Source: Candidatus Bathyarchaeia archaeon
GTDB taxonomy: Archaea > Thermoproteota > Bathyarchaeia > Bathyarchaeales > Bathycorpusculaceae
DNA length: 64,000 bases
Reading direction: 5' to 3'
Assembly: GCA_050015395.1 (NCBI GenBank)
Contig: JBEKBM010000002.1
Coordinates: 64,001 to 128,000 of the forward strand
Shown: positions 1 to 64,000 of the stretch, piece by piece
Position numbering within the stretch: the first letter of the stretch is position 1
How the letters are laid out: each line of letters opens with the position of its first letter
The notes under the pieces: generated by a model
What the model was told of the DNA's origin: nothing
The model's database searches: none
What the model saw: the letters and a program-made list of their open reading frames with translations, nothing else
Position numbers and translations under genes: made by a program

Positions 1-111
1 TACGAGTCAATGGTTAACTTGGCATCTTTCAGGGGAAGCCAAGTTAGTCTTCCAGCCGCTGAAGCTTTTGAAGTGGTCAGATATGTGGAAAAAACAACAG
101 TGTTCCCATAG
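1..111 (+). CDS. PIG-L/LmbE-family deacetylase, C-terminal fragment (5' end outside window)
   Basis: Frame 1 reads YESMVNLASFRGSQVSLPAAEAFEVVRYVEKTTVFP*; LAxFRGxQ...AEAF is the typical PIG-L C-terminus; lies directly before a wbqC-like gene. Confidence 0.7.
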   Translation, partial: YESMVNLASFRGSQVSLPAAEAFEVVRYVEKTTVFP

Positions 112-125
112 GTTGTTTTAATCAA

Positions 126-797
126 ATGATCGTTGCTGGGCATCAGCCAAACTATTTGCCTTGGCTTGGCTTTTTCGATAAAATACGGCGTTCAGACCTT
201 TTTATAATCGAAGATAACGTGCAATTTGAGCGTCAAGGATTTACCAGCAGAAATAAAGTTATGACGGCTGATGGCGTAAGATGGCTCAGTGTACCTGTAG
301 AGCATGTTAACAAGCCATTGTTAATCAATGAGATTAAAATAGCCAATAAAGCAGAACCACAGTGGGAGAGTCGTCATTGGTTAACGCTCAAGTATAGTTA
401 TTGTAAAGCTCCTTATTGGCATGATTACTGCGATTTTTTTGAAGATACATATCAACGCGAATGGACCCTGCTTATTGACCTAAACATGCATCTTATAAAA
501 GAAATAATGCATTTTCTAGATATAGAAAAACCATTGATAATGTCTTCTTCCCTCGGCGCTGAAGGAAAAAAAAGCGAGTTAATTATTGCCCAATGCAAAG
601 CAGTCGGAGCCAACGCGCTACTGGCTGGAAAAGGCGGAAAGGAATACATCGATAGAAAACGGTTTGAGGAAGAAGGAATAAAAATAATTTTTCAAGAATT
701 TGAATATCCTACTTATACTCAAACATGCGCAAGATTTGTTCCTAACCTCTCGGTTTTAGATTATCTTTTTTGTACAGGCGGAAAATGCCAAAAATAG
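126..797 (+). CDS. WbqC-family protein (putative glycyltransferase for amino sugars)
   Basis: N-terminal HQPNYLPWLGFFDKI, RNKV...WLSVPV, YxKAPY, C-terminal FVPNLSVLDYLF. Confidence 0.9.
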   Translation: MIVAGHQPNYLPWLGFFDKIRRSDLFIIEDNVQFERQGFTSRNKVMTADGVRWLSVPVEHVNKPLLINEIKIANKAEPQWESRHWLTLKYSYCKAPYWHDYCDFFEDTYQREWTLLIDLNMHLIKEIMHFLDIEKPLIMSSSLGAEGKKSELIIAQCKAVGANALLAGKGGKEYIDRKRFEEEGIKIIFQEFEYPTYTQTCARFVPNLSVLDYLFCTGGKCQK

Positions 798-824
798 TTT
801 AGAAATAAAGGAGGAAACAATTGA

Positions 825-1955
825 ATGAATATTTCTGGTTCGTCTCCTTACTTTCCAGAAGAGAGCTTGAACAGTATTCTTGACGAGATTAAATTGGTGC
901 TGAAAAGCGGCAGATTGACAGATGGACCGTACGCTCAAGAATTTGAAAGAAAATTTGCTGAATACAACAGGATAAAATATGCTGTTTCGGTTAATTCTGG
1001 CACTGCAGCTTTGGATGTTGCGCTTAGATATTTTAAGCTTGCAGGCCGAGAAGTCATTGTTCCAACAAACACTTTTGTTTCAACCCCTCACTCGGTTTTA
1101 TTTGCGGGAGGCAAACCAGTTTTTGCTGACATGAAAGCAGACACTCTGTGCATTGATCCTGATGATGTTCGAAAAAAACTGTCGCCAAACACTGCAGGCA
1201 TAATTGTAGTGCACATAGCTGGCCTTGTATGCCCACAAATTAACGAGATCAAAGAGCTCTGTAACGAAAATGGTCTTTTCCTTTTGGAAGATGCTGCACA
1301 CGCGCATGGAGCAATGATTGATGGAAAAATGGCTGGCACTCTTGGGGATGCAGGATGCTTCTCTTTCTATCCGACTAAGGTTATGACTACTTGTGAAGGC
1401 GGAATGATAATTACAAACAACTCCCAGTTAGCTGAACAAGCTCGCTGCTTGAGAACGGTAGGTCAAGATGCTGAGAGAAAGGCGGTAATGTTAGGGCATA
1501 ATTGGCGTTTAAATGAAATGGCAGCTGTGGTTGGAAAACATCAACTTGAACATCTTGAAGACTTTGTTATTAAACGAAATGAGGTAGCAAAGTGGTATGA
1601 AGAAGCCTTAAGCAATGTTGAAGGTATTTCACTTTTTAAAGTACCATCAAACTTTAGGCATAGCTATTACAAATATCCAGTCAAACTTGCCGATGGAATT
1701 AAGAGGGAAAAACTAGGCTCCTTGCTTAAGGAGAAGTACGGCGTTGAAACTGGGCATGTTTATTATCCCCCCTGTCACCTTCAACCTTTCTATATGGAAA
1801 ATTTTGGAACGAAAATAGGTGATTTGCCGGTTGCTGAGAGGGTTCTGAATAAAGTGCTATGCTTGCCAATGCACTGCGGCTTAACTAAAGAAAACGTCGA
1901 TTACATTCACGATGCCCTTGTTTCATCAATAAACGAGTTATCGAATGCATTTTAA
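825..1955 (+). CDS. DegT/DnrJ/EryC1/StrS PLP-dependent sugar aminotransferase
   Basis: NSGTAAL, EDAAHAHGA, FSFYPTKVMTTCEGGM (PLP lysine); SD AGGAGG upstream. Confidence 0.95.
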   Translation: MNISGSSPYFPEESLNSILDEIKLVLKSGRLTDGPYAQEFERKFAEYNRIKYAVSVNSGTAALDVALRYFKLAGREVIVPTNTFVSTPHSVLFAGGKPVFADMKADTLCIDPDDVRKKLSPNTAGIIVVHIAGLVCPQINEIKELCNENGLFLLEDAAHAHGAMIDGKMAGTLGDAGCFSFYPTKVMTTCEGGMIITNNSQLAEQARCLRTVGQDAERKAVMLGHNWRLNEMAAVVGKHQLEHLEDFVIKRNEVAKWYEEALSNVEGISLFKVPSNFRHSYYKYPVKLADGIKREKLGSLLKEKYGVETGHVYYPPCHLQPFYMENFGTKIGDLPVAERVLNKVLCLPMHCGLTKENVDYIHDALVSSINELSNAF

Positions 1956-2613
1956 ATCTCAAAGCAAGTGCATATTAATGAATAGCAACGAAAAAAAAGT
2001 TGGCTCTCAAAAATATGATGTAACGCTTCAGCGTTTTCCTATCCGTAAATCGGAACTTGACCGGTTCAAATTCGGAAAAAGAAAGTATAATGAGATTGCT
2101 CGTTTGAAAAAGAATGGTTCTCCTTACTGCCTTGACATAGCTTGCGGAGCGAAACCGTTCCCTGAAGCCGATGTTCTATGTGACTTGCATGTTGAACCTG
2201 TTCCAGATAGAAGCATGAAGAAGTTGGTAACTGAAGGCAAACCGTTTATCTTATGCAGCTGTTATTTTCTGCCGTTTAGGGATAAAGCGTTTGATTTTGT
2301 GACTAGCTACTACCTTATTGAACATTTAACCGATCCTTGGAGCCTGTTTAGGGAATTAAGGCGTGTTTCCAAGCATGGTTATGTGCAATGCCCATCTTGG
2401 TTTAATGAACTGTTGTATGGCGAAGAAGTTCATTCTTGGACGGTGCTTAAGCGTGGTGACAATCTTTATGTTAAACCTATCAGTAAAGGGGCGATGCCCC
2501 CATTTCGCTTTGGATTCGTCTTCCATAGATTATATAAGCATAAAACTTGGCAAATCTTGCATGCAATCCTTGATGAAAAATTGAATCTTTTCACAGTAAG
2601 ATATGAGTTTTAA
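1945..2613 (+). CDS. Class I SAM-dependent methyltransferase domain protein
   Basis: LDIACG motif I, LPFRDKAFDFV, IEHL, ELRRVSK; true start may be downstream (ATG 1978). Confidence 0.75.
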   Translation: MHFKSQSKCILMNSNEKKVGSQKYDVTLQRFPIRKSELDRFKFGKRKYNEIARLKKNGSPYCLDIACGAKPFPEADVLCDLHVEPVPDRSMKKLVTEGKPFILCSCYFLPFRDKAFDFVTSYYLIEHLTDPWSLFRELRRVSKHGYVQCPSWFNELLYGEEVHSWTVLKRGDNLYVKPISKGAMPPFRFGFVFHRLYKHKTWQILHAILDEKLNLFTVRYEF

Positions 2614-2615
2614 AG

Positions 2616-3746
2616 GTGATACCAATGAAAATTATTCGTTCTTCAAAACCGATCTTTCCAAAAGAAGACCTCGATCAGCTCATGCCTGAAATTCGCAAAG
2701 TTTTGGAAGAAGGTCAATTTAGAAACGGCAAAAACGTAAGCATATTTGAACAAATCGTTGCCAAATACGTTGGAGTTAAGAACGCTGTAGCATTTGATTC
2801 TGATTCAAGTGCTTACGAAACTATCCTACGCTACTTCGATGTTAATGGCGGGGAAGTTGTGGTCTGCACTAACAGTTTCATTTCAGTGCCAAACAGCGTT
2901 GTGTTCGCTGGTGGAAAAGTGGTTTTTGCAGATATCCGAGAAGAAACACTTTCCATGAATCCTGAAAGCTTACTGGAAAATATTTCAGCGAAAACACGCG
3001 GGGTTATTTTAACTCATATTGCTGGTTTTCCAAACCCTGACTTGAAAAAAATAATCGAAATTTGCAGGGAACATGGGCTTTTTTTGGTTGAAGATGCCAC
3101 GCACGCTATAGGTGCCACTGTTGATGGCCAGCAGGCTGGAACTTTCGGTGATGCAGCAGTGTTTGCTTTTACTCCAACGAAAGTTTTAACCACTGGTGAA
3201 GGCGGCATGTTAGTTACAAATAACGCTGCGCTTAGTGAGTTCGCTAAGCGGTACAGTTTCTATGGTTCAGGAGTGGGCAAAACCAACTTTGTGGATTTAG
3301 GGAGACATATGGTGTTGCCTGAAATTTCTGCTATTTTGGGCATTTATCAGGTGAAGCGGATTGAAGAGTTCATTGCTCGGCGGAATAAAATTGCGGCAGT
3401 CTACAATGAGGCGTTAGATAAAATCGGTACAATGCGCACGGTTAAGTGTCCGTCTGGTTGGAGAAGTAGCTATTACAAGTATCCGCTGATTTTGCATGAA
3501 AAGCTTAACAAAGAAGAGTTTACTAGGTTGCTGCTTCAGGACTTTGGCATTGAAACTGGTAATGTTTTCTATCCTCCTTGCCATCTTCAAACTGTTTATA
3601 AAAAACTTGGTGTTGCTTCTTATGGAAGCTTGTTAACGGCTGAGGAGGTTCTTTCTAGAACGATTACTTTGCCGATGCATGTTGGGTTGACAGATGAAGA
3701 TGTTGATTATGTCCTTGAAAAGGTTGCTTCTCTTGCTCAAAATTGA
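2616..3746 (+). CDS. DegT/DnrJ/EryC1/StrS sugar aminotransferase, second paralog
   Basis: EDATHAIGA, FAFTPTKVLTTGEGGM; similar along its length to 825..1955. Confidence 0.92.
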   Translation: MIPMKIIRSSKPIFPKEDLDQLMPEIRKVLEEGQFRNGKNVSIFEQIVAKYVGVKNAVAFDSDSSAYETILRYFDVNGGEVVVCTNSFISVPNSVVFAGGKVVFADIREETLSMNPESLLENISAKTRGVILTHIAGFPNPDLKKIIEICREHGLFLVEDATHAIGATVDGQQAGTFGDAAVFAFTPTKVLTTGEGGMLVTNNAALSEFAKRYSFYGSGVGKTNFVDLGRHMVLPEISAILGIYQVKRIEEFIARRNKIAAVYNEALDKIGTMRTVKCPSGWRSSYYKYPLILHEKLNKEEFTRLLLQDFGIETGNVFYPPCHLQTVYKKLGVASYGSLLTAEEVLSRTITLPMHVGLTDEDVDYVLEKVASLAQN

Positions 3747-4046
3747 GCTCTGAAAGAAGCTTTCTATGTAGCCGCGTTCCTGTCCGACCATACCCTCGCA
3801 ATAGACACCAATAAGTAAAATTCTTCTAATAAAAAAGATGTTGTGTTCTATTGCAAATAATAAACAAATCAAAAATACAGAATAAAAGAGTTACTTTTAG
3901 ATAAAAATAGAACAAATTATCCTTACAACTTAAATAAGCCAATTAAGACAGTAATTAGTTGAGGAACCGTTCCTCACCGTGTTTTAAGAGATTTTTAATG
4001 CTAAAAATTTTCTTATCTGCTTCTGCCAAGGAGGGATTTCGTAGGT

Positions 4047-4417
4047 ATGCTACTAAACCAGAAAGAATTGGTTGCAGAATTAAGAATTGAATGGGAAAAG
4101 CTCTGGAGAGAAAGAAGAGATGATAAAGTTAGAGCTGAAGGCATAGCCGTTAACAACTACAATCAATTGTTTATTGATCAGGGCACAATAATTCATGCCA
4201 CGCGGATTTTAAATCATTAAATTTTAAGAGATCCTAGAGCAGCATGCGGTCTTGAATGCTGAAAGATACATTCCTCCTGATCCTCATGTTGGCGGATGAG
4301 TTTAGGAACCGCCTCAAACACTGTGACGCCCTGACAGACATTATGCGTGGTTGGCTAACTTTCGAACAGCAGGAGCAATGACTATCTGAAAAACCTGCCA
4401 AAAACAACAAAGACTAA
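4047..4417 (+). pseudogene. Disrupted hypothetical gene, probably two fused gene fragments
   Basis: SD GGAGG then ATG 4047 MLLNQKELVAELRIEWEKLWRERRDDKVRAEGIA..., frameshift near 4205, stop at 4297-4299; a second protein-like frame DEFRNRLKHCDALTDIMRGWLTFEQQEQ* starts at the junction. Confidence 0.55.
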
Positions 4418-4431
4418 GGTTTAAGGACATT

Positions 4432-5424
4432 TTGGAGAATGGTAGTATGAAGAAACTTAGAGTTGCAGTTATAGGCCTAGGCAAGATGGGTTTTGTTCAT
4501 TCGAGCATTCTTAGTACAATTCCAGAGATCGAAATCGCTGCTTTATGTGATAAGAGTTATATGGTTCGCAGAATTGCCAAAAAGTTGTTTAAATCCTCCG
4601 TTGTGGTAAATGAAGTTGAAAAAATTGGTGATTTAGCCGTAGACTGCGCTTTTGTTACAGCACCAATTCCTGCTCATTTTCCGATAGTGAATGTCTTGTA
4701 TTCAAAATGCATAACCTGCAATGTGTTTGTAGAAAAAACTCTGTCTTCAAGCTGGAATAAGGCTGATCAACTATGCGCTTTGTCAGAGAAAGCTCCAGGC
4801 GTTAACATGGTAGGGTATATGAAGAGGTTCAGCGTGATTTTTTCCAAAGCTAGAAGTCTATTAGCTGAAAACGTTTTAGGCGAGTTGATTGATTTTAATG
4901 GGTTTGCTTACTCCTCAGACTTTGCAGGTTGTAGACAAACTTCAAAAACCTTTTCAAGGGGCGGCGTGCTAAGTGATTTAGGTTCTCATATCATAGACTT
5001 AGCCTTATGGTTTTTTGGTGACTTTGAAGTTGAAAAAGCTACGTTAAAGTCAGTTGTTGACGAAAATTCTGAAGACAGTGCCAAATTTAACGTAAAAAAA
5101 TCAGGCTTAACAGGGGAGTTTGACATTTCATGGTGCAAGGACAATTATCGTTTGCCAAACTTTGGGTTGACCATTCGGGGAAGTAATGGGACTCTGACGG
5201 TTAATGATTACAATTTAATCTTGGAGCCTTTTGGCGGAAAACGATCTACTTGGTACAGACATGATCTTAATGATAATGTGAATTTTCTACTCGGAGAACC
5301 CGAATACTATCGTGAGGACGAAGTTTTCATAAGGTCAATATTGAATGGAGACAAGGTAGAACCCAGCTTCAGGACCTCTTCCAAGGTTGACTACATTATT
5401 GATCAGGTAAAGAAAGTGGCTTGA
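4432..5424 (+). CDS. Gfo/Idh/MocA-family NAD(P)-dependent oxidoreductase
   Basis: VAVIGLGKMG Rossmann motif, VFVEKT, GGVLSDLGSHIIDL. Confidence 0.9.
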   Translation: MENGSMKKLRVAVIGLGKMGFVHSSILSTIPEIEIAALCDKSYMVRRIAKKLFKSSVVVNEVEKIGDLAVDCAFVTAPIPAHFPIVNVLYSKCITCNVFVEKTLSSSWNKADQLCALSEKAPGVNMVGYMKRFSVIFSKARSLLAENVLGELIDFNGFAYSSDFAGCRQTSKTFSRGGVLSDLGSHIIDLALWFFGDFEVEKATLKSVVDENSEDSAKFNVKKSGLTGEFDISWCKDNYRLPNFGLTIRGSNGTLTVNDYNLILEPFGGKRSTWYRHDLNDNVNFLLGEPEYYREDEVFIRSILNGDKVEPSFRTSSKVDYIIDQVKKVA

Positions 5425-5425
5425 A

Positions 5426-6325
5426 ATGTCTATCAAAGGGAAAAAACTCATGCTAGTGGGCGACAATCCCTTCCATGGAATTAGTCACCTTTCCGCGGAT
5501 AGGGCAAGAGCAAGGGGAAATGAGATAACTAGTTCTGATTATGCCGCCAAATTGGTTCTCACTTCACTTGAAAATGGCGCAGATGGCTTTATGTTTTCAG
5601 TGAGTGAGACCACTCTTTCAACTTTACGGATACTTCGCGAAAAAGTGGGTACCCAATCTCTTGAACTCTATGCAATAGTACCTTATGCCTACGAATATGC
5701 TAGGCTAGCAACGTACTTGGGCACTGTTGGATTAGCCAAGAAATTGGCCAAGCAAATAGTATTCTCAGGCAGCATTGGAGCAATTGGTGCTGGTTTGAAG
5801 TGCATTGCCACAATGGATCCCAAAGATCTCCTTAAGACGTACCTGCTTTATGAGATTTCAAGAATAAAATCCTCCATCGGCGAGAGATTTAGCTTGAAGT
5901 CTGTTATGCTTCATGAAGTAATTACTGAAATGATTTTATCCCTTAACCTATCTTGGCTCGCCAAATCCTTCATAAAATACACAACAGATCTTGGAATAGA
6001 GCCAGGATTTGAAACCCGAAACTTTGCCTATCTTGTAAACAAGTTCCAAGATTGGGAAATTGATTTTAAGGGAATAACGATAGCCGCAACTTTCAACAGA
6101 GTTGGTTTCCAGATGAACCCTTCAAAGGAAGCTTGTGAAGAAGCTTTGGCGAGAATACCTGAATCGAACGTGATTGCAATAAGCATACTTGCATCTGGTT
6201 ACGTGAAGCTATCTGATGCTGCAGAATATATCGCAAGTCTGTCTAACATTAAAGGAGTGGTTGTAGGAGTATCAAAAGAGCAACATGCCACTGAGACCTT
6301 CAAATTTCTTGGACAGAAGTTTTGA
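5426..6325 (+). CDS. Conserved archaeal hypothetical protein (possible TIM-barrel/aldo-keto-reductase-like)
   Basis: 299-aa ORF coupled to the oxidoreductase; GDNPFHGISH, NxVGFQMNPS, IAISILASG. Confidence 0.6.
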   Translation: MSIKGKKLMLVGDNPFHGISHLSADRARARGNEITSSDYAAKLVLTSLENGADGFMFSVSETTLSTLRILREKVGTQSLELYAIVPYAYEYARLATYLGTVGLAKKLAKQIVFSGSIGAIGAGLKCIATMDPKDLLKTYLLYEISRIKSSIGERFSLKSVMLHEVITEMILSLNLSWLAKSFIKYTTDLGIEPGFETRNFAYLVNKFQDWEIDFKGITIAATFNRVGFQMNPSKEACEEALARIPESNVIAISILASGYVKLSDAAEYIASLSNIKGVVVGVSKEQHATETFKFLGQKF

Positions 6326-6494
6326 GAAGTAAAAAGAATCCCTTGAGTTGTCTTCAAATTTGTGGATTTGAATACCGATTGTGAAAAATTAAAAATCTTT
6401 TTGAATTTTCTGTCTTTACTTCCAATTGTTTATGTTTCTACCATTGAAACCTAAAATATTTTTTTGCATAACAAAATAGTGTATTTTTGATTAC

Positions 6495-7679
6495 ATGCTA
6501 GAGATGTTTTTGGTGATTGTTCAGCTGTTGCAGTATTTTGTGATTCTTTGTTTTGCTGTTCCGGTTTGTGTTTTTGGCACATACGGCCTAATTCTTGTTT
6601 ATTACAGGCGTGATCGGAAACAAAATGACGCTAGTTATCTTGACCACGATGGATTTGAACCTATAGTTTCAGTGGTGACTCCTACCCATAATGAAGAGTC
6701 GATTATTTCGAAGAAAATCGAAAATCTGTTGGCTTCGAACTATCCCAGTGACAAAATGGAAATAATATTTGTCGATGATTCAAATGATTCCACTTCCAAA
6801 ATTATTCAAGAATATTCTGAAAAGTTTTCAAACATTCGTCTAATTAAATTCAGGGAACGCATGGGTTACAGTCCTTCTATGTTGGCTGGGATTAAAGCGT
6901 CCACCGGTGAAGTAGTCGTTCTGAGCGATGCTGGTTCATTTCATGACGAAAATACAATTGGCAATCTTGTCAGGCATTTTCGTGACCCACGTATTGGCGC
7001 AGTAACGGGCAGAGACGTAATTGTGAATGCTGATGAAGCGGTCGGAAGTTCAGAAGCATTATACCTAAAAATTTTGAATTTTGTAGGAAATGCAGAGACT
7101 AATATGGACTCCACGTTTTATTTCAAAGGCGAGGCTTCAGCTGTTAGGAAAAGCATAATTGCTGAATTTGAGGGTTGCGGTGCAACCTTCGACACTGCCA
7201 CTGCTCTGTTCGTTAGACAAAAGGGGTTTAGGACAATACTTGATGCCGATGCTAAGTTTTACGAATACGCGCCTAAAACTCCAAACGAAAGAATTAAGCA
7301 GAAGACAATTAGAGCAGCAAACTGGATCAAAATCCTGCTCCAATTCAGAAACATGGCTTTTAAATCAAGATACGGCAAATTCGGTTTGCTAACACTACCA
7401 GCAAACTTTGGAATGCTCGTTATTACGCCATTGGCCATATTGGCAGGAATAGTTTCTCTAGTTGCATTGTCTTTTTTTGACCCATTTTTTTCACTAATCT
7501 TTTTTAGTTTCCTAGGCATAGTCTACTTGCTTTCTTTGATATTCTCCAGGCGTCTTCTTACAAATTTTCTGGAGCTCGAGATTAGTCTGCTCAAAGCGTT
7601 ATACGAGATAGCGTTTACAAAGAAAAAACATGACCAGATTGATACTGTTAAATCAACAAGACGATGGGTAAACTTTTGA
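6495..7679 (+). CDS. GT2 glycosyltransferase, membrane-bound (cellulose synthase/PgaC-like)
   Basis: VSVVTPTHNEE, IIFVDDS, N- and C-terminal TM helices. Confidence 0.9.
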   Translation: MLEMFLVIVQLLQYFVILCFAVPVCVFGTYGLILVYYRRDRKQNDASYLDHDGFEPIVSVVTPTHNEESIISKKIENLLASNYPSDKMEIIFVDDSNDSTSKIIQEYSEKFSNIRLIKFRERMGYSPSMLAGIKASTGEVVVLSDAGSFHDENTIGNLVRHFRDPRIGAVTGRDVIVNADEAVGSSEALYLKILNFVGNAETNMDSTFYFKGEASAVRKSIIAEFEGCGATFDTATALFVRQKGFRTILDADAKFYEYAPKTPNERIKQKTIRAANWIKILLQFRNMAFKSRYGKFGLLTLPANFGMLVITPLAILAGIVSLVALSFFDPFFSLIFFSFLGIVYLLSLIFSRRLLTNFLELEISLLKALYEIAFTKKKHDQIDTVKSTRRWVNF

Positions 7680-7830
7680 AAGATGAAATTTGTGCGCTAT
7701 AAGAGAATACTTTGGCGATGAGAGTAGTATTTGCTGGTTTTAAGTGTATTGTACCTACCCAGCTAATGTTTGAATGCGATTTTGCCATAGATGCAAGTCT
7801 TGGTTATGAAAATAGTAAACCCAATAAAAA

Positions 7831-8841
7831 ATGAAAAAACATGGAGTTGAGAAAACGGAAAGAATTTTAGTCACTGGTGGAGGCGGCTTCGTCGGGAGTC
7901 ATCTCGCAAGGCGTCTCTACCAGCAAGGCCATTTTGTACGAGTAGCAGACGTAAAATTCGACGACTACATCAAAGAAGAGTACTGCTCAGAAAAACTCGT
8001 TCTCGATCTACGCAACCGAGAAAACTGCATAGAAGCCACAAAAAACATAGACAAAGTTTACAATCTAGCTGCGAACATGGGCGGAATAGGATTCATAACA
8101 GAGATAGGCGCTGAGGTAATGCACGACAACATACTGATAAACACTTTTATGCTTGAAGCATCGAGGCAAAACAAAGTCAAACGCTACCTGTTCACTAGTT
8201 CAGCATGTGTCTACCCAACGTATCGCCAAAAAGATCCGAAAATAAAAGGCTTGAAAGAGGAAGACGCTTGCCCTTCTGACCCAGACAACTTTTACGGTTG
8301 GGAGAAACTCTTTACTGAAAAAATGTGCGAAGCCTACCAACGCGATTACGGCTTAGATATCCGAGTTCTACGTTACCATAACATATACGGTCCAGAGGGA
8401 ACTTACAAGGGTGGCAGAGAAAAATCGCCTGCGGCTTTGTGCAGAAAAGTGGCTGAAACCACAGATCCAGGCATAATCGAGATTTGGGGTGACGGTGAAC
8501 AAACGAGATCTTTCTGCTACGTGGACGACGCTGTAAAAGCCACAGTACTGTTAATGGAATCAGATTACGATAAGCCCATAAACATAGGCTCCGATAGACT
8601 GGTAACAATCAATCAACTAGCAGACATCGCAATAAGAATTTCCGGCAAGAGAATTAGCAAAGAATACAATCTCACCGCTCCGCAAGGCGTCAGAGGAAGA
8701 AACGCTGACTTGACACTTGTCCAGCGCGTTCTGAACTGGCAACCTCAAGTCTCTCTCGAAGAAGGAATGGCAAGAACCTACTATTGGATAAAAGAACAGT
8801 TGTCACACCAAAAGACTAATCCCTTGATCACGAATGCGTAA
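7831..8841 (+). CDS. NAD-dependent epimerase, GDP-mannose 3,5-epimerase-like
   Basis: GGGGFVG, NLAANMGGIGFI, SSACVYP, YGWEK, GGREKSPAALCRK, PQGVRGRN: signatures of the GME subfamily. Confidence 0.85.
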   Translation: MKKHGVEKTERILVTGGGGFVGSHLARRLYQQGHFVRVADVKFDDYIKEEYCSEKLVLDLRNRENCIEATKNIDKVYNLAANMGGIGFITEIGAEVMHDNILINTFMLEASRQNKVKRYLFTSSACVYPTYRQKDPKIKGLKEEDACPSDPDNFYGWEKLFTEKMCEAYQRDYGLDIRVLRYHNIYGPEGTYKGGREKSPAALCRKVAETTDPGIIEIWGDGEQTRSFCYVDDAVKATVLLMESDYDKPINIGSDRLVTINQLADIAIRISGKRISKEYNLTAPQGVRGRNADLTLVQRVLNWQPQVSLEEGMARTYYWIKEQLSHQKTNPLITNA

Positions 8842-9077
8842 CTCTTCAATTTTCATGCGCAAAAACAAAGGACTCTAGCTGTTCGGGCACTTACTGGAAA
8901 ACTGAAAATAGAAGTATGTGATCAAAACGGCTAGAACGGATTTCTTTGTTTACGTTGACGGACTTTTGTCAAAGACGGAAAGATCTTGCTTATGAAACGA
9001 AATCAAACTGTCGCATCTGGGTTTTTAGCAGTTCACTATTACGCACTGATATCTAGAAGAAGCTGACTTTCAAGAGG

Positions 9078-11255
9078 TTGACTTTTAACGTGAGAAAAAC
9101 TGCGTTGGCTATACCAATTCTGACTTTACTAATGATTACCGCAATTTTGCTAAATGCATCGATTTTTAGAGACATAATAGTATTTTTCTACTTATCATTC
9201 ATCCCTGGTTTTGTTCTTCTGAAGATTCTCAAACTCAAGGAAATCAGCTTTCTTGGCATTGTTTTGCTGTCTTTAGGTCTGAGTGTTGCTGTAACTATGT
9301 CGTTGGGATTCTTGGTTAATGAGTTGTATGATATTCTGGGTTTTTCACAACCTCTTTCGATTATTCCATTGACGACTGCTGTGTCCGCGTTTACTTTGAT
9401 GATGTTTTTTGCTGGATATAGGCATGATTTGTCAGGGAATTTTGCTTCCTCGGAAGGTACTAATGGAGAAACAAAAAGGGTCTTAGCCGTTTCGATTATC
9501 TTAGTTCTTCTTCCTTTCCTTGGCATCGTGGGAGCATTGTTTGTAAATGTTCCCATCATGCTTCTTTTGTGCGTAATGATAGCATCTTTATGTGTAATAA
9601 GCGTCGGCTCGAACAAACTTGTCTCTAGCAAGTTCTTCCCACTTTTGATTTTTTCGATTTCCATTGCTATTCTCTTGCTAAATGTCCTACTCTCAAAACG
9701 CATCATTGGCGATGATGCTAATATTGAATATTACGTTTTCAGGTTAACTCAGATTAATCAACATTGGGGTCCTCTTAATGCTGCTGCTAACTCGTATCTT
9801 GCACTTTCTTACAACTCTATGCTGTCCATTACTTTGCTGCCAGAAGTCTATTCTGTTTTGATGAACCTTCAAGGCGAAATAATATTCAAAATTTTGTACC
9901 CCTTCATCTTTTCGCTTGTACCCGTAACTCTCTATGGAATATACGAAAAACAGACTGGCAAACTAATTGGATTCCTTTCAGCGCTTTTCTTTGTTTTTAG
10001 TTTGAACGCTTTTTTTGGCGAGCTGACAACCGTTAACAGGCAAATTGTCGGTGAATTCTTCTTAACGCTCATAATCTTTGTCTGGCTAGAAAAATCTATA
10101 CCGACTAAAACAAAAAGATTGCTTGTGATAATTTTTGGAGCTGCTTTGGCAGTTTCACATTACTCTATTACATACCTCTTTCTAGCTTTTATATCAATTA
10201 TTTTCATCATATCAAAAATAAAGCCGAAATTCGACCAAACGTTTAATGTTGCAACGGTTCTATCTCTTTTTGGAATCACATTCTTATGGTATACGTTCAG
10301 TTCAGGTCAATTGCTGTCCTCGCTCATACGTACAATCCAACTGACTCTGACCGAGTTGACTACAGGATTGGTGCGTCATGCAGCTGGTAGTGCTGCTTCT
10401 ATGACTGGGCTTCCCCAGGTTTTTACAGCTGCATCCTGGATTAATCTGGCACTATCCGGCATGGCTAATTTTTTCATAGTAATAGGGCTTTTTGTTATCA
10501 TTGCACGAACAAAACTAACAGGCTTTTCTAAACAGTATAAAGTATTGTCTATTATTGCTGGAATAGCATTGGCGGTTGCTCTTGCCGCCCCAAGCATTGC
10601 AGCAATTCTGAACTTCACAAGGTTTTACGCCATAACTCTTCTATTTTTATCCCCTTGTTTTGTCATAGGCGGCAAGTTTCTATTTGAAAATAGCGCAAGC
10701 GCGGTGATGAGAATCGGCCACTTTTTTAAGAGGAAAAACGGCTCTAAAAGCACAAACACTAAAGTCGTGCTTTTGCTTGTAGCAGTTCTCCTGAGTGCTT
10801 ATTTTCTTTCACAATCGGGATTCGTAAACTACGTAACTGACGGGGGAATTCATTCTGCAACCCTTGATTTCTACAGAATGAAAGCATCGAACAATCCTCA
10901 AATTGAGATTCAGTTTTACGTTGCTTACATCCCTAATCAGGATGCGTTGAGTTCAGTATGGTTATCAAGTGAGGACGTCAATGCATCATCGTTTGTCTAT
11001 GCTGATACTTTGTCAATGGATCACGTACTATCTAGCTGTGCCTTAATTCCTTCAAACAGGTTACTTCCTTTGTCCAATACGGCAATTCAGGGGCAAAGTT
11101 TCATCTACTTAAGTAGCCTAAATGTTGTGGATGGCATAATATCTAATGGCACTGGATTCTTTAACTCCTCTGAAATTCAGGGATTTCAAAATATTAGCAA
11201 CCAAGTATATTCAAATGGCAATAGCGACATATGGCAGGTCAATAGCTTTGGTTAA
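9078..11255 (+). CDS. Polytopic membrane protein, DUF2206-like (archaeal glycosylation clusters)
   Basis: Many TM segments; RQIVGEFF, VSHYS, RFYAITLLFLSP, VYSNG motifs. Confidence 0.7.
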   Translation: MTFNVRKTALAIPILTLLMITAILLNASIFRDIIVFFYLSFIPGFVLLKILKLKEISFLGIVLLSLGLSVAVTMSLGFLVNELYDILGFSQPLSIIPLTTAVSAFTLMMFFAGYRHDLSGNFASSEGTNGETKRVLAVSIILVLLPFLGIVGALFVNVPIMLLLCVMIASLCVISVGSNKLVSSKFFPLLIFSISIAILLLNVLLSKRIIGDDANIEYYVFRLTQINQHWGPLNAAANSYLALSYNSMLSITLLPEVYSVLMNLQGEIIFKILYPFIFSLVPVTLYGIYEKQTGKLIGFLSALFFVFSLNAFFGELTTVNRQIVGEFFLTLIIFVWLEKSIPTKTKRLLVIIFGAALAVSHYSITYLFLAFISIIFIISKIKPKFDQTFNVATVLSLFGITFLWYTFSSGQLLSSLIRTIQLTLTELTTGLVRHAAGSAASMTGLPQVFTAASWINLALSGMANFFIVIGLFVIIARTKLTGFSKQYKVLSIIAGIALAVALAAPSIAAILNFTRFYAITLLFLSPCFVIGGKFLFENSASAVMRIGHFFKRKNGSKSTNTKVVLLLVAVLLSAYFLSQSGFVNYVTDGGIHSATLDFYRMKASNNPQIEIQFYVAYIPNQDALSSVWLSSEDVNASSFVYADTLSMDHVLSSCALIPSNRLLPLSNTAIQGQSFIYLSSLNVVDGIISNGTGFFNSSEIQGFQNISNQVYSNGNSDIWQVNSFG

Positions 11256-11340
11256 CTAAGCTACAATCACTTCAGGTATGAAGAAATAAGATCATAAACA
11301 AAATCAAGAAAGTGCAGCTTAAACTTTTCAATGCATTAGT

Positions 11341-12279
11341 GTGATTGAAATGAATACCAAAGTCACCATAGGATTGTGTGTTAAGAATGCCTCGTGCACA
11401 ATAAAATTTGCTTTCAATAGTATAGCCACTCAAGATTATCCGCATGAATTCCTAAAGCTAGTGATTGTTGATAATGGTAGCATCGACAATACTCTATCGC
11501 TTGCGCTAGAATTTGCAAAACAAACAGATATACGAACCTTAGTTGTCTCCAGCAAAGGTAAAGGTCTTGGGGCCTCGAGGCAAATGGCAGTTGATAACGC
11601 CGAAGGTGACTACATAGTATGGGTTGATGACGACTATATACTCCAAAAAGATTTCATAAGAAAACAAACAGAGTTTATGGACAAAAACCCAAATGTTGGT
11701 GCGGCCAGAGGGCTTCATATTCAAAATTCATCTTCTACATTGGTTGGAAGTCTAGCAATTGCAGGTTTTGTTCTGCCCAGTTGGAACTTGCCGAACCCCG
11801 AAACAATCGGTACAGGAGGCGCTATTTTTCGCCTCAAAGCAATAGAAAGAGTGAGAGGATTCGATATTCAAATCAAAGGAGCGGGAGAAGACCAAGACAT
11901 TTCGCAAAGAATAAGAGAGTCAGGGTGGCCTCTAGCAACTAATGTATCAGTAGGAGTCTTAAAGAAGAAACAAGGGGAAACAACTCTAAGGAGTTTATGG
12001 AAACACCAAATTTGGTATGGTTATGGAAACCATTTCCTTTTTCACAAATTCAAGAATCAAAAAATGCTGTTGGATTATAACCCGCCTTACGCTTTGTTGT
12101 ATGGATTCATCACTTCAAAACGGATCTATCACGTAACTAAAAAAAAGAATGTGTTTTTTTTCACAATTCTTTATCCCTTTATCAAAACGGCGCAATTTCT
12201 TGGGTTTATTCGCGCCCATTTAGACGGGTATGGGCACGTCACGGCAGTTAAGACCAAGCCTCAAACATACAAACGCTAA
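11341..12279 (+). CDS. GT2 glycosyltransferase
   Basis: IVDNGSIDNT, GLGASRQ, WVDDD (DxD), GAGEDQD. Confidence 0.9.
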   Translation: MIEMNTKVTIGLCVKNASCTIKFAFNSIATQDYPHEFLKLVIVDNGSIDNTLSLALEFAKQTDIRTLVVSSKGKGLGASRQMAVDNAEGDYIVWVDDDYILQKDFIRKQTEFMDKNPNVGAARGLHIQNSSSTLVGSLAIAGFVLPSWNLPNPETIGTGGAIFRLKAIERVRGFDIQIKGAGEDQDISQRIRESGWPLATNVSVGVLKKKQGETTLRSLWKHQIWYGYGNHFLFHKFKNQKMLLDYNPPYALLYGFITSKRIYHVTKKKNVFFFTILYPFIKTAQFLGFIRAHLDGYGHVTAVKTKPQTYKR

Positions 12280-12418
12280 TTTTTTCTCAAAAGCATTCTA
12301 CGAAATATTTCTCGCATGCAAATCACTGATAGATAAAATTGCTTCAACATGAAGAACCGCATAACAATTCCCAAAAAAATCGAACGATGAAAACAAGCAC
12401 ATACGCGAGGAAAATCGA

Positions 12419-13612
12419 TTGCACGTAGTTCTGCTCTCCCACGAATACCCACCCTACATATTTGGCGGAGTCGCAACCTTTGTAGAAAACCTTGCCCATG
12501 GGCTTCTGAGACAGGGCAATGAAGTTACCGTAATAGCGGGATATCCTGTCCCAAGCAGCGGCTTTAAAAAATTCAAAGCTGACGAAGAGCAAACAGAATC
12601 AGGAATAAACATTATCAGACTCCCATACCCAAACTTTCCTCCAAGGCAACTTTGGTTTCAAGTTTTTAACCTTCCCAAGCTTGTCGAAGTTATCAGATGC
12701 ATCAACCCTGATATAATACATGGACAAAGCGGAGTCGCCTACCCCGCGCTTGTTAAACTTAAAGATTTAGCTCCAACTGTAGTCAGCTACCATACGAACC
12801 CTAAATTGGAGTTAACGCTTAGTCTTTATTCATTGACCAGAGGCGGAAGCTTAAGCGATATCCGCACATACGCTGTGGGCTATCCAGTGTGGGCATATAG
12901 CTTCAAAAAAGAATTCGAAATATCCAACGCTTCCGTCGCGGTCTCTGAAACCCTAATGAATGACCTCCTGCTAAACATGCAAAACGGAAACAGGAAAAAA
13001 ATGCGTTACATTCACAACGGAGTCAACGTAGAAGAGTTAGAAAAAGAATATTCAAGCGTTCAATCTGAAAAAGAAAAAGATAAGCCAATAATCTTTTCGG
13101 CAGGTCGCCTTTACTGGCGCAAAGGAGTTCTCAACCTAATCAAATTAGCACAACTTCTAGAAAAAAAGCATCATCTCAACTACAAAATTGTCGTCCATGG
13201 ATCAGGACCGCTTGCCGGAAAAATGGAGAAGCTAATTCATAAATACGATTTAACCAACATAATCCTCAAAGGCTTCACTACAAGAACTGAATTCTTAAAA
13301 GACATGAAACGAGCGGCTTATGTAGTAATACCCAGCACGTTTGAAGCGTGCCCTATGCTTCTGTTGGAAAGCATGTGTCTAGGAAAAATACCTATTATGT
13401 TTGACCTACCTTACTCGGAAGAGTTGACAAAGCAGGGTGAGTATGGTTTGTTGGCTCGAAACGTTGAGGAAATGTCTGAGAAAATCAAATCTTTCCCGAC
13501 ACAAATCGATGTAGAACACTTCGAAAATAAAATAAAAAAGTTTGCAATAAGACAGTATGATGTGGCGAAAACTGCAACACAGTACTGTGACCTTTACAAA
13601 TCAATTAGTTAG
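12419..13612 (+). CDS. GT4 glycosyltransferase
   Basis: EYPPYIFGGVATF, IHNGV, AGRLYWRKG, EACPMLLLESM. Confidence 0.9.
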   Translation: MHVVLLSHEYPPYIFGGVATFVENLAHGLLRQGNEVTVIAGYPVPSSGFKKFKADEEQTESGINIIRLPYPNFPPRQLWFQVFNLPKLVEVIRCINPDIIHGQSGVAYPALVKLKDLAPTVVSYHTNPKLELTLSLYSLTRGGSLSDIRTYAVGYPVWAYSFKKEFEISNASVAVSETLMNDLLLNMQNGNRKKMRYIHNGVNVEELEKEYSSVQSEKEKDKPIIFSAGRLYWRKGVLNLIKLAQLLEKKHHLNYKIVVHGSGPLAGKMEKLIHKYDLTNIILKGFTTRTEFLKDMKRAAYVVIPSTFEACPMLLLESMCLGKIPIMFDLPYSEELTKQGEYGLLARNVEEMSEKIKSFPTQIDVEHFENKIKKFAIRQYDVAKTATQYCDLYKSIS

Positions 13613-13687
13613 AAATTTTCAATTTACCCGAGTCCGATTTGGAGACTATGAGTAGTGCAATAAAGAATTTTCAAATTCAAGCTTTTT

Positions 13688-13945
13688 ATGAAAAAGGTAG
13701 TCATTGCCACTGATCTCCTTGCTCACAGAAATGTTGTGCATAATCAGGAATGCTGCATTTATCTGTGATCAGTGAACCCTGAGGCAATCGCCAAGGGAGA
13801 AGAATTTGCAGTAGCTAACAAGGATAAACTCGAGGGACTGGGGAAGCTGTGGCCGAAGAAAAGTTCTTAGCAGTTACACCTAGGGGAAGGTTGCCGAAGA
13901 CATAGAGCATTATCTTCTTTGGGTTTGATTCGAGATATTCTTTGA
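13688..13945 (+). pseudogene. Degenerate copy of the 3' end of the GT4 gene at 15528..16727
   Basis: MKKVVIATDLLAHRNVVHNQECCIYL*SVNPEAIAKGEEFAVANKDKLEGLGK aligns to MEKVVLATDIYANRVVAGDEKCCIYFQSVDPVEIANSIEYAYVNKDKLEGLGK; internal stops and frameshifts. Confidence 0.8.
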
Positions 13946-14085
13946 AGGATCAACAATTTTGAGTCTATTCAAAACTTTTTCCATCGATACATCATTGGAT
14001 GTTTATCATTCAGCTATATTTCTTAAGGATGTTAAGAAAGATTCCAGATGAGTCTGCACGATATAAGGCAATGATGGCGAGTTAA

Positions 14086-15240
14086 TTGAATGTACTTTGC
14101 ATTTATCCTGGAATGACCAAAGCGAGAAATGATAACGCTTTCATGCTTACAAAACTTCAAGAAAAAGGCGTGAAACTCGCTGTTATTGCAGGTAAGTCCT
14201 TGGAGCTGAAGGGCGTTGGACAGCTTCCTTCCTATGAGGACATGGACGGTATTCCCGTATTTAGGCTATTCAGAAGCCCTCGCAATATGTTTCTTTTTCC
14301 TCATGAAAAATTAGAAGATATTTTGCAGATAATCAAAAACCTCAAGCCAGATCTTATTTTTTGTTCTCAAGAGCTAAACATGCGGCTAGCCTTGATCATT
14401 AAGAAGTACGTTGACATACCTATAGTGTTGTTGGTTGAAGACGGCGGACGGATTTTTTCAGGTGAGGCTGAATTAGGTATTTTTAATAGAACATTAATGC
14501 CCATTTTTGGGATTCAAAAGGGACCAATGTTCTGGCAATGGTTGTGCAGAAAGGCTTCGGCTCTTATAACTTGTCACCCTCGAGACAAACGATTTTTAGA
14601 TAGATTATCACAATACGGAAAGCCGGTCTATTTTCTTCCATGGCCAACGTATGTACCAGATGATTTTAGGTTTCCATCTATGAGGAAAAGAGAGAGGGGG
14701 GTTTATGTGGGTTCTCTTTATCCCTTCAAAAACACTCAGGAATTTGAGAAAACTTTGCCACGAATTTTAAAAGAGACAAATACAAGGGAATTCTTCGTTG
14801 TGGGACCTGGACCACATGCGAAAATAATAAAAAGGCTTCAGAAGGAGAACCGGAACGCTATAGAGTATGTTAGGGAGCTTTCAAGGACAGATGCCTTATC
14901 TTTAATCGCAAGCAGTTACTATGCGTATACACCTGTAGTGAAAGGCGGTTGGGGGTTCATTGGTGATTGTTGGAGCATGAGAACGCCTATTGTGATGACA
15001 AGTAATGATGGTTATGTTGTCAATAATGAAAACGCGCTAGTAGCTGTAAATGAAAATAGGCTAATTGAGAACATTAACCGCTTATACAATGAAGCAGAAC
15101 TTTTTGAAAAACTGCAGAGGAATGGCTTCAATGAAAGTGAAAGCAGGAAAGCAGAAGTAGTAAGTAATAGCTTATATGGTATACTGGCAAAAACTATTGA
15201 AAATTCTTTTTCACATAACTCTTACGAACACGTGCCTTAA
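14086..15240 (+). CDS. GT4/GT-B-fold glycosyltransferase
   Basis: GIPVFRL, KPDLI, VYVGSLYPFKN, VVGPGP, NENALV; cluster context. Confidence 0.75.
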   Translation: MNVLCIYPGMTKARNDNAFMLTKLQEKGVKLAVIAGKSLELKGVGQLPSYEDMDGIPVFRLFRSPRNMFLFPHEKLEDILQIIKNLKPDLIFCSQELNMRLALIIKKYVDIPIVLLVEDGGRIFSGEAELGIFNRTLMPIFGIQKGPMFWQWLCRKASALITCHPRDKRFLDRLSQYGKPVYFLPWPTYVPDDFRFPSMRKRERGVYVGSLYPFKNTQEFEKTLPRILKETNTREFFVVGPGPHAKIIKRLQKENRNAIEYVRELSRTDALSLIASSYYAYTPVVKGGWGFIGDCWSMRTPIVMTSNDGYVVNNENALVAVNENRLIENINRLYNEAELFEKLQRNGFNESESRKAEVVSNSLYGILAKTIENSFSHNSYEHVP

Positions 15241-15527
15241 CGTTCATGTATATGGCTTTTTCGGCACAATGAATTCATGTCTGAAGAAGAAAGAAGGAAA
15301 ACTTGGCAAACTATAGCAAGTTTAGCCAAAAAAATTATACTTTTTGACAGTGATAATGATCGGTATCAGTATGTTTCTGAAATAGACACTGTCCCTGATT
15401 GCAAAGGATTTCATAATTTCATATTTTCATTGAATAGAGAAACTCCGTTGATACTAAAAGATAGTCCACTTATGAAAGGTGCGTTAACAATCTAAATTAG
15501 CTTCACAAACATCGAGAGGGTAAAACA

Positions 15528-16727
15528 TTGTCCCATAAGAAAATGAGAATAAGCTTTGTCAGTGCGCTAACGCTGGACACCGACATGCACAAGACAAGGG
15601 AATTGGAAATAATAAAGGCGCTTGCGGAGCGAGGGCATACTACTACCCTGATAGCGATAACTTCTAAGAGTAACTTTAAAATGTCGGACCAGCGCATAAA
15701 ACTTATTCCTATACCGATAAGATCTGTGCCAATAATTTCACCCCTTATTTGGGCTGGTGTTTTACTCTTTTTCTTACCAATTCACATATTGGTCAGTAAG
15801 CCCGATTTCGTAATAATGGATCCAGAAATATCAGTGCTAAGTTCAATTCCAACTCGTCTCGCCTTAAGATTTTCCAAGGCAAAATTCGTTTTAGATGTTA
15901 GAAGCACACCTGTTGAAGTAATTGGTTTTCGTGGGCATTTGTTAGAGTTTTTATTTAATGTCTCTGTTTTGGTGGCAAAGAGGTTTTTTAAAGGAATGGC
16001 CTTTGTCACTTCTTCAATGAAACAAGAAGTATGCCGAAAATTTGGTTTGGATCAAAACAAAGTTTGCGTGTGGACAAATGGTGTGTCCCTTAATCTTTTT
16101 GAGCCTCAAAATTTCCCTGAAGAAAGTGCGAAGCTAAAAAAACAGCTTGATCTAACCAAGAAGTTCATTGTATTCTACCACGGAGCTTTTTCACCTACCA
16201 GAGGGCTAACCCAAACTATTGAGGCTATACAAATTGTTAGTCAGCAAAATCCTCAAATTGTTTTGCTTCTTCTCGGAACAGGACCTATAGTTTCCGACTT
16301 AGAAAAGTTAATTCGGTTAAAGAGTCTTCAAAATAATGTAGTTCTTCATGATCCTGTTCTCTATGAGGAAGTTCCAAAATTTATTGGTTTAAGCGATGTG
16401 TGTATTGTCCCGTTGCCAAACAATTCTTACTGGAGATTCCAAAACGCTTTGAACCTTCTGGAATACTTGGCGATGGAAAAAGTTGTGTTGGCAACCGATA
16501 TTTATGCAAACAGAGTGGTAGCAGGAGACGAAAAGTGCTGTATTTATTTTCAGTCTGTTGACCCTGTTGAAATTGCTAATTCAATCGAATATGCATATGT
16601 TAACAAAGATAAACTTGAAGGTTTGGGAAAAGTTGGCCGAAAAATAATTCAAAGCAGTTACACATGGGAAAAGGTTGCTGAAGAAGTTGAACATTATCTT
16701 CTTTCGGTTGATTCGAGATATTCTTAG
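15528..16727 (+). CDS. GT4 glycosyltransferase
   Basis: TNGV, YHGAFSPTRGL, LLEYLAMEKVVLATDI, YTWEKVA. Confidence 0.9.
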   Translation: MSHKKMRISFVSALTLDTDMHKTRELEIIKALAERGHTTTLIAITSKSNFKMSDQRIKLIPIPIRSVPIISPLIWAGVLLFFLPIHILVSKPDFVIMDPEISVLSSIPTRLALRFSKAKFVLDVRSTPVEVIGFRGHLLEFLFNVSVLVAKRFFKGMAFVTSSMKQEVCRKFGLDQNKVCVWTNGVSLNLFEPQNFPEESAKLKKQLDLTKKFIVFYHGAFSPTRGLTQTIEAIQIVSQQNPQIVLLLLGTGPIVSDLEKLIRLKSLQNNVVLHDPVLYEEVPKFIGLSDVCIVPLPNNSYWRFQNALNLLEYLAMEKVVLATDIYANRVVAGDEKCCIYFQSVDPVEIANSIEYAYVNKDKLEGLGKVGRKIIQSSYTWEKVAEEVEHYLLSVDSRYS

Positions 16728-17037
16728 AGCGCCAGCGCCGGCGCGCCTATGTTAAGTCTGCTATTTCGGCTTTCCTTTTTCCAGTTTTACCGCGCCCTCA
16801 CATTGAAGTAGTAAGTTACATAAACGAGCCCTTTACACAGCTTCAAGAAAAACATGTTTACAATGAAGTCATTCGCCAGAACCACCGTACATAACTCTAA
16901 TACCTGAACCCAGACTTTTTTTTCACTACTTCTTTCTATCTAACAACTGCTCTGTAGGTGTATCACATGTACCATGCATATTACAACGTTAATAGACGAG
17001 TCGCACCTTTTTGGAATGAGTTATTAAAGGAGGCGCA

Positions 17038-17775
17038 TTGATAATGAGTTTGAAAACCATGATCGGTGATGGTGATTCGCAACATTTTGATGCTGAAGGC
17101 TTAGATAGGTTAATCCCTCAACTTTTTGGGCTTCTTTCACCTAACATGGCTGAATGCGCTGTTTTGGACGTTGGATGTGGTCCTGGCATTATTGCCAGTG
17201 CTATTAAGCGTCAATTTGGCGCTGAAGTTTATGGCGTAGATTGCGATTCAACTTTTGTAGAACAAACAAAGGCAAAGGGGGTTAACGCGTACAGTTGCAA
17301 CATAGAGACCGATAGCCTTCCTTTTTCTGATGCGACCTTTGACTATGTACTGTGTATTGAAGTGATTGAACACCTTGCGAAACCTGAGAGTTGCCTTAAG
17401 GAAATTGCCAGAGTGATTAAGCCGAAAGGAGTGCTGATACTTTCTACACCTAATCTAGTCGCACTCCCAAATAGATTAGCAATTATCAATGGTAAAGACC
17501 CACTGAAGGGGGATCCGTTTGACCGTCCTTATGACCGTCACATAAGACTTTATGCATTAAACTCACTAACACAACTTGTATCCACTTGGTTCAAAATTAC
17601 AAGAATTGTTTATGTAAATCAACAACCAAGAAGAACATGGAAAGGAATAGGCAGAGGCTTGCTTTGTTTTCTGAAAAAAGATTTGGCTAGTACAATGATA
17701 GTGACATGCCAACTGAACCAACATGAAATCCCAACAATTTTAGCCCAAGGCAAAGAATTAAGAGAATCCTATTAG
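17038..17775 (+). CDS. Class I SAM-dependent methyltransferase
   Basis: VLDVGCGPG, LPFSDATFDYV, EVIEHL, RVIKPKGVLILSTPN. Confidence 0.9.
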   Translation: MIMSLKTMIGDGDSQHFDAEGLDRLIPQLFGLLSPNMAECAVLDVGCGPGIIASAIKRQFGAEVYGVDCDSTFVEQTKAKGVNAYSCNIETDSLPFSDATFDYVLCIEVIEHLAKPESCLKEIARVIKPKGVLILSTPNLVALPNRLAIINGKDPLKGDPFDRPYDRHIRLYALNSLTQLVSTWFKITRIVYVNQQPRRTWKGIGRGLLCFLKKDLASTMIVTCQLNQHEIPTILAQGKELRESY

Positions 17776-18106
17776 CATATTCTGTTCTTTCTGACAAGCT
17801 GTGGCACTTCAAGAAGCTCCTAATTTCGTTACCGTGCTTTCCAACATGAAAGATGATTCTTGGAGAGCTATGCCTTTTCGAAGACGCTCAGCGTTGAAGA
17901 CTCTTGTATGCACTGCGTAACCAAATACTTCGTTGTTTCGCATTTTTGGATTCCAGAACAACCAAAGCATGTGAAATAGAGAGAAAAGAGTAATGAGGGT
18001 TTTGGTTTGGGGTACAGCAAGGGTACAACTCTAAATATATAACTAAGCCTTACATAAAACGTTTAAGCGAACAACAGCAGAATAATAACTAAACTGATTT
18101 TATAAA

Positions 18107-18823
18107 GTGAGTTTCTTAATGGTCAAATACAGTATCTGCATCACTCACTATAATATGAAAGATACTTTACGTGAATTTATGGAAAGTGTTTTCGTCCAAA
18201 TCGATTCAAGTTTTGAAGTAGTTGTATGCGATAATTGCAGCGACGATGGTTCCCGCGAAATACTTGAAGATTACGCACGAGCTGGAAAAATCAGACTATT
18301 AGTACAAAAATCAAGCAGAGGCAAAGGTCGGCAGATAGCATTTGAGAATTCAACGGGTGACTATATTATTTCAGGCTTAGATTCCGATGACGTGTTGAAA
18401 CCTACTTTGAAAGATGTTTTGAAAATTTATCATTCAGAACATGAAGGTTATGCGTTGTCTTTCGGGACTATTCATTTTATTCCTAGACCGCTTGTTGAGT
18501 CGGTTGGTGGATGGAGAGATTTACAATCTCTTGAAGACGTCGATTTTTGTAAGCGAGTTGAAATTTTGGGTAAGATGCATTATTTTGAGGACGATTCATT
18601 TGTGATGCAGCGAAGAGGAAGAGTTAAGCGGAGTATATTCTACAGGACTAAAGAAAGATACAGTTACTACAAATGTGCCTATCAAATCGGTCGCTGCGTT
18701 TGGAGTGAAATCATAAAAAAACAATCTGTAATTTGGTATCGTCGTCCAATCGAATTTGTTTTAGCACTCACTGCTGTGGCCAATTTGAAAATTAAAAAAG
18801 TTAAAAAATTCAAGTATGCTTAG
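18107..18823 (+). CDS. GT2 glycosyltransferase
   Basis: EVVVCDNCSDDGS, RGKGRQ, LDSDD, VGGW...EDVD. Confidence 0.88.
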   Translation: MSFLMVKYSICITHYNMKDTLREFMESVFVQIDSSFEVVVCDNCSDDGSREILEDYARAGKIRLLVQKSSRGKGRQIAFENSTGDYIISGLDSDDVLKPTLKDVLKIYHSEHEGYALSFGTIHFIPRPLVESVGGWRDLQSLEDVDFCKRVEILGKMHYFEDDSFVMQRRGRVKRSIFYRTKERYSYYKCAYQIGRCVWSEIIKKQSVIWYRRPIEFVLALTAVANLKIKKVKKFKYA

Positions 18824-19033
18824 ACACGAATAACAGCTGTACTTGAATTTAATTTACTTATCAAAGGAGATAAATCAATTCTCATATTAATTTTTAATCC
18901 AACCAACCATGCATCTATGGAGTGCGTACAGTAAACTGATTATAATTCATGGACAAGGTTTATTTCACTTATAATATCGTCCTGTCGGTGAATCTTTCTA
19001 ATTGTTTTGAAAATCAATAACATCAAATTTTTC

Positions 19034-19750
19034 TCAGGGAGACCAAACAAAGACAGCATTGCAAAATCTCAATCGAAGTTCGCCAGTCCATTCTAAAGTC
19101 TGCTCATAAACTCCGAAAAGAACATACGCTCTATCCTCAAGATACTGCCTAAGCACCTGAAACGGAACATGTTCTTTGTTGGCAAAGTTTAGTCCCGCTT
19201 CAACTTGAACAAAAGCGACTCTACCAGAAGAAAACAATTTGTCTCCACCCTTCAGAACCTCAAGGTCAAATCCTTCTGTGTCGATCTTCAAATAATCAAT
19301 GCAGTTAACATTGTGCTCATCGCAAAACCTGTTAAGAGTATCGACATGAACCGTTTCAAAATTCAAGTTCTTTCCAGAATTTGCCTCAGTTTTTCTAGCA
19401 AGAGAGTTTATTAATGAGCAATTCTGCAACTCTACTTGTATTGTTCCGATAGTAGATCCGAACGCTATTTGAAAACAATGCACCCGATTCATTTTTTTCG
19501 TCTTATTTGTTAACTGATTAAATGTACTTCGAATCGGCTCAAAGCAGTATATGTCTGCTCGTGGAAATGCATGCGAAATTCGATATAATGATTGACCTTC
19601 ATTTGCCCCAACATCAAATATCACATTGAATTTTTGAAAAGACATATGTCTTCTTATATCGAAAAAAACATCGAAACCATGGGGAAGAGAATAATACAAA
19701 TGACTCTTGAGCAGGAAACGCCAAATATATCGCATGTAAGAAGAATTCAT
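19034..19750 (-). CDS. FkbM-family methyltransferase
   Basis: IFDVGANEG, CFEP, IDYLKIDTEGFDLEVLKG. Confidence 0.92.
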   Translation of the reverse strand: MNSSYMRYIWRFLLKSHLYYSLPHGFDVFFDIRRHMSFQKFNVIFDVGANEGQSLYRISHAFPRADIYCFEPIRSTFNQLTNKTKKMNRVHCFQIAFGSTIGTIQVELQNCSLINSLARKTEANSGKNLNFETVHVDTLNRFCDEHNVNCIDYLKIDTEGFDLEVLKGGDKLFSSGRVAFVQVEAGLNFANKEHVPFQVLRQYLEDRAYVLFGVYEQTLEWTGELRLRFCNAVFVWSP

Positions 19751-20431
19751 GCTCTCACTCGGGTAACACAGCCTAGTGGTGTCAAAGTAGGAATTGTAGA
19801 TTTATATAAGTTGCTTACTTTCTAGAAAACCAAGATTTCCAAATGCCGGACTCAATGTTACGCACTTCAAATCTGGCTTTCAAACGCCAGAGGGGTTTAC
19901 CAATACGCGCAAACGCATTCGACCACGCAAATAATCAGCGGAGACAAAAGAGCGAATATCGCCAGTTTGCCGGAGGTCAAGCCAATCCAACAAAGCAATT
20001 GTCACTATTAGTATAGCCCTCTCAAGTGGGCGCTAACGACAATTTCTTCCGATTTAACCTCGGCTAAAAGTTTAGAAATTTCTTCTGTCAGAATCGAGTT
20101 CACCTTCGACCCAGAACAAACAAATCTCAAAGACAAGCTCTGCGCGCTTCCCACTGAAAGGACATCTTTAACAAAAGAACTCTCACAATGAAGGCTGGAA
20201 AAGAGCACAGGCAATGGCTAAAACAAAAGTCTTCTGGGTTACGAAGCAGCATTTCCCAGCATTTAACTTTTGAAGTTTAAGATGCTTATGAGTCCTACCA
20301 TCGCAAACTTTTCTACTGTAAAAAAGCGTAATTTTTAGTAAGAAAGAAGTATCGAATCGCTCGCAAAAAGTTGTTTCTTTAACTGAAAAAGAGCACTGCA
20401 AAGAAAAAGAAAGAAAATAGGGGTAGTTTTT

Positions 20432-22000
20432 TTACGGATAGCCCACGTTGTTTTGTATGACTGTGCCGCTTCCTTGGTCAAGTATTTTCGGGTTGGGGCA
20501 TTGAATGAAGTTGTTGCCTGTGATGCTTGTGCCTGTGACTCCAGAGTTGACGAGGACGCCAGCGTATATTGACTGCGCGTTAGTTATTATAAACGTGTTG
20601 CCCGTGACAGCATTGTTTGCAGAAGCACACATAACCGCTGCTCCCCATCCTCCCGCTGCGTCCCAGTTAGTTATCGTATTGTTTGAAATTGTATTGTTTG
20701 GAGCATTGGGGTCTGTTGCTATTCCAAATTGACAACCAGTAATAATATTATTTGTTGCTGTGTTATATCCTGGACTAGTGGTAGCACCTCCTGAACTATC
20801 GTAAGATAAAGCAATTGCACAGTACGTGTTTGTAATTGTGTTATATCTAATCGTAGCATGTCCACCACATTCATTAGCGATACCCCAATGTGACTGAAGA
20901 TGCGCTGCCAAGTCCATATCATGTACATAATTATATTCAATCGTGCAATTATTACGATATGATGTTATGCCAACATCGCCACAATGTGATACTTCGTTGT
21001 GCCCAGCATAATCGCCATTAGCGTCCTCTAATGTTATTCCGTTCCATTGACAGTTATATATAACACTGTTTATAACGCTGTTGTTGCCGTACCCTGTATC
21101 ACCATAAAAGTCAACTCCATCCATAAGGCTATTGTAAATCGTGGCTCCGTCCACAACAAAACCAGTGCAGTCCCATGTTAAAAGTATGCCAGTGACTGTA
21201 GTTTGTCCTGAAGAATTACCGTTTATTTCAACATTAATGATTTGGCAGTTGTTGTCATAGTTGAAGCGGAACACTGGATTGTTCAAGCCGTTGTTAGCGT
21301 AAAAGACTGCTCCATTCTGGACGTAGATTTGCACGTTGTTTCCATTGCTTAACAGTATTGTCGATGCTACGTTGTAAGTAGCTGCTTCAACGTAAATTAC
21401 TCCCCCACTTGAGGCGAGGCGGTTCCAAGCATTTTGTAAGACTGATGTTATGTCTGTGCTTGAGTAGAGGATTGATCCGCTTGTGCCTTGTATTACATGA
21501 TTGGCTCCGCTGCTATCTTGATAGATTGTGTAATCTGTGTTTGGCGGAGGAGATGTTACCGAAATAGGCGTGGGACCTGCCGTTGGACTTGGTGTGGGCG
21601 TTGGAGTAGGTGTTGGAGTCGCCGTTGGTGCGGGAGTGGGCGTTGGAGTAGGTGTTGGAGTTGGTGTAGGCGTGGGACTTCGAGTCGGACTAGGCGTTGG
21701 GATAGAAGTAGGTGTTGGACTTGTTGTTGGCGTTGGAGTCGGATCAAGCGTTATGGTTGGAGTTGGTGTTGGAGTCACTGTTAGTGCGGGATTGGGCGTA
21801 GCTATTGGGCTATGAGTTAGCGGAGGCGATGGCGACGGTAATGGCCTTGGGATCGGTTTCGCGGTATGCGTAGGAGTTGACCAATGATAATGCTGAGCAT
21901 AGACCACATCAGACTGCAAAGGAAAGCTTATGAATGCAGAGGACAGCAGAATCAGAAAAACCAATAAAGCTACTGCTATTATTATATTTTTTTGTTTCAC
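20432..22000 (-). CDS. Secreted/surface protein with Pro/Thr-rich linker and right-handed parallel beta-helix domain
   Basis: N-terminal signal/TM helix, (TP)n linker, Asn/Gly/Ile-rich PbH1-like repeats. Confidence 0.8.
   Translation of the reverse strand: MKQKNIIIAVALLVFLILLSSAFISFPLQSDVVYAQHYHWSTPTHTAKPIPRPLPSPSPPLTHSPIATPNPALTVTPTPTPTITLDPTPTPTTSPTPTSIPTPSPTRSPTPTPTPTPTPTPTPAPTATPTPTPTPTPSPTAGPTPISVTSPPPNTDYTIYQDSSGANHVIQGTSGSILYSSTDITSVLQNAWNRLASSGGVIYVEAATYNVASTILLSNGNNVQIYVQNGAVFYANNGLNNPVFRFNYDNNCQIINVEINGNSSGQTTVTGILLTWDCTGFVVDGATIYNSLMDGVDFYGDTGYGNNSVINSVIYNCQWNGITLEDANGDYAGHNEVSHCGDVGITSYRNNCTIEYNYVHDMDLAAHLQSHWGIANECGGHATIRYNTITNTYCAIALSYDSSGGATTSPGYNTATNNIITGCQFGIATDPNAPNNTISNNTITNWDAAGGWGAAVMCASANNAVTGNTFIITNAQSIYAGVLVNSGVTGTSITGNNFIQCPNPKILDQGSGTVIQNNVGYP
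21570..21850 (-). repeat. Degenerate 6-bp coding tandem repeat encoding (Thr-Pro)n linker
   Basis: Runs of ggtgtt/ggagt(t/a/c)/ggcgtt on the + strand. Confidence 0.85.
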
Positions 22001-22230
22001 TATTTATCCCTCTCTCTTCAATTTGTTACTTTCATTTCCTGAGTTTGTAATTTAAGTTTTGTTGAAAAATAAAATTTGCAAAGTTGCAAAGTCCGCTTCT
22101 CATCTCATTAATCATGTTTGCGCTTTCTTCAGAACATCAATTTCTATAGTAAGAGCGGTCGCCAATTATATCCATAACCACTATCTCTGCAGCTGAAAAG
22201 ATTCCCAAGAAAAATATAACCACCAATAAT

Positions 22231-22842
22231 GTTGCTGGCCATCAACCAAACTATATGCCGTGGCTTGGTTTCTTCGATAAACTTGCGAGATGTGATACTT
22301 TTGTTATCTATGATGATGCACAATTTCAACACGGCGGATTCCATAACAGAAACAAAATTAGAACCCTGAAAGGATGGGAATGGCTAACTGTACCCATTAT
22401 CCATGGGCACCCACAAACTATTAAGGACGTAAAAATATCTGGAACCCAATGGAAAAATAAACATTTAAGTGCAATAATGCACAATTACGAAAAGGCGCCT
22501 TATTTCAAAAAATATTTTCCTTTAATTAAAGAAGCCATAGATTTCGATCATGAACTACTAATAGGCTTGAATGTGCACCTCATTAGAATGTTTGCTGAAA
22601 TCTTGTCTATAAATGTAAATATTGTTCGTTCATCTGAATTTCCTTATTGCGGAAAGGAAAAGAACGAGAAATTAATATCCATGTGCAAATTTATTGGGGC
22701 TGACACGTATCTGTCAGGTTCTGGAGGAAAAGCCTATATTAACGAAAGCTTGTTCTCACAAGCCAACATTAAGATTAAATGGCACAACTACGAGCACCCA
22801 ATTTACAAGCAGAGATATGAAGGAAGTTGCCGGTTGATCTAG
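22231..22842 (+). pseudogene. Second WbqC paralog lacking a canonical start and truncated at the C-terminus
   Basis: Frame reads VAGHQPNYMPWLGFFDK from 22231 with no in-frame ATG/GTG/TTG back to the stops at 22147-22152; ends YKQRYEGSCRLI without the F.PNLS..D.LF tail present in the 126..797 copy. Confidence 0.65.
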
Positions 22843-22930
22843 AATTTTAATGAAAGGTTATAGAACACTTGTCAATTGTTCGGGATGTTTATTCCTTACG
22901 ACTTTAAAAGTTTGTTTCTCTGCATAAATC

Positions 22931-23659
22931 ATGAGCTATTTTACGGTTTTTTGGAAGATTTTTATGACTGAAATTCGCACAAGTGTATCAGTCGTTATCG
23001 CAACGCTAAACGAAGAAGAAGGAATAGGGCCAACTTTAGGCGAGCTGCAGAAAGTTCTAAACAACCCGTATTTGGTAGTTGTTGATGGCAACAGCGTTGA
23101 CAAAACCATTGAAATAGCGAAAAACATGGGTGCAGACGTTTTACTGCAAGAGGGAAAAGGCAAAGGAAACGCCATGTTCCAAGGTTACCGCACTATAAGC
23201 TCAAAAGTGCCGTTTATCGTTTTCACAGATGCCGACTATACTTACCCTGCCGAATACGTCCCTAAAATGATTGAGATTTTAGAGCAAAACCAAGAAGTCG
23301 GCATGGTTATCGGAAACAGGTTTAAAGGCCAATTCAACAACAGCAAGTCACTTACAAACCCTTTCTATTTAGGTAACCGGTTGCTGGCGCTTGCCCAATC
23401 AGTGATGAATGGCGTTAAGCTTGATGATCCATTGTCTGGTTTACGCGTCGTTAGGAGCGAAATTATAGAGGGTTGGAAACCTAAAAGTAAAGGGTTTGAT
23501 GTAGAGGCTGAAATGAACTCCATTGTCGAGCGTAGAGGTTACCGCATTGTTGAGATTCCAATTCACTACCGAATTAGACTGGGGGAGAAAAAGCTTAAGC
23601 TTAGACATGGCCTACGTATAATGATAAGGATTATAGCTGAAAGCTTAAAAGTCAAATAA
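22931..23659 (+). CDS. GT2 polyprenol-phosphate glycosyltransferase (DPM1/AglD-like)
   Basis: TLNEEEGI, VVVDGNSVDKT, GKGNA, TDADYTYP, DPLSGLR, YRIRLGEKKL; likely start ATG 22964. Confidence 0.9.
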   Translation: MSYFTVFWKIFMTEIRTSVSVVIATLNEEEGIGPTLGELQKVLNNPYLVVVDGNSVDKTIEIAKNMGADVLLQEGKGKGNAMFQGYRTISSKVPFIVFTDADYTYPAEYVPKMIEILEQNQEVGMVIGNRFKGQFNNSKSLTNPFYLGNRLLALAQSVMNGVKLDDPLSGLRVVRSEIIEGWKPKSKGFDVEAEMNSIVERRGYRIVEIPIHYRIRLGEKKLKLRHGLRIMIRIIAESLKVK

Positions 23660-23723
23660 ACTAAAAAAATAATTCTCAATTTTGTTTTGTTATTATACAT
23701 TTTATTTCTTGGATGTGAGATTT

Positions 23724-24697
23724 TTGAAAGTTGCAATTATCGGTTTAGTCACATGGGTCAACTTCACATGCTTAATGCCATGCGCGTTGATGGTGTTAAA
23801 GTTGTAGCTGGGGCAGATAAAAGCGAAAAAAAACCGCAAGTATGCAGAAAGATACCATATTAAAACTTACGATGATTATACCAAGTTAATACATGCCGAA
23901 AAATTAGATGCAGTTATTATTTCATTGCCCAATTTCTTAAAGAAAGAAGCATTTTTTATGCTGCTGAAAAGGGTTTAGATATTTTTTTGGGCATGCCTAT
24001 TTCCCGTAATCTTGCTGAAGCACAGGAAAACCGTTTCCAATCAATTTGAACGTAATTCTGTTAAGCTTATGCTTGGTTACCCCATGCGTTTTAACAACAA
24101 ATTCATCAAGCTTAAAGAAGACATGGAGAACGGGTTAATTGGCGATGTGGAGAATGCTCATGCAACTTGCATAAGTTCTGGTCCTTCTTCCATAGGGCTG
24201 TAGAGAATTCGCCTGTTCCAGTTCCAGACTGGTGGTTTAACACTGAGTATACAGGCGGTGGAGTCCTTGTGGATTTGGGGTCTCATATAATTAACCTTCT
24301 CAGATGGTTCTTTGGCGAGATAGTTGATGTTAAAGGTCAATTTGGGCATAGGTTTAGCATGGATTTTGAGGATTCAGCCATGTGCCTAGCAAGGTTTGAT
24401 TCTGGTTCTGTTGCCGTTATCAACGTTGGCTGGTTTTAGCAGGAATACACCCTCAGGGTTGACCTTTTAGGAAGCGTTAGGAACATTTCTGTTGAGCATA
24501 TGCCTTCTAGTACAATGTCTAATGCCTTTCGAATGTTAACGAAGGGTATTTCCTCATTTAATCAACCGCATTTCGATGAACTACAATATTTTGTCGATTG
24601 TTTGGTTAAAGATGAGGCTCCGTCTCCAACTGGTCTGGATGGACTTAGAGATTTGGAGGCAATATCCAAAGCTTATAAAAATCAGATTCTTCTTTAA
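23724..24697 (+). pseudogene. Gfo/Idh/MocA oxidoreductase pseudogene
   Basis: TTG-KVAIIGL(G)HMG start; several frameshifts 23748-24190; GGGVLVDLGSHIINL; in-frame TAG at 24437; C-terminus DGLRDLEAISKAY. Confidence 0.85.
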
Positions 24698-24724
24698 CGG
24701 GAAAAAACCGGTATTGGTGCCTAC

Positions 24725-26401
24725 ATGGATAAAGCTTTAGAGATGGGTAAATCTTCGGCAACTGGAAGCTTCCACCTATTAATCGGTGTGGCTGGGTCTA
24801 CAGTAATAATGGCTGTTGGCACCCTCATTTTAGCTGGACTCTTACCGGTTAATGAAGTTGGGCTATATGGTATGGCTCTGATTCCATCAACCATAATTAA
24901 CTTCTTTAGAGATTGGGGCGTAAACTCTGCATTAACCCAGAAGATAGCCAGCTTAAGAGCGGCTGGAAGAGACTCGGAAATTCATGATGTCATGCTTTCA
25001 GGAATAATTTTCGAGATTATAACCGGTATTGTTTTGTCTCTGATTTGTTTCGCTGTTGCTGAACCATTAGCTTACATTCTTAGCCCCAGTAACTCAGCCA
25101 ACCTCACTGTTTACATATCGATAATGTCGCTTTCTATTTTTGCGGGCGCCATTCTTGCTGCAGCTGGCGGCATCTTCGTTGGTTTTGAAAGAATGAAGCT
25201 TAACAGTTTCACTCAAATTTTTCAAGCTGTCGTTAAGACTTCTCTTGGTCCATTTTTAATTATTCTTGGTTTCGGCGTGTTGGGTGCAGTATATGCTGCA
25301 ATGGGTTCAATTCTTGCAGGCGGTGCTATTGCCGCACTTATTGTTTATTTTTATTTGTTTAGGCCGTTGCGTAAGTGTAAAGTTGGCAAATGTGATGTAA
25401 AGCTAACTTTGAAGCCAATGTTAAGTTATGGGCTGCCCCTTACGGTTTCAAACATTGTGTTTGGTGTGCTACCGCAGGTTTTCATTTTTACAATGGCAGT
25501 TTACGCTGGAGACTGGCTGATGGGTAACTATTATGCTGCCGCTTACTTCTCTGTTCTTCTGACGTTCATTTCTTTTCCGATTTCAACGGCGTTGTTTCCT
25601 GTTTTCTCCAAGTTAAATCCTCAAAAAGAGCCTGAACTGGTGAAAACGGTTTTTGCTTCTTCAGTCAAGTACACTGCAATGCTTCTGGTGCCTGCAACAA
25701 TGCTTTTAGTAACCCTTTCTACACCATTAATTAACACTTTATTCCCAAAAAATGGAATAATGCAATCCCTATTTGTAGTGAACGCAGCACCCAAGTATCC
25801 TTATGCACCGTTATTCTTGACGCTTTCATGCTTAGTCAACTTGCTTGTTTTAGTAGGTAACATTAGCTTGGGAACTTTCCAAACAGGCATTGGAAAAACA
25901 AAGCAAATTATGAAACAAAGCATTCTATCTCTTGTCGTCGGTTTGCCGCTTGCATACCTTTCAGTAGCATATTTCTATTCAATTGGCGGTCCATCTTATG
26001 CAGTGATCGGCGGCATAATCGGAACTTTCATTGCAACCACACCCAATGTTGCTTGGGGACTTTACTGGTGTTGGAAAAACTACAAAGTTAAAGCGGACTT
26101 TCGTATTTCCGCCAAGATTTTTGCTTCATCAGCGGCTGCTTCAGTGGTAACTTATTTGTTTATCAGCTTTTTCAGTTTACCCTATTGGATTATGCTCGTA
26201 ATGGGCTTCGCAGTTTTCATGGTGGTTTACTTGGCAAGTGCTCCGCTTATTGGCGCAGTCAATCAAGCCGATATCGATAATTTCAAAGCAATGTTTTCAG
26301 GTTCAGGCGTTGTTTCAAAAATTTTAAATTTTCCCTTACTTTTCATGAGTAAAATGTGTAGGAAAAACAATGTAAAGAAAATTTTGCTCGAGATCAATTG
26401 A
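24725..26401 (+). CDS. Oligosaccharide flippase (Wzx/MATE-like polysaccharide export protein)
   Basis: Polytopic; FRDWGVNSA, GFERM, YGLPL, ALFPVFSKL, SVKYT. Confidence 0.88.
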   Translation: MDKALEMGKSSATGSFHLLIGVAGSTVIMAVGTLILAGLLPVNEVGLYGMALIPSTIINFFRDWGVNSALTQKIASLRAAGRDSEIHDVMLSGIIFEIITGIVLSLICFAVAEPLAYILSPSNSANLTVYISIMSLSIFAGAILAAAGGIFVGFERMKLNSFTQIFQAVVKTSLGPFLIILGFGVLGAVYAAMGSILAGGAIAALIVYFYLFRPLRKCKVGKCDVKLTLKPMLSYGLPLTVSNIVFGVLPQVFIFTMAVYAGDWLMGNYYAAAYFSVLLTFISFPISTALFPVFSKLNPQKEPELVKTVFASSVKYTAMLLVPATMLLVTLSTPLINTLFPKNGIMQSLFVVNAAPKYPYAPLFLTLSCLVNLLVLVGNISLGTFQTGIGKTKQIMKQSILSLVVGLPLAYLSVAYFYSIGGPSYAVIGGIIGTFIATTPNVAWGLYWCWKNYKVKADFRISAKIFASSAAASVVTYLFISFFSLPYWIMLVMGFAVFMVVYLASAPLIGAVNQADIDNFKAMFSGSGVVSKILNFPLLFMSKMCRKNNVKKILLEIN

Positions 26402-26494
26402 GATTTTTAATAAACCTTAAACACAGCGTAATCATATATTATTTTTAAAATAAAACGTGTTTTTGAGTTATCATTAAAAAGGAAGGTTTGTCAG

Positions 26495-27190
26495 TTGAAA
26501 CCTGTACATAAAAACAGTAGTACCTCGTCAACGATTGCAGGATTATTTTTAGCCGTAGGAATTATCCTGCTGGCTTAATCTTTGCTTTTTGGATTGCAGA
26601 TTGCAGCCTTTATTGGGCTAGGGTTAACTTTTTGGGGCGCCATTTTTGCTCTCGCAAGAAGCGGAAAGTACGTTGAAAGTAGCCTTCTGGATGCCACTGC
26701 AAAATTCGCTTATTCTACAATTGACCGGATGATTAACGACTTAAAATTTAACGGGCAAGGATACTATATTCCTGCTTTCCCTAAAGACGTTTACCTTCCT
26801 GAATATCTCAAAAACCTAAAAGAACCAGTTGTTTTTATTTCTGAAAACTTCGATGGATAGCCATCGGTTGATGATTTAGTCGCAGGCAGATTTCTGTCTG
26901 AAAAAACGCATGGTGTATTTGTCGCTTCGCCTGGCTCTGAGATTATGGCTCAAATAGAAAAACGGTTACAACTAGATTTCAGTAAAATCCCAATTGAAGA
27001 ATTGACGGGAATTTTACCCCACTGCTTAACGGAGACATTTAATCTGGCTAAATCGGTTGACTTGTCTGTCGTGGAAAACGGCGTTAGTTTTAAGGCAACT
27101 GGTATTTTGTATCAGAGTTTATACCGTGCCGAGCCTCCTTTGAAGAGCGTCAGCATCTTAGGCTGTCCAGTTGTAAGCGCACGGCTATAA
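26495..27190 (+). pseudogene. Hypothetical membrane protein pseudogene
   Basis: One reading frame from TTG 26495 interrupted by in-frame TAA (26576) and TAG (26858), ending abruptly after LGCPVVSA. Confidence 0.75.
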
Positions 27191-27338
27191 TACTTCTTAC
27201 TACCTCTGAATTGCTGTATTCGTCGCCTGATTATTCTGCAAGAATTGCCGTTAACAGGCAACTTTTACGGATGACTGCTATTGGGTGCGGTTTAGGTTTT
27301 TCGTTACAGTCGTCATGCGCATTATGGGTATTCTTTGA
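27184..27338 (+). pseudogene. 3' remnant of a small membrane protein gene fused at an apparent deletion junction
   Basis: AIILLTTSELLYSSPDYSARIAVNRQLLRMTAIGCGLGF / frameshift / VTVVMRIMGIL*; no start codon. Confidence 0.5.
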
Positions 27339-27543
27339 TTGCTCCTTGCTTCAATAAAAGTCACGTATTGTGACAAGAAAGCATCAAAGCTAAGCTTAAC
27401 TGTATTTTTAGCGCAAATTGTGTTCGCCAGTTATTCTGTCAACTATTTAAGTTGCGGCTGACGTTCACTCTAAACTTGACTATAACCGTACAGTTAATAG
27501 CTAAGTAAACCGAAATGTTTTGGTCTAAAGGAGGAGAAACGCT

Positions 27544-28236
27544 TCGTTTGCTGTCGGGCACATATCACTGGGTTACCTCTTAGGTAAGGGCTCCTCAAAG
27601 AAGTTGCGTGTTAAAATTAATATTCCGTTGTTGATGGTTCTTTCTATAATTCCTGATGCCGACATAATCTTCGATTGGTTGACTGGAGCCCAACTGCACA
27701 GAGGTCCATCACATTCAGTGGTTGTGGCAATTATAGCTTTTATTCCATTCTTCATTTTTTACCGCAAAAAAGCAGTACCGTATTTTCTAGCTTTAATTTC
27801 ACATTCCCTTATAGGCGACTTCTTTATAGGTGGGAATGTGCAGTTGCTGTGGCCTTTTTCAACAACCAAGTTTGGGTTTACTTACCTTAGTGTTTTTAGC
27901 CCGATAAACATCGTTCTTGAATTAATCTTATTCTTGATGGCAATGCTTGTCCTATACAAAACGGGTGACTACAAGGTTTTCTTTACAGACAACAAGTCAA
28001 ACTTATTGCTGATTATCCCTATATGCACAGTTTTACTGCCGACATTAATAGGCTTCCCCTTCAGTGTACCGTTGCTTGTAAGTGAGCCTACTCTCGCAAT
28101 AGCACACCTGGTTTACCTGGCGCTCTTCAGCATAGCCGTTCTTAAAACACTTCATTCCATATACGAACATAGATTCCATTCTTCAAAAAATCTAGAGGAA
28201 GAGATACGAGGGGAAACCAAGGAATCTATCCCATAA
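27544..28236 (+). CDS. Membrane-bound metal-dependent hydrolase (YdjM/DUF457-like)
   Basis: FAVGH, SIIPDAD, HRGPSHS, SHSLIGD, LLWPF; conserved N-terminus extends upstream of the called TTG (27604). Confidence 0.8.
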   Translation, partial: SFAVGHISLGYLLGKGSSKKLRVKINIPLLMVLSIIPDADIIFDWLTGAQLHRGPSHSVVVAIIAFIPFFIFYRKKAVPYFLALISHSLIGDFFIGGNVQLLWPFSTTKFGFTYLSVFSPINIVLELILFLMAMLVLYKTGDYKVFFTDNKSNLLLIIPICTVLLPTLIGFPFSVPLLVSEPTLAIAHLVYLALFSIAVLKTLHSIYEHRFHSSKNLEEEIRGETKESIP

Positions 28237-28460
28237 AAAGTGACTATAAAATCGAGGTATAGACCGCTCCAACCATTCGTTTATCGTATTTTTTTGTTTA
28301 TCTTTCGGGTTCTTGATTTGTTGTTTTGTCATGTTGTAACTATGGATTTTTTCAAGCAATATTTATATCAAAAGTGATGCACTCCAATCAGTCTAACTAA
28401 CCTGTCAGGCGTTGAACCAATTTGAACCACGCATGTAGAGAACTCTTGGTGGTAAAATAA

Positions 28461-29396
28461 ATGCCGTTAAAAAACTTGAAGAAAGATGAAGCAGACGCTT
28501 TAACGTTAGAATGGGTCTTGCACGTTAAGAACTACAAGTTAACCCTTGACAAAAAACGCTGTGTTGGCTGCCAAATATGCAGTTTAGCCTGCCCTAAAGA
28601 AGCCATAAAAACACAAAAGCAACCTAAAATTCAAGGGGAAAAAGCCAAAAAAGCCAAAGTGGACATTGACTTGGCAAAATGCAATTTCTGCGGTATCTGC
28701 GATGTCACCTGCCCCTATGGCGCAATCAAAGTTACCTTGAACGGTGCACATGACCTTTCTATCTTGGCGAAAGAAAGTTACCCACAGCTGGTTCGCGACA
28801 TAAAAGTGGATACAAGCCAGTGCCAGAAAGAATGCGCAGAATGCGAAACAGCATGCCCACTGTCACTCATAAAAATTTCTAAAATTGGTTATGATGGCAA
28901 AGCAATCGAAAACCTTGAGGCTTTATCGCCGAGCCAGAAAAAACGCGTCCAAGTCAACCTTGATATTCAAAAGGATTACTGTCCAACTTGCAGAGTATGC
29001 GAGTTCAAATGTAGTCCAGGCGCATTAAAAGTCAAAAAAGCCTTCGAAGGAGTAATCGCTATTAATCGGGAGAAATGCCCTGAAGGTTGCACAGACTGCC
29101 TTGATGTTTGCCCCATTACTGGCGCATTAACGCTTGGGGAAGACAAGAAAGTTCATGTTAACGAGTTATTCTGCACTTACTGTGGAGCATGCAAAAACGT
29201 TTGCCCTGTCGATGAAGCGTTAACAGTCAAACGCACAACAATACACCACACGCCCATACATTCAGGCGCATGGAACAAAGCCTTAGAAAGACTAACATCA
29301 CCGGTCGATGCCGCTAAAGAATACAGAACCGTAGCTGGTGAGAACAGGCGCAAAGTAGTTGCCAAAAGATTCGTTTTGGAGGAGACAGTGAAATGA
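28461..29396 (+). CDS. Polyferredoxin (MvhB/FwdF-like), six CxxCxxCxxxC-type motifs
   Basis: CVGCQICSLACP, CNFCGICDVTCP, CAECETACP, CPTCRVCEFKC, CTDCLDVCP, CTYCGACKNVCP. Confidence 0.9.
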   Translation: MPLKNLKKDEADALTLEWVLHVKNYKLTLDKKRCVGCQICSLACPKEAIKTQKQPKIQGEKAKKAKVDIDLAKCNFCGICDVTCPYGAIKVTLNGAHDLSILAKESYPQLVRDIKVDTSQCQKECAECETACPLSLIKISKIGYDGKAIENLEALSPSQKKRVQVNLDIQKDYCPTCRVCEFKCSPGALKVKKAFEGVIAINREKCPEGCTDCLDVCPITGALTLGEDKKVHVNELFCTYCGACKNVCPVDEALTVKRTTIHHTPIHSGAWNKALERLTSPVDAAKEYRTVAGENRRKVVAKRFVLEETVK

Positions 29397-31849
29397 GCAC
29401 ACCGCAAGCACCTAAACAACCAGAAACCGCAAAACCTGAAGAGCTACGAGTCGGCGTTTTCGTCTGCGACTGCGGCTTAAACATCGCAGGCACAGTAGAC
29501 GTTAAACAAGTTGTCGAATACGCCAAAACCATACCCGACGTAGTATTCGTCAAAGAAAACCGCTACACATGCGCAGACCCGGGACAAGAAGAAATCCGAA
29601 AAGCCATCCGAGAGCAGAAACTCAACCGCGTCGTCGTTGCCGCTTGCTCACCAAGAATGCACGAACCCACATTTAGACGCACAGTTTCAGAAGCAGGTTT
29701 AAACCCGTTCCTTTTCGAGATGGCTAACATCCGAGAGTTCGCTTCATGGTGCCACCAGAGCACTCCGCAAGAAGCCACAGAACGTGCAAAAGACGCCGTT
29801 CGCATGGCAGTAGCAAAAGTGCGGTTAATGATGCCTCTGCAAACCATCGAGGTGCCAGTCACCAACAAGGCACTCATTATCGGCGGAGGAATCGCGGGGA
29901 TGAACGCTGCCTTAGACTTGGCTGAAATGGGCTTTAAGGTTTACATGCTGGAAAACACGCAGAGCATCGGCGGACACATGGCAGCACTGGACAAAACCTT
30001 CCCAACACTTGACTGCAGCATCTGTATTGAAGGACCAAAAATGGTGGATTGCAGTCGCCACCCCAACATCACAATCTTCGCCAACTCTGAACTTGTTAAA
30101 GTTGATGGTTACATTGGCAACTTCAAAGTAAAAATCCGCAAGAACCCACGCTACGTCATATCTGAAGATTGCACAGGTTGCGGTGAATGCAAAGATGCTT
30201 GCCCAATAGAGTACCCCAACGAGTGGGACATGAACTTGGGCACACGCAAAGCAATTTCAGTCCCGTTTGACCAGACGGTGCCGCTGATTTACGCTGTTAA
30301 CATGGATTATTGTATTGAATGCTTCAAATGTGTTGATGCTTGCGGTGACAGACGAGCTATAGATTTCAACCAGAAACCTGAAGAAGTCGAAATAGACGTT
30401 GGCGCAATAATCGTCTCGACAGGCTTTGACGTTTACTTACCATACGATATGCCGCTTTTGGGTTACGGGAAATACCCCAACGTCATCACCAGCATGGAAT
30501 TCGAAAGGCTCATCTTAGCAGCTGGTCCAACAGGCGGCAAAGTTATCAGGCAATCAGACGGTCAGAAACCACACAGAATCGCATTTATCCTATGCGTCGG
30601 TAGCCGAGACAAGAACAAGTACCCGTACTGTAGCAACTTCTGCTGCATGTACACGCTCAAGCATGTTGTTCAGATTAAAGAGAAATACAAGGAAGACGTG
30701 GAAGTCTACGTTTTCTACATGGATATACGCAGTCCAGGCAAAGGCTACGAGGAATTCTATGACCGCGCAAGAGAAAGAGGTGTAAACTTCATCCGTGGAC
30801 GGGTAAGTCGCATTGACGAAGACCCGACAACTCACAATTTAACTATTCACTCGGAAGATTCACTGCTTGGTCAACCAATAGAAGTCGAAGCAGACATGGT
30901 TGTACTCGCAACGGCAGCCATAGCTAAAAAAGGCTCAGCCGACATTGCACGCATACTAAACTTGTCACGTGGATCAGATGGCTTCTTCATGGAGTCTCAC
31001 CCCAAGCTTAAACCGATGGAGGCGCCGACGGACGGTGTCTTCTACGCAGGCGCCTGCCAAGGCTTAAAAGACATTCCTTACAGTGTTTCGCAAGGTAGCG
31101 GTGCAGCCTCAAAAGCAGCAACAGTCATCTCAAAGCAAAAGTGGAAGATTGAACCCATCATCTCAATGGTTGACGAAACCAAATGTAGAAACAAAATAGC
31201 CAAATGCGGTGTCTGCGTTGACAAGTGCCCCTACGGCGCTATCAAAGCAGAACCGGGCAAAGCAGCATACATTAACACTGCCAACTGCCACGGCTGCGGA
31301 ACATGCGTTGCTGAATGCCCACAACACGCTATTACCCAGATGCACTTCACTGACGCCCAAATTATGGCTCAAATCAGAGCTGCGCTTGAAGACAAACCGG
31401 AAGAGAAAATCCTAGCTATCCTATGCAACTGGTGCAGTTACGCTGGAGCAGACCTAGCAGGAACCAGCCGCTTTGAGTACCCGCCAAGCGTACGAGCAAT
31501 CCGCGTCATGTGCAGCGGCAGAGTAGCCAGAGAATTCGTCCTCGAAGCACTGCGACTTGGGGCAGGAATGGTCATGATTGGCGCATGCCACTTACCCTAC
31601 GACTGTCACTACATCAGCGGAAACTACAAGATGAAAGCACGCACAGACGCCCTAAAAGGCATGCTGACAAAACTGGGCATGAGTCCAGAGCGGTTCAGAG
31701 TAGAATACGTTTCAGCCGCTGAAGGCATCCACTACGCTGAAGTCATCAAAGAAATAGACGCCCAAATGAAAGCGCTAGGCAAAGAAAAAATCCAAGCAGA
31801 AAACGCAAAGCTCAAACCCATTCTAGAAAACATGCTGAAACGAAAGTAG
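29393..31849 (+). CDS. hdrA: Heterodisulfide reductase subunit A fused to MvhD
   Basis: VGVFVCDCGLNI, VVAACSP, GGGIAG, LDKTFPTLDC, CVGSRD, CSNFCC; C-terminal MvhD motifs CNWCSYAGAD, IRVMCSGRV, GACH..DCHY. Confidence 0.95.
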   Translation: MSTPQAPKQPETAKPEELRVGVFVCDCGLNIAGTVDVKQVVEYAKTIPDVVFVKENRYTCADPGQEEIRKAIREQKLNRVVVAACSPRMHEPTFRRTVSEAGLNPFLFEMANIREFASWCHQSTPQEATERAKDAVRMAVAKVRLMMPLQTIEVPVTNKALIIGGGIAGMNAALDLAEMGFKVYMLENTQSIGGHMAALDKTFPTLDCSICIEGPKMVDCSRHPNITIFANSELVKVDGYIGNFKVKIRKNPRYVISEDCTGCGECKDACPIEYPNEWDMNLGTRKAISVPFDQTVPLIYAVNMDYCIECFKCVDACGDRRAIDFNQKPEEVEIDVGAIIVSTGFDVYLPYDMPLLGYGKYPNVITSMEFERLILAAGPTGGKVIRQSDGQKPHRIAFILCVGSRDKNKYPYCSNFCCMYTLKHVVQIKEKYKEDVEVYVFYMDIRSPGKGYEEFYDRARERGVNFIRGRVSRIDEDPTTHNLTIHSEDSLLGQPIEVEADMVVLATAAIAKKGSADIARILNLSRGSDGFFMESHPKLKPMEAPTDGVFYAGACQGLKDIPYSVSQGSGAASKAATVISKQKWKIEPIISMVDETKCRNKIAKCGVCVDKCPYGAIKAEPGKAAYINTANCHGCGTCVAECPQHAITQMHFTDAQIMAQIRAALEDKPEEKILAILCNWCSYAGADLAGTSRFEYPPSVRAIRVMCSGRVAREFVLEALRLGAGMVMIGACHLPYDCHYISGNYKMKARTDALKGMLTKLGMSPERFRVEYVSAAEGIHYAEVIKEIDAQMKALGKEKIQAENAKLKPILENMLKRK

Positions 31850-31861
31850 CCGCACTGCAAG

Positions 31862-31885
31862 TTTTAATTTTTTTCTTTTTATTTT
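31862..31885 (+). terminator. Oligo-T archaeal terminator after hdrA-mvhD
   Basis: ttttaatttttttctttttatttt directly after the stop codon. Confidence 0.6.
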
Positions 31886-32628
31886 AGATACCCTGCTGCT
31901 CTTTTTGTTGCCTAAACCGCTGAACAAATAGCCTACCTCCTCCCCCTCTGCTTTCAATTTTGCTAGAGAAACTCGATTGCTAAATTGATACCCTATCCCG
32001 CCTTACTTAATTTTTGATAATAATTCATTAACAAACTGTCTTGAATAGTTTTTTAGGTCCAAGTTTCACCAGCTAAAAACTAGCCTACCCTCCTTCCTCT
32101 CCTCTTTTTAGACGTAATTCTAGAAAAAAGAGCCTATTTTCATTGTCAAGAAACTGGAAAAAGAGACTTGTTAGTAGCTATATTTTCAGTATTGAGATTT
32201 ATTCACTAGATTAAGGCTGTACTGCTTTTACTTAGACCACAATAGGAAAAGAACCTAGACCTCTACAGAGACCTTAGAGCTAATGAAGAAAGGAGACTTA
32301 GTGATTTTAGTGAGACCATGCTTTAAGTTTAATTACGTCATTAAAATTTTTCCCATGTTTATTTATATACTCAAAATTTTAGATCTAAAAAAGTTGGTAT
32401 ATAAAGCCTTTCGGTTACATCATTCAACAAAAACAACTTAAATTATTTTACCGAGACCATCCTTTAAGATAAATGTTCTTTTCGAGACACATTCGGAAAT
32501 AAGGGTTAGTTTACAGTTTACCAAAAATAGCCTTAATCGTTGCGAACTTTTCATTATTTTGTTTTCAATAGAGATGTTAAGCCTTTAGAAATGTCACTCC
32601 AAAAATAATAAGGAATTTGCTTATTTTG

Positions 32629-32751
32629 CTAAGTTTCTAACTGCTTAAAACATTTAGTAAAATTTCGTTGGTAGGTATTCCGCTAGGTTTCTATTTATTG
32701 TATGGTCGTAGAAACTGCTTAATGTACTTTGCAGAATAGAAAGAAACTTAG
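32629..32751 (-). repeat. 123-bp element with perfect 10-bp terminal inverted repeats (copy 1)
   Basis: CTAAGTTTCT 32629-32638 and AGAAACTTAG 32742-32751; first 69 nt on the minus strand match 47018-47086. Confidence 0.8.
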
Positions 32752-33566
32752 CTATTTGAAGAGTCTTCTGTTGGTGGTCGTGGTCGGATATTCCTCAAAA
32801 CAAGTTTTTGATAATACCAAGAAAAATGTTTAAAATCACTTTGGATTTGTTTTATTATGGCATGTTGAATTATAGCTGTGTTAGGAGCTTTATTGAAATA
32901 AGCTAATTTCTTTTCTTTGTTGTTCTCTTCTTTGTTGTAATTGTTGAAATAATCAATCGCATTATCAATTGAGATAGCATTGGCAACATTTGCATAAGTT
33001 GTCCAATAAGATATTCTTAGAAAATCATACATTGTTGCTGTTCCAAATATGAGAACCCCAAGAAATATGAAAATATAATTGCCATAAGGAATCTTGAAAA
33101 AATTTACAATCTTGATAAAATATTCATAGCTTGAAACCAAACCAAGGATTCCTACCACAATCGCAATCAGATAGCCTACATGGTTTTGGATATATGAGTG
33201 GTAGGAGTTCAATAAGCATCTTCTTGATTCTTCAAAATCTGTTTCATCAATTACTTCTTTAATCGGTTTTTCTCTCTTTGCCTTCCAAATCTTCTTTTCT
33301 TCTGAGTCTTTTCCCTCTTGTTCTTTTTTATCATTTGGGGAATCATTGTTCTTTATCACTCCAAATTTCACTAAAGCCACAAGTATTAGGTATGCAGCAA
33401 CACCAAAAAGAAGAACAACACCAATCGAAGCAAAAGATATGATAGCGTCTTTAGGGTCACCTTTCATGCCATAGAAAAATACTTCATATGCTCCTTGAAA
33501 TATTACGGTGAGAAGGACAACAATTAGGTAAACATTTCTATATTCTTTTAGAGTTATTTTTGCCAT
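32748..33566 (-). CDS. Hypothetical membrane protein (about 4 TM)
   Basis: 272-aa ORF with hydrophobic segments; ATG directly follows the conserved leader element. Confidence 0.7.
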   Translation of the reverse strand: MAKITLKEYRNVYLIVVLLTVIFQGAYEVFFYGMKGDPKDAIISFASIGVVLLFGVAAYLILVALVKFGVIKNNDSPNDKKEQEGKDSEEKKIWKAKREKPIKEVIDETDFEESRRCLLNSYHSYIQNHVGYLIAIVVGILGLVSSYEYFIKIVNFFKIPYGNYIFIFLGVLIFGTATMYDFLRISYWTTYANVANAISIDNAIDYFNNYNKEENNKEKKLAYFNKAPNTAIIQHAIIKQIQSDFKHFSWYYQKLVLRNIRPRPPTEDSSNS

Positions 33567-33605
33567 GTTTAGGTTATTTCTACGCTGTGCATTTTAAGGT
33601 TTGTC
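33567..33605 (-). promoter_or_regulatory. Conserved promoter/leader repeat, copy A
   Basis: GACAAACCTTAAAATGCACAGCGTAGAAATAACCTAAAC-ATG. Confidence 0.75.
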
Positions 33606-34061
33606 AAATTTTTCAGAAACAGCTTTTACTTTACATGGATTATGAGTATGATAAATAGTGAAAACGCAGTTTAATCGGTCTTTTTCATCACTATTATATT
33701 CAATAAGAAATTGTGACCCAATGTCGGCGTTGTCATGAGCATCAATCCATTTGCTTTCACCTATCACATTCCAGAACATCTCTTGCTTCCCATGATATTC
33801 TTTTTCACCAACTTTAAACGATAGCCCTATGTCATTTATTCTGGTGCCTCTATCACCAACATTATTTATGTGAAATTTAGCAAAAAAGAAAATCGTCTTA
33901 ATCTGAGATGTTGAGACCGTAAATCTATGGTGACAGTCTGTTACACTTACTTTTAGGTTTGGTTTTTCTTTTCTGTATGTATAAACAGAAATGATAATAG
34001 CCGAGATTCCTGTAAATGCCCCGATTAAGCCTATCCAATTGGCACTAAGGAATTCACTCAT
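33594..34061 (-). CDS. Hypothetical protein, N-terminal TM anchor plus beta-rich domain
   Basis: 155-aa ORF; WIGLIGAFTGISAIIISVY followed by KPNLKV...NVGDRG. Confidence 0.7.
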   Translation of the reverse strand: MSEFLSANWIGLIGAFTGISAIIISVYTYRKEKPNLKVSVTDCHHRFTVSTSQIKTIFFFAKFHINNVGDRGTRINDIGLSFKVGEKEYHGKQEMFWNVIGESKWIDAHDNADIGSQFLIEYNSDEKDRLNCVFTIYHTHNPCKVKAVSEKFDKP

Positions 34062-34076
34062 TTAGATACGTTCCAT

Positions 34077-34116
34077 GTTTAGGCTATTTCTACGCTATTC
34101 AGATTTAAGACTTATC
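34077..34116 (-). promoter_or_regulatory. Conserved promoter/leader repeat, copy B
   Basis: GATAAGTCTTAAATCTGAATAGCGTAGAAATAGCCTAAAC-ATG. Confidence 0.8.
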
Positions 34117-34139
34117 TTTATGAAAAAAGAGAAAAGAAA

Positions 34140-34877
34140 TTAGCTATTAATGTTTGATCTCTCGACTTTTCTCGACAAACCATACTTTTTGGTTATGGAT
34201 TGAGTAGATGCTATCAATGATAAACTACTTGAGGGAGAAACAAATACTCTTTCCACAAGAAGTTCAATATCCACAGAAACATATATTCCCTCATCTAAAG
34301 GTGTTTTGAAAACTTTACCATTTTCTACCCAGTTGGTAACAATTGCTCTAAGTTCGTTTTCGTTTTCAAACTTCTTATCTTTGCGAACAAGTCTACGAAA
34401 AAAATTATCCATAGAATTAACGTCATTATTCATGTCTCTGTACACCACTTTTCCAATAAAAATATCTCGAGAATCTTTAATGCTATCTCGTAATTTCAGA
34501 TATGTTGATTGGATAGCAATATCTTTTTTGAATACATCCCACATAACTCTAGAATCCTGATCACACATATACCAACAATTTACAAACGTATGCTGGAGTA
34601 GATCTTTATCAGTCACAGAATCTAATTTATTGATATGTTCTAAAAATTGCTGGTTTAAGTGAATGCTTTCTCCCCACTCTTTTCTGTACTTATCAGTCAG
34701 TATAATCTCAGGGTTTGTTTTTTGCCCTTCTAACTTATCACCTAATCGATCAGATCGAGCAAAATATAAAGCATGGCGATTCAATAAGTCGGCATATTTT
34801 TTATCATCAATTAATCGCCATATTTTTTGATCAATTTTATTTGGTTTCTCAAAAATATTGAATTCTTTATATGGCAA
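34140..34877 (-). CDS. Hypothetical protein, DUF2971-like
   Basis: KIWR, LYFARSD.L.D.LEG, VNCW, MW, IAIQST, GKVVY, K.K.FENENELR motifs. Confidence 0.6.
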   Translation of the reverse strand: MPYKEFNIFEKPNKIDQKIWRLIDDKKYADLLNRHALYFARSDRLGDKLEGQKTNPEIILTDKYRKEWGESIHLNQQFLEHINKLDSVTDKDLLQHTFVNCWYMCDQDSRVMWDVFKKDIAIQSTYLKLRDSIKDSRDIFIGKVVYRDMNNDVNSMDNFFRRLVRKDKKFENENELRAIVTNWVENGKVFKTPLDEGIYVSVDIELLVERVFVSPSSSLSLIASTQSITKKYGLSRKVERSNINS

Positions 34878-34902
34878 TTATCTCCCCAATAAAAAATGAA
34901 GC

Positions 34903-34922
34903 ATGCAAATTTAAAACTTATC
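34903..34922 (-). promoter_or_regulatory. Conserved promoter repeat, copy C (5' half only)
   Basis: GATAAGTTTTAAATTTGCAT, 25 nt before the TTG start. Confidence 0.55.
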
Positions 34923-35068
34923 ATCAATGAAAACTTAGCTAATAACTAAAAAAATAATGATAAAGAGGAAGGGAATGTGAAACATATTTTCTAGTCATAA
35001 TTAATACCAATGCCATTTTGGAAGGGAAAAATAAAGAATTAACTAAAGTTCAAGGAAAAAGAGACTTG

Positions 35069-35362
35069 TTAATCTTCTTCTTCAAGTTTTCTCTCTTTAA
35101 TTTTGAGTGTGTTCTCTTCTGGGCTTATTACTCTGAAAAGCTCTGAGAGCTCGTGTTTGTGCAGGAACTTTTTCAAAGTCACGCGTACGTATTTTTTGCT
35201 TAGCCCTTCGCCTTCCCCTTTCACCGTTAAGATTTTTGCGTCTGTCGCTACTTCTCCGCCTGTTTTCTCCTTAAGGAAATCCGCTAGCTTCTCGATTAAT
35301 TTAGCTTCGTCACCTTTAAGATCTGAAGTATCAACTTTCATTTCAACCATTTTCATGTTCAC
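35069..35362 (-). CDS. rpl22e: Ribosomal protein eL22 (L22e) homolog
   Basis: LADFLKEK...SKKYVRVTLKKFLHKHELSELFRVI plus acidic tail resembles eukaryotic eL22 ([26 protein letters not shown]). Confidence 0.75.
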   Translation of the reverse strand: MNMKMVEMKVDTSDLKGDEAKLIEKLADFLKEKTGGEVATDAKILTVKGEGEGLSKKYVRVTLKKFLHKHELSELFRVISPEENTLKIKERKLEEED

Positions 35363-35615
35363 CTCGATTCATGTCACGCAATTTCTTATGTTTTAGCTTA
35401 GTTTTTCACAGCTACATTATTGATTAAGTTTTCCGCTTAAACGTGTCAGTTCGCCCGTCGAGTCATTATCACTGCGTAAGCTCTGTGACTCTATTGCTCA
35501 TCATCCAAAACATTAATCGACAACAAAACTTAAGACTCTTACGCTAAAGCGCATTTATCCAAAGAAACTGTTTTTATTATTCAAGCCAATACTTAGTTGT
35601 GGAGTTGTCTAAGGT

Positions 35616-36137
35616 ATGGATCTTTTGGAAATTATCAAGAATAGAAGAAGCATACGAGTATTCAAAAAACAAGACGTGCCCCAAGACATTATTGAAAAGC
35701 TTCTTGAAGCCGCACGGTGGGCGCCTTCTGCTGGAAACGTTCAACCGTGGGCTTTTGTAGTTGCAATCTCGCAGAAAATGAAGCAGAACCTTTCCATGGC
35801 GGCTTTTGGGCAAAAAGACCTTGAAGAAGCATCAGTCGTTTTTGTGGTTTGCGCTGATGAAAAGCTCGCTGAACAAAGCTATGGTGTACGTGGTAAATCA
35901 CTGTATTGCCTTCAGGACACTGCGGCTGCAATTCAAAATATCTTGTTAACCGCTCACTCGCTTGGTTTAGGTTCATGCTGGATTGGAGCATTCAAAGAGG
36001 ATGAAATAAGGCAAGTCATTAAGGCCCCTAAAGAAATGCGGCCAGTAGCTTTGATTCCAGTAGGATATCCAAACGAGGCACCAGCAGCCAGAAGTCGAAG
36101 ACCAGTAGGCGAAATAATGCATAAAGAAACCTTTTGA
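35616..36137 (+). CDS. Nitroreductase family protein
   Basis: RRSIRVF, APSAGNVQPW, NILLTAHSLGLGSCWIG, VGYP. Confidence 0.95.
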   Translation: MDLLEIIKNRRSIRVFKKQDVPQDIIEKLLEAARWAPSAGNVQPWAFVVAISQKMKQNLSMAAFGQKDLEEASVVFVVCADEKLAEQSYGVRGKSLYCLQDTAAAIQNILLTAHSLGLGSCWIGAFKEDEIRQVIKAPKEMRPVALIPVGYPNEAPAARSRRPVGEIMHKETF

Positions 36138-36843
36138 CGTTTACCAAAGTATTTTTTAGGCTCAAAGCGGTTTCTTTCGTAAAGAAATGCGCTCTACACT
36201 TAGTCGCCCTAAACGGGATTAAACCTGCGTTCTACGGCGTTAATCCCATTGCTACAGTGACGTATAACCATGAACTTGAGTGACTAGTAACAATGAACAT
36301 GCGTGACGTAAAAGAACAGCTAAAAACAAGCCCTATTCAACAAAATAACCATGAAACAGACGCTGAACAGATCAAAAAATAATGTCGCAAGCCTACCCTA
36401 CCTTAATTTGCTAAACGATGAGTTAATAGTTTTAGGTTCTTTAGATTAGACTTAGAAAATCAGCCTTAAGAAATAGTCTATGCTCACCAATCATCCAGGA
36501 ATTCAAACTGCCAAGTTACAGGCATCATTTCTATGCTTTCTCTTTAAGATTAAAGAAGCCTGCTTCAACCTTGGGGTTAGCCCTCAACTTCTTGTAAACA
36601 TTTTCATTGACCAATGGTATTGTACAAACCCGATTTATCCGCGAACCAAATTTTGGCTTCTCCTCAGGCTTGAATAATAAAAGTTGCTTTAACAAACACA
36701 ATAACGTTTAAAAGAGACTTTATCATGTCTAATCGGTTTTATTAGAGGCAAGAGACACATGTGCAAACAGGTGGGTACCAGTTCAGCGAACATGCGCTCA
36801 ACTTGCCCTGTTAAAAATCATAATAACGAAAGGAGGAAAAGAA

Positions 36844-36969
36844 ATGTTATCAAGAGATTGTGACGGATGCTCCCAAATGAAATCGTGCAGTAGACGTTAC
36901 TTCATCGTCGAAAAAGGCAATTGTGTCTTCTGCCCCGACGGAACAGCCCATTTAGTAGATGGACTATAA
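36844..36969 (+). CDS. Small Cys-rich protein (41 aa), not in the ORF track
   Basis: Strong SD AAGGAGG; MLSRDCDGCSQMKSCSRRYFIVEKGNCVFCPDGTAHLVDGL*; T-rich terminator follows. Confidence 0.7.
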   Translation: MLSRDCDGCSQMKSCSRRYFIVEKGNCVFCPDGTAHLVDGL

Positions 36970-37226
36970 AATCAAGCGAAAAAATCATTTTAAAGTTTTT
37001 TCATTTGCTCCATTTTTTATTTTCTTACTGATTTTTCACGGTAAATAACCAAAAAATGAATTACAAAATGAATTCAACAATAAAAAAGATTAATCATTTC
37101 ATAAAATTTTAATTCGCATAATATTATAATTTTTTGTTTGAGAAAGTGCGTTAACGCTGTTCTTGAGAGACACATGTTAGCGACGAAAGAATTAGGTAGC
37201 TCGGTGGTCATTTAACGCGTAGGAGC

Positions 37227-37463
37227 TTAACAGAGGGTGCAAATCATCAAATAATCCTTGCCGTGATCTATTCTTAATTTATGAGTTTTAACGTAATCTT
37301 CCAGTTGCTTGAGCAATGATTCATTGGCTAAGGTTGCATCCGTTAGAACTACATAGCCTTCAGTTTCAGTATCATATATCCCCCACTCAGTAAACCCTTT
37401 GAATACTTTAGGGTGACAGGCGGGAAATTTCTTTGAAAATTCTATTGCTTCAGCAAAATCCAT
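37227..37463 (-). CDS. Hypothetical protein
   Basis: 78-aa ORF with ATG start and protein-like composition. Confidence 0.55.
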   Translation of the reverse strand: MDFAEAIEFSKKFPACHPKVFKGFTEWGIYDTETEGYVVLTDATLANESLLKQLEDYVKTHKLRIDHGKDYLMICTLC

Positions 37464-37793
37464 GCAAACAAACCCGATTCACATAACAATTTGCTGCATG
37501 AAATTATTAAAAACTTGTGCGTAAAACAGGCTACAACTTTGTTTAAAATTGTCAGATCGCACCGTTGTGAATGGCAAAACTTCAGCGGATCAGGGCATCC
37601 CCCGCATATATCACGCCATACATAACCCGTATTATCAGCTCCAGAAGCAATCCAGCTCGAAACAGAAACGTTTAGATCTCTAAGGAATTTGAACCCAACG
37701 GTTTCAAGCCGCATTTATTGCAATTGGAATTTGACCTTGAGCGCTTTTGAACGGAATCGTAATCAACCATAGCTCACTTCTGTAAGTGAGTTA

Positions 37794-38048
37794 TCATGTT
37801 CCCTGTTTGCTTTTGCGTCTTCTATCAATCAAACGGAAGGCTGCGTTAGCGCCGACAAAAATTACCAATAAAACCAAGAGAAATCCAAGGAAACTGAAGA
37901 TTCTATCCAGCAAGAGAAACAAGTTCAACAATAGCACAACAGTGGCGATAATGAAGATTGCAACCTTCTCTTTAACGATAATCCTAGGAGACATAGATTG
38001 TTGGTCACGATTAAACGCATCACGTGCTCTTACTAATCTCTTTCCCAT
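37794..38048 (-). CDS. Small membrane protein (2 TM)
   Basis: 84-aa ORF, two hydrophobic helices, purine-rich SD-like sequence upstream. Confidence 0.5.
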   Translation of the reverse strand: MGKRLVRARDAFNRDQQSMSPRIIVKEKVAIFIIATVVLLLNLFLLLDRIFSFLGFLLVLLVIFVGANAAFRLIDRRRKSKQGT

Positions 38049-38416
38049 CCTTTTTGAAATTCTTCCTCTCCCCTATTCCAAAACAAGCCTGAAGCGCCTG
38101 ATTAAGGCAAAATTAAGCTTACGCCTCTAAGTTGGAAGAAGTCGAATGAATTATTCTCGCTAATCTTTGAATCGAGCATAGGCAAGGCGTCCTGTCAGCG
38201 CTTTCACTTGGTTTGGTTCTTCGTTTGGCCGCTTCAATATAGACCTTCTAAAGCTTGGCAGCATGACTTCTTTATTAGGCTCTAGGCATTCTCAGATTGA
38301 AAATGTTTAACATTAACAGTATCTGAGTCGATACCAGAACTATGTCGAGGCCGCTCATTCCTTTTTCAGAAATTCTAAAAACGAGTTTTGTCAAAGTTTT
38401 GAAAAAAGAAAAGAGG

Positions 38417-39910
38417 TTATGTAGTTGTGTGTTCTGCGGCATAAAGGATTTCGGGTTTTTCTATTTCTAATCCTAACCCTTCTGCGACGCGGCGTCCATA
38501 TTCTGCATCAGCTTTGGCGAAGAGTTTTGTTTGTCGAATTTGGATTTCTTTGTTAGCGTTTTGGAGGTGGGAAACAATGTTGCTGATGAGGTGGTTTCGA
38601 TCCTGCTCTGTCAAAGCCTTTCGGTACAGTTCTCCGGGTTGAATGAAGTCATCGTTTGGATAGGTATATCGGTGTCTCCCTGCGACCCCAGCGACTTCAA
38701 ACGTTGGTTCAGCAGCTTGCATGTCTGGTTCGGGACCATTAAAACTGTTAGGGTAATAGTTGGCTGCGCCCTTACCGTTTGAGTCAAACCGCATAAAGCC
38801 GTCCCGCTGGTAATTCTTCATTTCTACGCCTTTTGGCCTGTTAACTGGAAGCAGATGGTAGTTGGGTCCGAGGCGGTAGCGGTGAGCGTCGTAATATGCG
38901 AATAAGCGTCCCTGCAGCATTTTGTCTGGAGAAGCAGCGATACCTGGTACAAAGTTTGCTGGGGAAAACGCGGCTTGTTCTACTTCCGCGAAATAGTTCT
39001 CAGGGTTGCGGTTCAGTACCATTCGACCAACTTCCATTGGTGGATAGTCACTGTGGGGCCACACTTTCGTGACGTCGAAAATGTCGAAACGATATGTTTC
39101 TGCATCTTCCGGAGGCATTACCTGCACCTGAAGCGTCCAAGACGGGTACTCGCCTTTTTGGATTGCGTTGTGAAGATCGCGAGTCGCGTGGTCGGGGTCA
39201 ACTCCTTTCATGTGCTCAGCCTCTTCTCGAGTTAAGTTCTGGATGCCTTGGTCTGTTTTGAAGTGGTATTTAACCCAGAAATAATCGCCTGCTTCGTTGT
39301 ACCATTTGAATGTGTGGCTGCCGTAGCCGTTCATGTTGCGGAAAGACTTTGGTGTTCCCCTGTCAGAAAAAAGGATAGTTACCTGATGCAGCGATTCAGG
39401 TGTCAAAGAGAGGAAATCCCAAAACATGTTGGCGTCTTTGAGGTTAGTTTCTGGATTGCGTTTCTGCGTGTGAATGAAGTCTGGAAATTTTAGGGGATCA
39501 CGGATGAAGAAGACAGGCGTGTTGTTACCTACGAGATCGTAATTGCCTTCTTTGGTATAAAACTTGATTGCGAACCCGCGAGGATCACGTTCAGCATCTG
39601 CTGACCCCTTCTCGCCTCCCACCGTGGAGAATCTGGCAAAAACCTCGGTGCGCATACCTACTTCAGAAAGGAAATTTGCCTTCGTATACCTTGTTACATC
39701 ATTTGTAACTTCAAAGTATCCGCCTGCGCCAGCACCTTTGGCGTGAACAATACGTTCCGGTATCCGCTCTCGGTTAAAATGCGCCAACTTTTCGATTAGA
39801 TGAACATCCTGCAGCAAAACTGGACCACGTGCACCGACTGTAACAGAATTCTGGTCGTCGTCTACTTTTCTTCCAAAATCCGTTGTGAAATTGTTCTTTT
39901 TTTCGGTCAT
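38417..39910 (-). CDS. katA: Monofunctional heme catalase (small subunit)
   Basis: [15 protein letters not shown] active-site motif, [30 protein letters not shown] heme ligand. Confidence 0.97.
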
Positions 39911-40346
39911 AAAAAGCCTCACTACATTGAATGGACGCGAATTTATTTAAGGATTAGCTTATCACCCTGCTGGTTAGGAAACCAGTGTCTTTGACCAGAA
40001 TTCTTTTTCGATTAAGGGTGCAAGACAAAAAAGGGGTATGAGTAATAAAAATTTGAACGAGAACTGAAAGATGAAGCTAAATTTGTTTAGAGCGTATTAT
40101 AATATTAATGGCGGGCCCGCTGGGATTTGAACCCACGATCTCCGGCTATGGCGGAACCATCAGCCAGAAAATTGTCCCATTAAAGAAACTACTAGAAAAC
40201 AGGTTGGGTAAGGGCTCCCAGTGTCCAAAGTGAGTCGGAACCGGATTTGGACCTGCGCCTTTCATCCTTCATTTCGTCAAGATTCTATGCGTTCAACAGC
40301 CAAGCCATGCCTGTGTTTCTAACTCGGTTTTTGACCAGCAAGTTTA

Positions 40347-40380
40347 TATGAATAATAATTCATATGAAATATAATTCATA
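40347..40380 (+). promoter_or_regulatory. Tandem ArsR/SmtB-type operators overlapping the TATA region
   Basis: TATGAA-N6-TTCATA twice (40347-40364 and 40363-40380) just upstream of the ArsR gene. Confidence 0.7.
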
Positions 40381-40399
40381 CGATTGTTAAGGGCAAGAT

Positions 40400-40729
40400 G
40401 TGAACGAAATGAAAAAAGGGCTAACAAAAATCTGCTATCGATTCTTCACCAACCTAGCAAACCCCACAAGACTCGCCGCCCTCGAACAGCTAATGGAGAA
40501 ACCCATGAGTGTAAACGAACTTGCAACCGCGCTCGGACAAGAACAAAGCATGATTTCACACAACCTTAAACCATTACTCCAATGCAACCTCATCGCCATC
40601 AAACGGCAAGGCAAAAAACACATCTACACCATCAACGAAGAAACCATGCTCCCCATCTTTGGAGCCATCGAAAACCACGCTCAAAAATTCTGTCCCACAG
40701 GCGGAAAATGCCTAAAAGGAGAAAACTAA
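40400..40729 (+). CDS. ArsR/SmtB-family transcriptional regulator
   Basis: FFTNLANPTRLAAL, SVNELA, QSMISHNLKPL, RQGK..IY; C-terminal Cys pair. Confidence 0.92.
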   Translation: MNEMKKGLTKICYRFFTNLANPTRLAALEQLMEKPMSVNELATALGQEQSMISHNLKPLLQCNLIAIKRQGKKHIYTINEETMLPIFGAIENHAQKFCPTGGKCLKGEN

Positions 40730-40730
40730 C

Positions 40731-41384
40731 ATGATAAAAAGAAAAATCGTAAACATAAATGAAAACCTCTGCAACGGATGCGGCAACTGCATCCCCAAAT
40801 GTGCAGAAGGCGCCCTCCAAATAGTAAACGGCAAGGCAAAAATAATCAAAGAGGTCTACTGCGACGGTTTAGGCGCCTGTTTGGGACAATGCCCTCAAGG
40901 AGCAATAACCATAATAGAACGTGCAGCTGAACCCTTCGATGAAAACGAAGTGCACGAACACCTCAAGAACAAAACAAACTCAATGTTGCCCACAAGCATC
41001 CAAGCCAACTCGACATCGCAAAAGCCCCAGTGGCCTGTAAAACTAAACCTTGTCCCAACGAAGGCTCCGTTCTTCGAAAATGCCAACCTGCTACTTGCCG
41101 CTGACTGCGCCCCTATTGCACTCAAAAACTTCCACGACACACTGATGTCTGGGAAACGAGTCGTCATAGGTTGCCCAAAATTCGACGATGCCCGAGCATA
41201 CGCCCAAAAACTAACCGAAATCCTCAAACAAAATAACATCGCAACCGTGACCGTTGCCCATATGGAAGTGCCCTGCTGTACTGGCTTAAAATGGGCAGTA
41301 AACAAGGCGCTTGAATTATCAGGCAAGCAAATTCCAGTTAAAGAGTATGAGATAAAAATTGGAGGCGAAATAGTTGAGCTCTAA
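40731..41384 (+). CDS. 4Fe-4S dicluster protein with Cys-rich C-terminal domain
   Basis: CNGCGNCIPKC, CDGLGACLGQCP; QWPVKL, AADC, GCPKFD, MEVPCC. Confidence 0.88.
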   Translation: MIKRKIVNINENLCNGCGNCIPKCAEGALQIVNGKAKIIKEVYCDGLGACLGQCPQGAITIIERAAEPFDENEVHEHLKNKTNSMLPTSIQANSTSQKPQWPVKLNLVPTKAPFFENANLLLAADCAPIALKNFHDTLMSGKRVVIGCPKFDDARAYAQKLTEILKQNNIATVTVAHMEVPCCTGLKWAVNKALELSGKQIPVKEYEIKIGGEIVEL

Positions 41385-41628
41385 AGATAAACCCGTGGAA
41401 AAGAACCCTCAGACATGCCCTGGACTGCGGGACCTGCTGCAGCCTAAACCAGCCTACATTAAATGTCATGTTTGCGGCGGCGACCTAGAAATTTGGAGTG
41501 ATGAAGACAAAACAGTTTGTCCAGAATGCGGAGCCGAATGGAAACGCCCCGACAAGACAGCCGCATGCCTAGAATACTGCCAGTACGCCGACAAATGCCG
41601 AGGCATCATCGAATCCCGAAAAACCTAA
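41374..41628 (+). CDS. Small Cys-rich Zn-ribbon/Fe-S protein
   Basis: CPG, CHVCG..LEIWSDE...CPECG, CLEYCQYADKC. Confidence 0.75.
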   Translation: MSSKDKPVEKNPQTCPGLRDLLQPKPAYIKCHVCGGDLEIWSDEDKTVCPECGAEWKRPDKTAACLEYCQYADKCRGIIESRKT

Positions 41629-41631
41629 AAT

Positions 41632-42123
41632 GTGGAGATGAGTCTTTTGGTAAAAGTTTTCGTCGTTTATGACACGAAGTATGGCAACACAAAACTTGCT
41701 GGGGAGAACATCGTGGAGGGAATAAGAGAAGTTGAGGGTATTGAAATCTCCATTGGCTACGTCAAGGAAATCGACATTGGAAAAGTGGCTGATTATGACG
41801 CAATAGTGTTAGGCGCGCCAAATCACATGGGTAGATCTTCCAGAACTATGAAGAAGTTTGTTGATAGGTTGGCTGAACTTGATCTGAAAGCAAAGAACGT
41901 GGCTGTTTTCGGCACTTATTCGGGAAGGGTAAGAACTGTGGACAGAGCAGTGAAAAAACTAGAAAAAATGGCGGAAAAGAAGTTGCCTAACCTAAAACTA
42001 ATTTCACCAAGTCTATCAATAAGAGTGAATGGGATACCTGGTCCTTTGGTAGAAGGAGAACTGCCTAAATGCAAAGACTTCGGCAGAAGAATAGCAAATC
42101 ATCTAAAGCAGCATATTCTTTAG
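41632..42123 (+). CDS. Flavodoxin-domain protein
   Basis: VYDTKYGNT, YDAIVLGAP, AVFGTY. Confidence 0.88.
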   Translation: MEMSLLVKVFVVYDTKYGNTKLAGENIVEGIREVEGIEISIGYVKEIDIGKVADYDAIVLGAPNHMGRSSRTMKKFVDRLAELDLKAKNVAVFGTYSGRVRTVDRAVKKLEKMAEKKLPNLKLISPSLSIRVNGIPGPLVEGELPKCKDFGRRIANHLKQHIL

Positions 42124-42141
42124 AAAAAGGGATAGTTACAA

Positions 42142-42510
42142 TTGAGCAAGCAGCATCCGCGCATAACGAGAGAGAAAAAAACTATTGACAAGATGGTTCA
42201 CATATACTGCAGGGGTCACCATGAGACCAAAGGGAATGAGCTGTGTCCTGAATGCACCGAGTTTTTGTCGTACGCTTTCATGCGATTGGACAAGTGTCCT
42301 TTTCAAGAAGAGAAATCTACCTGCGGCAAATGTTTGGTGCACTGTTATCAGCCTCAAATGAAGGAGAAAGTGAAGAAGGTCATGCGGTATTCGGGTCCGC
42401 GGATGCTTTTGCGCAGTCCTGGTTTGGCGCTGCATCACGCGTTTGATGGACGAAAGAAGCCTCAAACACTTGAAGAATTCAGGAAAAAAAAGGCTCAAGT
42501 TCCAACCTAA
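42142..42510 (+). CDS. YgbA / nitrous oxide-stimulated promoter family protein
   Basis: REKKTI..MV.IYC, LCPEC, RLDKCPF.EEK.TC..C.VHCY, VMRYSGPRMLL. Confidence 0.88.
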   Translation: MSKQHPRITREKKTIDKMVHIYCRGHHETKGNELCPECTEFLSYAFMRLDKCPFQEEKSTCGKCLVHCYQPQMKEKVKKVMRYSGPRMLLRSPGLALHHAFDGRKKPQTLEEFRKKKAQVPT

Positions 42511-43008
42511 AGGCGCCCGCCTCGCCCCGATATTATCTGTTGAAGGATGTAATTAAATAAAAGTAAGCGAAAGCGAATATTTCCGCCAAAAGGCAAGTGC
42601 ACCAAAAATTTTGTGTATATATTTAGCTCTTGGCTTTTGTCTTAGGACATTTGTGTGTGCTCAAGCTACCCTCCCGATCTACTAGATGCTTCTAATATGC
42701 TTCAAATATGATTCAACATAGTTCAACATAGGCTCAATGTCCCGCACTTTCAACATGAATTAATGCTTTTTCAACATAGAAAAGCTGTTTTTTAATGTAG
42801 AAAAAAAGCACTAAAGAAGAAAAAACAAGAGCTAAATAAACGCCTCAAAAAATAACGCCAGTCCCTTCCACAAAAACCTTAAGTCCCTAGGAATTAACAG
42901 AATCTTTTCAAAAATTAACTCTAATTCTGTTAAATAAACCTGATCAGATTCGAGTCTGAAGTTGTTTGGGGCTCTATGGGTTCCAGTCCTTCGGTCCAAA
43001 AGGGAGAG

Positions 43009-43105
43009 CGGGCCCGGTGGGATTTGAACCCACGATCTCCGGCTATCTTCCGCTTTAAGAAGCGTCCGAAGGCCGACACCTTAATCCGTGCTAGGCTACG
43101 AGCCC
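43009..43105 (-). tRNA. tRNA-Arg(TCG) with a 21-nt intron at 37/38 (about 43045-43065)
   Basis: GGGCTCG acceptor stem, anticodon arm TCGGC-CT-TCG-G[intron]A-GCCGG, T arm GTGGG-TTCAAAT-CCCAC. Confidence 0.92.
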
Positions 43106-43196
43106 ACCTTTGACAACTCAATAATGCAGTAGCATTAAAGATTTACGACAATTCTTATAAACCAACATAATATTAAACTTGTGTCACCCTAAGCGC

Positions 43197-43274
43197 GGGC
43201 CGGTAGCTCAGCACGGCTGGAGCGTTCGACTGATAATCGAAAGGTCGCCGGTTCAAATCCGGCTCGGCCCACCA
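43197..43274 (+). tRNA. tRNA-Ile(GAT), CCA encoded
   Basis: GGGCCGG...TTCGA-CT-GAT-AA-TCGAA...GCCGG-TTCAAAT-CCGGC-TCGGCCC-A-CCA. Confidence 0.96.
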
Positions 43275-43318
43275 ATTAATCCGCACAAAAGGGTTATGGA
43301 ATCTTAGCCTGAAAAAAT

Positions 43319-44329
43319 ATGACTCAGCTCTCTCCCGAAACAATTTGGAACTTAAACGAAAAAGAACTCTTAAGCTTACTGGAATCAGGCTTCTTTACGC
43401 CCAAGCCCAAAGAAATCCGCTTTTACGCTCCAAGCTTCACCTACTACAAAACAAAATATTACTGCTCATCCCCAAATAGTTTCCCAACCATTTCCGTCAC
43501 TGGTACATCTTGCGCGTTGAATTGCAAACATTGTGGGGGCAAAGTGCTTGAAACCATGCGTCCAGTGCTCTCGCCTAAGGAACTGTTTGAGTTATGCACC
43601 AAGCTGAAACAGGACGGCGCTCAAGGTTGCCTCGTTAGCGGCGGATGTTTACCCGATGGTTCTGTGCCTCTTAACCAGTTCGTGCCTGCGCTTAGGAGAA
43701 TTAAGCGGGAGCTCGGCTTAACAGTTTTTGTTCATACAGGCATAATAAACCTTGAAACTGCCGTCTCGCTCATGGACGCTGAAGTTGATGCAGCATTAAT
43801 CGATGTTATTGGTTCAAAAGAAACGATAAAGAAAACCTACAACCTGAACGTAACCCCTGAAGATTATGCGGACTCATTGAAGGCTTTGGACAAATCAGGA
43901 TTAAATTTTGTGCCTCACGTTATCGTTGGGTTAAATGAGGGCAAATTAGACGGTGAACTAGAAGCGCTCCAAATGATAAGCAGAGTTAAGCCTTCTGCCT
44001 TAGTAATAATAGCGTTCATGCCAATACATGGAACAGCCATGGAGAAAGCGCCGCCGCCCAAACCAGTTGACATAGCCAAAGTCGCATCGGTGGCACGGTT
44101 GATGTTTCCAGAAACTCCGTTGATTTTGGGTTGCATGAGACCCAAAGGTGCAATACGCAGCGAAACAGACGTTTTAGCGTTGAAGGCTGGGGTGGATGCA
44201 GTTGCGTTTCCCAGTGAAGATGCCGTAAAATACGCGGAAAGCAAAGGGTGCACGATTTCTTTTTCTTCTTATTGTTGCGCTCAAATGTACATGGATGCTG
44301 CTGGAAAATTAAAAAGTAATCGACTTTAG
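43319..44329 (+). CDS. Radical SAM protein (biotin synthase-related archaeal family)
   Basis: CALNCKHC, LVSGG, VHTG, VPHVIVGL, LGCMRP. Confidence 0.88.
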   Translation: MTQLSPETIWNLNEKELLSLLESGFFTPKPKEIRFYAPSFTYYKTKYYCSSPNSFPTISVTGTSCALNCKHCGGKVLETMRPVLSPKELFELCTKLKQDGAQGCLVSGGCLPDGSVPLNQFVPALRRIKRELGLTVFVHTGIINLETAVSLMDAEVDAALIDVIGSKETIKKTYNLNVTPEDYADSLKALDKSGLNFVPHVIVGLNEGKLDGELEALQMISRVKPSALVIIAFMPIHGTAMEKAPPPKPVDIAKVASVARLMFPETPLILGCMRPKGAIRSETDVLALKAGVDAVAFPSEDAVKYAESKGCTISFSSYCCAQMYMDAAGKLKSNRL

Positions 44330-44943
44330 CTTGATTTTAACATTTTGTAGCCCAGTATAATGGTCCATGCTGAAACAATAAGTCCCGACACGAATTCTGG
44401 AATAGCCACATTTGGAACATAGTTAAATGCAAACAATAGTATCCAAGGCAGTGCTGCGGTAATACCAGTTGAAACCGTGAAAATTGCCATTCGCCCCTGA
44501 TGAGCAAGCAAAAAAGCGCAGGTTATAATGAACATTGATATGGGCATTAGCGTGAAGAATGCTACTGAAACTGCATAGTGCGTCCCAGAATAATGCTCGT
44601 TAAAAACGCCAATAGCGATAAGCGCTATCGTTGCTGCTGCAAAGACTGCGGCTCCAATTTTGCCAACCCAAGTTTTTCCAAGGCAGGCAAACAAGCCAAA
44701 TACTGCAAAGTTTAAGGCTAAAAGCCCGCTGACGCATAGCCCGAAATTGAAGAGTAATCCAGTTATGCCTGCTATTACGCCTAAATCGCTTAAGGCATTG
44801 CTTGTCCAGCTGAAGGAGGGGTAGGATGCGATGGCTATCAAGATGCAGGGAAACGCAAGTATGGGTGCAAATATTCCTGTGGCGGCTCCGAATCTTTGTT
44901 TTCCAGTGTTTCTATATTCAGGCAACCCTTGATTCCTCAGCAA
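44326..44943 (-). CDS. DUF998-like membrane protein
   Basis: FSWTSNALSDLG, LFN, IGVFNE...H, AIPE; 5-6 TM. Confidence 0.75.
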   Translation of the reverse strand: MLRNQGLPEYRNTGKQRFGAATGIFAPILAFPCILIAIASYPSFSWTSNALSDLGVIAGITGLLFNFGLCVSGLLALNFAVFGLFACLGKTWVGKIGAAVFAAATIALIAIGVFNEHYSGTHYAVSVAFFTLMPISMFIITCAFLLAHQGRMAIFTVSTGITAALPWILLFAFNYVPNVAIPEFVSGLIVSAWTIILGYKMLKSS

Positions 44944-45039
44944 CTTAAATGGCGATAACTTGCTTTAAGAATTTGCGTCCTCAGGAACAAGCCGCCTCAA
45001 CGTCTGCGGTAAACGAGCAAAGAAGCAAAGTCTGCTGGC

Positions 45040-45079
45040 AAAAATTCTTAAATCTGAATAGCGTAGAAATAGATTAGCC
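45040..45079 (+). promoter_or_regulatory. Conserved promoter/leader repeat, copy D
   Basis: 27 nt (TCTTAAATCTGAATAGCGTAGAAATAG) identical to copy B; ATG at 45080. Confidence 0.75.
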
Positions 45080-45133
45080 ATGTTGATTTTTTGCCCATTT
45101 CGCGTGGATGCTTACCTGCTCGTCAGTGTGATT

Positions 45134-45358
45134 CTATCTCTTCAAGTGTGTGGCCTTCCATTTTTCTTGAAGCTTTTCGGCAAGATTACCATTTTCAAGA
45201 ATGAAGGCTCCACGGTAGCCGCAGTTTTTGCACTGCCATAACGACCAGAGTTGAGGCATGCCCTGAGCCCAGAACACATCGAGTGAACCGCATTTCGGAC
45301 AGAACTTAACTGGAAATTTGCTTTTCTTATTTTGTCTCGTTGATGTATCAGTCAACAA
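45134..45358 (-). CDS. Small zinc-ribbon protein
   Basis: FCPKCGS...WQCKNCGYRG. Confidence 0.75.
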   Translation of the reverse strand: MLTDTSTRQNKKSKFPVKFCPKCGSLDVFWAQGMPQLWSLWQCKNCGYRGAFILENGNLAEKLQEKWKATHLKR

Positions 45359-45698
45359 GCATCACTACATCCATTAATGTTTTAATATCTTTTTATTTGT
45401 TAGCTTGAGCGTATTAATTAATTTTTTATTCTCTCTCTTACCTAAGGCTCAAGGTTAAATCAGTGGTTCCTCAGAAATCTTATGTAGTAAAATCAGTATA
45501 GATTCATTGTTAAATCATGTATATTCTTCAAAAAATCCTTCGAGAGTCTGCCTTTCATCTTCCACTTTATCGATTCTTTCAGATCAGTATAGTGAAAGTA
45601 GAACATCCAAAGTAGTTAGTTCTCGTTAGCGTGCGCCACCGAGTAAAGGCTGATAGTTTTTTAATAGCTAAAACGTATAGCTTTCATGAAGTGAAAGA

Positions 45699-45863
45699 TT
45701 GCGAAAAAAGTCCGAAGCATTTGCGATAATCTGTATAATTTTCTTCTTAGTTTTTGGTATATCCATTCTATGGCTCAATAATAATTTATTGACATGGTCA
45801 TCAGGAGTTCTAGCATCTGCTACGGGGCTTCTTTCCACTTACTTTAACAAAAAAGGTTCTTAA
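45699..45863 (+). CDS. Small 2-TM membrane protein (54 aa), not in the ORF track
   Basis: TTG-RKKSEAFAIICIIFFLVFGISILWLNNNLLTWSSGVLASATGLLSTYFNKKGS*. Confidence 0.5.
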   Translation: MRKKSEAFAIICIIFFLVFGISILWLNNNLLTWSSGVLASATGLLSTYFNKKGS

Positions 45864-45921
45864 GAAGATTTATAATTAAACTCTGGGATAAAGAAGGATG
45901 GAAAACTCGGCAAAATCTTGA

Positions 45922-46158
45922 TTGGAGGAGAATAAAATGGTAGAAGTTGACAACAGTAAATCTTTCATGAAAAAAAATGAAAAAACTATTTCATGGATAG
46001 CTATTATTATTGGAGTGGTTTCATTGTTAGTATATGGTCTAATTGGAATAATAGCTATTATCTTAGGCTATTGGATTTTCAAACAAAAAACTTACAAAAC
46101 AAACGGTGAAATTGCAATAGTTCTTGGAATTGCAGGAATTGTATTATCTCTGATATGA
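45922..46158 (+). CDS. Small membrane protein
   Basis: Hydrophobic helices (GIIAIILG...AIVLGI); SD GGAGGAG favours ATG 45938. Confidence 0.65.
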   Translation: MEENKMVEVDNSKSFMKKNEKTISWIAIIIGVVSLLVYGLIGIIAIILGYWIFKQKTYKTNGEIAIVLGIAGIVLSLI

Positions 46159-46362
46159 GGAATGTTAAATCATAACGTGCCAAACCCAGTTAAAAAATTA
46201 TTGAACTTTTCCAAACGTGAGGTAGTTGGAACCTAAACGGATTAAGCGTTTCTTTTTATGCGAATATTTTAGAACCCGTTCTTTCAGAATGGTCGCTTAA
46301 TAATTAAAATACCGAAAAACCTAAAACAAATCCAAGTTAATGCTATGTGAGGAAAAGGGAAA

Positions 46363-46554
46363 ATGGGATACCCTGTATGGACACACACTTCAGACAGATA
46401 CTATGCACAAATGATGCATGAAGGCGAAGAAAACAAGCTGTCGTCAGAGAATAGCGAGCTAAGAAAAGAAAATGAAGCACTCAAAGCAAGAAACAAAGAG
46501 CTCGAAGATGAAAACAAAGACCTGAAAAAATACATAGACTCTTTGAAATGCTGA
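46363..46554 (+). CDS. Small coiled-coil protein
   Basis: Heptads ENNKLSS/ENSELRK/ENEALKA/RNKELED/ENKDLKK. Confidence 0.6.
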   Translation: MGYPVWTHTSDRYYAQMMHEGEENKLSSENSELRKENEALKARNKELEDENKDLKKYIDSLKC

Positions 46555-46629
46555 TGAGAAATACTTGAAAAGACAGCAACGAGCTAGAGAACTCGGAATT
46601 TGAATATTAAGATACTAATTTTTCATAAA

Positions 46630-46668
46630 GATAAATCTTAAATCTGCATAACGTAGAAATAGCCTAAC
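46630..46668 (+). promoter_or_regulatory. Conserved promoter/leader repeat, copy E
   Basis: GATAAATCTTAAATCTGCATAACGTAGAAATAGCCTAAC-ATG. Confidence 0.8.
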
Positions 46669-46956
46669 ATGACAAAAAGATTTACAGCTATCATCCTCAT
46701 TGCCAATGTCATAATGGGTTTGCTTCTTTATCTTTCCAGTCAATTGGTGCTCTCAGAACTCAATGGTGCGACGCTAAGCGGATATAGTATTACCTCAATT
46801 GGCATAACGCCAACACAGGTTGGTCAAGTTATTGTTCCGATTGCGATGTCAATGGCTAACTTCCCGTTCTATGTCTTTGTCCTCTTTTTGATAGTAAATG
46901 CTTGCTTCATAATAAAACTGCTAATAAGCAAAGAAACAAAACAGAACCCTTCTTAA
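46669..46956 (+). CDS. Small 2-TM membrane protein
   Basis: 95-aa ORF starting at the ATG of repeat copy E. Confidence 0.7.
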   Translation: MTKRFTAIILIANVIMGLLLYLSSQLVLSELNGATLSGYSITSIGITPTQVGQVIVPIAMSMANFPFYVFVLFLIVNACFIIKLLISKETKQNPS

Positions 46957-47017
46957 ACCCACATAATGACATTTTGAGCTATTACAGCTAAGAGGACATC
47001 ATTCATTCTTTTATTCC

Positions 47018-47141
47018 CTAAGTTTCTTTCTATTCTGCAAACTACATTAAACGGTTACTACAACCATTCAGGGGTTAGAAACTTCGATATTTACAAAGTA
47101 CATTAAGGCGCTATAATGGTCTCGGTAAGCTAGAAACTTGG
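47018..47141 (+). repeat. 124-bp element with terminal inverted repeats (copy 2)
   Basis: CTAAGTTTCT 47018-47027 and AGAAACTTGG 47132-47141; internal AGAAACTTCG. Confidence 0.8.
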
Positions 47142-47144
47142 AGA

Positions 47145-47183
47145 GATAAGTCTTAAATCTACATAGCATAGATACAGTTTATT
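47145..47183 (+). promoter_or_regulatory. Conserved promoter/leader repeat, copy F
   Basis: GATAAGTCTTAAATCTACATAGCATAGATACAGTTTATT-ATG. Confidence 0.75.
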
Positions 47184-47876
47184 ATGGGCGAAAAAGAAAA
47201 AGGATTCAATCCCACTTTTGAGAATGGTGGTTATTGGGAGTACTACAAAGATTTAGAACGACAATTTGAAGGCTTCTTAGAGTACGTTCCTTACTTAGAA
47301 GGAAATGAAAAAACGTATTCTTTTAGATTGGCTAATATTTTGCTCTCTATTGGAAGTCACGTGGATTCTGCTTTTAAGGAAATGTCGGGATATCCTGATT
47401 TTTTGGAAAGAGAAAGTTGTAAAGAGATTTTGAGAAGAGCAAATGACAAAGAAGGAATCATAATAAGTGGTGTTCGTGCCTTCGATGAAATATACGGGTT
47501 ATCCTCAAAAGAAGTAACTTTCAAATGTCTCCCCGAAAGGATGCAGATTACTCCTTTCAAAAGGGTTAAACCTGAATGGTGGGATTGCTATAATGACGTA
47601 AAGCATGACATCAGCAATAATCTTTCAAAGGCAACTCTGAATGCTGTAAGAGATGCCCTCGCTGGAGCTTTCTTACTGAATGTTGTTCATATACCCTCTG
47701 CTTTGAGATTATATAATTATGGTGTCCTTCAAACAAGGATGACTTACCAAGGGAGTGTAGGAATATACGGTGATATAGGAACATCAATTTCAGTAATAAG
47801 AAACTCCATAATGAAAAAGGAAAAAATCACTGGGGATGTTGAGACTTCTATTTTCAAATATGATTATTACCAGTGA
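47184..47876 (+). CDS. Hypothetical protein (YW..Y..LE / WW..YN..KH motifs; possibly HEPN-like)
   Basis: 230-aa ORF; YWEYYKDLE, TYSFRLANILLSIG, PEWWDCYNDVKH, ALAGAFLL. Confidence 0.6.
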   Translation: MGEKEKGFNPTFENGGYWEYYKDLERQFEGFLEYVPYLEGNEKTYSFRLANILLSIGSHVDSAFKEMSGYPDFLERESCKEILRRANDKEGIIISGVRAFDEIYGLSSKEVTFKCLPERMQITPFKRVKPEWWDCYNDVKHDISNNLSKATLNAVRDALAGAFLLNVVHIPSALRLYNYGVLQTRMTYQGSVGIYGDIGTSISVIRNSIMKKEKITGDVETSIFKYDYYQ

Positions 47877-47957
47877 AAAATCTCAGTTTAAATGTTCTTG
47901 TTCTATCAAGTACCTTGAAAAGGTTACCATACATTAGAATCTATAGGTTTTCACAAA

Positions 47958-47983
47958 GACAAGTCTTAAATCTTCATAGCATG
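47958..47983 (+). promoter_or_regulatory. Conserved promoter repeat, copy G
   Basis: GACAAGTCTTAAATCTTCATAGCATG. Confidence 0.7.
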
Positions 47984-48004
47984 AAAGTGGAATTGAGGGA
48001 GAAA

Positions 48005-48589
48005 ATGTCTTGGAAAGGCTGTATTGATAAAGTTAACGAAGCAATGTGCGAATTGATGAGATACGATGTGGAATTCATTGATGATAAAGGCTTTTCGGAA
48101 TTTCTTGACCACTTAAAAGGACTTAAGGGGACTCGGTTTAGCGACCGCTACAATTCAGACTTTAGAAACTTGGATATAACTGGCTATTTTTCTGTGGGAA
48201 TAAGCGACCTTCTATGCGACCGTTCAGAAAAATGCCGAGCTAATATCAGGCTAATTTCGCCTACGTTTGGGGATGCAACCAAGAAGCCAGATTATAATAA
48301 CTTGACAGCGCTCAGAAAGATGCAAGATGCTGGTATTGAAATCAAAGTAAACGATATGCTTCATGCAAGACTTTTTGTTGGTTACAACCAAGAAGTATCC
48401 CTAAGTAATGATATTTTGTTATTAGGCTCATTTGATTTCAATAGAGAAGGTTTAAGCGGAGAGAAGAGAAACGCAGGAATCATAACTCGGAATCCAGACT
48501 TAGTAAAGTCTGCAAGAGAGTTCTTCGAAGGAATGTGGACAGACAGCCATTACACAAAATCGCTAAATGAAAAGTACCCACTCAAATAA
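48005..48589 (+). CDS. Phospholipase D-like (PLD/Nuc) domain protein with variant HKD motif
   Basis: ITGYFS, IRLISP, GIEIKV..MLHARLFV...LLGSFDFNREGL..RNAGI...FFEGMW; start placed at ATG 48005 after promoter copy G and SD GAGGGA. Confidence 0.7.
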   Translation: MSWKGCIDKVNEAMCELMRYDVEFIDDKGFSEFLDHLKGLKGTRFSDRYNSDFRNLDITGYFSVGISDLLCDRSEKCRANIRLISPTFGDATKKPDYNNLTALRKMQDAGIEIKVNDMLHARLFVGYNQEVSLSNDILLLGSFDFNREGLSGEKRNAGIITRNPDLVKSAREFFEGMWTDSHYTKSLNEKYPLK

Positions 48590-48826
48590 AACCTAATGGA
48601 ATCTTCACTTTTTTAGTGTTAAATCACCAAGTTTCTTAGTTAAATAAAATTTCTATTACTAATTAGAGCATAGACCTTAAGCAAGAAAAAACTATTAAGT
48701 TAGCTGTCATAGTAAAGACGTTGACCTTAAAATGATTGGGTTAAGAGTAAATTACAATATTGCAAGTATTGGCACTCTTAAATTCCTAATCATTGTTAGG
48801 CTATGAAGAGTTAGGCTGGGAATAAT

Positions 48827-49915
48827 TTGGATTTAGAAAAGAAGATTGAGCTTATCTGCAGACCGCCAACAGAAGAAGTAATAACGCTGGAAGATTTGCG
48901 TAGCCTTTTGGAAACAGAAGAGCACCCTATAGCCTATAACGGTTGGGAGCCTTCTGGTCTGGCGCATTTGGGAACAGGCGTTATTTGCGCTTACAAAATG
49001 AAAGACTTCGCAGAAGCAGGTGTGCACTTTAAAGCGTATTTGTCAACGTGGCACGCATGGTTAAACAACAAGTTAGATGGCGATTTAACTCTTATCCGCA
49101 AAGCTGCTGACCTCTTTAGGCATTCCTGGCTTGCCCTCGGCGTGCCCGGTGACAAAGTTGAGTTCATTTATTCTGATGAGCTCTACAGAGACATTGACTA
49201 TTGGGCTAAAACAGTCATAATCGCAAAAAACTTAACCATTGCCAGAACCACCCGAACCTTAGAGATAGCGGGAAGAAAAGAAGCTGAAGCCCATTACGTT
49301 TCAGACTACCTATACACCCCCATGCAAGTCGCAGACATTTTTCACATGAAAGTAAAAATTTGCCAGTTAGGAATGGATCAGCGAAAAGCAAACGTGGTTG
49401 CAAGGGAAATAGGCGAAAAAATCGGCTGCTGGAAACCCGTCTGCATTCACCACCATCTACTGCAAGGTTTAGAGAAGCCTAAAATTTGGCCGATTCCCGA
49501 GGGACAGGAAAAAGAAGCCGTAGCTTCAGCCAAGATGTCTAAAAGCAAGCCTCAAACATGCATATTCATCTATGACAGCCCAGACGAGATAAAGCAGAAA
49601 ATGGCGAAAGCTTTCTGCCCAGAAAAAACCGTCAAATTCAACCCAGTACTAGACATCTGCAAATACATTATCTTTAGAGAAAAATCGGTCTTCAAAATCG
49701 AGCGTCCAGCAAAATTCGGAGGAAACATACAGTTCCAAAGTTTCCAAGAGCTTGAATCAGCCTATGCAGAGGGCAAACTGCATCCTCAAGACCTAAAAAA
49801 CGGTGTTGCAACCGAACTTGCAGACATACTGGAGCCTGTTAGACGATACTTTGCAAATAACAAGGAAGCTAAAGACTGCTTGGAAACTGTGCGGCAAGCT
49901 AAGATTACAAGGTAA
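48827..49915 (+). CDS. tyrS: Tyrosyl-tRNA synthetase (archaeal type)
   Basis: AYNGWEPSGLAHLG, YTPMQVADI, GMDQRK, KMSKS, LHPQDLK. Confidence 0.95.
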   Translation: MDLEKKIELICRPPTEEVITLEDLRSLLETEEHPIAYNGWEPSGLAHLGTGVICAYKMKDFAEAGVHFKAYLSTWHAWLNNKLDGDLTLIRKAADLFRHSWLALGVPGDKVEFIYSDELYRDIDYWAKTVIIAKNLTIARTTRTLEIAGRKEAEAHYVSDYLYTPMQVADIFHMKVKICQLGMDQRKANVVAREIGEKIGCWKPVCIHHHLLQGLEKPKIWPIPEGQEKEAVASAKMSKSKPQTCIFIYDSPDEIKQKMAKAFCPEKTVKFNPVLDICKYIIFREKSVFKIERPAKFGGNIQFQSFQELESAYAEGKLHPQDLKNGVATELADILEPVRRYFANNKEAKDCLETVRQAKITR

Positions 49916-49920
49916 AATGT

Positions 49921-50331
49921 TTGTCAACAAAGCTTAAAGAGAGACAGCAAAAAATCCAGCAAATCATAACCAAATTAACAGAAGAGTCAGCAAAGGGAAA
50001 CCCCATAATTGTTGAGGGCAAAAAAGACGCCCAAGCCCTTCGTGAGCTAGGCGTTAACGGCAGCATCTTGGCGGTGAAAACTGGCGGCAAATCCTTCCTT
50101 GAAGCAACCGCAGAAATAGAAAAGCTCGGCGCTCACGAAGTTATTCTTCTCTTAGACTTTGACAGAAGAGGTAAAGAAGGCACCAAACGCCTACGAGAGA
50201 GCTTGGAACGGGCAAAAATCAAAGCAAATATTAAGTTTTGGCGTGAGCTACAAGCGCTGGTTGGTCGAGAAATCCAATGCATTGAAAGCTTGACAACTTA
50301 TTTGAACACCCTTCAAGAAAAAGTCATGTAA
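49921..50331 (+). CDS. Toprim-domain protein (archaeal small primase-like)
   Basis: IIVEGKKD, ILLLDFDRRG. Confidence 0.88.
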   Translation: MSTKLKERQQKIQQIITKLTEESAKGNPIIVEGKKDAQALRELGVNGSILAVKTGGKSFLEATAEIEKLGAHEVILLLDFDRRGKEGTKRLRESLERAKIKANIKFWRELQALVGREIQCIESLTTYLNTLQEKVM

Positions 50332-50600
50332 TTTGGCAGCCAAGATTGGTTGTAGAATTGGTTCTTCTATCTTATGGAAGATTTCAGCAGTTACCAATGA
50401 GGAATGATGGATAGACGCACTGTTGCTATGAGAATTACTCCTAAATTGTAGTTAGGGGTATGCTTTTTGCTTGGTAATTTAACTACCAAAAAAGAGTACC
50501 CCTTTTGGTTAGCCAGCTTTTCAAACGAGCCTTTTTTACCTTTCAGGCCAGAGAATTGTTTTTATAAATCGCCAATCTCCCTATACTGTGGCGAAGTTTT

Positions 50601-51176
50601 ATGGCTATGAATCCTGTTATAGACGCAATAAAATCAAGACGAGCAATTCGCAGTTTTGAAGATAAACCGGTTCCTGACAAGGCACTCAAAGTGTTGCTTG
50701 AGGCTGCAACTTATGCGCCTTCTGCCATCAATATTCAACCCTGGAAATTTACAATAGTCACCAATAAAGAGGAAATGAAGCGCCTCTCGGACATGGCAAA
50801 GCCTGCCTTGATTCGGTCGCTGCCTGATGTGGGTGACGAGGGCTTAGTTGGCCTAAAGCGGCGACTATCTGACCCACAGTACAATATTTTCTATAACGCA
50901 CCTTTACTGATTTTTGTTTCTGGCGCTAAATCTCGTTACGCAGTTTACGACTGTTCCATGGCAGCGCAAAACATGATGCTTGCCGCCTACTCGCTGGGCA
51001 TAGGAAGTTGCTGGATAGGCACTGCAGTTTCCACTGCGAATAATCCAAAGGTTAAAGCGGACCTCGGTATCCCAGAGGATCATGAAGTACATGCTGCAAT
51101 CATCTTCGGCTATCCCAAAGAAATTCCTAAGGCACCTGTGAAGCGTCCGGCTCAGGTTCTCAAACGGATAGACTGA
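50601..51176 (+). CDS. Nitroreductase family protein
   Basis: SRRAIRSF, APSAINIQPW, NMMLAAYSLGIGSCWIG. Confidence 0.93.
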   Translation: MAMNPVIDAIKSRRAIRSFEDKPVPDKALKVLLEAATYAPSAINIQPWKFTIVTNKEEMKRLSDMAKPALIRSLPDVGDEGLVGLKRRLSDPQYNIFYNAPLLIFVSGAKSRYAVYDCSMAAQNMMLAAYSLGIGSCWIGTAVSTANNPKVKADLGIPEDHEVHAAIIFGYPKEIPKAPVKRPAQVLKRID

Positions 51177-51186
51177 GGGGATCAGA

Positions 51187-51927
51187 ATGGACATCAAAGG
51201 TAAAGTTGCCATTGTAACTGGAGCATCTTCAGGTATCGGATTAGCTACAGCGAAACTTCTTTCAAGCAAAGGCGCCAAGCTGGCTTTAGTCGCCCGCTCA
51301 AAAGACAAAATAGATAAGCTTGCTAAAGAACTGCCCGATGCGATTGTCATTACTGCAGATATTTCTAAGGTTGAAGATGTTAAGAACATGGTTAAGCAGG
51401 CATATGAGCACTTTGGACGGATAGATATTCTCGTTAATAATGCTGGTCGAGGATACGATGTGCCAGTCGAGAAGACGGATATTGAAATTTTCCATTACCT
51501 TTTTGATTTAGATGTTGTCGGCCCACTGGTTGCCATGAAAGAAGCTATTCCGCTTATGCGACGGCAAGGTGGAGGAACAATCGTTAACGTAAGTTCAGGA
51601 ACAGCGTTGATGTACTTGCCTGATAACGGTCCATATTCAGGATTAAAACGGGCGTTAGCTCACATCAGCTTAACTGCAAGAACAGAACTCGAAAAAGACA
51701 AAATAGTTGTCAGCGTTGTTTACCCGTACATTACGCTCACTGATTTTGATAAGAACACCATCAAAGATGCTTCCCTGCAAGAACATGAAGAAACACCAGA
51801 AGCTCAGGAGGCATTTAGTAAAGCTGACCAGCCTGAGTACACAGCGCAACGGATAGTTGCGGGTATTGAAAGCGGGGAAGCTGAAATTTTCGGGCACGAT
51901 TGGATGAAGAGGGCTCCACCAGCCTAA
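51187..51927 (+). CDS. Short-chain dehydrogenase/reductase
   Basis: TGASSGIG, LVNNAG, NVSS, YSGLK. Confidence 0.93.
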   Translation: MDIKGKVAIVTGASSGIGLATAKLLSSKGAKLALVARSKDKIDKLAKELPDAIVITADISKVEDVKNMVKQAYEHFGRIDILVNNAGRGYDVPVEKTDIEIFHYLFDLDVVGPLVAMKEAIPLMRRQGGGTIVNVSSGTALMYLPDNGPYSGLKRALAHISLTARTELEKDKIVVSVVYPYITLTDFDKNTIKDASLQEHEETPEAQEAFSKADQPEYTAQRIVAGIESGEAEIFGHDWMKRAPPA

Positions 51928-52064
51928 AAAGGTTGGACTTTTAAAAAAGATTTAGGGTTTCCTTGTTGCTTGCCAAAGACCCAACATGTTTCCTTCTGTG
52001 TCTTGAATATACGCTGTGCTTCCTATGTTAGGGACTGCCATTTTGCCCATGACGAGATTGCCGC

Positions 52065-52409
52065 CTAAACGGGTTGGCTGCCCATTAATTTGGATAAGGT
52101 TGCAACGAGCACTTCAATGCGTTCACTTGTCCTGCCATAATCTGCCACTGATGTAATCGTGGTCACAGGAGTTTCTGCTGCAATGGACATCTGTGTGGTC
52201 TTTTCATCTACCTTTGACAAATTTACTGTGAGCTTTGAGGAGTAGGACAAAAAGGCGCCTTTAGTTTTAATCTTAACGTAATGTGTCTCCTCGTTTGCTT
52301 CTTGTATTGTCCATTCAAGCTTAGCAACTGCTTTTGGAATAGCTTCCCAAACCGCGTTAAGCGGGTATGAAACTTCAAGTTTCTCTTTTGCTTCTCGCAA
52401 GTAAGCCAT
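52065..52409 (-). CDS. Hypothetical protein
   Basis: 114-aa ORF, ATG start with AAGGT upstream. Confidence 0.7.
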   Translation of the reverse strand: MAYLREAKEKLEVSYPLNAVWEAIPKAVAKLEWTIQEANEETHYVKIKTKGAFLSYSSKLTVNLSKVDEKTTQMSIAAETPVTTITSVADYGRTSERIEVLVATLSKLMGSQPV

Positions 52410-52517
52410 TTTTTGTTACCTTAATCTTTTAGGTATTATCCTTTATTAAAAGCGCATGGTAACACTTTGAATCCTTTAAAGGGAAAAATCGAACAAATGC
52501 AAGTTGATCCGCTAATT

Positions 52518-53795
52518 TTATTTTTTCATTAGCTCCATAAGTTTTGGCATTAATTCGCAACCACGATTTAAAGTGCCTAAGCTTCCTTTCGCGCATTCTT
52601 TCTCCGAGAACTTTACTGCTTTGCCGCCGTCTAATTTGTCTCCTGAAATTAATACGGGAACTGGCGTATCGCTGTGCACTTTTAATGAGCAAGGCGTCGC
52701 ATGGTCAGCCGTTATGCAGATAAGGTTGTCTTTTAGAGAAATCTGCTTCAGCAATGGCCCGAAGAAGTACTTGTCGATGGCTGAGATAATCTGCATTTTT
52801 AAGATGCAGTTGCCGTCGTGTCCTGGTTCGTCTGGGCCTTTAAGGTGAATGTAGAAACAATCATGCTTGGGCAGCACATCCAGCAGGGCTTTGACTCTTA
52901 ATTCGCAGTCTTTTTGGAGGTTGCCTGAAGGCGGCGGCAAAAGCGTGGAGTCCATGCCTGCCAACTGTGCGATGCCCCGTTCACCATGCATATCTGCCAA
53001 GGCTGCGAAGTTCACGTGGTAATGCTTGTTTATGTTGTAGAATTTTGGAAGGAGGTGTCCTGCATCTCGGGTTAAGACAAGGTTTGCCTTAAGCTTGCCC
53101 TCAGCCGCACGTTTTATGTTTATGGGGTGATTTTCCCACAGTTTGTGGGTTTTATCGATGAACTCATTTACTAGTGTCGCGGAGACTTTTGCTTCCTGTG
53201 TGTTGTCGGTTGGTTCGCAGGTTTTTAGCACCATTTCAACGTTAGTCTGTGCCACGCCGATGCCGTTAACTATTGTGTAGGCTGGGTCACTGTTTGTTAT
53301 GTTGCTTGAAAGAGGCTTCCCATTGCTCTTTATTAATAGGACTGCCCTGTGCCCCATTGTGTTTTTGAACTCAAATGTGGCAGGGTAAGATTCCAGCTTT
53401 ACTTGTTCGTTAGCTGCCTTGCTCAGCTCAGTGGCTTCATCGGTGGTTAAAGTTCTTGCCACTCGGCGGTCAATTATGGTTTTTCCTTGGCCTAAAGTTG
53501 CAAAGTTGCATCTTAACGCTAAATCGCCATCCTTCATTTCTAAGCCTGCACCAGCGGCTTCGATAACGCCTCTGCCAGTGCTGTACTTGAAAGGGTCATA
53601 ACCTAAAAGTGAAATAACAGCCACATCGCTCTCGGGTGCAACACCTTTCTTTACCGAGTACATCAGACCAGTTTTTCCGTTTCTGGCGAGAGCATCCATA
53701 TTTGGAGTTTCAGCTGCTTCCAGGGGTGTTTTGTTGCCTAAAGCTTTGATTGGTAAATCTCCCATGCCGTCTATTGCAACGTAAATTAACTTCAA
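52518..53795 (-). CDS. apgM: 2,3-bisphosphoglycerate-independent phosphoglycerate mutase (archaeal)
   Basis: IDGMGD, KTPLEAA.TPNMD, PESDVA, GRG..EA.G, HLKGPDEPGHDG, TADHATP, HS..PVP. Confidence 0.92.
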   Translation of the reverse strand: MKLIYVAIDGMGDLPIKALGNKTPLEAAETPNMDALARNGKTGLMYSVKKGVAPESDVAVISLLGYDPFKYSTGRGVIEAAGAGLEMKDGDLALRCNFATLGQGKTIIDRRVARTLTTDEATELSKAANEQVKLESYPATFEFKNTMGHRAVLLIKSNGKPLSSNITNSDPAYTIVNGIGVAQTNVEMVLKTCEPTDNTQEAKVSATLVNEFIDKTHKLWENHPINIKRAAEGKLKANLVLTRDAGHLLPKFYNINKHYHVNFAALADMHGERGIAQLAGMDSTLLPPPSGNLQKDCELRVKALLDVLPKHDCFYIHLKGPDEPGHDGNCILKMQIISAIDKYFFGPLLKQISLKDNLICITADHATPCSLKVHSDTPVPVLISGDKLDGGKAVKFSEKECAKGSLGTLNRGCELMPKLMELMKK

Positions 53796-54492
53796 ACTGG
53801 TTTTTCCTCCTTTAAGGGTGAGATAGCTCGGTTGTTTAAGCTTTATTATTTTTTTGATTGCTAACCTGTTTTTTCAAAGAAAGAAATCGTCTAATCTCGT
53901 CTTAAGTAGCTTGCGGGGTTCCTGCATTTAGCAATGAGAACTGCTTATCTTTAGGAACTCAAGCAGGGCATCTCAAGAAATTGACTTGTAAACTTAATTT
54001 AAAACAGACGGATAAGGTTTTCTAGAAATACAAAGAAAAATGGAAATAACGAAAGTTGATTGGAAATATTTTCGGAAATTTTAATATGTTAGATTAAAGC
54101 TATGAGACCCAAACTCAGAGGACCCCCATCTGAGGAAATCCTGAGGCAGCTGAGGAACAAACGAATTGTTTAAACTCTATCTTGATAAAGTGTAATTCTG
54201 AAACGCTACATAACTGAACCAGGAACGCCCCGCCAAGTTTTCTTCTTCAAAACCAGTATTATGCAAGCAGTCTAACAGGATTCCAAGAACAACACCAGTT
54301 GAAAACAAAGCGCTGTTGTTCTTCTAACAACTAAAAATACTATTGCTTGTTCCGCTCGGTCCCAACCATAACTGTGCTGTATCCCTTCTCACTTAACCGC
54401 TCTAAAGCCAAGAGCAAAGCACCCGAATCATCATCTACTGAAGACATCACAGTTATCACCGCAGGACGCCGCCTCTCTTCTTCATTTTTTGT

Positions 54493-56085
54493 CTAACTTT
54501 TCGGCTGGGTGTTAAAGATAGCCATTAGTTTTTCTATCAGAGTTAGGAAGGTGTTTACTAGTTTGCCTAGTGGTCCCAAGCTGCTGGTCATTTCTCGCAG
54601 GTTAAATATGTCGCTTCTGCTGAGGGTTCTTGTCAGAACTGTCATCACTATGAAGGACGTCAGGAAGATTGCTACGCCGATTATTAGCTGGATGAGACTT
54701 GCAAGGGGTAATTTAACTACGAAGTAGGAGAGGAGGGCGGCTACAGCGGAAGAGAGGATGATTTTTCCTGACGCAACCCAATTGATAGTGGTGTTGTAAC
54801 GCTTTTTTACAAAGATTAAACCAATAATGATGCTTGGAACACCATCGAAGATTAAGGTGATGAGCATGCCTAGTACGCCGTATCTTGAAATCGTTATTAG
54901 CCCCAACGGTACGCCCATGGCTACGGTAACTAAAGCAAGTGTTAGCTTGATGGAGGCTTGCTCTTGGCTGTTGATTAAATTGTTTGTGCTGTACATGCCA
55001 AAGGCCAAGAATACGTAGTTGATGACCAGCAGTGAAAGGTCAAATGGTGCTTGAGAATAACTGTGCCCAAATATAGTTGAAACGCCGGGTCCTGCAAGCG
55101 CCATCATCATTGCTATGACAGGCATAACCAGCAGAGTCGAATATTTTACTGAGGATTGATAGACATTTTCAAGCGTTGTTTGCTCCGTTTCACCGTTAAG
55201 TTTAGAGAACGCTGGAAACAGCATAGTATTAATCGGCGTGGCAACAAACGTTATTAAAACAAGAAAGTTTGAGGCCAAATTGTAATTACCGATAAGAGCA
55301 TTATTAGCAACATAAATAGCCAACAGAAAAGAGTAAAACTGAGTAAGAAAACCCCCAATAATATCGCCAAACGATAAAGGCAACCCAAATCTAAGAAGCA
55401 CTTTCACGTTGTTTAAGAGATCTAGTTTGTTAGAGACTAAACCAGGCAAGCTTCTGTAGATTGTCCACACAAGAAAGATTCCTATTACTGCAGTGATTAG
55501 ATAGGCAACTGTGTACCCCATGACAGCGCCATACAGGCTTAAACCAACCAAAACCAGTGCAGGCGCTAGGACCGTTTTGATGATTGATAGGCTTACAACC
55601 ATAACGCTGTTGAGATGCATTTTCTCCACGCCAGTGAAGGCGGCAGTTGCAGTGTTTACAAGAGCTTGCCCCAAAATAATGAAGGAAACCGCTTGAATTA
55701 GTGGAGCAATAAAGGGACGCTGAAAAACATTTGTAGCCAAATATGGCGAAAGCAAAAGACAGAAAAGCGAAAGCGCCAAGCCTAACAACGTTTTGAAGAT
55801 AAACCCAGACAGAAAGACGCTTCTTATTTGTGCAGCCTTGTTTTCAGTGTTGAGCCGTGCGGAGTAACGAGTAACCGCGTAATTTACTCCTAAATCCTGA
55901 AATAACCCGATGAGCGTTGGCGCCGTTAAAACCACAGCGTAGAGGCCATAATTGTTTTCTCCCAACAACAAAGCAAGGATGATTGAGCCGACTGCGGAAA
56001 TGATTGTGGAAGCTAACAGCCCCCACATAACATGAAAACCGCCCCTGACAGAAGCCTTAGCCATATCAGCAGCTTTACTCATCAA
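54493..56085 (-). CDS. Oligosaccharide flippase (Wzx/MATE-like), paralog of 24725..26401
   Basis: FQDLGVNYA, GVEKM, FGLPL, LFPAFSKL, SVKYS. Confidence 0.88.
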   Translation of the reverse strand: MMSKAADMAKASVRGGFHVMWGLLASTIISAVGSIILALLLGENNYGLYAVVLTAPTLIGLFQDLGVNYAVTRYSARLNTENKAAQIRSVFLSGFIFKTLLGLALSLFCLLLSPYLATNVFQRPFIAPLIQAVSFIILGQALVNTATAAFTGVEKMHLNSVMVVSLSIIKTVLAPALVLVGLSLYGAVMGYTVAYLITAVIGIFLVWTIYRSLPGLVSNKLDLLNNVKVLLRFGLPLSFGDIIGGFLTQFYSFLLAIYVANNALIGNYNLASNFLVLITFVATPINTMLFPAFSKLNGETEQTTLENVYQSSVKYSTLLVMPVIAMMMALAGPGVSTIFGHSYSQAPFDLSLLVINYVFLAFGMYSTNNLINSQEQASIKLTLALVTVAMGVPLGLITISRYGVLGMLITLIFDGVPSIIIGLIFVKKRYNTTINWVASGKIILSSAVAALLSYFVVKLPLASLIQLIIGVAIFLTSFIVMTVLTRTLSRSDIFNLREMTSSLGPLGKLVNTFLTLIEKLMAIFNTQPKS

Positions 56086-56335
56086 ATCATCCTAACGCTA
56101 AAATAACTTTAAGACCACAAAAACCAGCCACTTATCAGTTTTGGTTAAAATAATCAAAAACAACCATAAGCAGCCCCACCCTTTTCACGCAACTGCTCCA
56201 AAGCCAACAATAAAGCGTCAGAACCACAACCCATTGGAGTGATCTTGTCAAAACCGCAGCTTCTTGAGCTGATACCAGCGCTATACGAAAACTTTACTTC
56301 CATAACCACACTAACTAACCTGCAGGTGTAACATA

Positions 56336-56548
56336 GTGCCTGAAACAATAATTGAAGCACCGCAGATAACAGTTGAAGAATACGAAAAGTACAGAGGAAA
56401 AAACGTAGCAATATACAAAAACAAAATAATAGGTGACAACAAAACCTCAAGCGAAGCACTAAACAAAGCTTTGAAGAAATGTCCAGAGCTTAAGCCTGAA
56501 CAAATAGTAATCGACTACATTCAACTAGCGGACGTACTCGTACTTTGA
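56336..56548 (+). CDS. DUF5678-like small protein
   Basis: EKYRGKNVAIYKNKIIG...EAL.KA pattern; overlaps the next gene (TTGA). Confidence 0.65.
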   Translation: MPETIIEAPQITVEEYEKYRGKNVAIYKNKIIGDNKTSSEALNKALKKCPELKPEQIVIDYIQLADVLVL

Positions 56549-56877
56549 CACGGTACGTATTCAAATACGCACCTGAACCTATCGGGTCAGGAATAATCAA
56601 CCGACCAAAAGCTACAGTTCTTCTTTGCTCAACAAGAAAAGAATGGTATGCCTTCCGTGTCTACATAGACAGCGGAGCAGACATGTCATTATTCACAAGA
56701 AACGATGCGGAACTCTTAGGGCTCAACCTCTACCAAGGCGAATACCGACCAATAATCGGAATAGGAAAAACACTCATCCCAGCCTATACACATACAATCA
56801 AAATGAAAATAGGCGACACAGCCATAGATGTCAAATCAGCAACAATAATCCCACTTGCCAGTCCAGAAACTCCTTAA
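56545..56877 (+). CDS. Retropepsin-like aspartyl protease, probably C-terminally truncated
   Basis: RP..., YIDSGADMSL, AELLGL, GIG; lacks the expected LLGR C-terminal motif. Confidence 0.7.
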   Translation: MTRYVFKYAPEPIGSGIINRPKATVLLCSTRKEWYAFRVYIDSGADMSLFTRNDAELLGLNLYQGEYRPIIGIGKTLIPAYTHTIKMKIGDTAIDVKSATIIPLASPETP

Positions 56878-57467
56878 CAATCAACTGCCCAAGCATGTAG
56901 GAGTGTTTCCAATCCAAACCCCTCAACCTATCACCAAACTGATAGGGCGGCTACCGTGAAACTCAACTCCGCGCTTAGCCGTTCTTGGCGATGACCATGG
57001 AATAGCGACTGCCGTGCCAGCGCCAGGCGAAGGCTGCTCAAGATCTTGTCATGTTAAAACTTAACCCAAAACACAGTAAATCCGCAAGAGAGCTGCAAGG
57101 TGTCTAAAAAAGGTGTCTAAAAAAAACGGCTTAACGATTCTGGATGAAGCTTTGTGCCCAAGAACCTGCCTACGTATGCTCTTCAGTGTATCTGCAAAGT
57201 GTATCTACAAAACGTATTGACATTTACCCTCCCGGTAGGTACCTGTGCGCACACACATTAAAGCTAACCCACTTGCGAATCCACTGAAGTTAAGTAAATA
57301 AAAACTAAAGTTTGATGCTAATGACGGAGTTACCATTATGAGTATGTCAAAAGCCCAAAAAAGTTCACGTTAACGAAAAAGAAGCATGATATTTTGGTCA
57401 GCTCCCATGATAGCCAAAAAAACTAACATATACTTATACTCCAAAAAATTAAGAAGCTTTTTTCTTT

Positions 57468-58145
57468 TTAGATTCGAAGCAAAACATTTTCTGTGTACCT
57501 GCGTATTATTTCCGCGAAGTTATTGATTGTTTCTGGCGTGTAAGGCTTGAGAGCTTGGAATCTCTTATCCAGCGTATCCTGCGGGATAAATTGTTGGAGT
57601 GCATGGTTTTTTGAGCCTTTTACCAGTTCGCCAATGCACGTGGCATCTTGGGCAGTGACTATTTCTGGCACCACGGTTGTCCTGAACTCGTAGGGCACCT
57701 TGCCTGTCTTTAGGATTTCCATGGTTCGTATAAGCCCAGATGTGTCTTCAGCGCCGAGCAACTTGTATTTTTCTCTGCAGGTTTTTACGTCCATAGCTAC
57801 GTAATCTACGCTGCCAAGGCATTCCTCGAGCACTTCTGGATAGAAACCGTTCGTGTCCAATTTAACCATGAAGCCCCGATCCTTAAGTTTAGCGAGGAAT
57901 TTCGGCAACTCCTTGTGCATGCATGGTTCTCCGCCAGTTACCACAACAGCGTCAATGTATTTTTTGCGGCTTTCCAAGATTTCTAATGCAGCGGCTTCCT
58001 GCAGAAACGGCGGCTGCGGATCTACAGCTATGCGCCAGTTATGGCAGAACGGGCAACGCAGGTTGCAGCCTGGAGTGAACAGCACGCTGGCTACTTTATC
58101 GGGGTAGTCGAGAAGGCTTGTTTTTTGTATTCCACTAAACTTCAT
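57468..58145 (-). CDS. nrdG: Anaerobic ribonucleotide reductase activating enzyme (radical SAM)
   Basis: MKFSGIQKTSLLDYP, GCNLRCPFCHN, TGGEP, KLDTNG, YEFRTT; start revised to ATG 58145. Confidence 0.93.
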   Translation of the reverse strand: MKFSGIQKTSLLDYPDKVASVLFTPGCNLRCPFCHNWRIAVDPQPPFLQEAAALEILESRKKYIDAVVVTGGEPCMHKELPKFLAKLKDRGFMVKLDTNGFYPEVLEECLGSVDYVAMDVKTCREKYKLLGAEDTSGLIRTMEILKTGKVPYEFRTTVVPEIVTAQDATCIGELVKGSKNHALQQFIPQDTLDKRFQALKPYTPETINNFAEIIRRYTENVLLRI

Positions 58146-58159
58146 TTTTACATTTCCTC

Positions 58160-60286
58160 TTAAGCTGTTAAGGGTGCTGAAGTCACTATGGTTGATCGGT
58201 CGAAGGTTTTGCGTATGGCGAATTCTGCTTGTTTTCCGTCGTTCCATTGGTCAACTGGCCGTAGGTAGCCGACTACTCGTGAGTAGACTTCGCAGTTTGC
58301 TCCGCAGGTTGGGCAAAGTTTGTGTTCGCCGTTTGTGTAGCCGTGGGTTGGGCAAACACTGAAAGTCGGCGTTAGCGTGAAGTAGGGCAGCTTTGAGTTC
58401 CAAGCTACTTTTTTGATTAATTCGGCAGCAGATTTCCAAGAGTTAAGCCTCTCACCAAGGAAAATGTGAAACACGGTACCTCCAGTGTAGAGCGTCTGCA
58501 AAGTTTCCTGATGCTCCAGCGCTTCGAAGAGGTCGCCTGCAAAGTCAACAGGTAGCTGGGAAGAATTTGTGTAGAATGGTTCTGCATGGTCTGCGATTAC
58601 TTGTTTTTGGTTAGCGAATATAATGTCTTTGTATCGGCGTTTGTCTATGCGGGCAAGCCTGTAAGATGTGCCTTCAGCAGGGGTTGCTTCGAGATTGTAG
58701 ATGTTGCCTGTTTCCTCTTGATAATCTGCTAAATGGTTCCGCATGAAAGTTAACATTTTAACGGCGAAAGCTTGTCCATCGCGCGACGCAATATTTTGCC
58801 CTAGCAAGTTTATGATTGCTTCATTCATGCCCACTATGCCTATTGTGGAAAAGTGGTTCTTCCAATACTTGCCATAGCCTTCTTTCACATGATGCAGGTA
58901 ACGCCTTGAATACGGGTATAAACCGTTATCTGTAAACGCTTCAAGCACTTTACGCTTAATTTCCAAACTTGATTTTGCAACTTCCATCAGGTTTTCTAAA
59001 CGCTTAAAGAATTCGTCCTCATCCTTGGATAAGTAGCCGATTCTTGGAATGTTCAAGGTAACAACGCCTATGCTGCCTGTTAATGGGTTGGCGCCGAAGA
59101 ATCCGCCGCCCCGCTTGCGTAACTCGCGGTTGTCTATTCTTAGGCGGCAGCACATACTGCGCACATCTTCAGGTTTCATGTCACTGTTAACAAAGTTCGA
59201 GAAGTACGGCACACCATACTTGGCAGTTACCTCGAAGAGGGCTTGGGCTACAGGTGAATCCCAATTGAAATCTTTAGTTATATTGTACGTGGGAATCGGG
59301 AAAGTGAAAACTCTGCCTTTCGAATCGCCTTGCCGCATGACTTCTGCGAAGGCTAAATTGAACATTTCCATTTCCTTAGTCATGTCGCCGTATGTATCTT
59401 GGGTTACCTTTCCATTGAAAAGAACCGCCTCGTTCTTCATGAAGTCGGGCACAGTCAAATCTAGGGTTAAATTGGTAAAGGGTGTCTGGAAACCCACACG
59501 GGTCGGCACGTTCATGTTGAAGAAGAATTCCTGAAGCGCCTGTTCAACATCCCTCTGTGTCAGTTTATCGTATCGTATGAATGGAGCAAGGTAAGTGTCA
59601 AAGTTGCTAAACGCCTGTGCTCCTGCTGCTTCACCCTGCAACGTATAGAAAAAGTTCACAACCTGACCCAACGCTGTGCGAAAATGTTTTGCTGGTTTGC
59701 TCTCAATTTTACCTGGTACACCGCCGAATCCTGAAAGCAGTAGCTCGCTTACGTCCCAGCCGACACAGTATGCTCCTAGTACGCCTAAATCGTGAATATG
59801 CATGTCGCCTGAAAAGTGTGCGTCAGCAATATTTTGGGGGTAAATCCTTGATATCCAGTACTTAGCTATTACAGTGGATGATAGATAATTGTTCAATCCC
59901 TGCAGGGAATAGCTCATGTTGCTGTTTTCTTTAACCCGCCAGTCCTCAACCTCAAGGTACTGGTCCACCATGTCTGAGGAGCTCAACAATGCTGCTAACT
60001 CACGCATGTCAGTATGCTGTTTTCTATAGAGAATGTACGCTTTCGCCGTCTGTGCATGGCCATTTTCAATCAAGCGTTTTTCAACGACATCTTGGATTTC
60101 CTCAACCGTGGGCACTCCGTCATCGCCGTAAGTTTTTTGCAGTTCAGCCACTACTTCGTCGCTTAAGCGTTTCGCTAGCTCTTTGTCTGTTCCGCCTACT
60201 GCTTTAGCGGCTTTCCAAATGGCGTTTGTTATACGTTCTTGGTCGAAGGATTCTAATTTACTATCACGTTTTAATACAAACTTCAT
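58160..60286 (-). CDS. nrdD: Class III ribonucleoside-triphosphate reductase with N-terminal ATP cone
   Basis: VLKRD ATP cone, HIHDL, RSMCCRL, NLEATPAEG, CPTHG/CPTCG, YSRVVGYL glycyl-radical motif. Confidence 0.96.
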   Translation of the reverse strand: MKFVLKRDSKLESFDQERITNAIWKAAKAVGGTDKELAKRLSDEVVAELQKTYGDDGVPTVEEIQDVVEKRLIENGHAQTAKAYILYRKQHTDMRELAALLSSSDMVDQYLEVEDWRVKENSNMSYSLQGLNNYLSSTVIAKYWISRIYPQNIADAHFSGDMHIHDLGVLGAYCVGWDVSELLLSGFGGVPGKIESKPAKHFRTALGQVVNFFYTLQGEAAGAQAFSNFDTYLAPFIRYDKLTQRDVEQALQEFFFNMNVPTRVGFQTPFTNLTLDLTVPDFMKNEAVLFNGKVTQDTYGDMTKEMEMFNLAFAEVMRQGDSKGRVFTFPIPTYNITKDFNWDSPVAQALFEVTAKYGVPYFSNFVNSDMKPEDVRSMCCRLRIDNRELRKRGGGFFGANPLTGSIGVVTLNIPRIGYLSKDEDEFFKRLENLMEVAKSSLEIKRKVLEAFTDNGLYPYSRRYLHHVKEGYGKYWKNHFSTIGIVGMNEAIINLLGQNIASRDGQAFAVKMLTFMRNHLADYQEETGNIYNLEATPAEGTSYRLARIDKRRYKDIIFANQKQVIADHAEPFYTNSSQLPVDFAGDLFEALEHQETLQTLYTGGTVFHIFLGERLNSWKSAAELIKKVAWNSKLPYFTLTPTFSVCPTHGYTNGEHKLCPTCGANCEVYSRVVGYLRPVDQWNDGKQAEFAIRKTFDRSTIVTSAPLTA

Positions 60287-60729
60287 TTTTTCACCTCAAG
60301 GAGTAACCGCCTGAAGTCCTCAGGCTCTTCAAACTTCTTGTAAACTGAAGCAAACCGAATGTACGCTATGCGGTCGACGTTTTTTAGGTGCTTCATGACC
60401 AAATCCCCGATTTCTTGGGATGAGACTTCTTCAGTGCCTTTAAGCATAACGTCCTGCCGCACTTGATCTGCTAACTCGTTGATTTGAGTCATGGTTACAG
60501 GCCTTTTCTCGCATGCCTTCTGCAAACCACGGATTATCTTGTTAACGTCGAAGCGTTCAAGCCTGCCATCCTTTTTTCTCACCATAAGCTCTACGGTTTC
60601 CACATACTCGTAGGTCGTGAAGCGTCTTCCGCAACTGCTGCATTCTCTGCGCCTGCGCGTAGTATTCTCTGGAGAATCGCGCGTTTCCAAGGTTTTGGAA
60701 TTTTCAGAGTTGCAGTAGGGACATCTCAT
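60283..60729 (-). CDS. nrdR: Transcriptional repressor NrdR
   Basis: MRCPYC, TRRRRECSSCGRRFTTYE, ATP cone, AYIRFASVY. Confidence 0.96.
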   Translation of the reverse strand: MRCPYCNSENSKTLETRDSPENTTRRRRECSSCGRRFTTYEYVETVELMVRKKDGRLERFDVNKIIRGLQKACEKRPVTMTQINELADQVRQDVMLKGTEEVSSQEIGDLVMKHLKNVDRIAYIRFASVYKKFEEPEDFRRLLLEVKK

Positions 60730-60750
60730 AGGTTAACATACTCATGCTTT

Positions 60751-60798
60751 GTTATATGTGTAGTGTCAACAAGCCATTCTATACACTACATTTAGCGC
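60751..60798. promoter_or_regulatory. Tandem NrdR boxes
   Basis: GTTATATGTGTAGTGT (60751-60766) and ACACTACATTTAGCGC (60783-60798), 32 bp apart, resembling acaCwAtATaTwGtgt; TATA element TTATATAT on the minus strand immediately upstream. Confidence 0.75.
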
Positions 60799-61215
60799 AT
60801 ATATAAGTTGTTTCCACATTAAATTGGAAATATAGCCTATAAAGACAACAATAGTTCCATAGAAAATAAACAAAAAAGGCAAAATAAAATAATCCAGAAA
60901 AGCCTTTTTTCCCCAAAAAAACCCATTTTAGCGTAAATACTAGTTTGGATTAAGGCTTGCGCAAAAATATAATTAAAATAAGACGCTCATCCCTGTTTAT
61001 TTCTAGTCCAGCTTGGCTAACTCCAAAAAAATAAGGTGCAAAATATGCGGGGGCCAAATGCTACTGTTCCGACGAAGCCGAAATAAAGCCTAAAGCACTT
61101 TTTTTCATGGACATATATCGATTGTGGAAATAGCGATTTATAAGCAGTAAATTGATACTTAAGGAATTGAGAAAGGAGAGACTTCTTACGCCTCTTTTAT
61201 GAGACAACTACTTTT

Positions 61216-64000
<2,785 letters not shown>

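Follow-up and report, generated by a model that had tools for sequence, protein, structure and literature searches.

A 33-nt sequence, GATAAGTCTTAAATCTGCATAGCGTAGAAATAG, which runs from GATAAG to AAATAG, recurs as a conserved unit upstream of unrelated accessory genes in Bathyarchaeia, and we consider it, with a probability of roughly 0.5, to be a standard promoter specific to one clade, and probably an operator too, which also serves as a short homology where accessory units recombine. In the 64,000-nt stretch of DNA analysed here (the window) there are five full and two half copies of this block (Table 1), and all seven copies given in a preliminary description of the same DNA were confirmed. 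That description had reported a ~40-bp module, and while the conserved block is real, the unit is 33 nt, with conservation of the tail CCTAAAC-ATG restricted to leaderless copies. It had also placed an ATG after five of the copies, but that of copy B opens only a 4-codon ORF ahead of the 155-aa gene, and copy C, downstream of which there is only a 53-aa ORF overlapping a minus-strand Zn-ribbon ORF (45134-45358), probably lacks a dedicated gene. With three mismatches or fewer allowed, the 29-nt core matched the window three times compared with none in 100 shuffles; the 13-nt 5' half alone gave 8 matches against a mean of 4.3, which is not significant. Nor is the module confined to two islets, as first thought: using an nhmmer profile we detected 20 copies in the whole genome at E<0.01, rising to 23 at E<1, spread over 10 contigs and scattered as islets of 1-3 genes among housekeeping genes.

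Table 1. Block copies, 3' modules and downstream genes in the two islets of the window.
Feature	Position	Strand	Remarks
3' module GTTTCTTTCTATTCTGCAAAGTACATTAAGCAGTT	32712..32747	-	Immediately after the stop of the 272-aa gene
272-aa protein	32748..33566	-	Four predicted TM helices; no family above cut-off
Copy A	33574..33605	-	TATA half diverged, one base shorter; ATG of 272-aa gene at 33566; profile E 1.4e-6
155-aa protein	33594..34061	-	One predicted TM helix; no family
Copy B	34084..34116	-	Full block; 4-codon mini-ORF 34076-34062, then 155-aa gene from 34061; E 5.3e-11
245-aa protein	34140..34877	-	PADLOC candidate defence family PDC-S31 (5.5e-11); phrog_34615 (9.4e-35)
Copy F	34903..34922	-	5' half only (BRE/TATA + TTGCAT), precedes 245-aa gene; below profile detection at E<1
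Copy C	45040..45072	+	Full block; points into 3' end of minus-strand Zn-ribbon ORF
Copy D	46630..46662	+	Full block; leaderless ATG at 46669; E 6.7e-10
95-aa two-TM protein	46669..46956	+	dN/dS 0.06-0.35
3' module and conserved inter-unit spacer	47022..47144	+	Module 47022-47057; TACATT..GGTTAG sub-repeats; reaches copy E
Copy E	47145..47177	+	Full block, 3' end diverged; ATG at 47184; E 1.5e-8
230-aa protein (fam12)	47184..47876	+	Without Pfam family; paralogue on contig C8; in 7/101 genomes
Copy G	47958..47982	+	5' part of block; SD-like GAGGGAG, ATG at 48006; E 0.0026
PLD-like protein	48006..48589	+	PLDc_2 6.6e-7 on 238-aa reading from 47873; start 48006 placed by promoter geometry
Inverted partial copy of pre-copy-E sequence	48611..48636	+	Right end of islet 2; 77% complementary

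In agreement with the consensus forms of archaeal BRE and TATA elements, the block opens with a purine-rich BRE, GATAAG, immediately 5' of an A/T-rich TATA box, TCTTAAAT, followed by a fixed 19-nt spacer whose 3' end lies at about -4. At 57 sites selected on a 23-mer only, conservation was 0.54-1.00 for GATAAG at -6 to -1 and 0.56-0.82 for ATAG at +23 to +26, with flanks outside the 33 nt at background level, and 109 sites gave an equal picture. By this anatomy, and with the start site placed from sequence, the block appears to be a complete archaeal core promoter. The TATA half and the spacer are coupled halves of the block: all 13 genome matches to the spacer 13-mer (one mismatch at most) have the TATA half at a fixed distance, and the spacer accompanies 17 of the 26 exact TCTTAAATCT sites. 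Tolerated variants recur across genomes at three positions (+11 C/A, +13 T/C/A, +17 G/A/T). Several copies consist of the 5' half alone, 3'-only copies are rare, and the half copies break at different positions, with no single crossover point. As read from the consensus, the spacer also contains a weak dyad, CTGC-N5-GTAG.

A short MITE-like promoter element inserting before resident genes would agree with the concept of putative mobile promoters (PMC3575422) and with a subfamily of the block that shares a longer upstream part, TACATTCAAGGGTTAGGAA, at fixed offsets at 12 of 113 sites (opposite strand, 0); 57 site pairs likewise have upstream sequence in common. However, a repeat search found no terminal inverted repeats or target duplications around the block copies, their flanks are background beyond the 33 nt, block and cargo move together in 13 site groups, and no cargo orthologue lacking the block was found at the same locus, the blockless distant homologues of fam12 sitting in other contexts. 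We regard insertion of this kind as very improbable. The LigT site has a 15-nt direct repeat, which represents the duplication of a resident promoter and is present in G016 too.

Start codons stand at defined distances from the block. The starts of the first downstream ORFs peak at profile positions 45-49 (24/95) and 53-61 (25/95), the TATA hexamer lies 31-32 nt or 37-45 nt from the ATG as measured from TTAAAT, and the conserved span sits at about -40 to -5 of the ATG. Among 1156 long ORFs genome-wide, TATA-like peaks occur at -31 and at -49 to -40 before the start, and the ATG peaks of the block match these, indicating a fixed distance from TATA box to gene. Leaderless units make up about a quarter of the total, and those with a short SD leader roughly another quarter; for 18 of the 113 copies, the next 200 nt contain no ORF that reaches 35 aa. 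The block would drive single compact transcription units, ending ~4 nt before the predicted start site, with its 5' half presumably read by TBP/TFB and its spacer, which occupies the position where archaeal repressors block polymerase recruitment, most likely read by a lineage-specific DNA-binding factor. Were such a factor to bind the shared block, the flexible gene pool would be co-controlled. TFB paralogue counts do not follow motif presence and a neighbouring HTH_20 protein occurs in 96 of 101 genomes, motif-bearing or not, and among these candidates (TFB paralogues and HTH_20 neighbour) we found no cognate factor with a phyletic pattern matching the block.

The host group is peat-dwelling Bathyarchaeia, and the block is specific to this clade. 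Scanning other Bathyarchaeia, as the preliminary description had suggested alongside the search of the genome itself, we detected the block in 55 of the 101 species sampled within the genus, with 0 matches for the reversed pattern, and in 0 of 12 genomes from sister families, and 57 of 58 exact matches in a 185,579-species collection were on Bathyarchaeia MAGs. Presence follows relatedness (48 of 55 genomes at ≥77% flank identity compared with 3 of 37 below this), and the distribution is vertical and clade-wide. At the clade edge, G010 has a decayed spacer with the TATA box and spacing retained, and G001 holds a relic of the block. The block preceding fam12 orthologues at dS 1.35, where synonymous sites are saturated, is 32/33 identical, which demonstrates that its conservation is due to selection and not to recent origin.

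This retention of the site at orthologues across species favours a plain regulon, in which the block would be the promoter and operator of one transcription factor, with ordinary island dynamics and no role in recombination. The exact core-promoter footprint of the block, the variants recurring across genomes at +11, +13 and +17, the survival of the 5' half alone and the vertical, clade-wide distribution all point the same way. A simple regulon had been put forward as the finding that would overturn the preliminary description, and in view of the fam12 sites regulation is possibly a co-existing function of the block. A viral or plasmid promoter family, with the units as remnants or morons of integrated elements and the element's own regulator reading the block, would be consistent with one virus, seen as three IMG/VR contigs, in which a single block precedes a 245-aa membrane protein that is flanked by tail-like genes, and with a copy on contig C7 that has a terminase gene 1 kb away. 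It would also suit the small cargo proteins that we take to be Zn-fingers, a type presumably typical of the archaeal mobilome. However, among 2.9 million viral contigs only 3 stretches have the block, with a single copy each, and the genomic copies lie dispersed among housekeeping genes, in islets of 1-3 genes, with a pattern that is vertical and clade-wide, making this explanation scarcely probable.

The 95 ORFs downstream of blocks fall into 78 families (66 singletons), which bears out the earlier account of a promoter-type module joined to numerous genes that are unrelated and poorly conserved. A TM helix was predicted in 52 of these 95 ORFs, and small membrane or secreted proteins form more than half of the cargo, with Zn-ribbon proteins and some defence-like enzymes also present. 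Nine cargo pairs gave dN/dS values of 0.06-0.66, and the cargo is under purifying selection. The 95-aa protein unit (46669..46956) recurs in other contexts, in G105, in G080 and at three named-MAG loci (L138, L168, L172). Absence of the module before housekeeping genes also holds, with the exception of one weak copy on contig C23 that precedes an NAD-kinase gene. As for the 3' element ascribed to the cassettes, a recurring element does end some units, but genome-wide it follows only 4 sites compared with 23 blocks; together with the inter-unit spacer of 47022..47144 it is also found in G080 (L053, L057) and on contig C8.

The sequence on either side of the block re-assorts. Across 155 sites, the upstream DNA was unrelated in 37 of the 42 pairs that share cargo, and the downstream sequence was unrelated in 52 of the 57 pairs that share upstream sequence. 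When one unit was compared between genomes, homology began at most a few bases away from the 5' block edge, in one pair it ran as far as the 3' edge of the following block, and in three pairs at 93-95% identity the DNA directly upstream was wholly unrelated. For older pairs, loss of unconstrained upstream DNA could account partly for the sharp 5' homology edge. On their 3' side the shared units have irregular boundaries, one lying ~15 nt past the stop and one at the next block, so that recombination between blocks does not account for the second crossover of solitary units. A plain regulon does not explain why the one 33-nt sequence stands on >70 unrelated, mostly species-specific families, why homology sets in at the block edge in the three 93-95% pairs, or why the two flanks re-assort independently, and we therefore consider it rather unlikely.

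Variation in gene content between species at fixed loci, anticipated in the preliminary description, was observed at two places. Directly upstream of TyrRS, a hot spot, there is a block-headed unit in five species with four different cargo families, and the HdrA/nitroreductase gap is filled by different units in G000 and G031, with no block-headed unit in G080 and G004, where it spans ~330-390 nt with a small ORF. The tandem, co-oriented arrays noted in the window are likewise borne out, reaching 11 co-oriented units in 4 kb (L051). Islet 2 was nearly unchanged in 24 peat/wetland metagenome runs from 2017-2025 (0.96-1.00 of sampled words), so the turnover is one seen between species and not within this population.

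An integron-like system had initially been proposed. In one form of it, a site-specific recombinase encoded elsewhere would recognise the block or the 3' module and insert and excise cassettes. The long co-oriented arrays, the sharp block edges and the weak spacer dyad are consistent with this, as are tyrosine recombinases within 1 kb of arrays at 2 of 20 loci in relatives and five recombinase-like ORFs elsewhere in the genome. However, there was no integrase among the 60 scanned ORFs of the window, as already noted from its sequence, no recombinase among 68 ORFs around the other copies of the genome (10 other loci), and none that lay closer than 30 kb to a genomic copy of the block, for all 23 copies. 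Likewise, the inter-unit element folded as its shuffles did (z -0.2), Rfam returned no RNA or structured family match in 32000-49500, and by fold z-score and Rfam, used here in place of a dedicated attC finder, no attC-like structure or conserved structured 3' site was found. Given also the scarcity of the 3' module relative to blocks, the varied break positions of half copies and the promoter carried by every unit, we regard such a system as quite improbable. The data agree better with homologous recombination between modules, the other route initially suggested, than with a recombinase that works in trans.

In our preferred reading, of a standard promoter that doubles as short homology, the units would encode a fast-turnover pool of accessory proteins and the near-identical copies would serve as joints for unit exchange between loci and genomes, the likely route being homologous or homology-facilitated recombination between block copies without a dedicated integrase. 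A length of 33 nt is short for homologous recombination. More tentatively, and on balance doubtfully, the block may be a dual-purpose site, both standard promoter and recombination anchor of an integrase-free cassette-exchange network across the Bathyarchaeia clade, with block-bearing DNA captured at a resident block and expressed at once under common control; if so, this would possibly be a nursery of new small membrane proteins. Integrons are rare in archaea, and little is understood of how these organisms take up, express and control their large pool of lineage-specific 'dark' genes. One standard promoter on >70 unrelated accessory families, combined with exchange joints, would give a simple rule to find the flexible genes of the clade, and its copies a handle to enumerate units in metagenomes and look for co-expression. 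Furthermore, uncultivated Bathyarchaeia would possess in the block a natural expression signal of 'plug-and-play' type, and the block would be a testable candidate lead to a global regulator of foreign genes.

The defining features of integrons are IntI and structured attC sites, with promoterless cassettes expressed from Pc (Ghaly et al. 2022; PMC9668308), and their arrays, including archaeal integrons and attC clusters, resemble the present ones in consisting of co-oriented single-gene accessory units whose content varies between relatives. Here, in contrast, neither a linked integrase nor an attC-like structure was found, each unit has its own promoter, and the repeat stands at the 5' and not the 3' end; assignment to the integrons was rejected on intI, attC and promoterless cassettes alike. 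A MITE-like element was also rejected, on terminal inverted repeats and target-site duplication. Archaeal repressor operators, as in the MDR1, Phr and TrmB-type regulons, overlap or follow the TATA box, and the block resembles them in having a conserved site between TATA box and start on several units, with a 5' half that may work alone after site decay. The known archaeal repressor regulons group conserved genes of related function and have degenerate sites, whereas the block precedes unrelated ORFans and its BRE, TATA box and spacer form one nearly invariant unit. Promoter reuse in prokaryotes, in the form of putative mobile promoters, was reportedly described by Matus-Garcia, Nijveen and van Passel in 2012. 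These are defined by ≥80% identity over ≥50 nt at -150 to -50 of non-paralogous genes and occur mostly as pairs (PMC3575422), and like the block they place near-identical upstream sequence on non-homologous genes within and between genomes, by a mechanism of spread that is unknown (PMC3575422). With conservation of 33 nt at about -40 to -5 of the ATG the block falls outside that definition; it differs in being a complete archaeal core promoter of 33 nt with a defined start-codon position, in its hundreds of copies in >50 species, and in the evidence that it acts as a recombination joint.

All seven copies of the promoter-type block that the preliminary description had placed in the window, ahead of unrelated accessory ORFs (the cargo), are present, in two islets. 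A 29-nt core with ≤3 mismatches matched the window three times, compared with 0 matches in 100 dinucleotide shuffles; the 13-nt 5′ half (BRE/TATA) alone matched eight times, which is not above chance (mean 4.3). Using a profile built from five full copies we found 23 sites at E<1, 20 of them at E<0.01, spread over 10 contigs of the 2.59-Mb genome and often grouped by two or three. The block extent was defined from two alignment sets, 109 sites from this genome and fetched loci of relatives, and 57 sites from named MAGs chosen solely by an exact 23-mer, and both agree on 33 nt: an abrupt onset at GATAAG, 6 nt ahead of TCTTAAAT, and a right edge at ATAG, 26 nt past the first T, with background-level sequence outside. 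The CCTAAAC tail, formerly counted as part of the unit, falls outside it in the aligned sites. Likewise, the ATG behind copy B opens a 4-codon ORF instead of the gene it was said to start, and downstream of copy C there is only a 53-aa ORF, overlapping a minus-strand Zn-ribbon ORF at whose 3′ end the copy is directed; copy C may give an antisense transcript instead of mRNA.

Coordinates of block copies, cargo and neighbouring features (window positions unless a contig or fetched locus is named)
Feature	Position	Strand	Remark
Copies A, B, F (islet 1)	~33567-34922	-	
Gene start behind copy B	34061		
Copies C, D, E, G (islet 2)	~45040-48004	+	
Copy C region	45040-45358		
Zn-ribbon ORF	45134-45358	-	
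95-aa cargo	46669-46956	+	behind copy D
230-aa cargo (fam12)	47184-47876	+	
3′ module	32712-32747, 47022-47057		
Dispersed repeats	31945-32014, 36249-36379		~70 nt, ~130 nt
tRNA call	43008-43105	-	
sRNA-like matches	35444-35508	-	between islet 1 and nitroreductase gene
Stretch upstream of TyrRS promoter	48662-48790		~165 nt
Shared-stalk cargo	L005:4267-5787; L129, L130; L051 ~3685-4266		L005 is C7 of this genome; L129, L130 (G031)
TTAGTCAAGAAACTTTGAC-leader subfamily	C21 of this genome around 29300 (L009 ~7300); L051 ~4300; L180, L187, other loci		

The block reads as a BRE, a TATA box and a spacer. The start codons of the 95 downstream ORFs cluster at profile positions 45-49 (24 ORFs) and 53-61 (25 ORFs), and at 14 of the 57 sites of the unbiased 23-mer set the first ATG lies 33-34 nt past the block's first T, which places TTAAAT 31-32 nt or 37-45 nt ahead of the ATG. 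Since the TATA-like hexamers that precede 1156 long ORFs in this genome are most frequent at -31 and from -49 to -40, these distances match the organism's ordinary leaderless or short-leader promoters, and the geometry would set the transcription start site just past the block. The sequencing runs listed for window 44900-48900 include no RNA. One subfamily of copies has a leader in which the near-palindrome TTAGTCAAGAAACTTTGAC occurs twice, and its genes start ~150 nt downstream.

The two halves of the block are coupled, as all 13 genome matches to the spacer 13-mer (≤1 mismatch) carry the TATA half at constant distance, and 17 of 26 exact TCTTAAATCT sites carry the spacer. Several copies have the 5′ half only (window copies F and G, contig C17, and fetched loci L126 and L083), and a copy with the 3′ half only was seen once (L129). 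This asymmetry fits the view that the 5′ half suffices for promoter function and that an additional factor reads the spacer; the block is probably an operator as well. The 5′ half occurs 5-10 times in each of five motif-less genomes, compared with 1-5 times for a reversed control, and among 30 sites examined in motif-less relatives no common spacer was found save one decayed relic in G001; near-control frequency and the absence of a conserved spacer led us to reject a generic promoter of the genus. As an internal contrast, the TyrRS promoter of 21 species retains its TATA-like element while its spacer varies between subgroups. The block before the fam12 genes of G108 and G111 is 32/33 identical even though these genes are saturated at synonymous sites (dS 1.35), and its conservation therefore does not stem from recent origin. 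In the G010 orthologue, from a genome with only two weak motif matches, the TATA half and spacing are retained and the spacer is gone.

A specialised TFB as reader of the block was rejected, as TFB gene number is uncorrelated with the motif: there are two genes in this genome, three, five and four in motif-less G001, G056 and G034, and three each in motif-bearing G003 and G013. An HTH_20/S-layer-like protein adjoining the array on contig C21 is found in 96 of 101 genomes, so its presence or absence does not account for the block. A further idea, that the spacer is the target of an RNA guide, was discarded, there being no spacer 13-mer (≤1 mismatch) in the genome outside block copies.

Of the 101 genus genomes sampled, 55 contain the motif (23-mer, ≤3 mismatches), a single genome having as many as 35 copies and the 101 together more than 400 sites, and it was detected in none of 12 genomes from other families of the order; the reversed pattern gave 0/101. 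In-clade genomes that lack the motif include G001, G056 and G074. It is carried by 48 of the 55 genomes whose TyrRS-flank DNA is ≥77% identical to this genome and by 3 of the 37 below (Spearman 0.79 across 92 genomes, the nine without a listed TyrRS piece, including this genome itself, being omitted). Exact 23-mers were found in 58 stretches of a 185,579-species collection, 57 of them on MAGs with a Bathyarchaeia or Bathyarchaeota label; the other (L137) is on a contig labelled Candidatus Acidoferrum that is probably mis-binned. Taken together, this range indicates a vertically retained trait of one sub-clade, decaying at its edge. A viral origin seems highly improbable, as a typical viral promoter set is opposed by a single copy on each of three contigs of one virus. 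These IMG/VR contigs (L089-L091) are related and represent one tailed-virus-like genome, with the block ahead of a moron-like 245-aa multi-TM protein.

Among 113 non-redundant sites, 95 are followed by an ORF of ≥35 aa beginning within 200 nt. These ORFs (median ~80 aa) fall into 78 families, 66 being singletons; by a Kyte-Doolittle rule, 52 encode one or more hydrophobic segments, and dN/dS values of 0.06-0.66 in nine pairs mark them as real genes. Most cargo proteins of this genome lack a Pfam family, with the exceptions of DUF6915, Metallophos, UPF0489 and a PLD-like domain, and a 245-aa window protein matches PADLOC candidate PDC-S31 and a PHROG of unknown function. The 230-aa fam12 protein has no family in Pfam, PADLOC or PHROG, matches only unnamed bacterial clusters in Atlas, and is found in only 7 of 101 genomes; its previous label, HEPN-like, finds no support. 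Distinct cargo proteins have a common N-terminal TM helix and coiled-coil stalk (MNKKIIAIS..NSKIASLN..) on unrelated C-terminal domains, which indicates recombination inside coding regions too.

Comparison of loci shows the block to be a joint. Among 21 species, nearly every one has a different sequence upstream of TyrRS, and in five a block-headed unit lies directly upstream, with four different cargo families. The HdrA/nitroreductase gap holds three block-headed genes in this genome, other block-headed genes in G031, and in G080 and G004 only ~330-390 nt, which contain a small ORF but lack the block; no clean junction was found when these were compared for an insertion scar. The gap between LigT and AAA_17, empty in G004, measures 970 nt in this genome, 1.8 kb (G080), 5.4 kb (G031) or 7.4 kb (G016). 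Where different genomes have the same cargo, homology sets in within a few bases of the block's 5′ edge. In a 110-aa unit common to G100 and G111, 94% identity extends from ATAAGTC across the ORF as far as the end of the following block, and the DNA flanking this stretch at either end is unrelated; between the 95-aa window unit and one in G080, 93% identity runs from the block to ~15 nt past the stop. In a comparison of 155 unique sites, 42 pairs (13 groups) have the 80 nt downstream of the block in common, only 5 of them also the 93 nt upstream, and of 57 pairs sharing sequence upstream, only 5 also do so downstream. This re-assortment of flanks, with the unit comparisons, identifies the block as a mosaic joint. 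Contigs assembled from four DNA runs break at module copies, with joints from block ends to post-cargo regions (e.g. 46658>47020, 46658>48636, 32622<>46625); these were not accepted as evidence of inversion or excision, as their short sides span 20-37 nt with 90% similarity and may represent other module copies or relatives.

We weighed several readings of a shared block with exchanged surroundings. At about even odds (~0.5), the sequence comparisons favour a clade-specific standard promoter for a flexible gene pool, whose many identical copies would provide the homology for recombination of units. A plain regulon, the block being only a common control site, is unlikely alongside such re-assortment. 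A site-specific recombinase acting in trans appears improbable; array neighbours in relatives include restriction-modification genes and HEPN/nucleotidyltransferase pairs, and a tyrosine recombinase in 2 of 20 loci. Slighter still is the case for the block as a mobile promoter element, as a MITE is contradicted by the lack of terminal repeats and target duplications at the block; a direct repeat flanking the LigT/AAA_17 gap, considered as a target duplication, proved to be a duplicated resident promoter.

Some units are followed by a 3′ module, GTTTCTTTCTATTCTGCAAAGTACATTAAACGGTTA, which is a minority feature (four sites in this genome, seven in fetched loci). In the window it runs on into a ~120-nt spacer with TACATT..GGTTAG sub-repeats, abutting copy E, and the inverted-repeat element of the preliminary description is probably this module plus its spacer. 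On the opposite strand the 3′ module resembles a decayed, internally deleted block (TTTAAT..TTTGCAGAATAGAAAG), possibly a convergent promoter or relic. Searches for structured or known RNA families in the islets scored only the two tRNAs, and the inter-unit element had a fold z-score of -0.2. An ARAGORN tRNA call with a 4-base anticodon loop (Rfam tRNA, 51 bits), is probably an intron-bearing tRNA adjoining tRNA-Ile; weak C/D-box sRNA-like matches (sR5, sR2) reached 21 bits, below the gathering score. The two dispersed intergenic repeats are unrelated to the block; in five close relatives, each genome contains dozens of copies at 75-93%. The conserved non-coding stretch upstream of the TyrRS promoter is common to G031, G108 and G048, absent from most other species, and matches no RNA family.

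The literature outside subscription journals gave no account of the block or of a shared accessory-gene promoter in Bathyarchaeia. Of the integron-like cassettes first proposed, the unrelated, self-promoted units stand, and neither a linked integrase nor an attC-like structure was found at block loci; a promoter on every unit also speaks against an integron. The closest published concepts are putative mobile promoters (PMC3575422) and archaeal integrons (PMC9668308).
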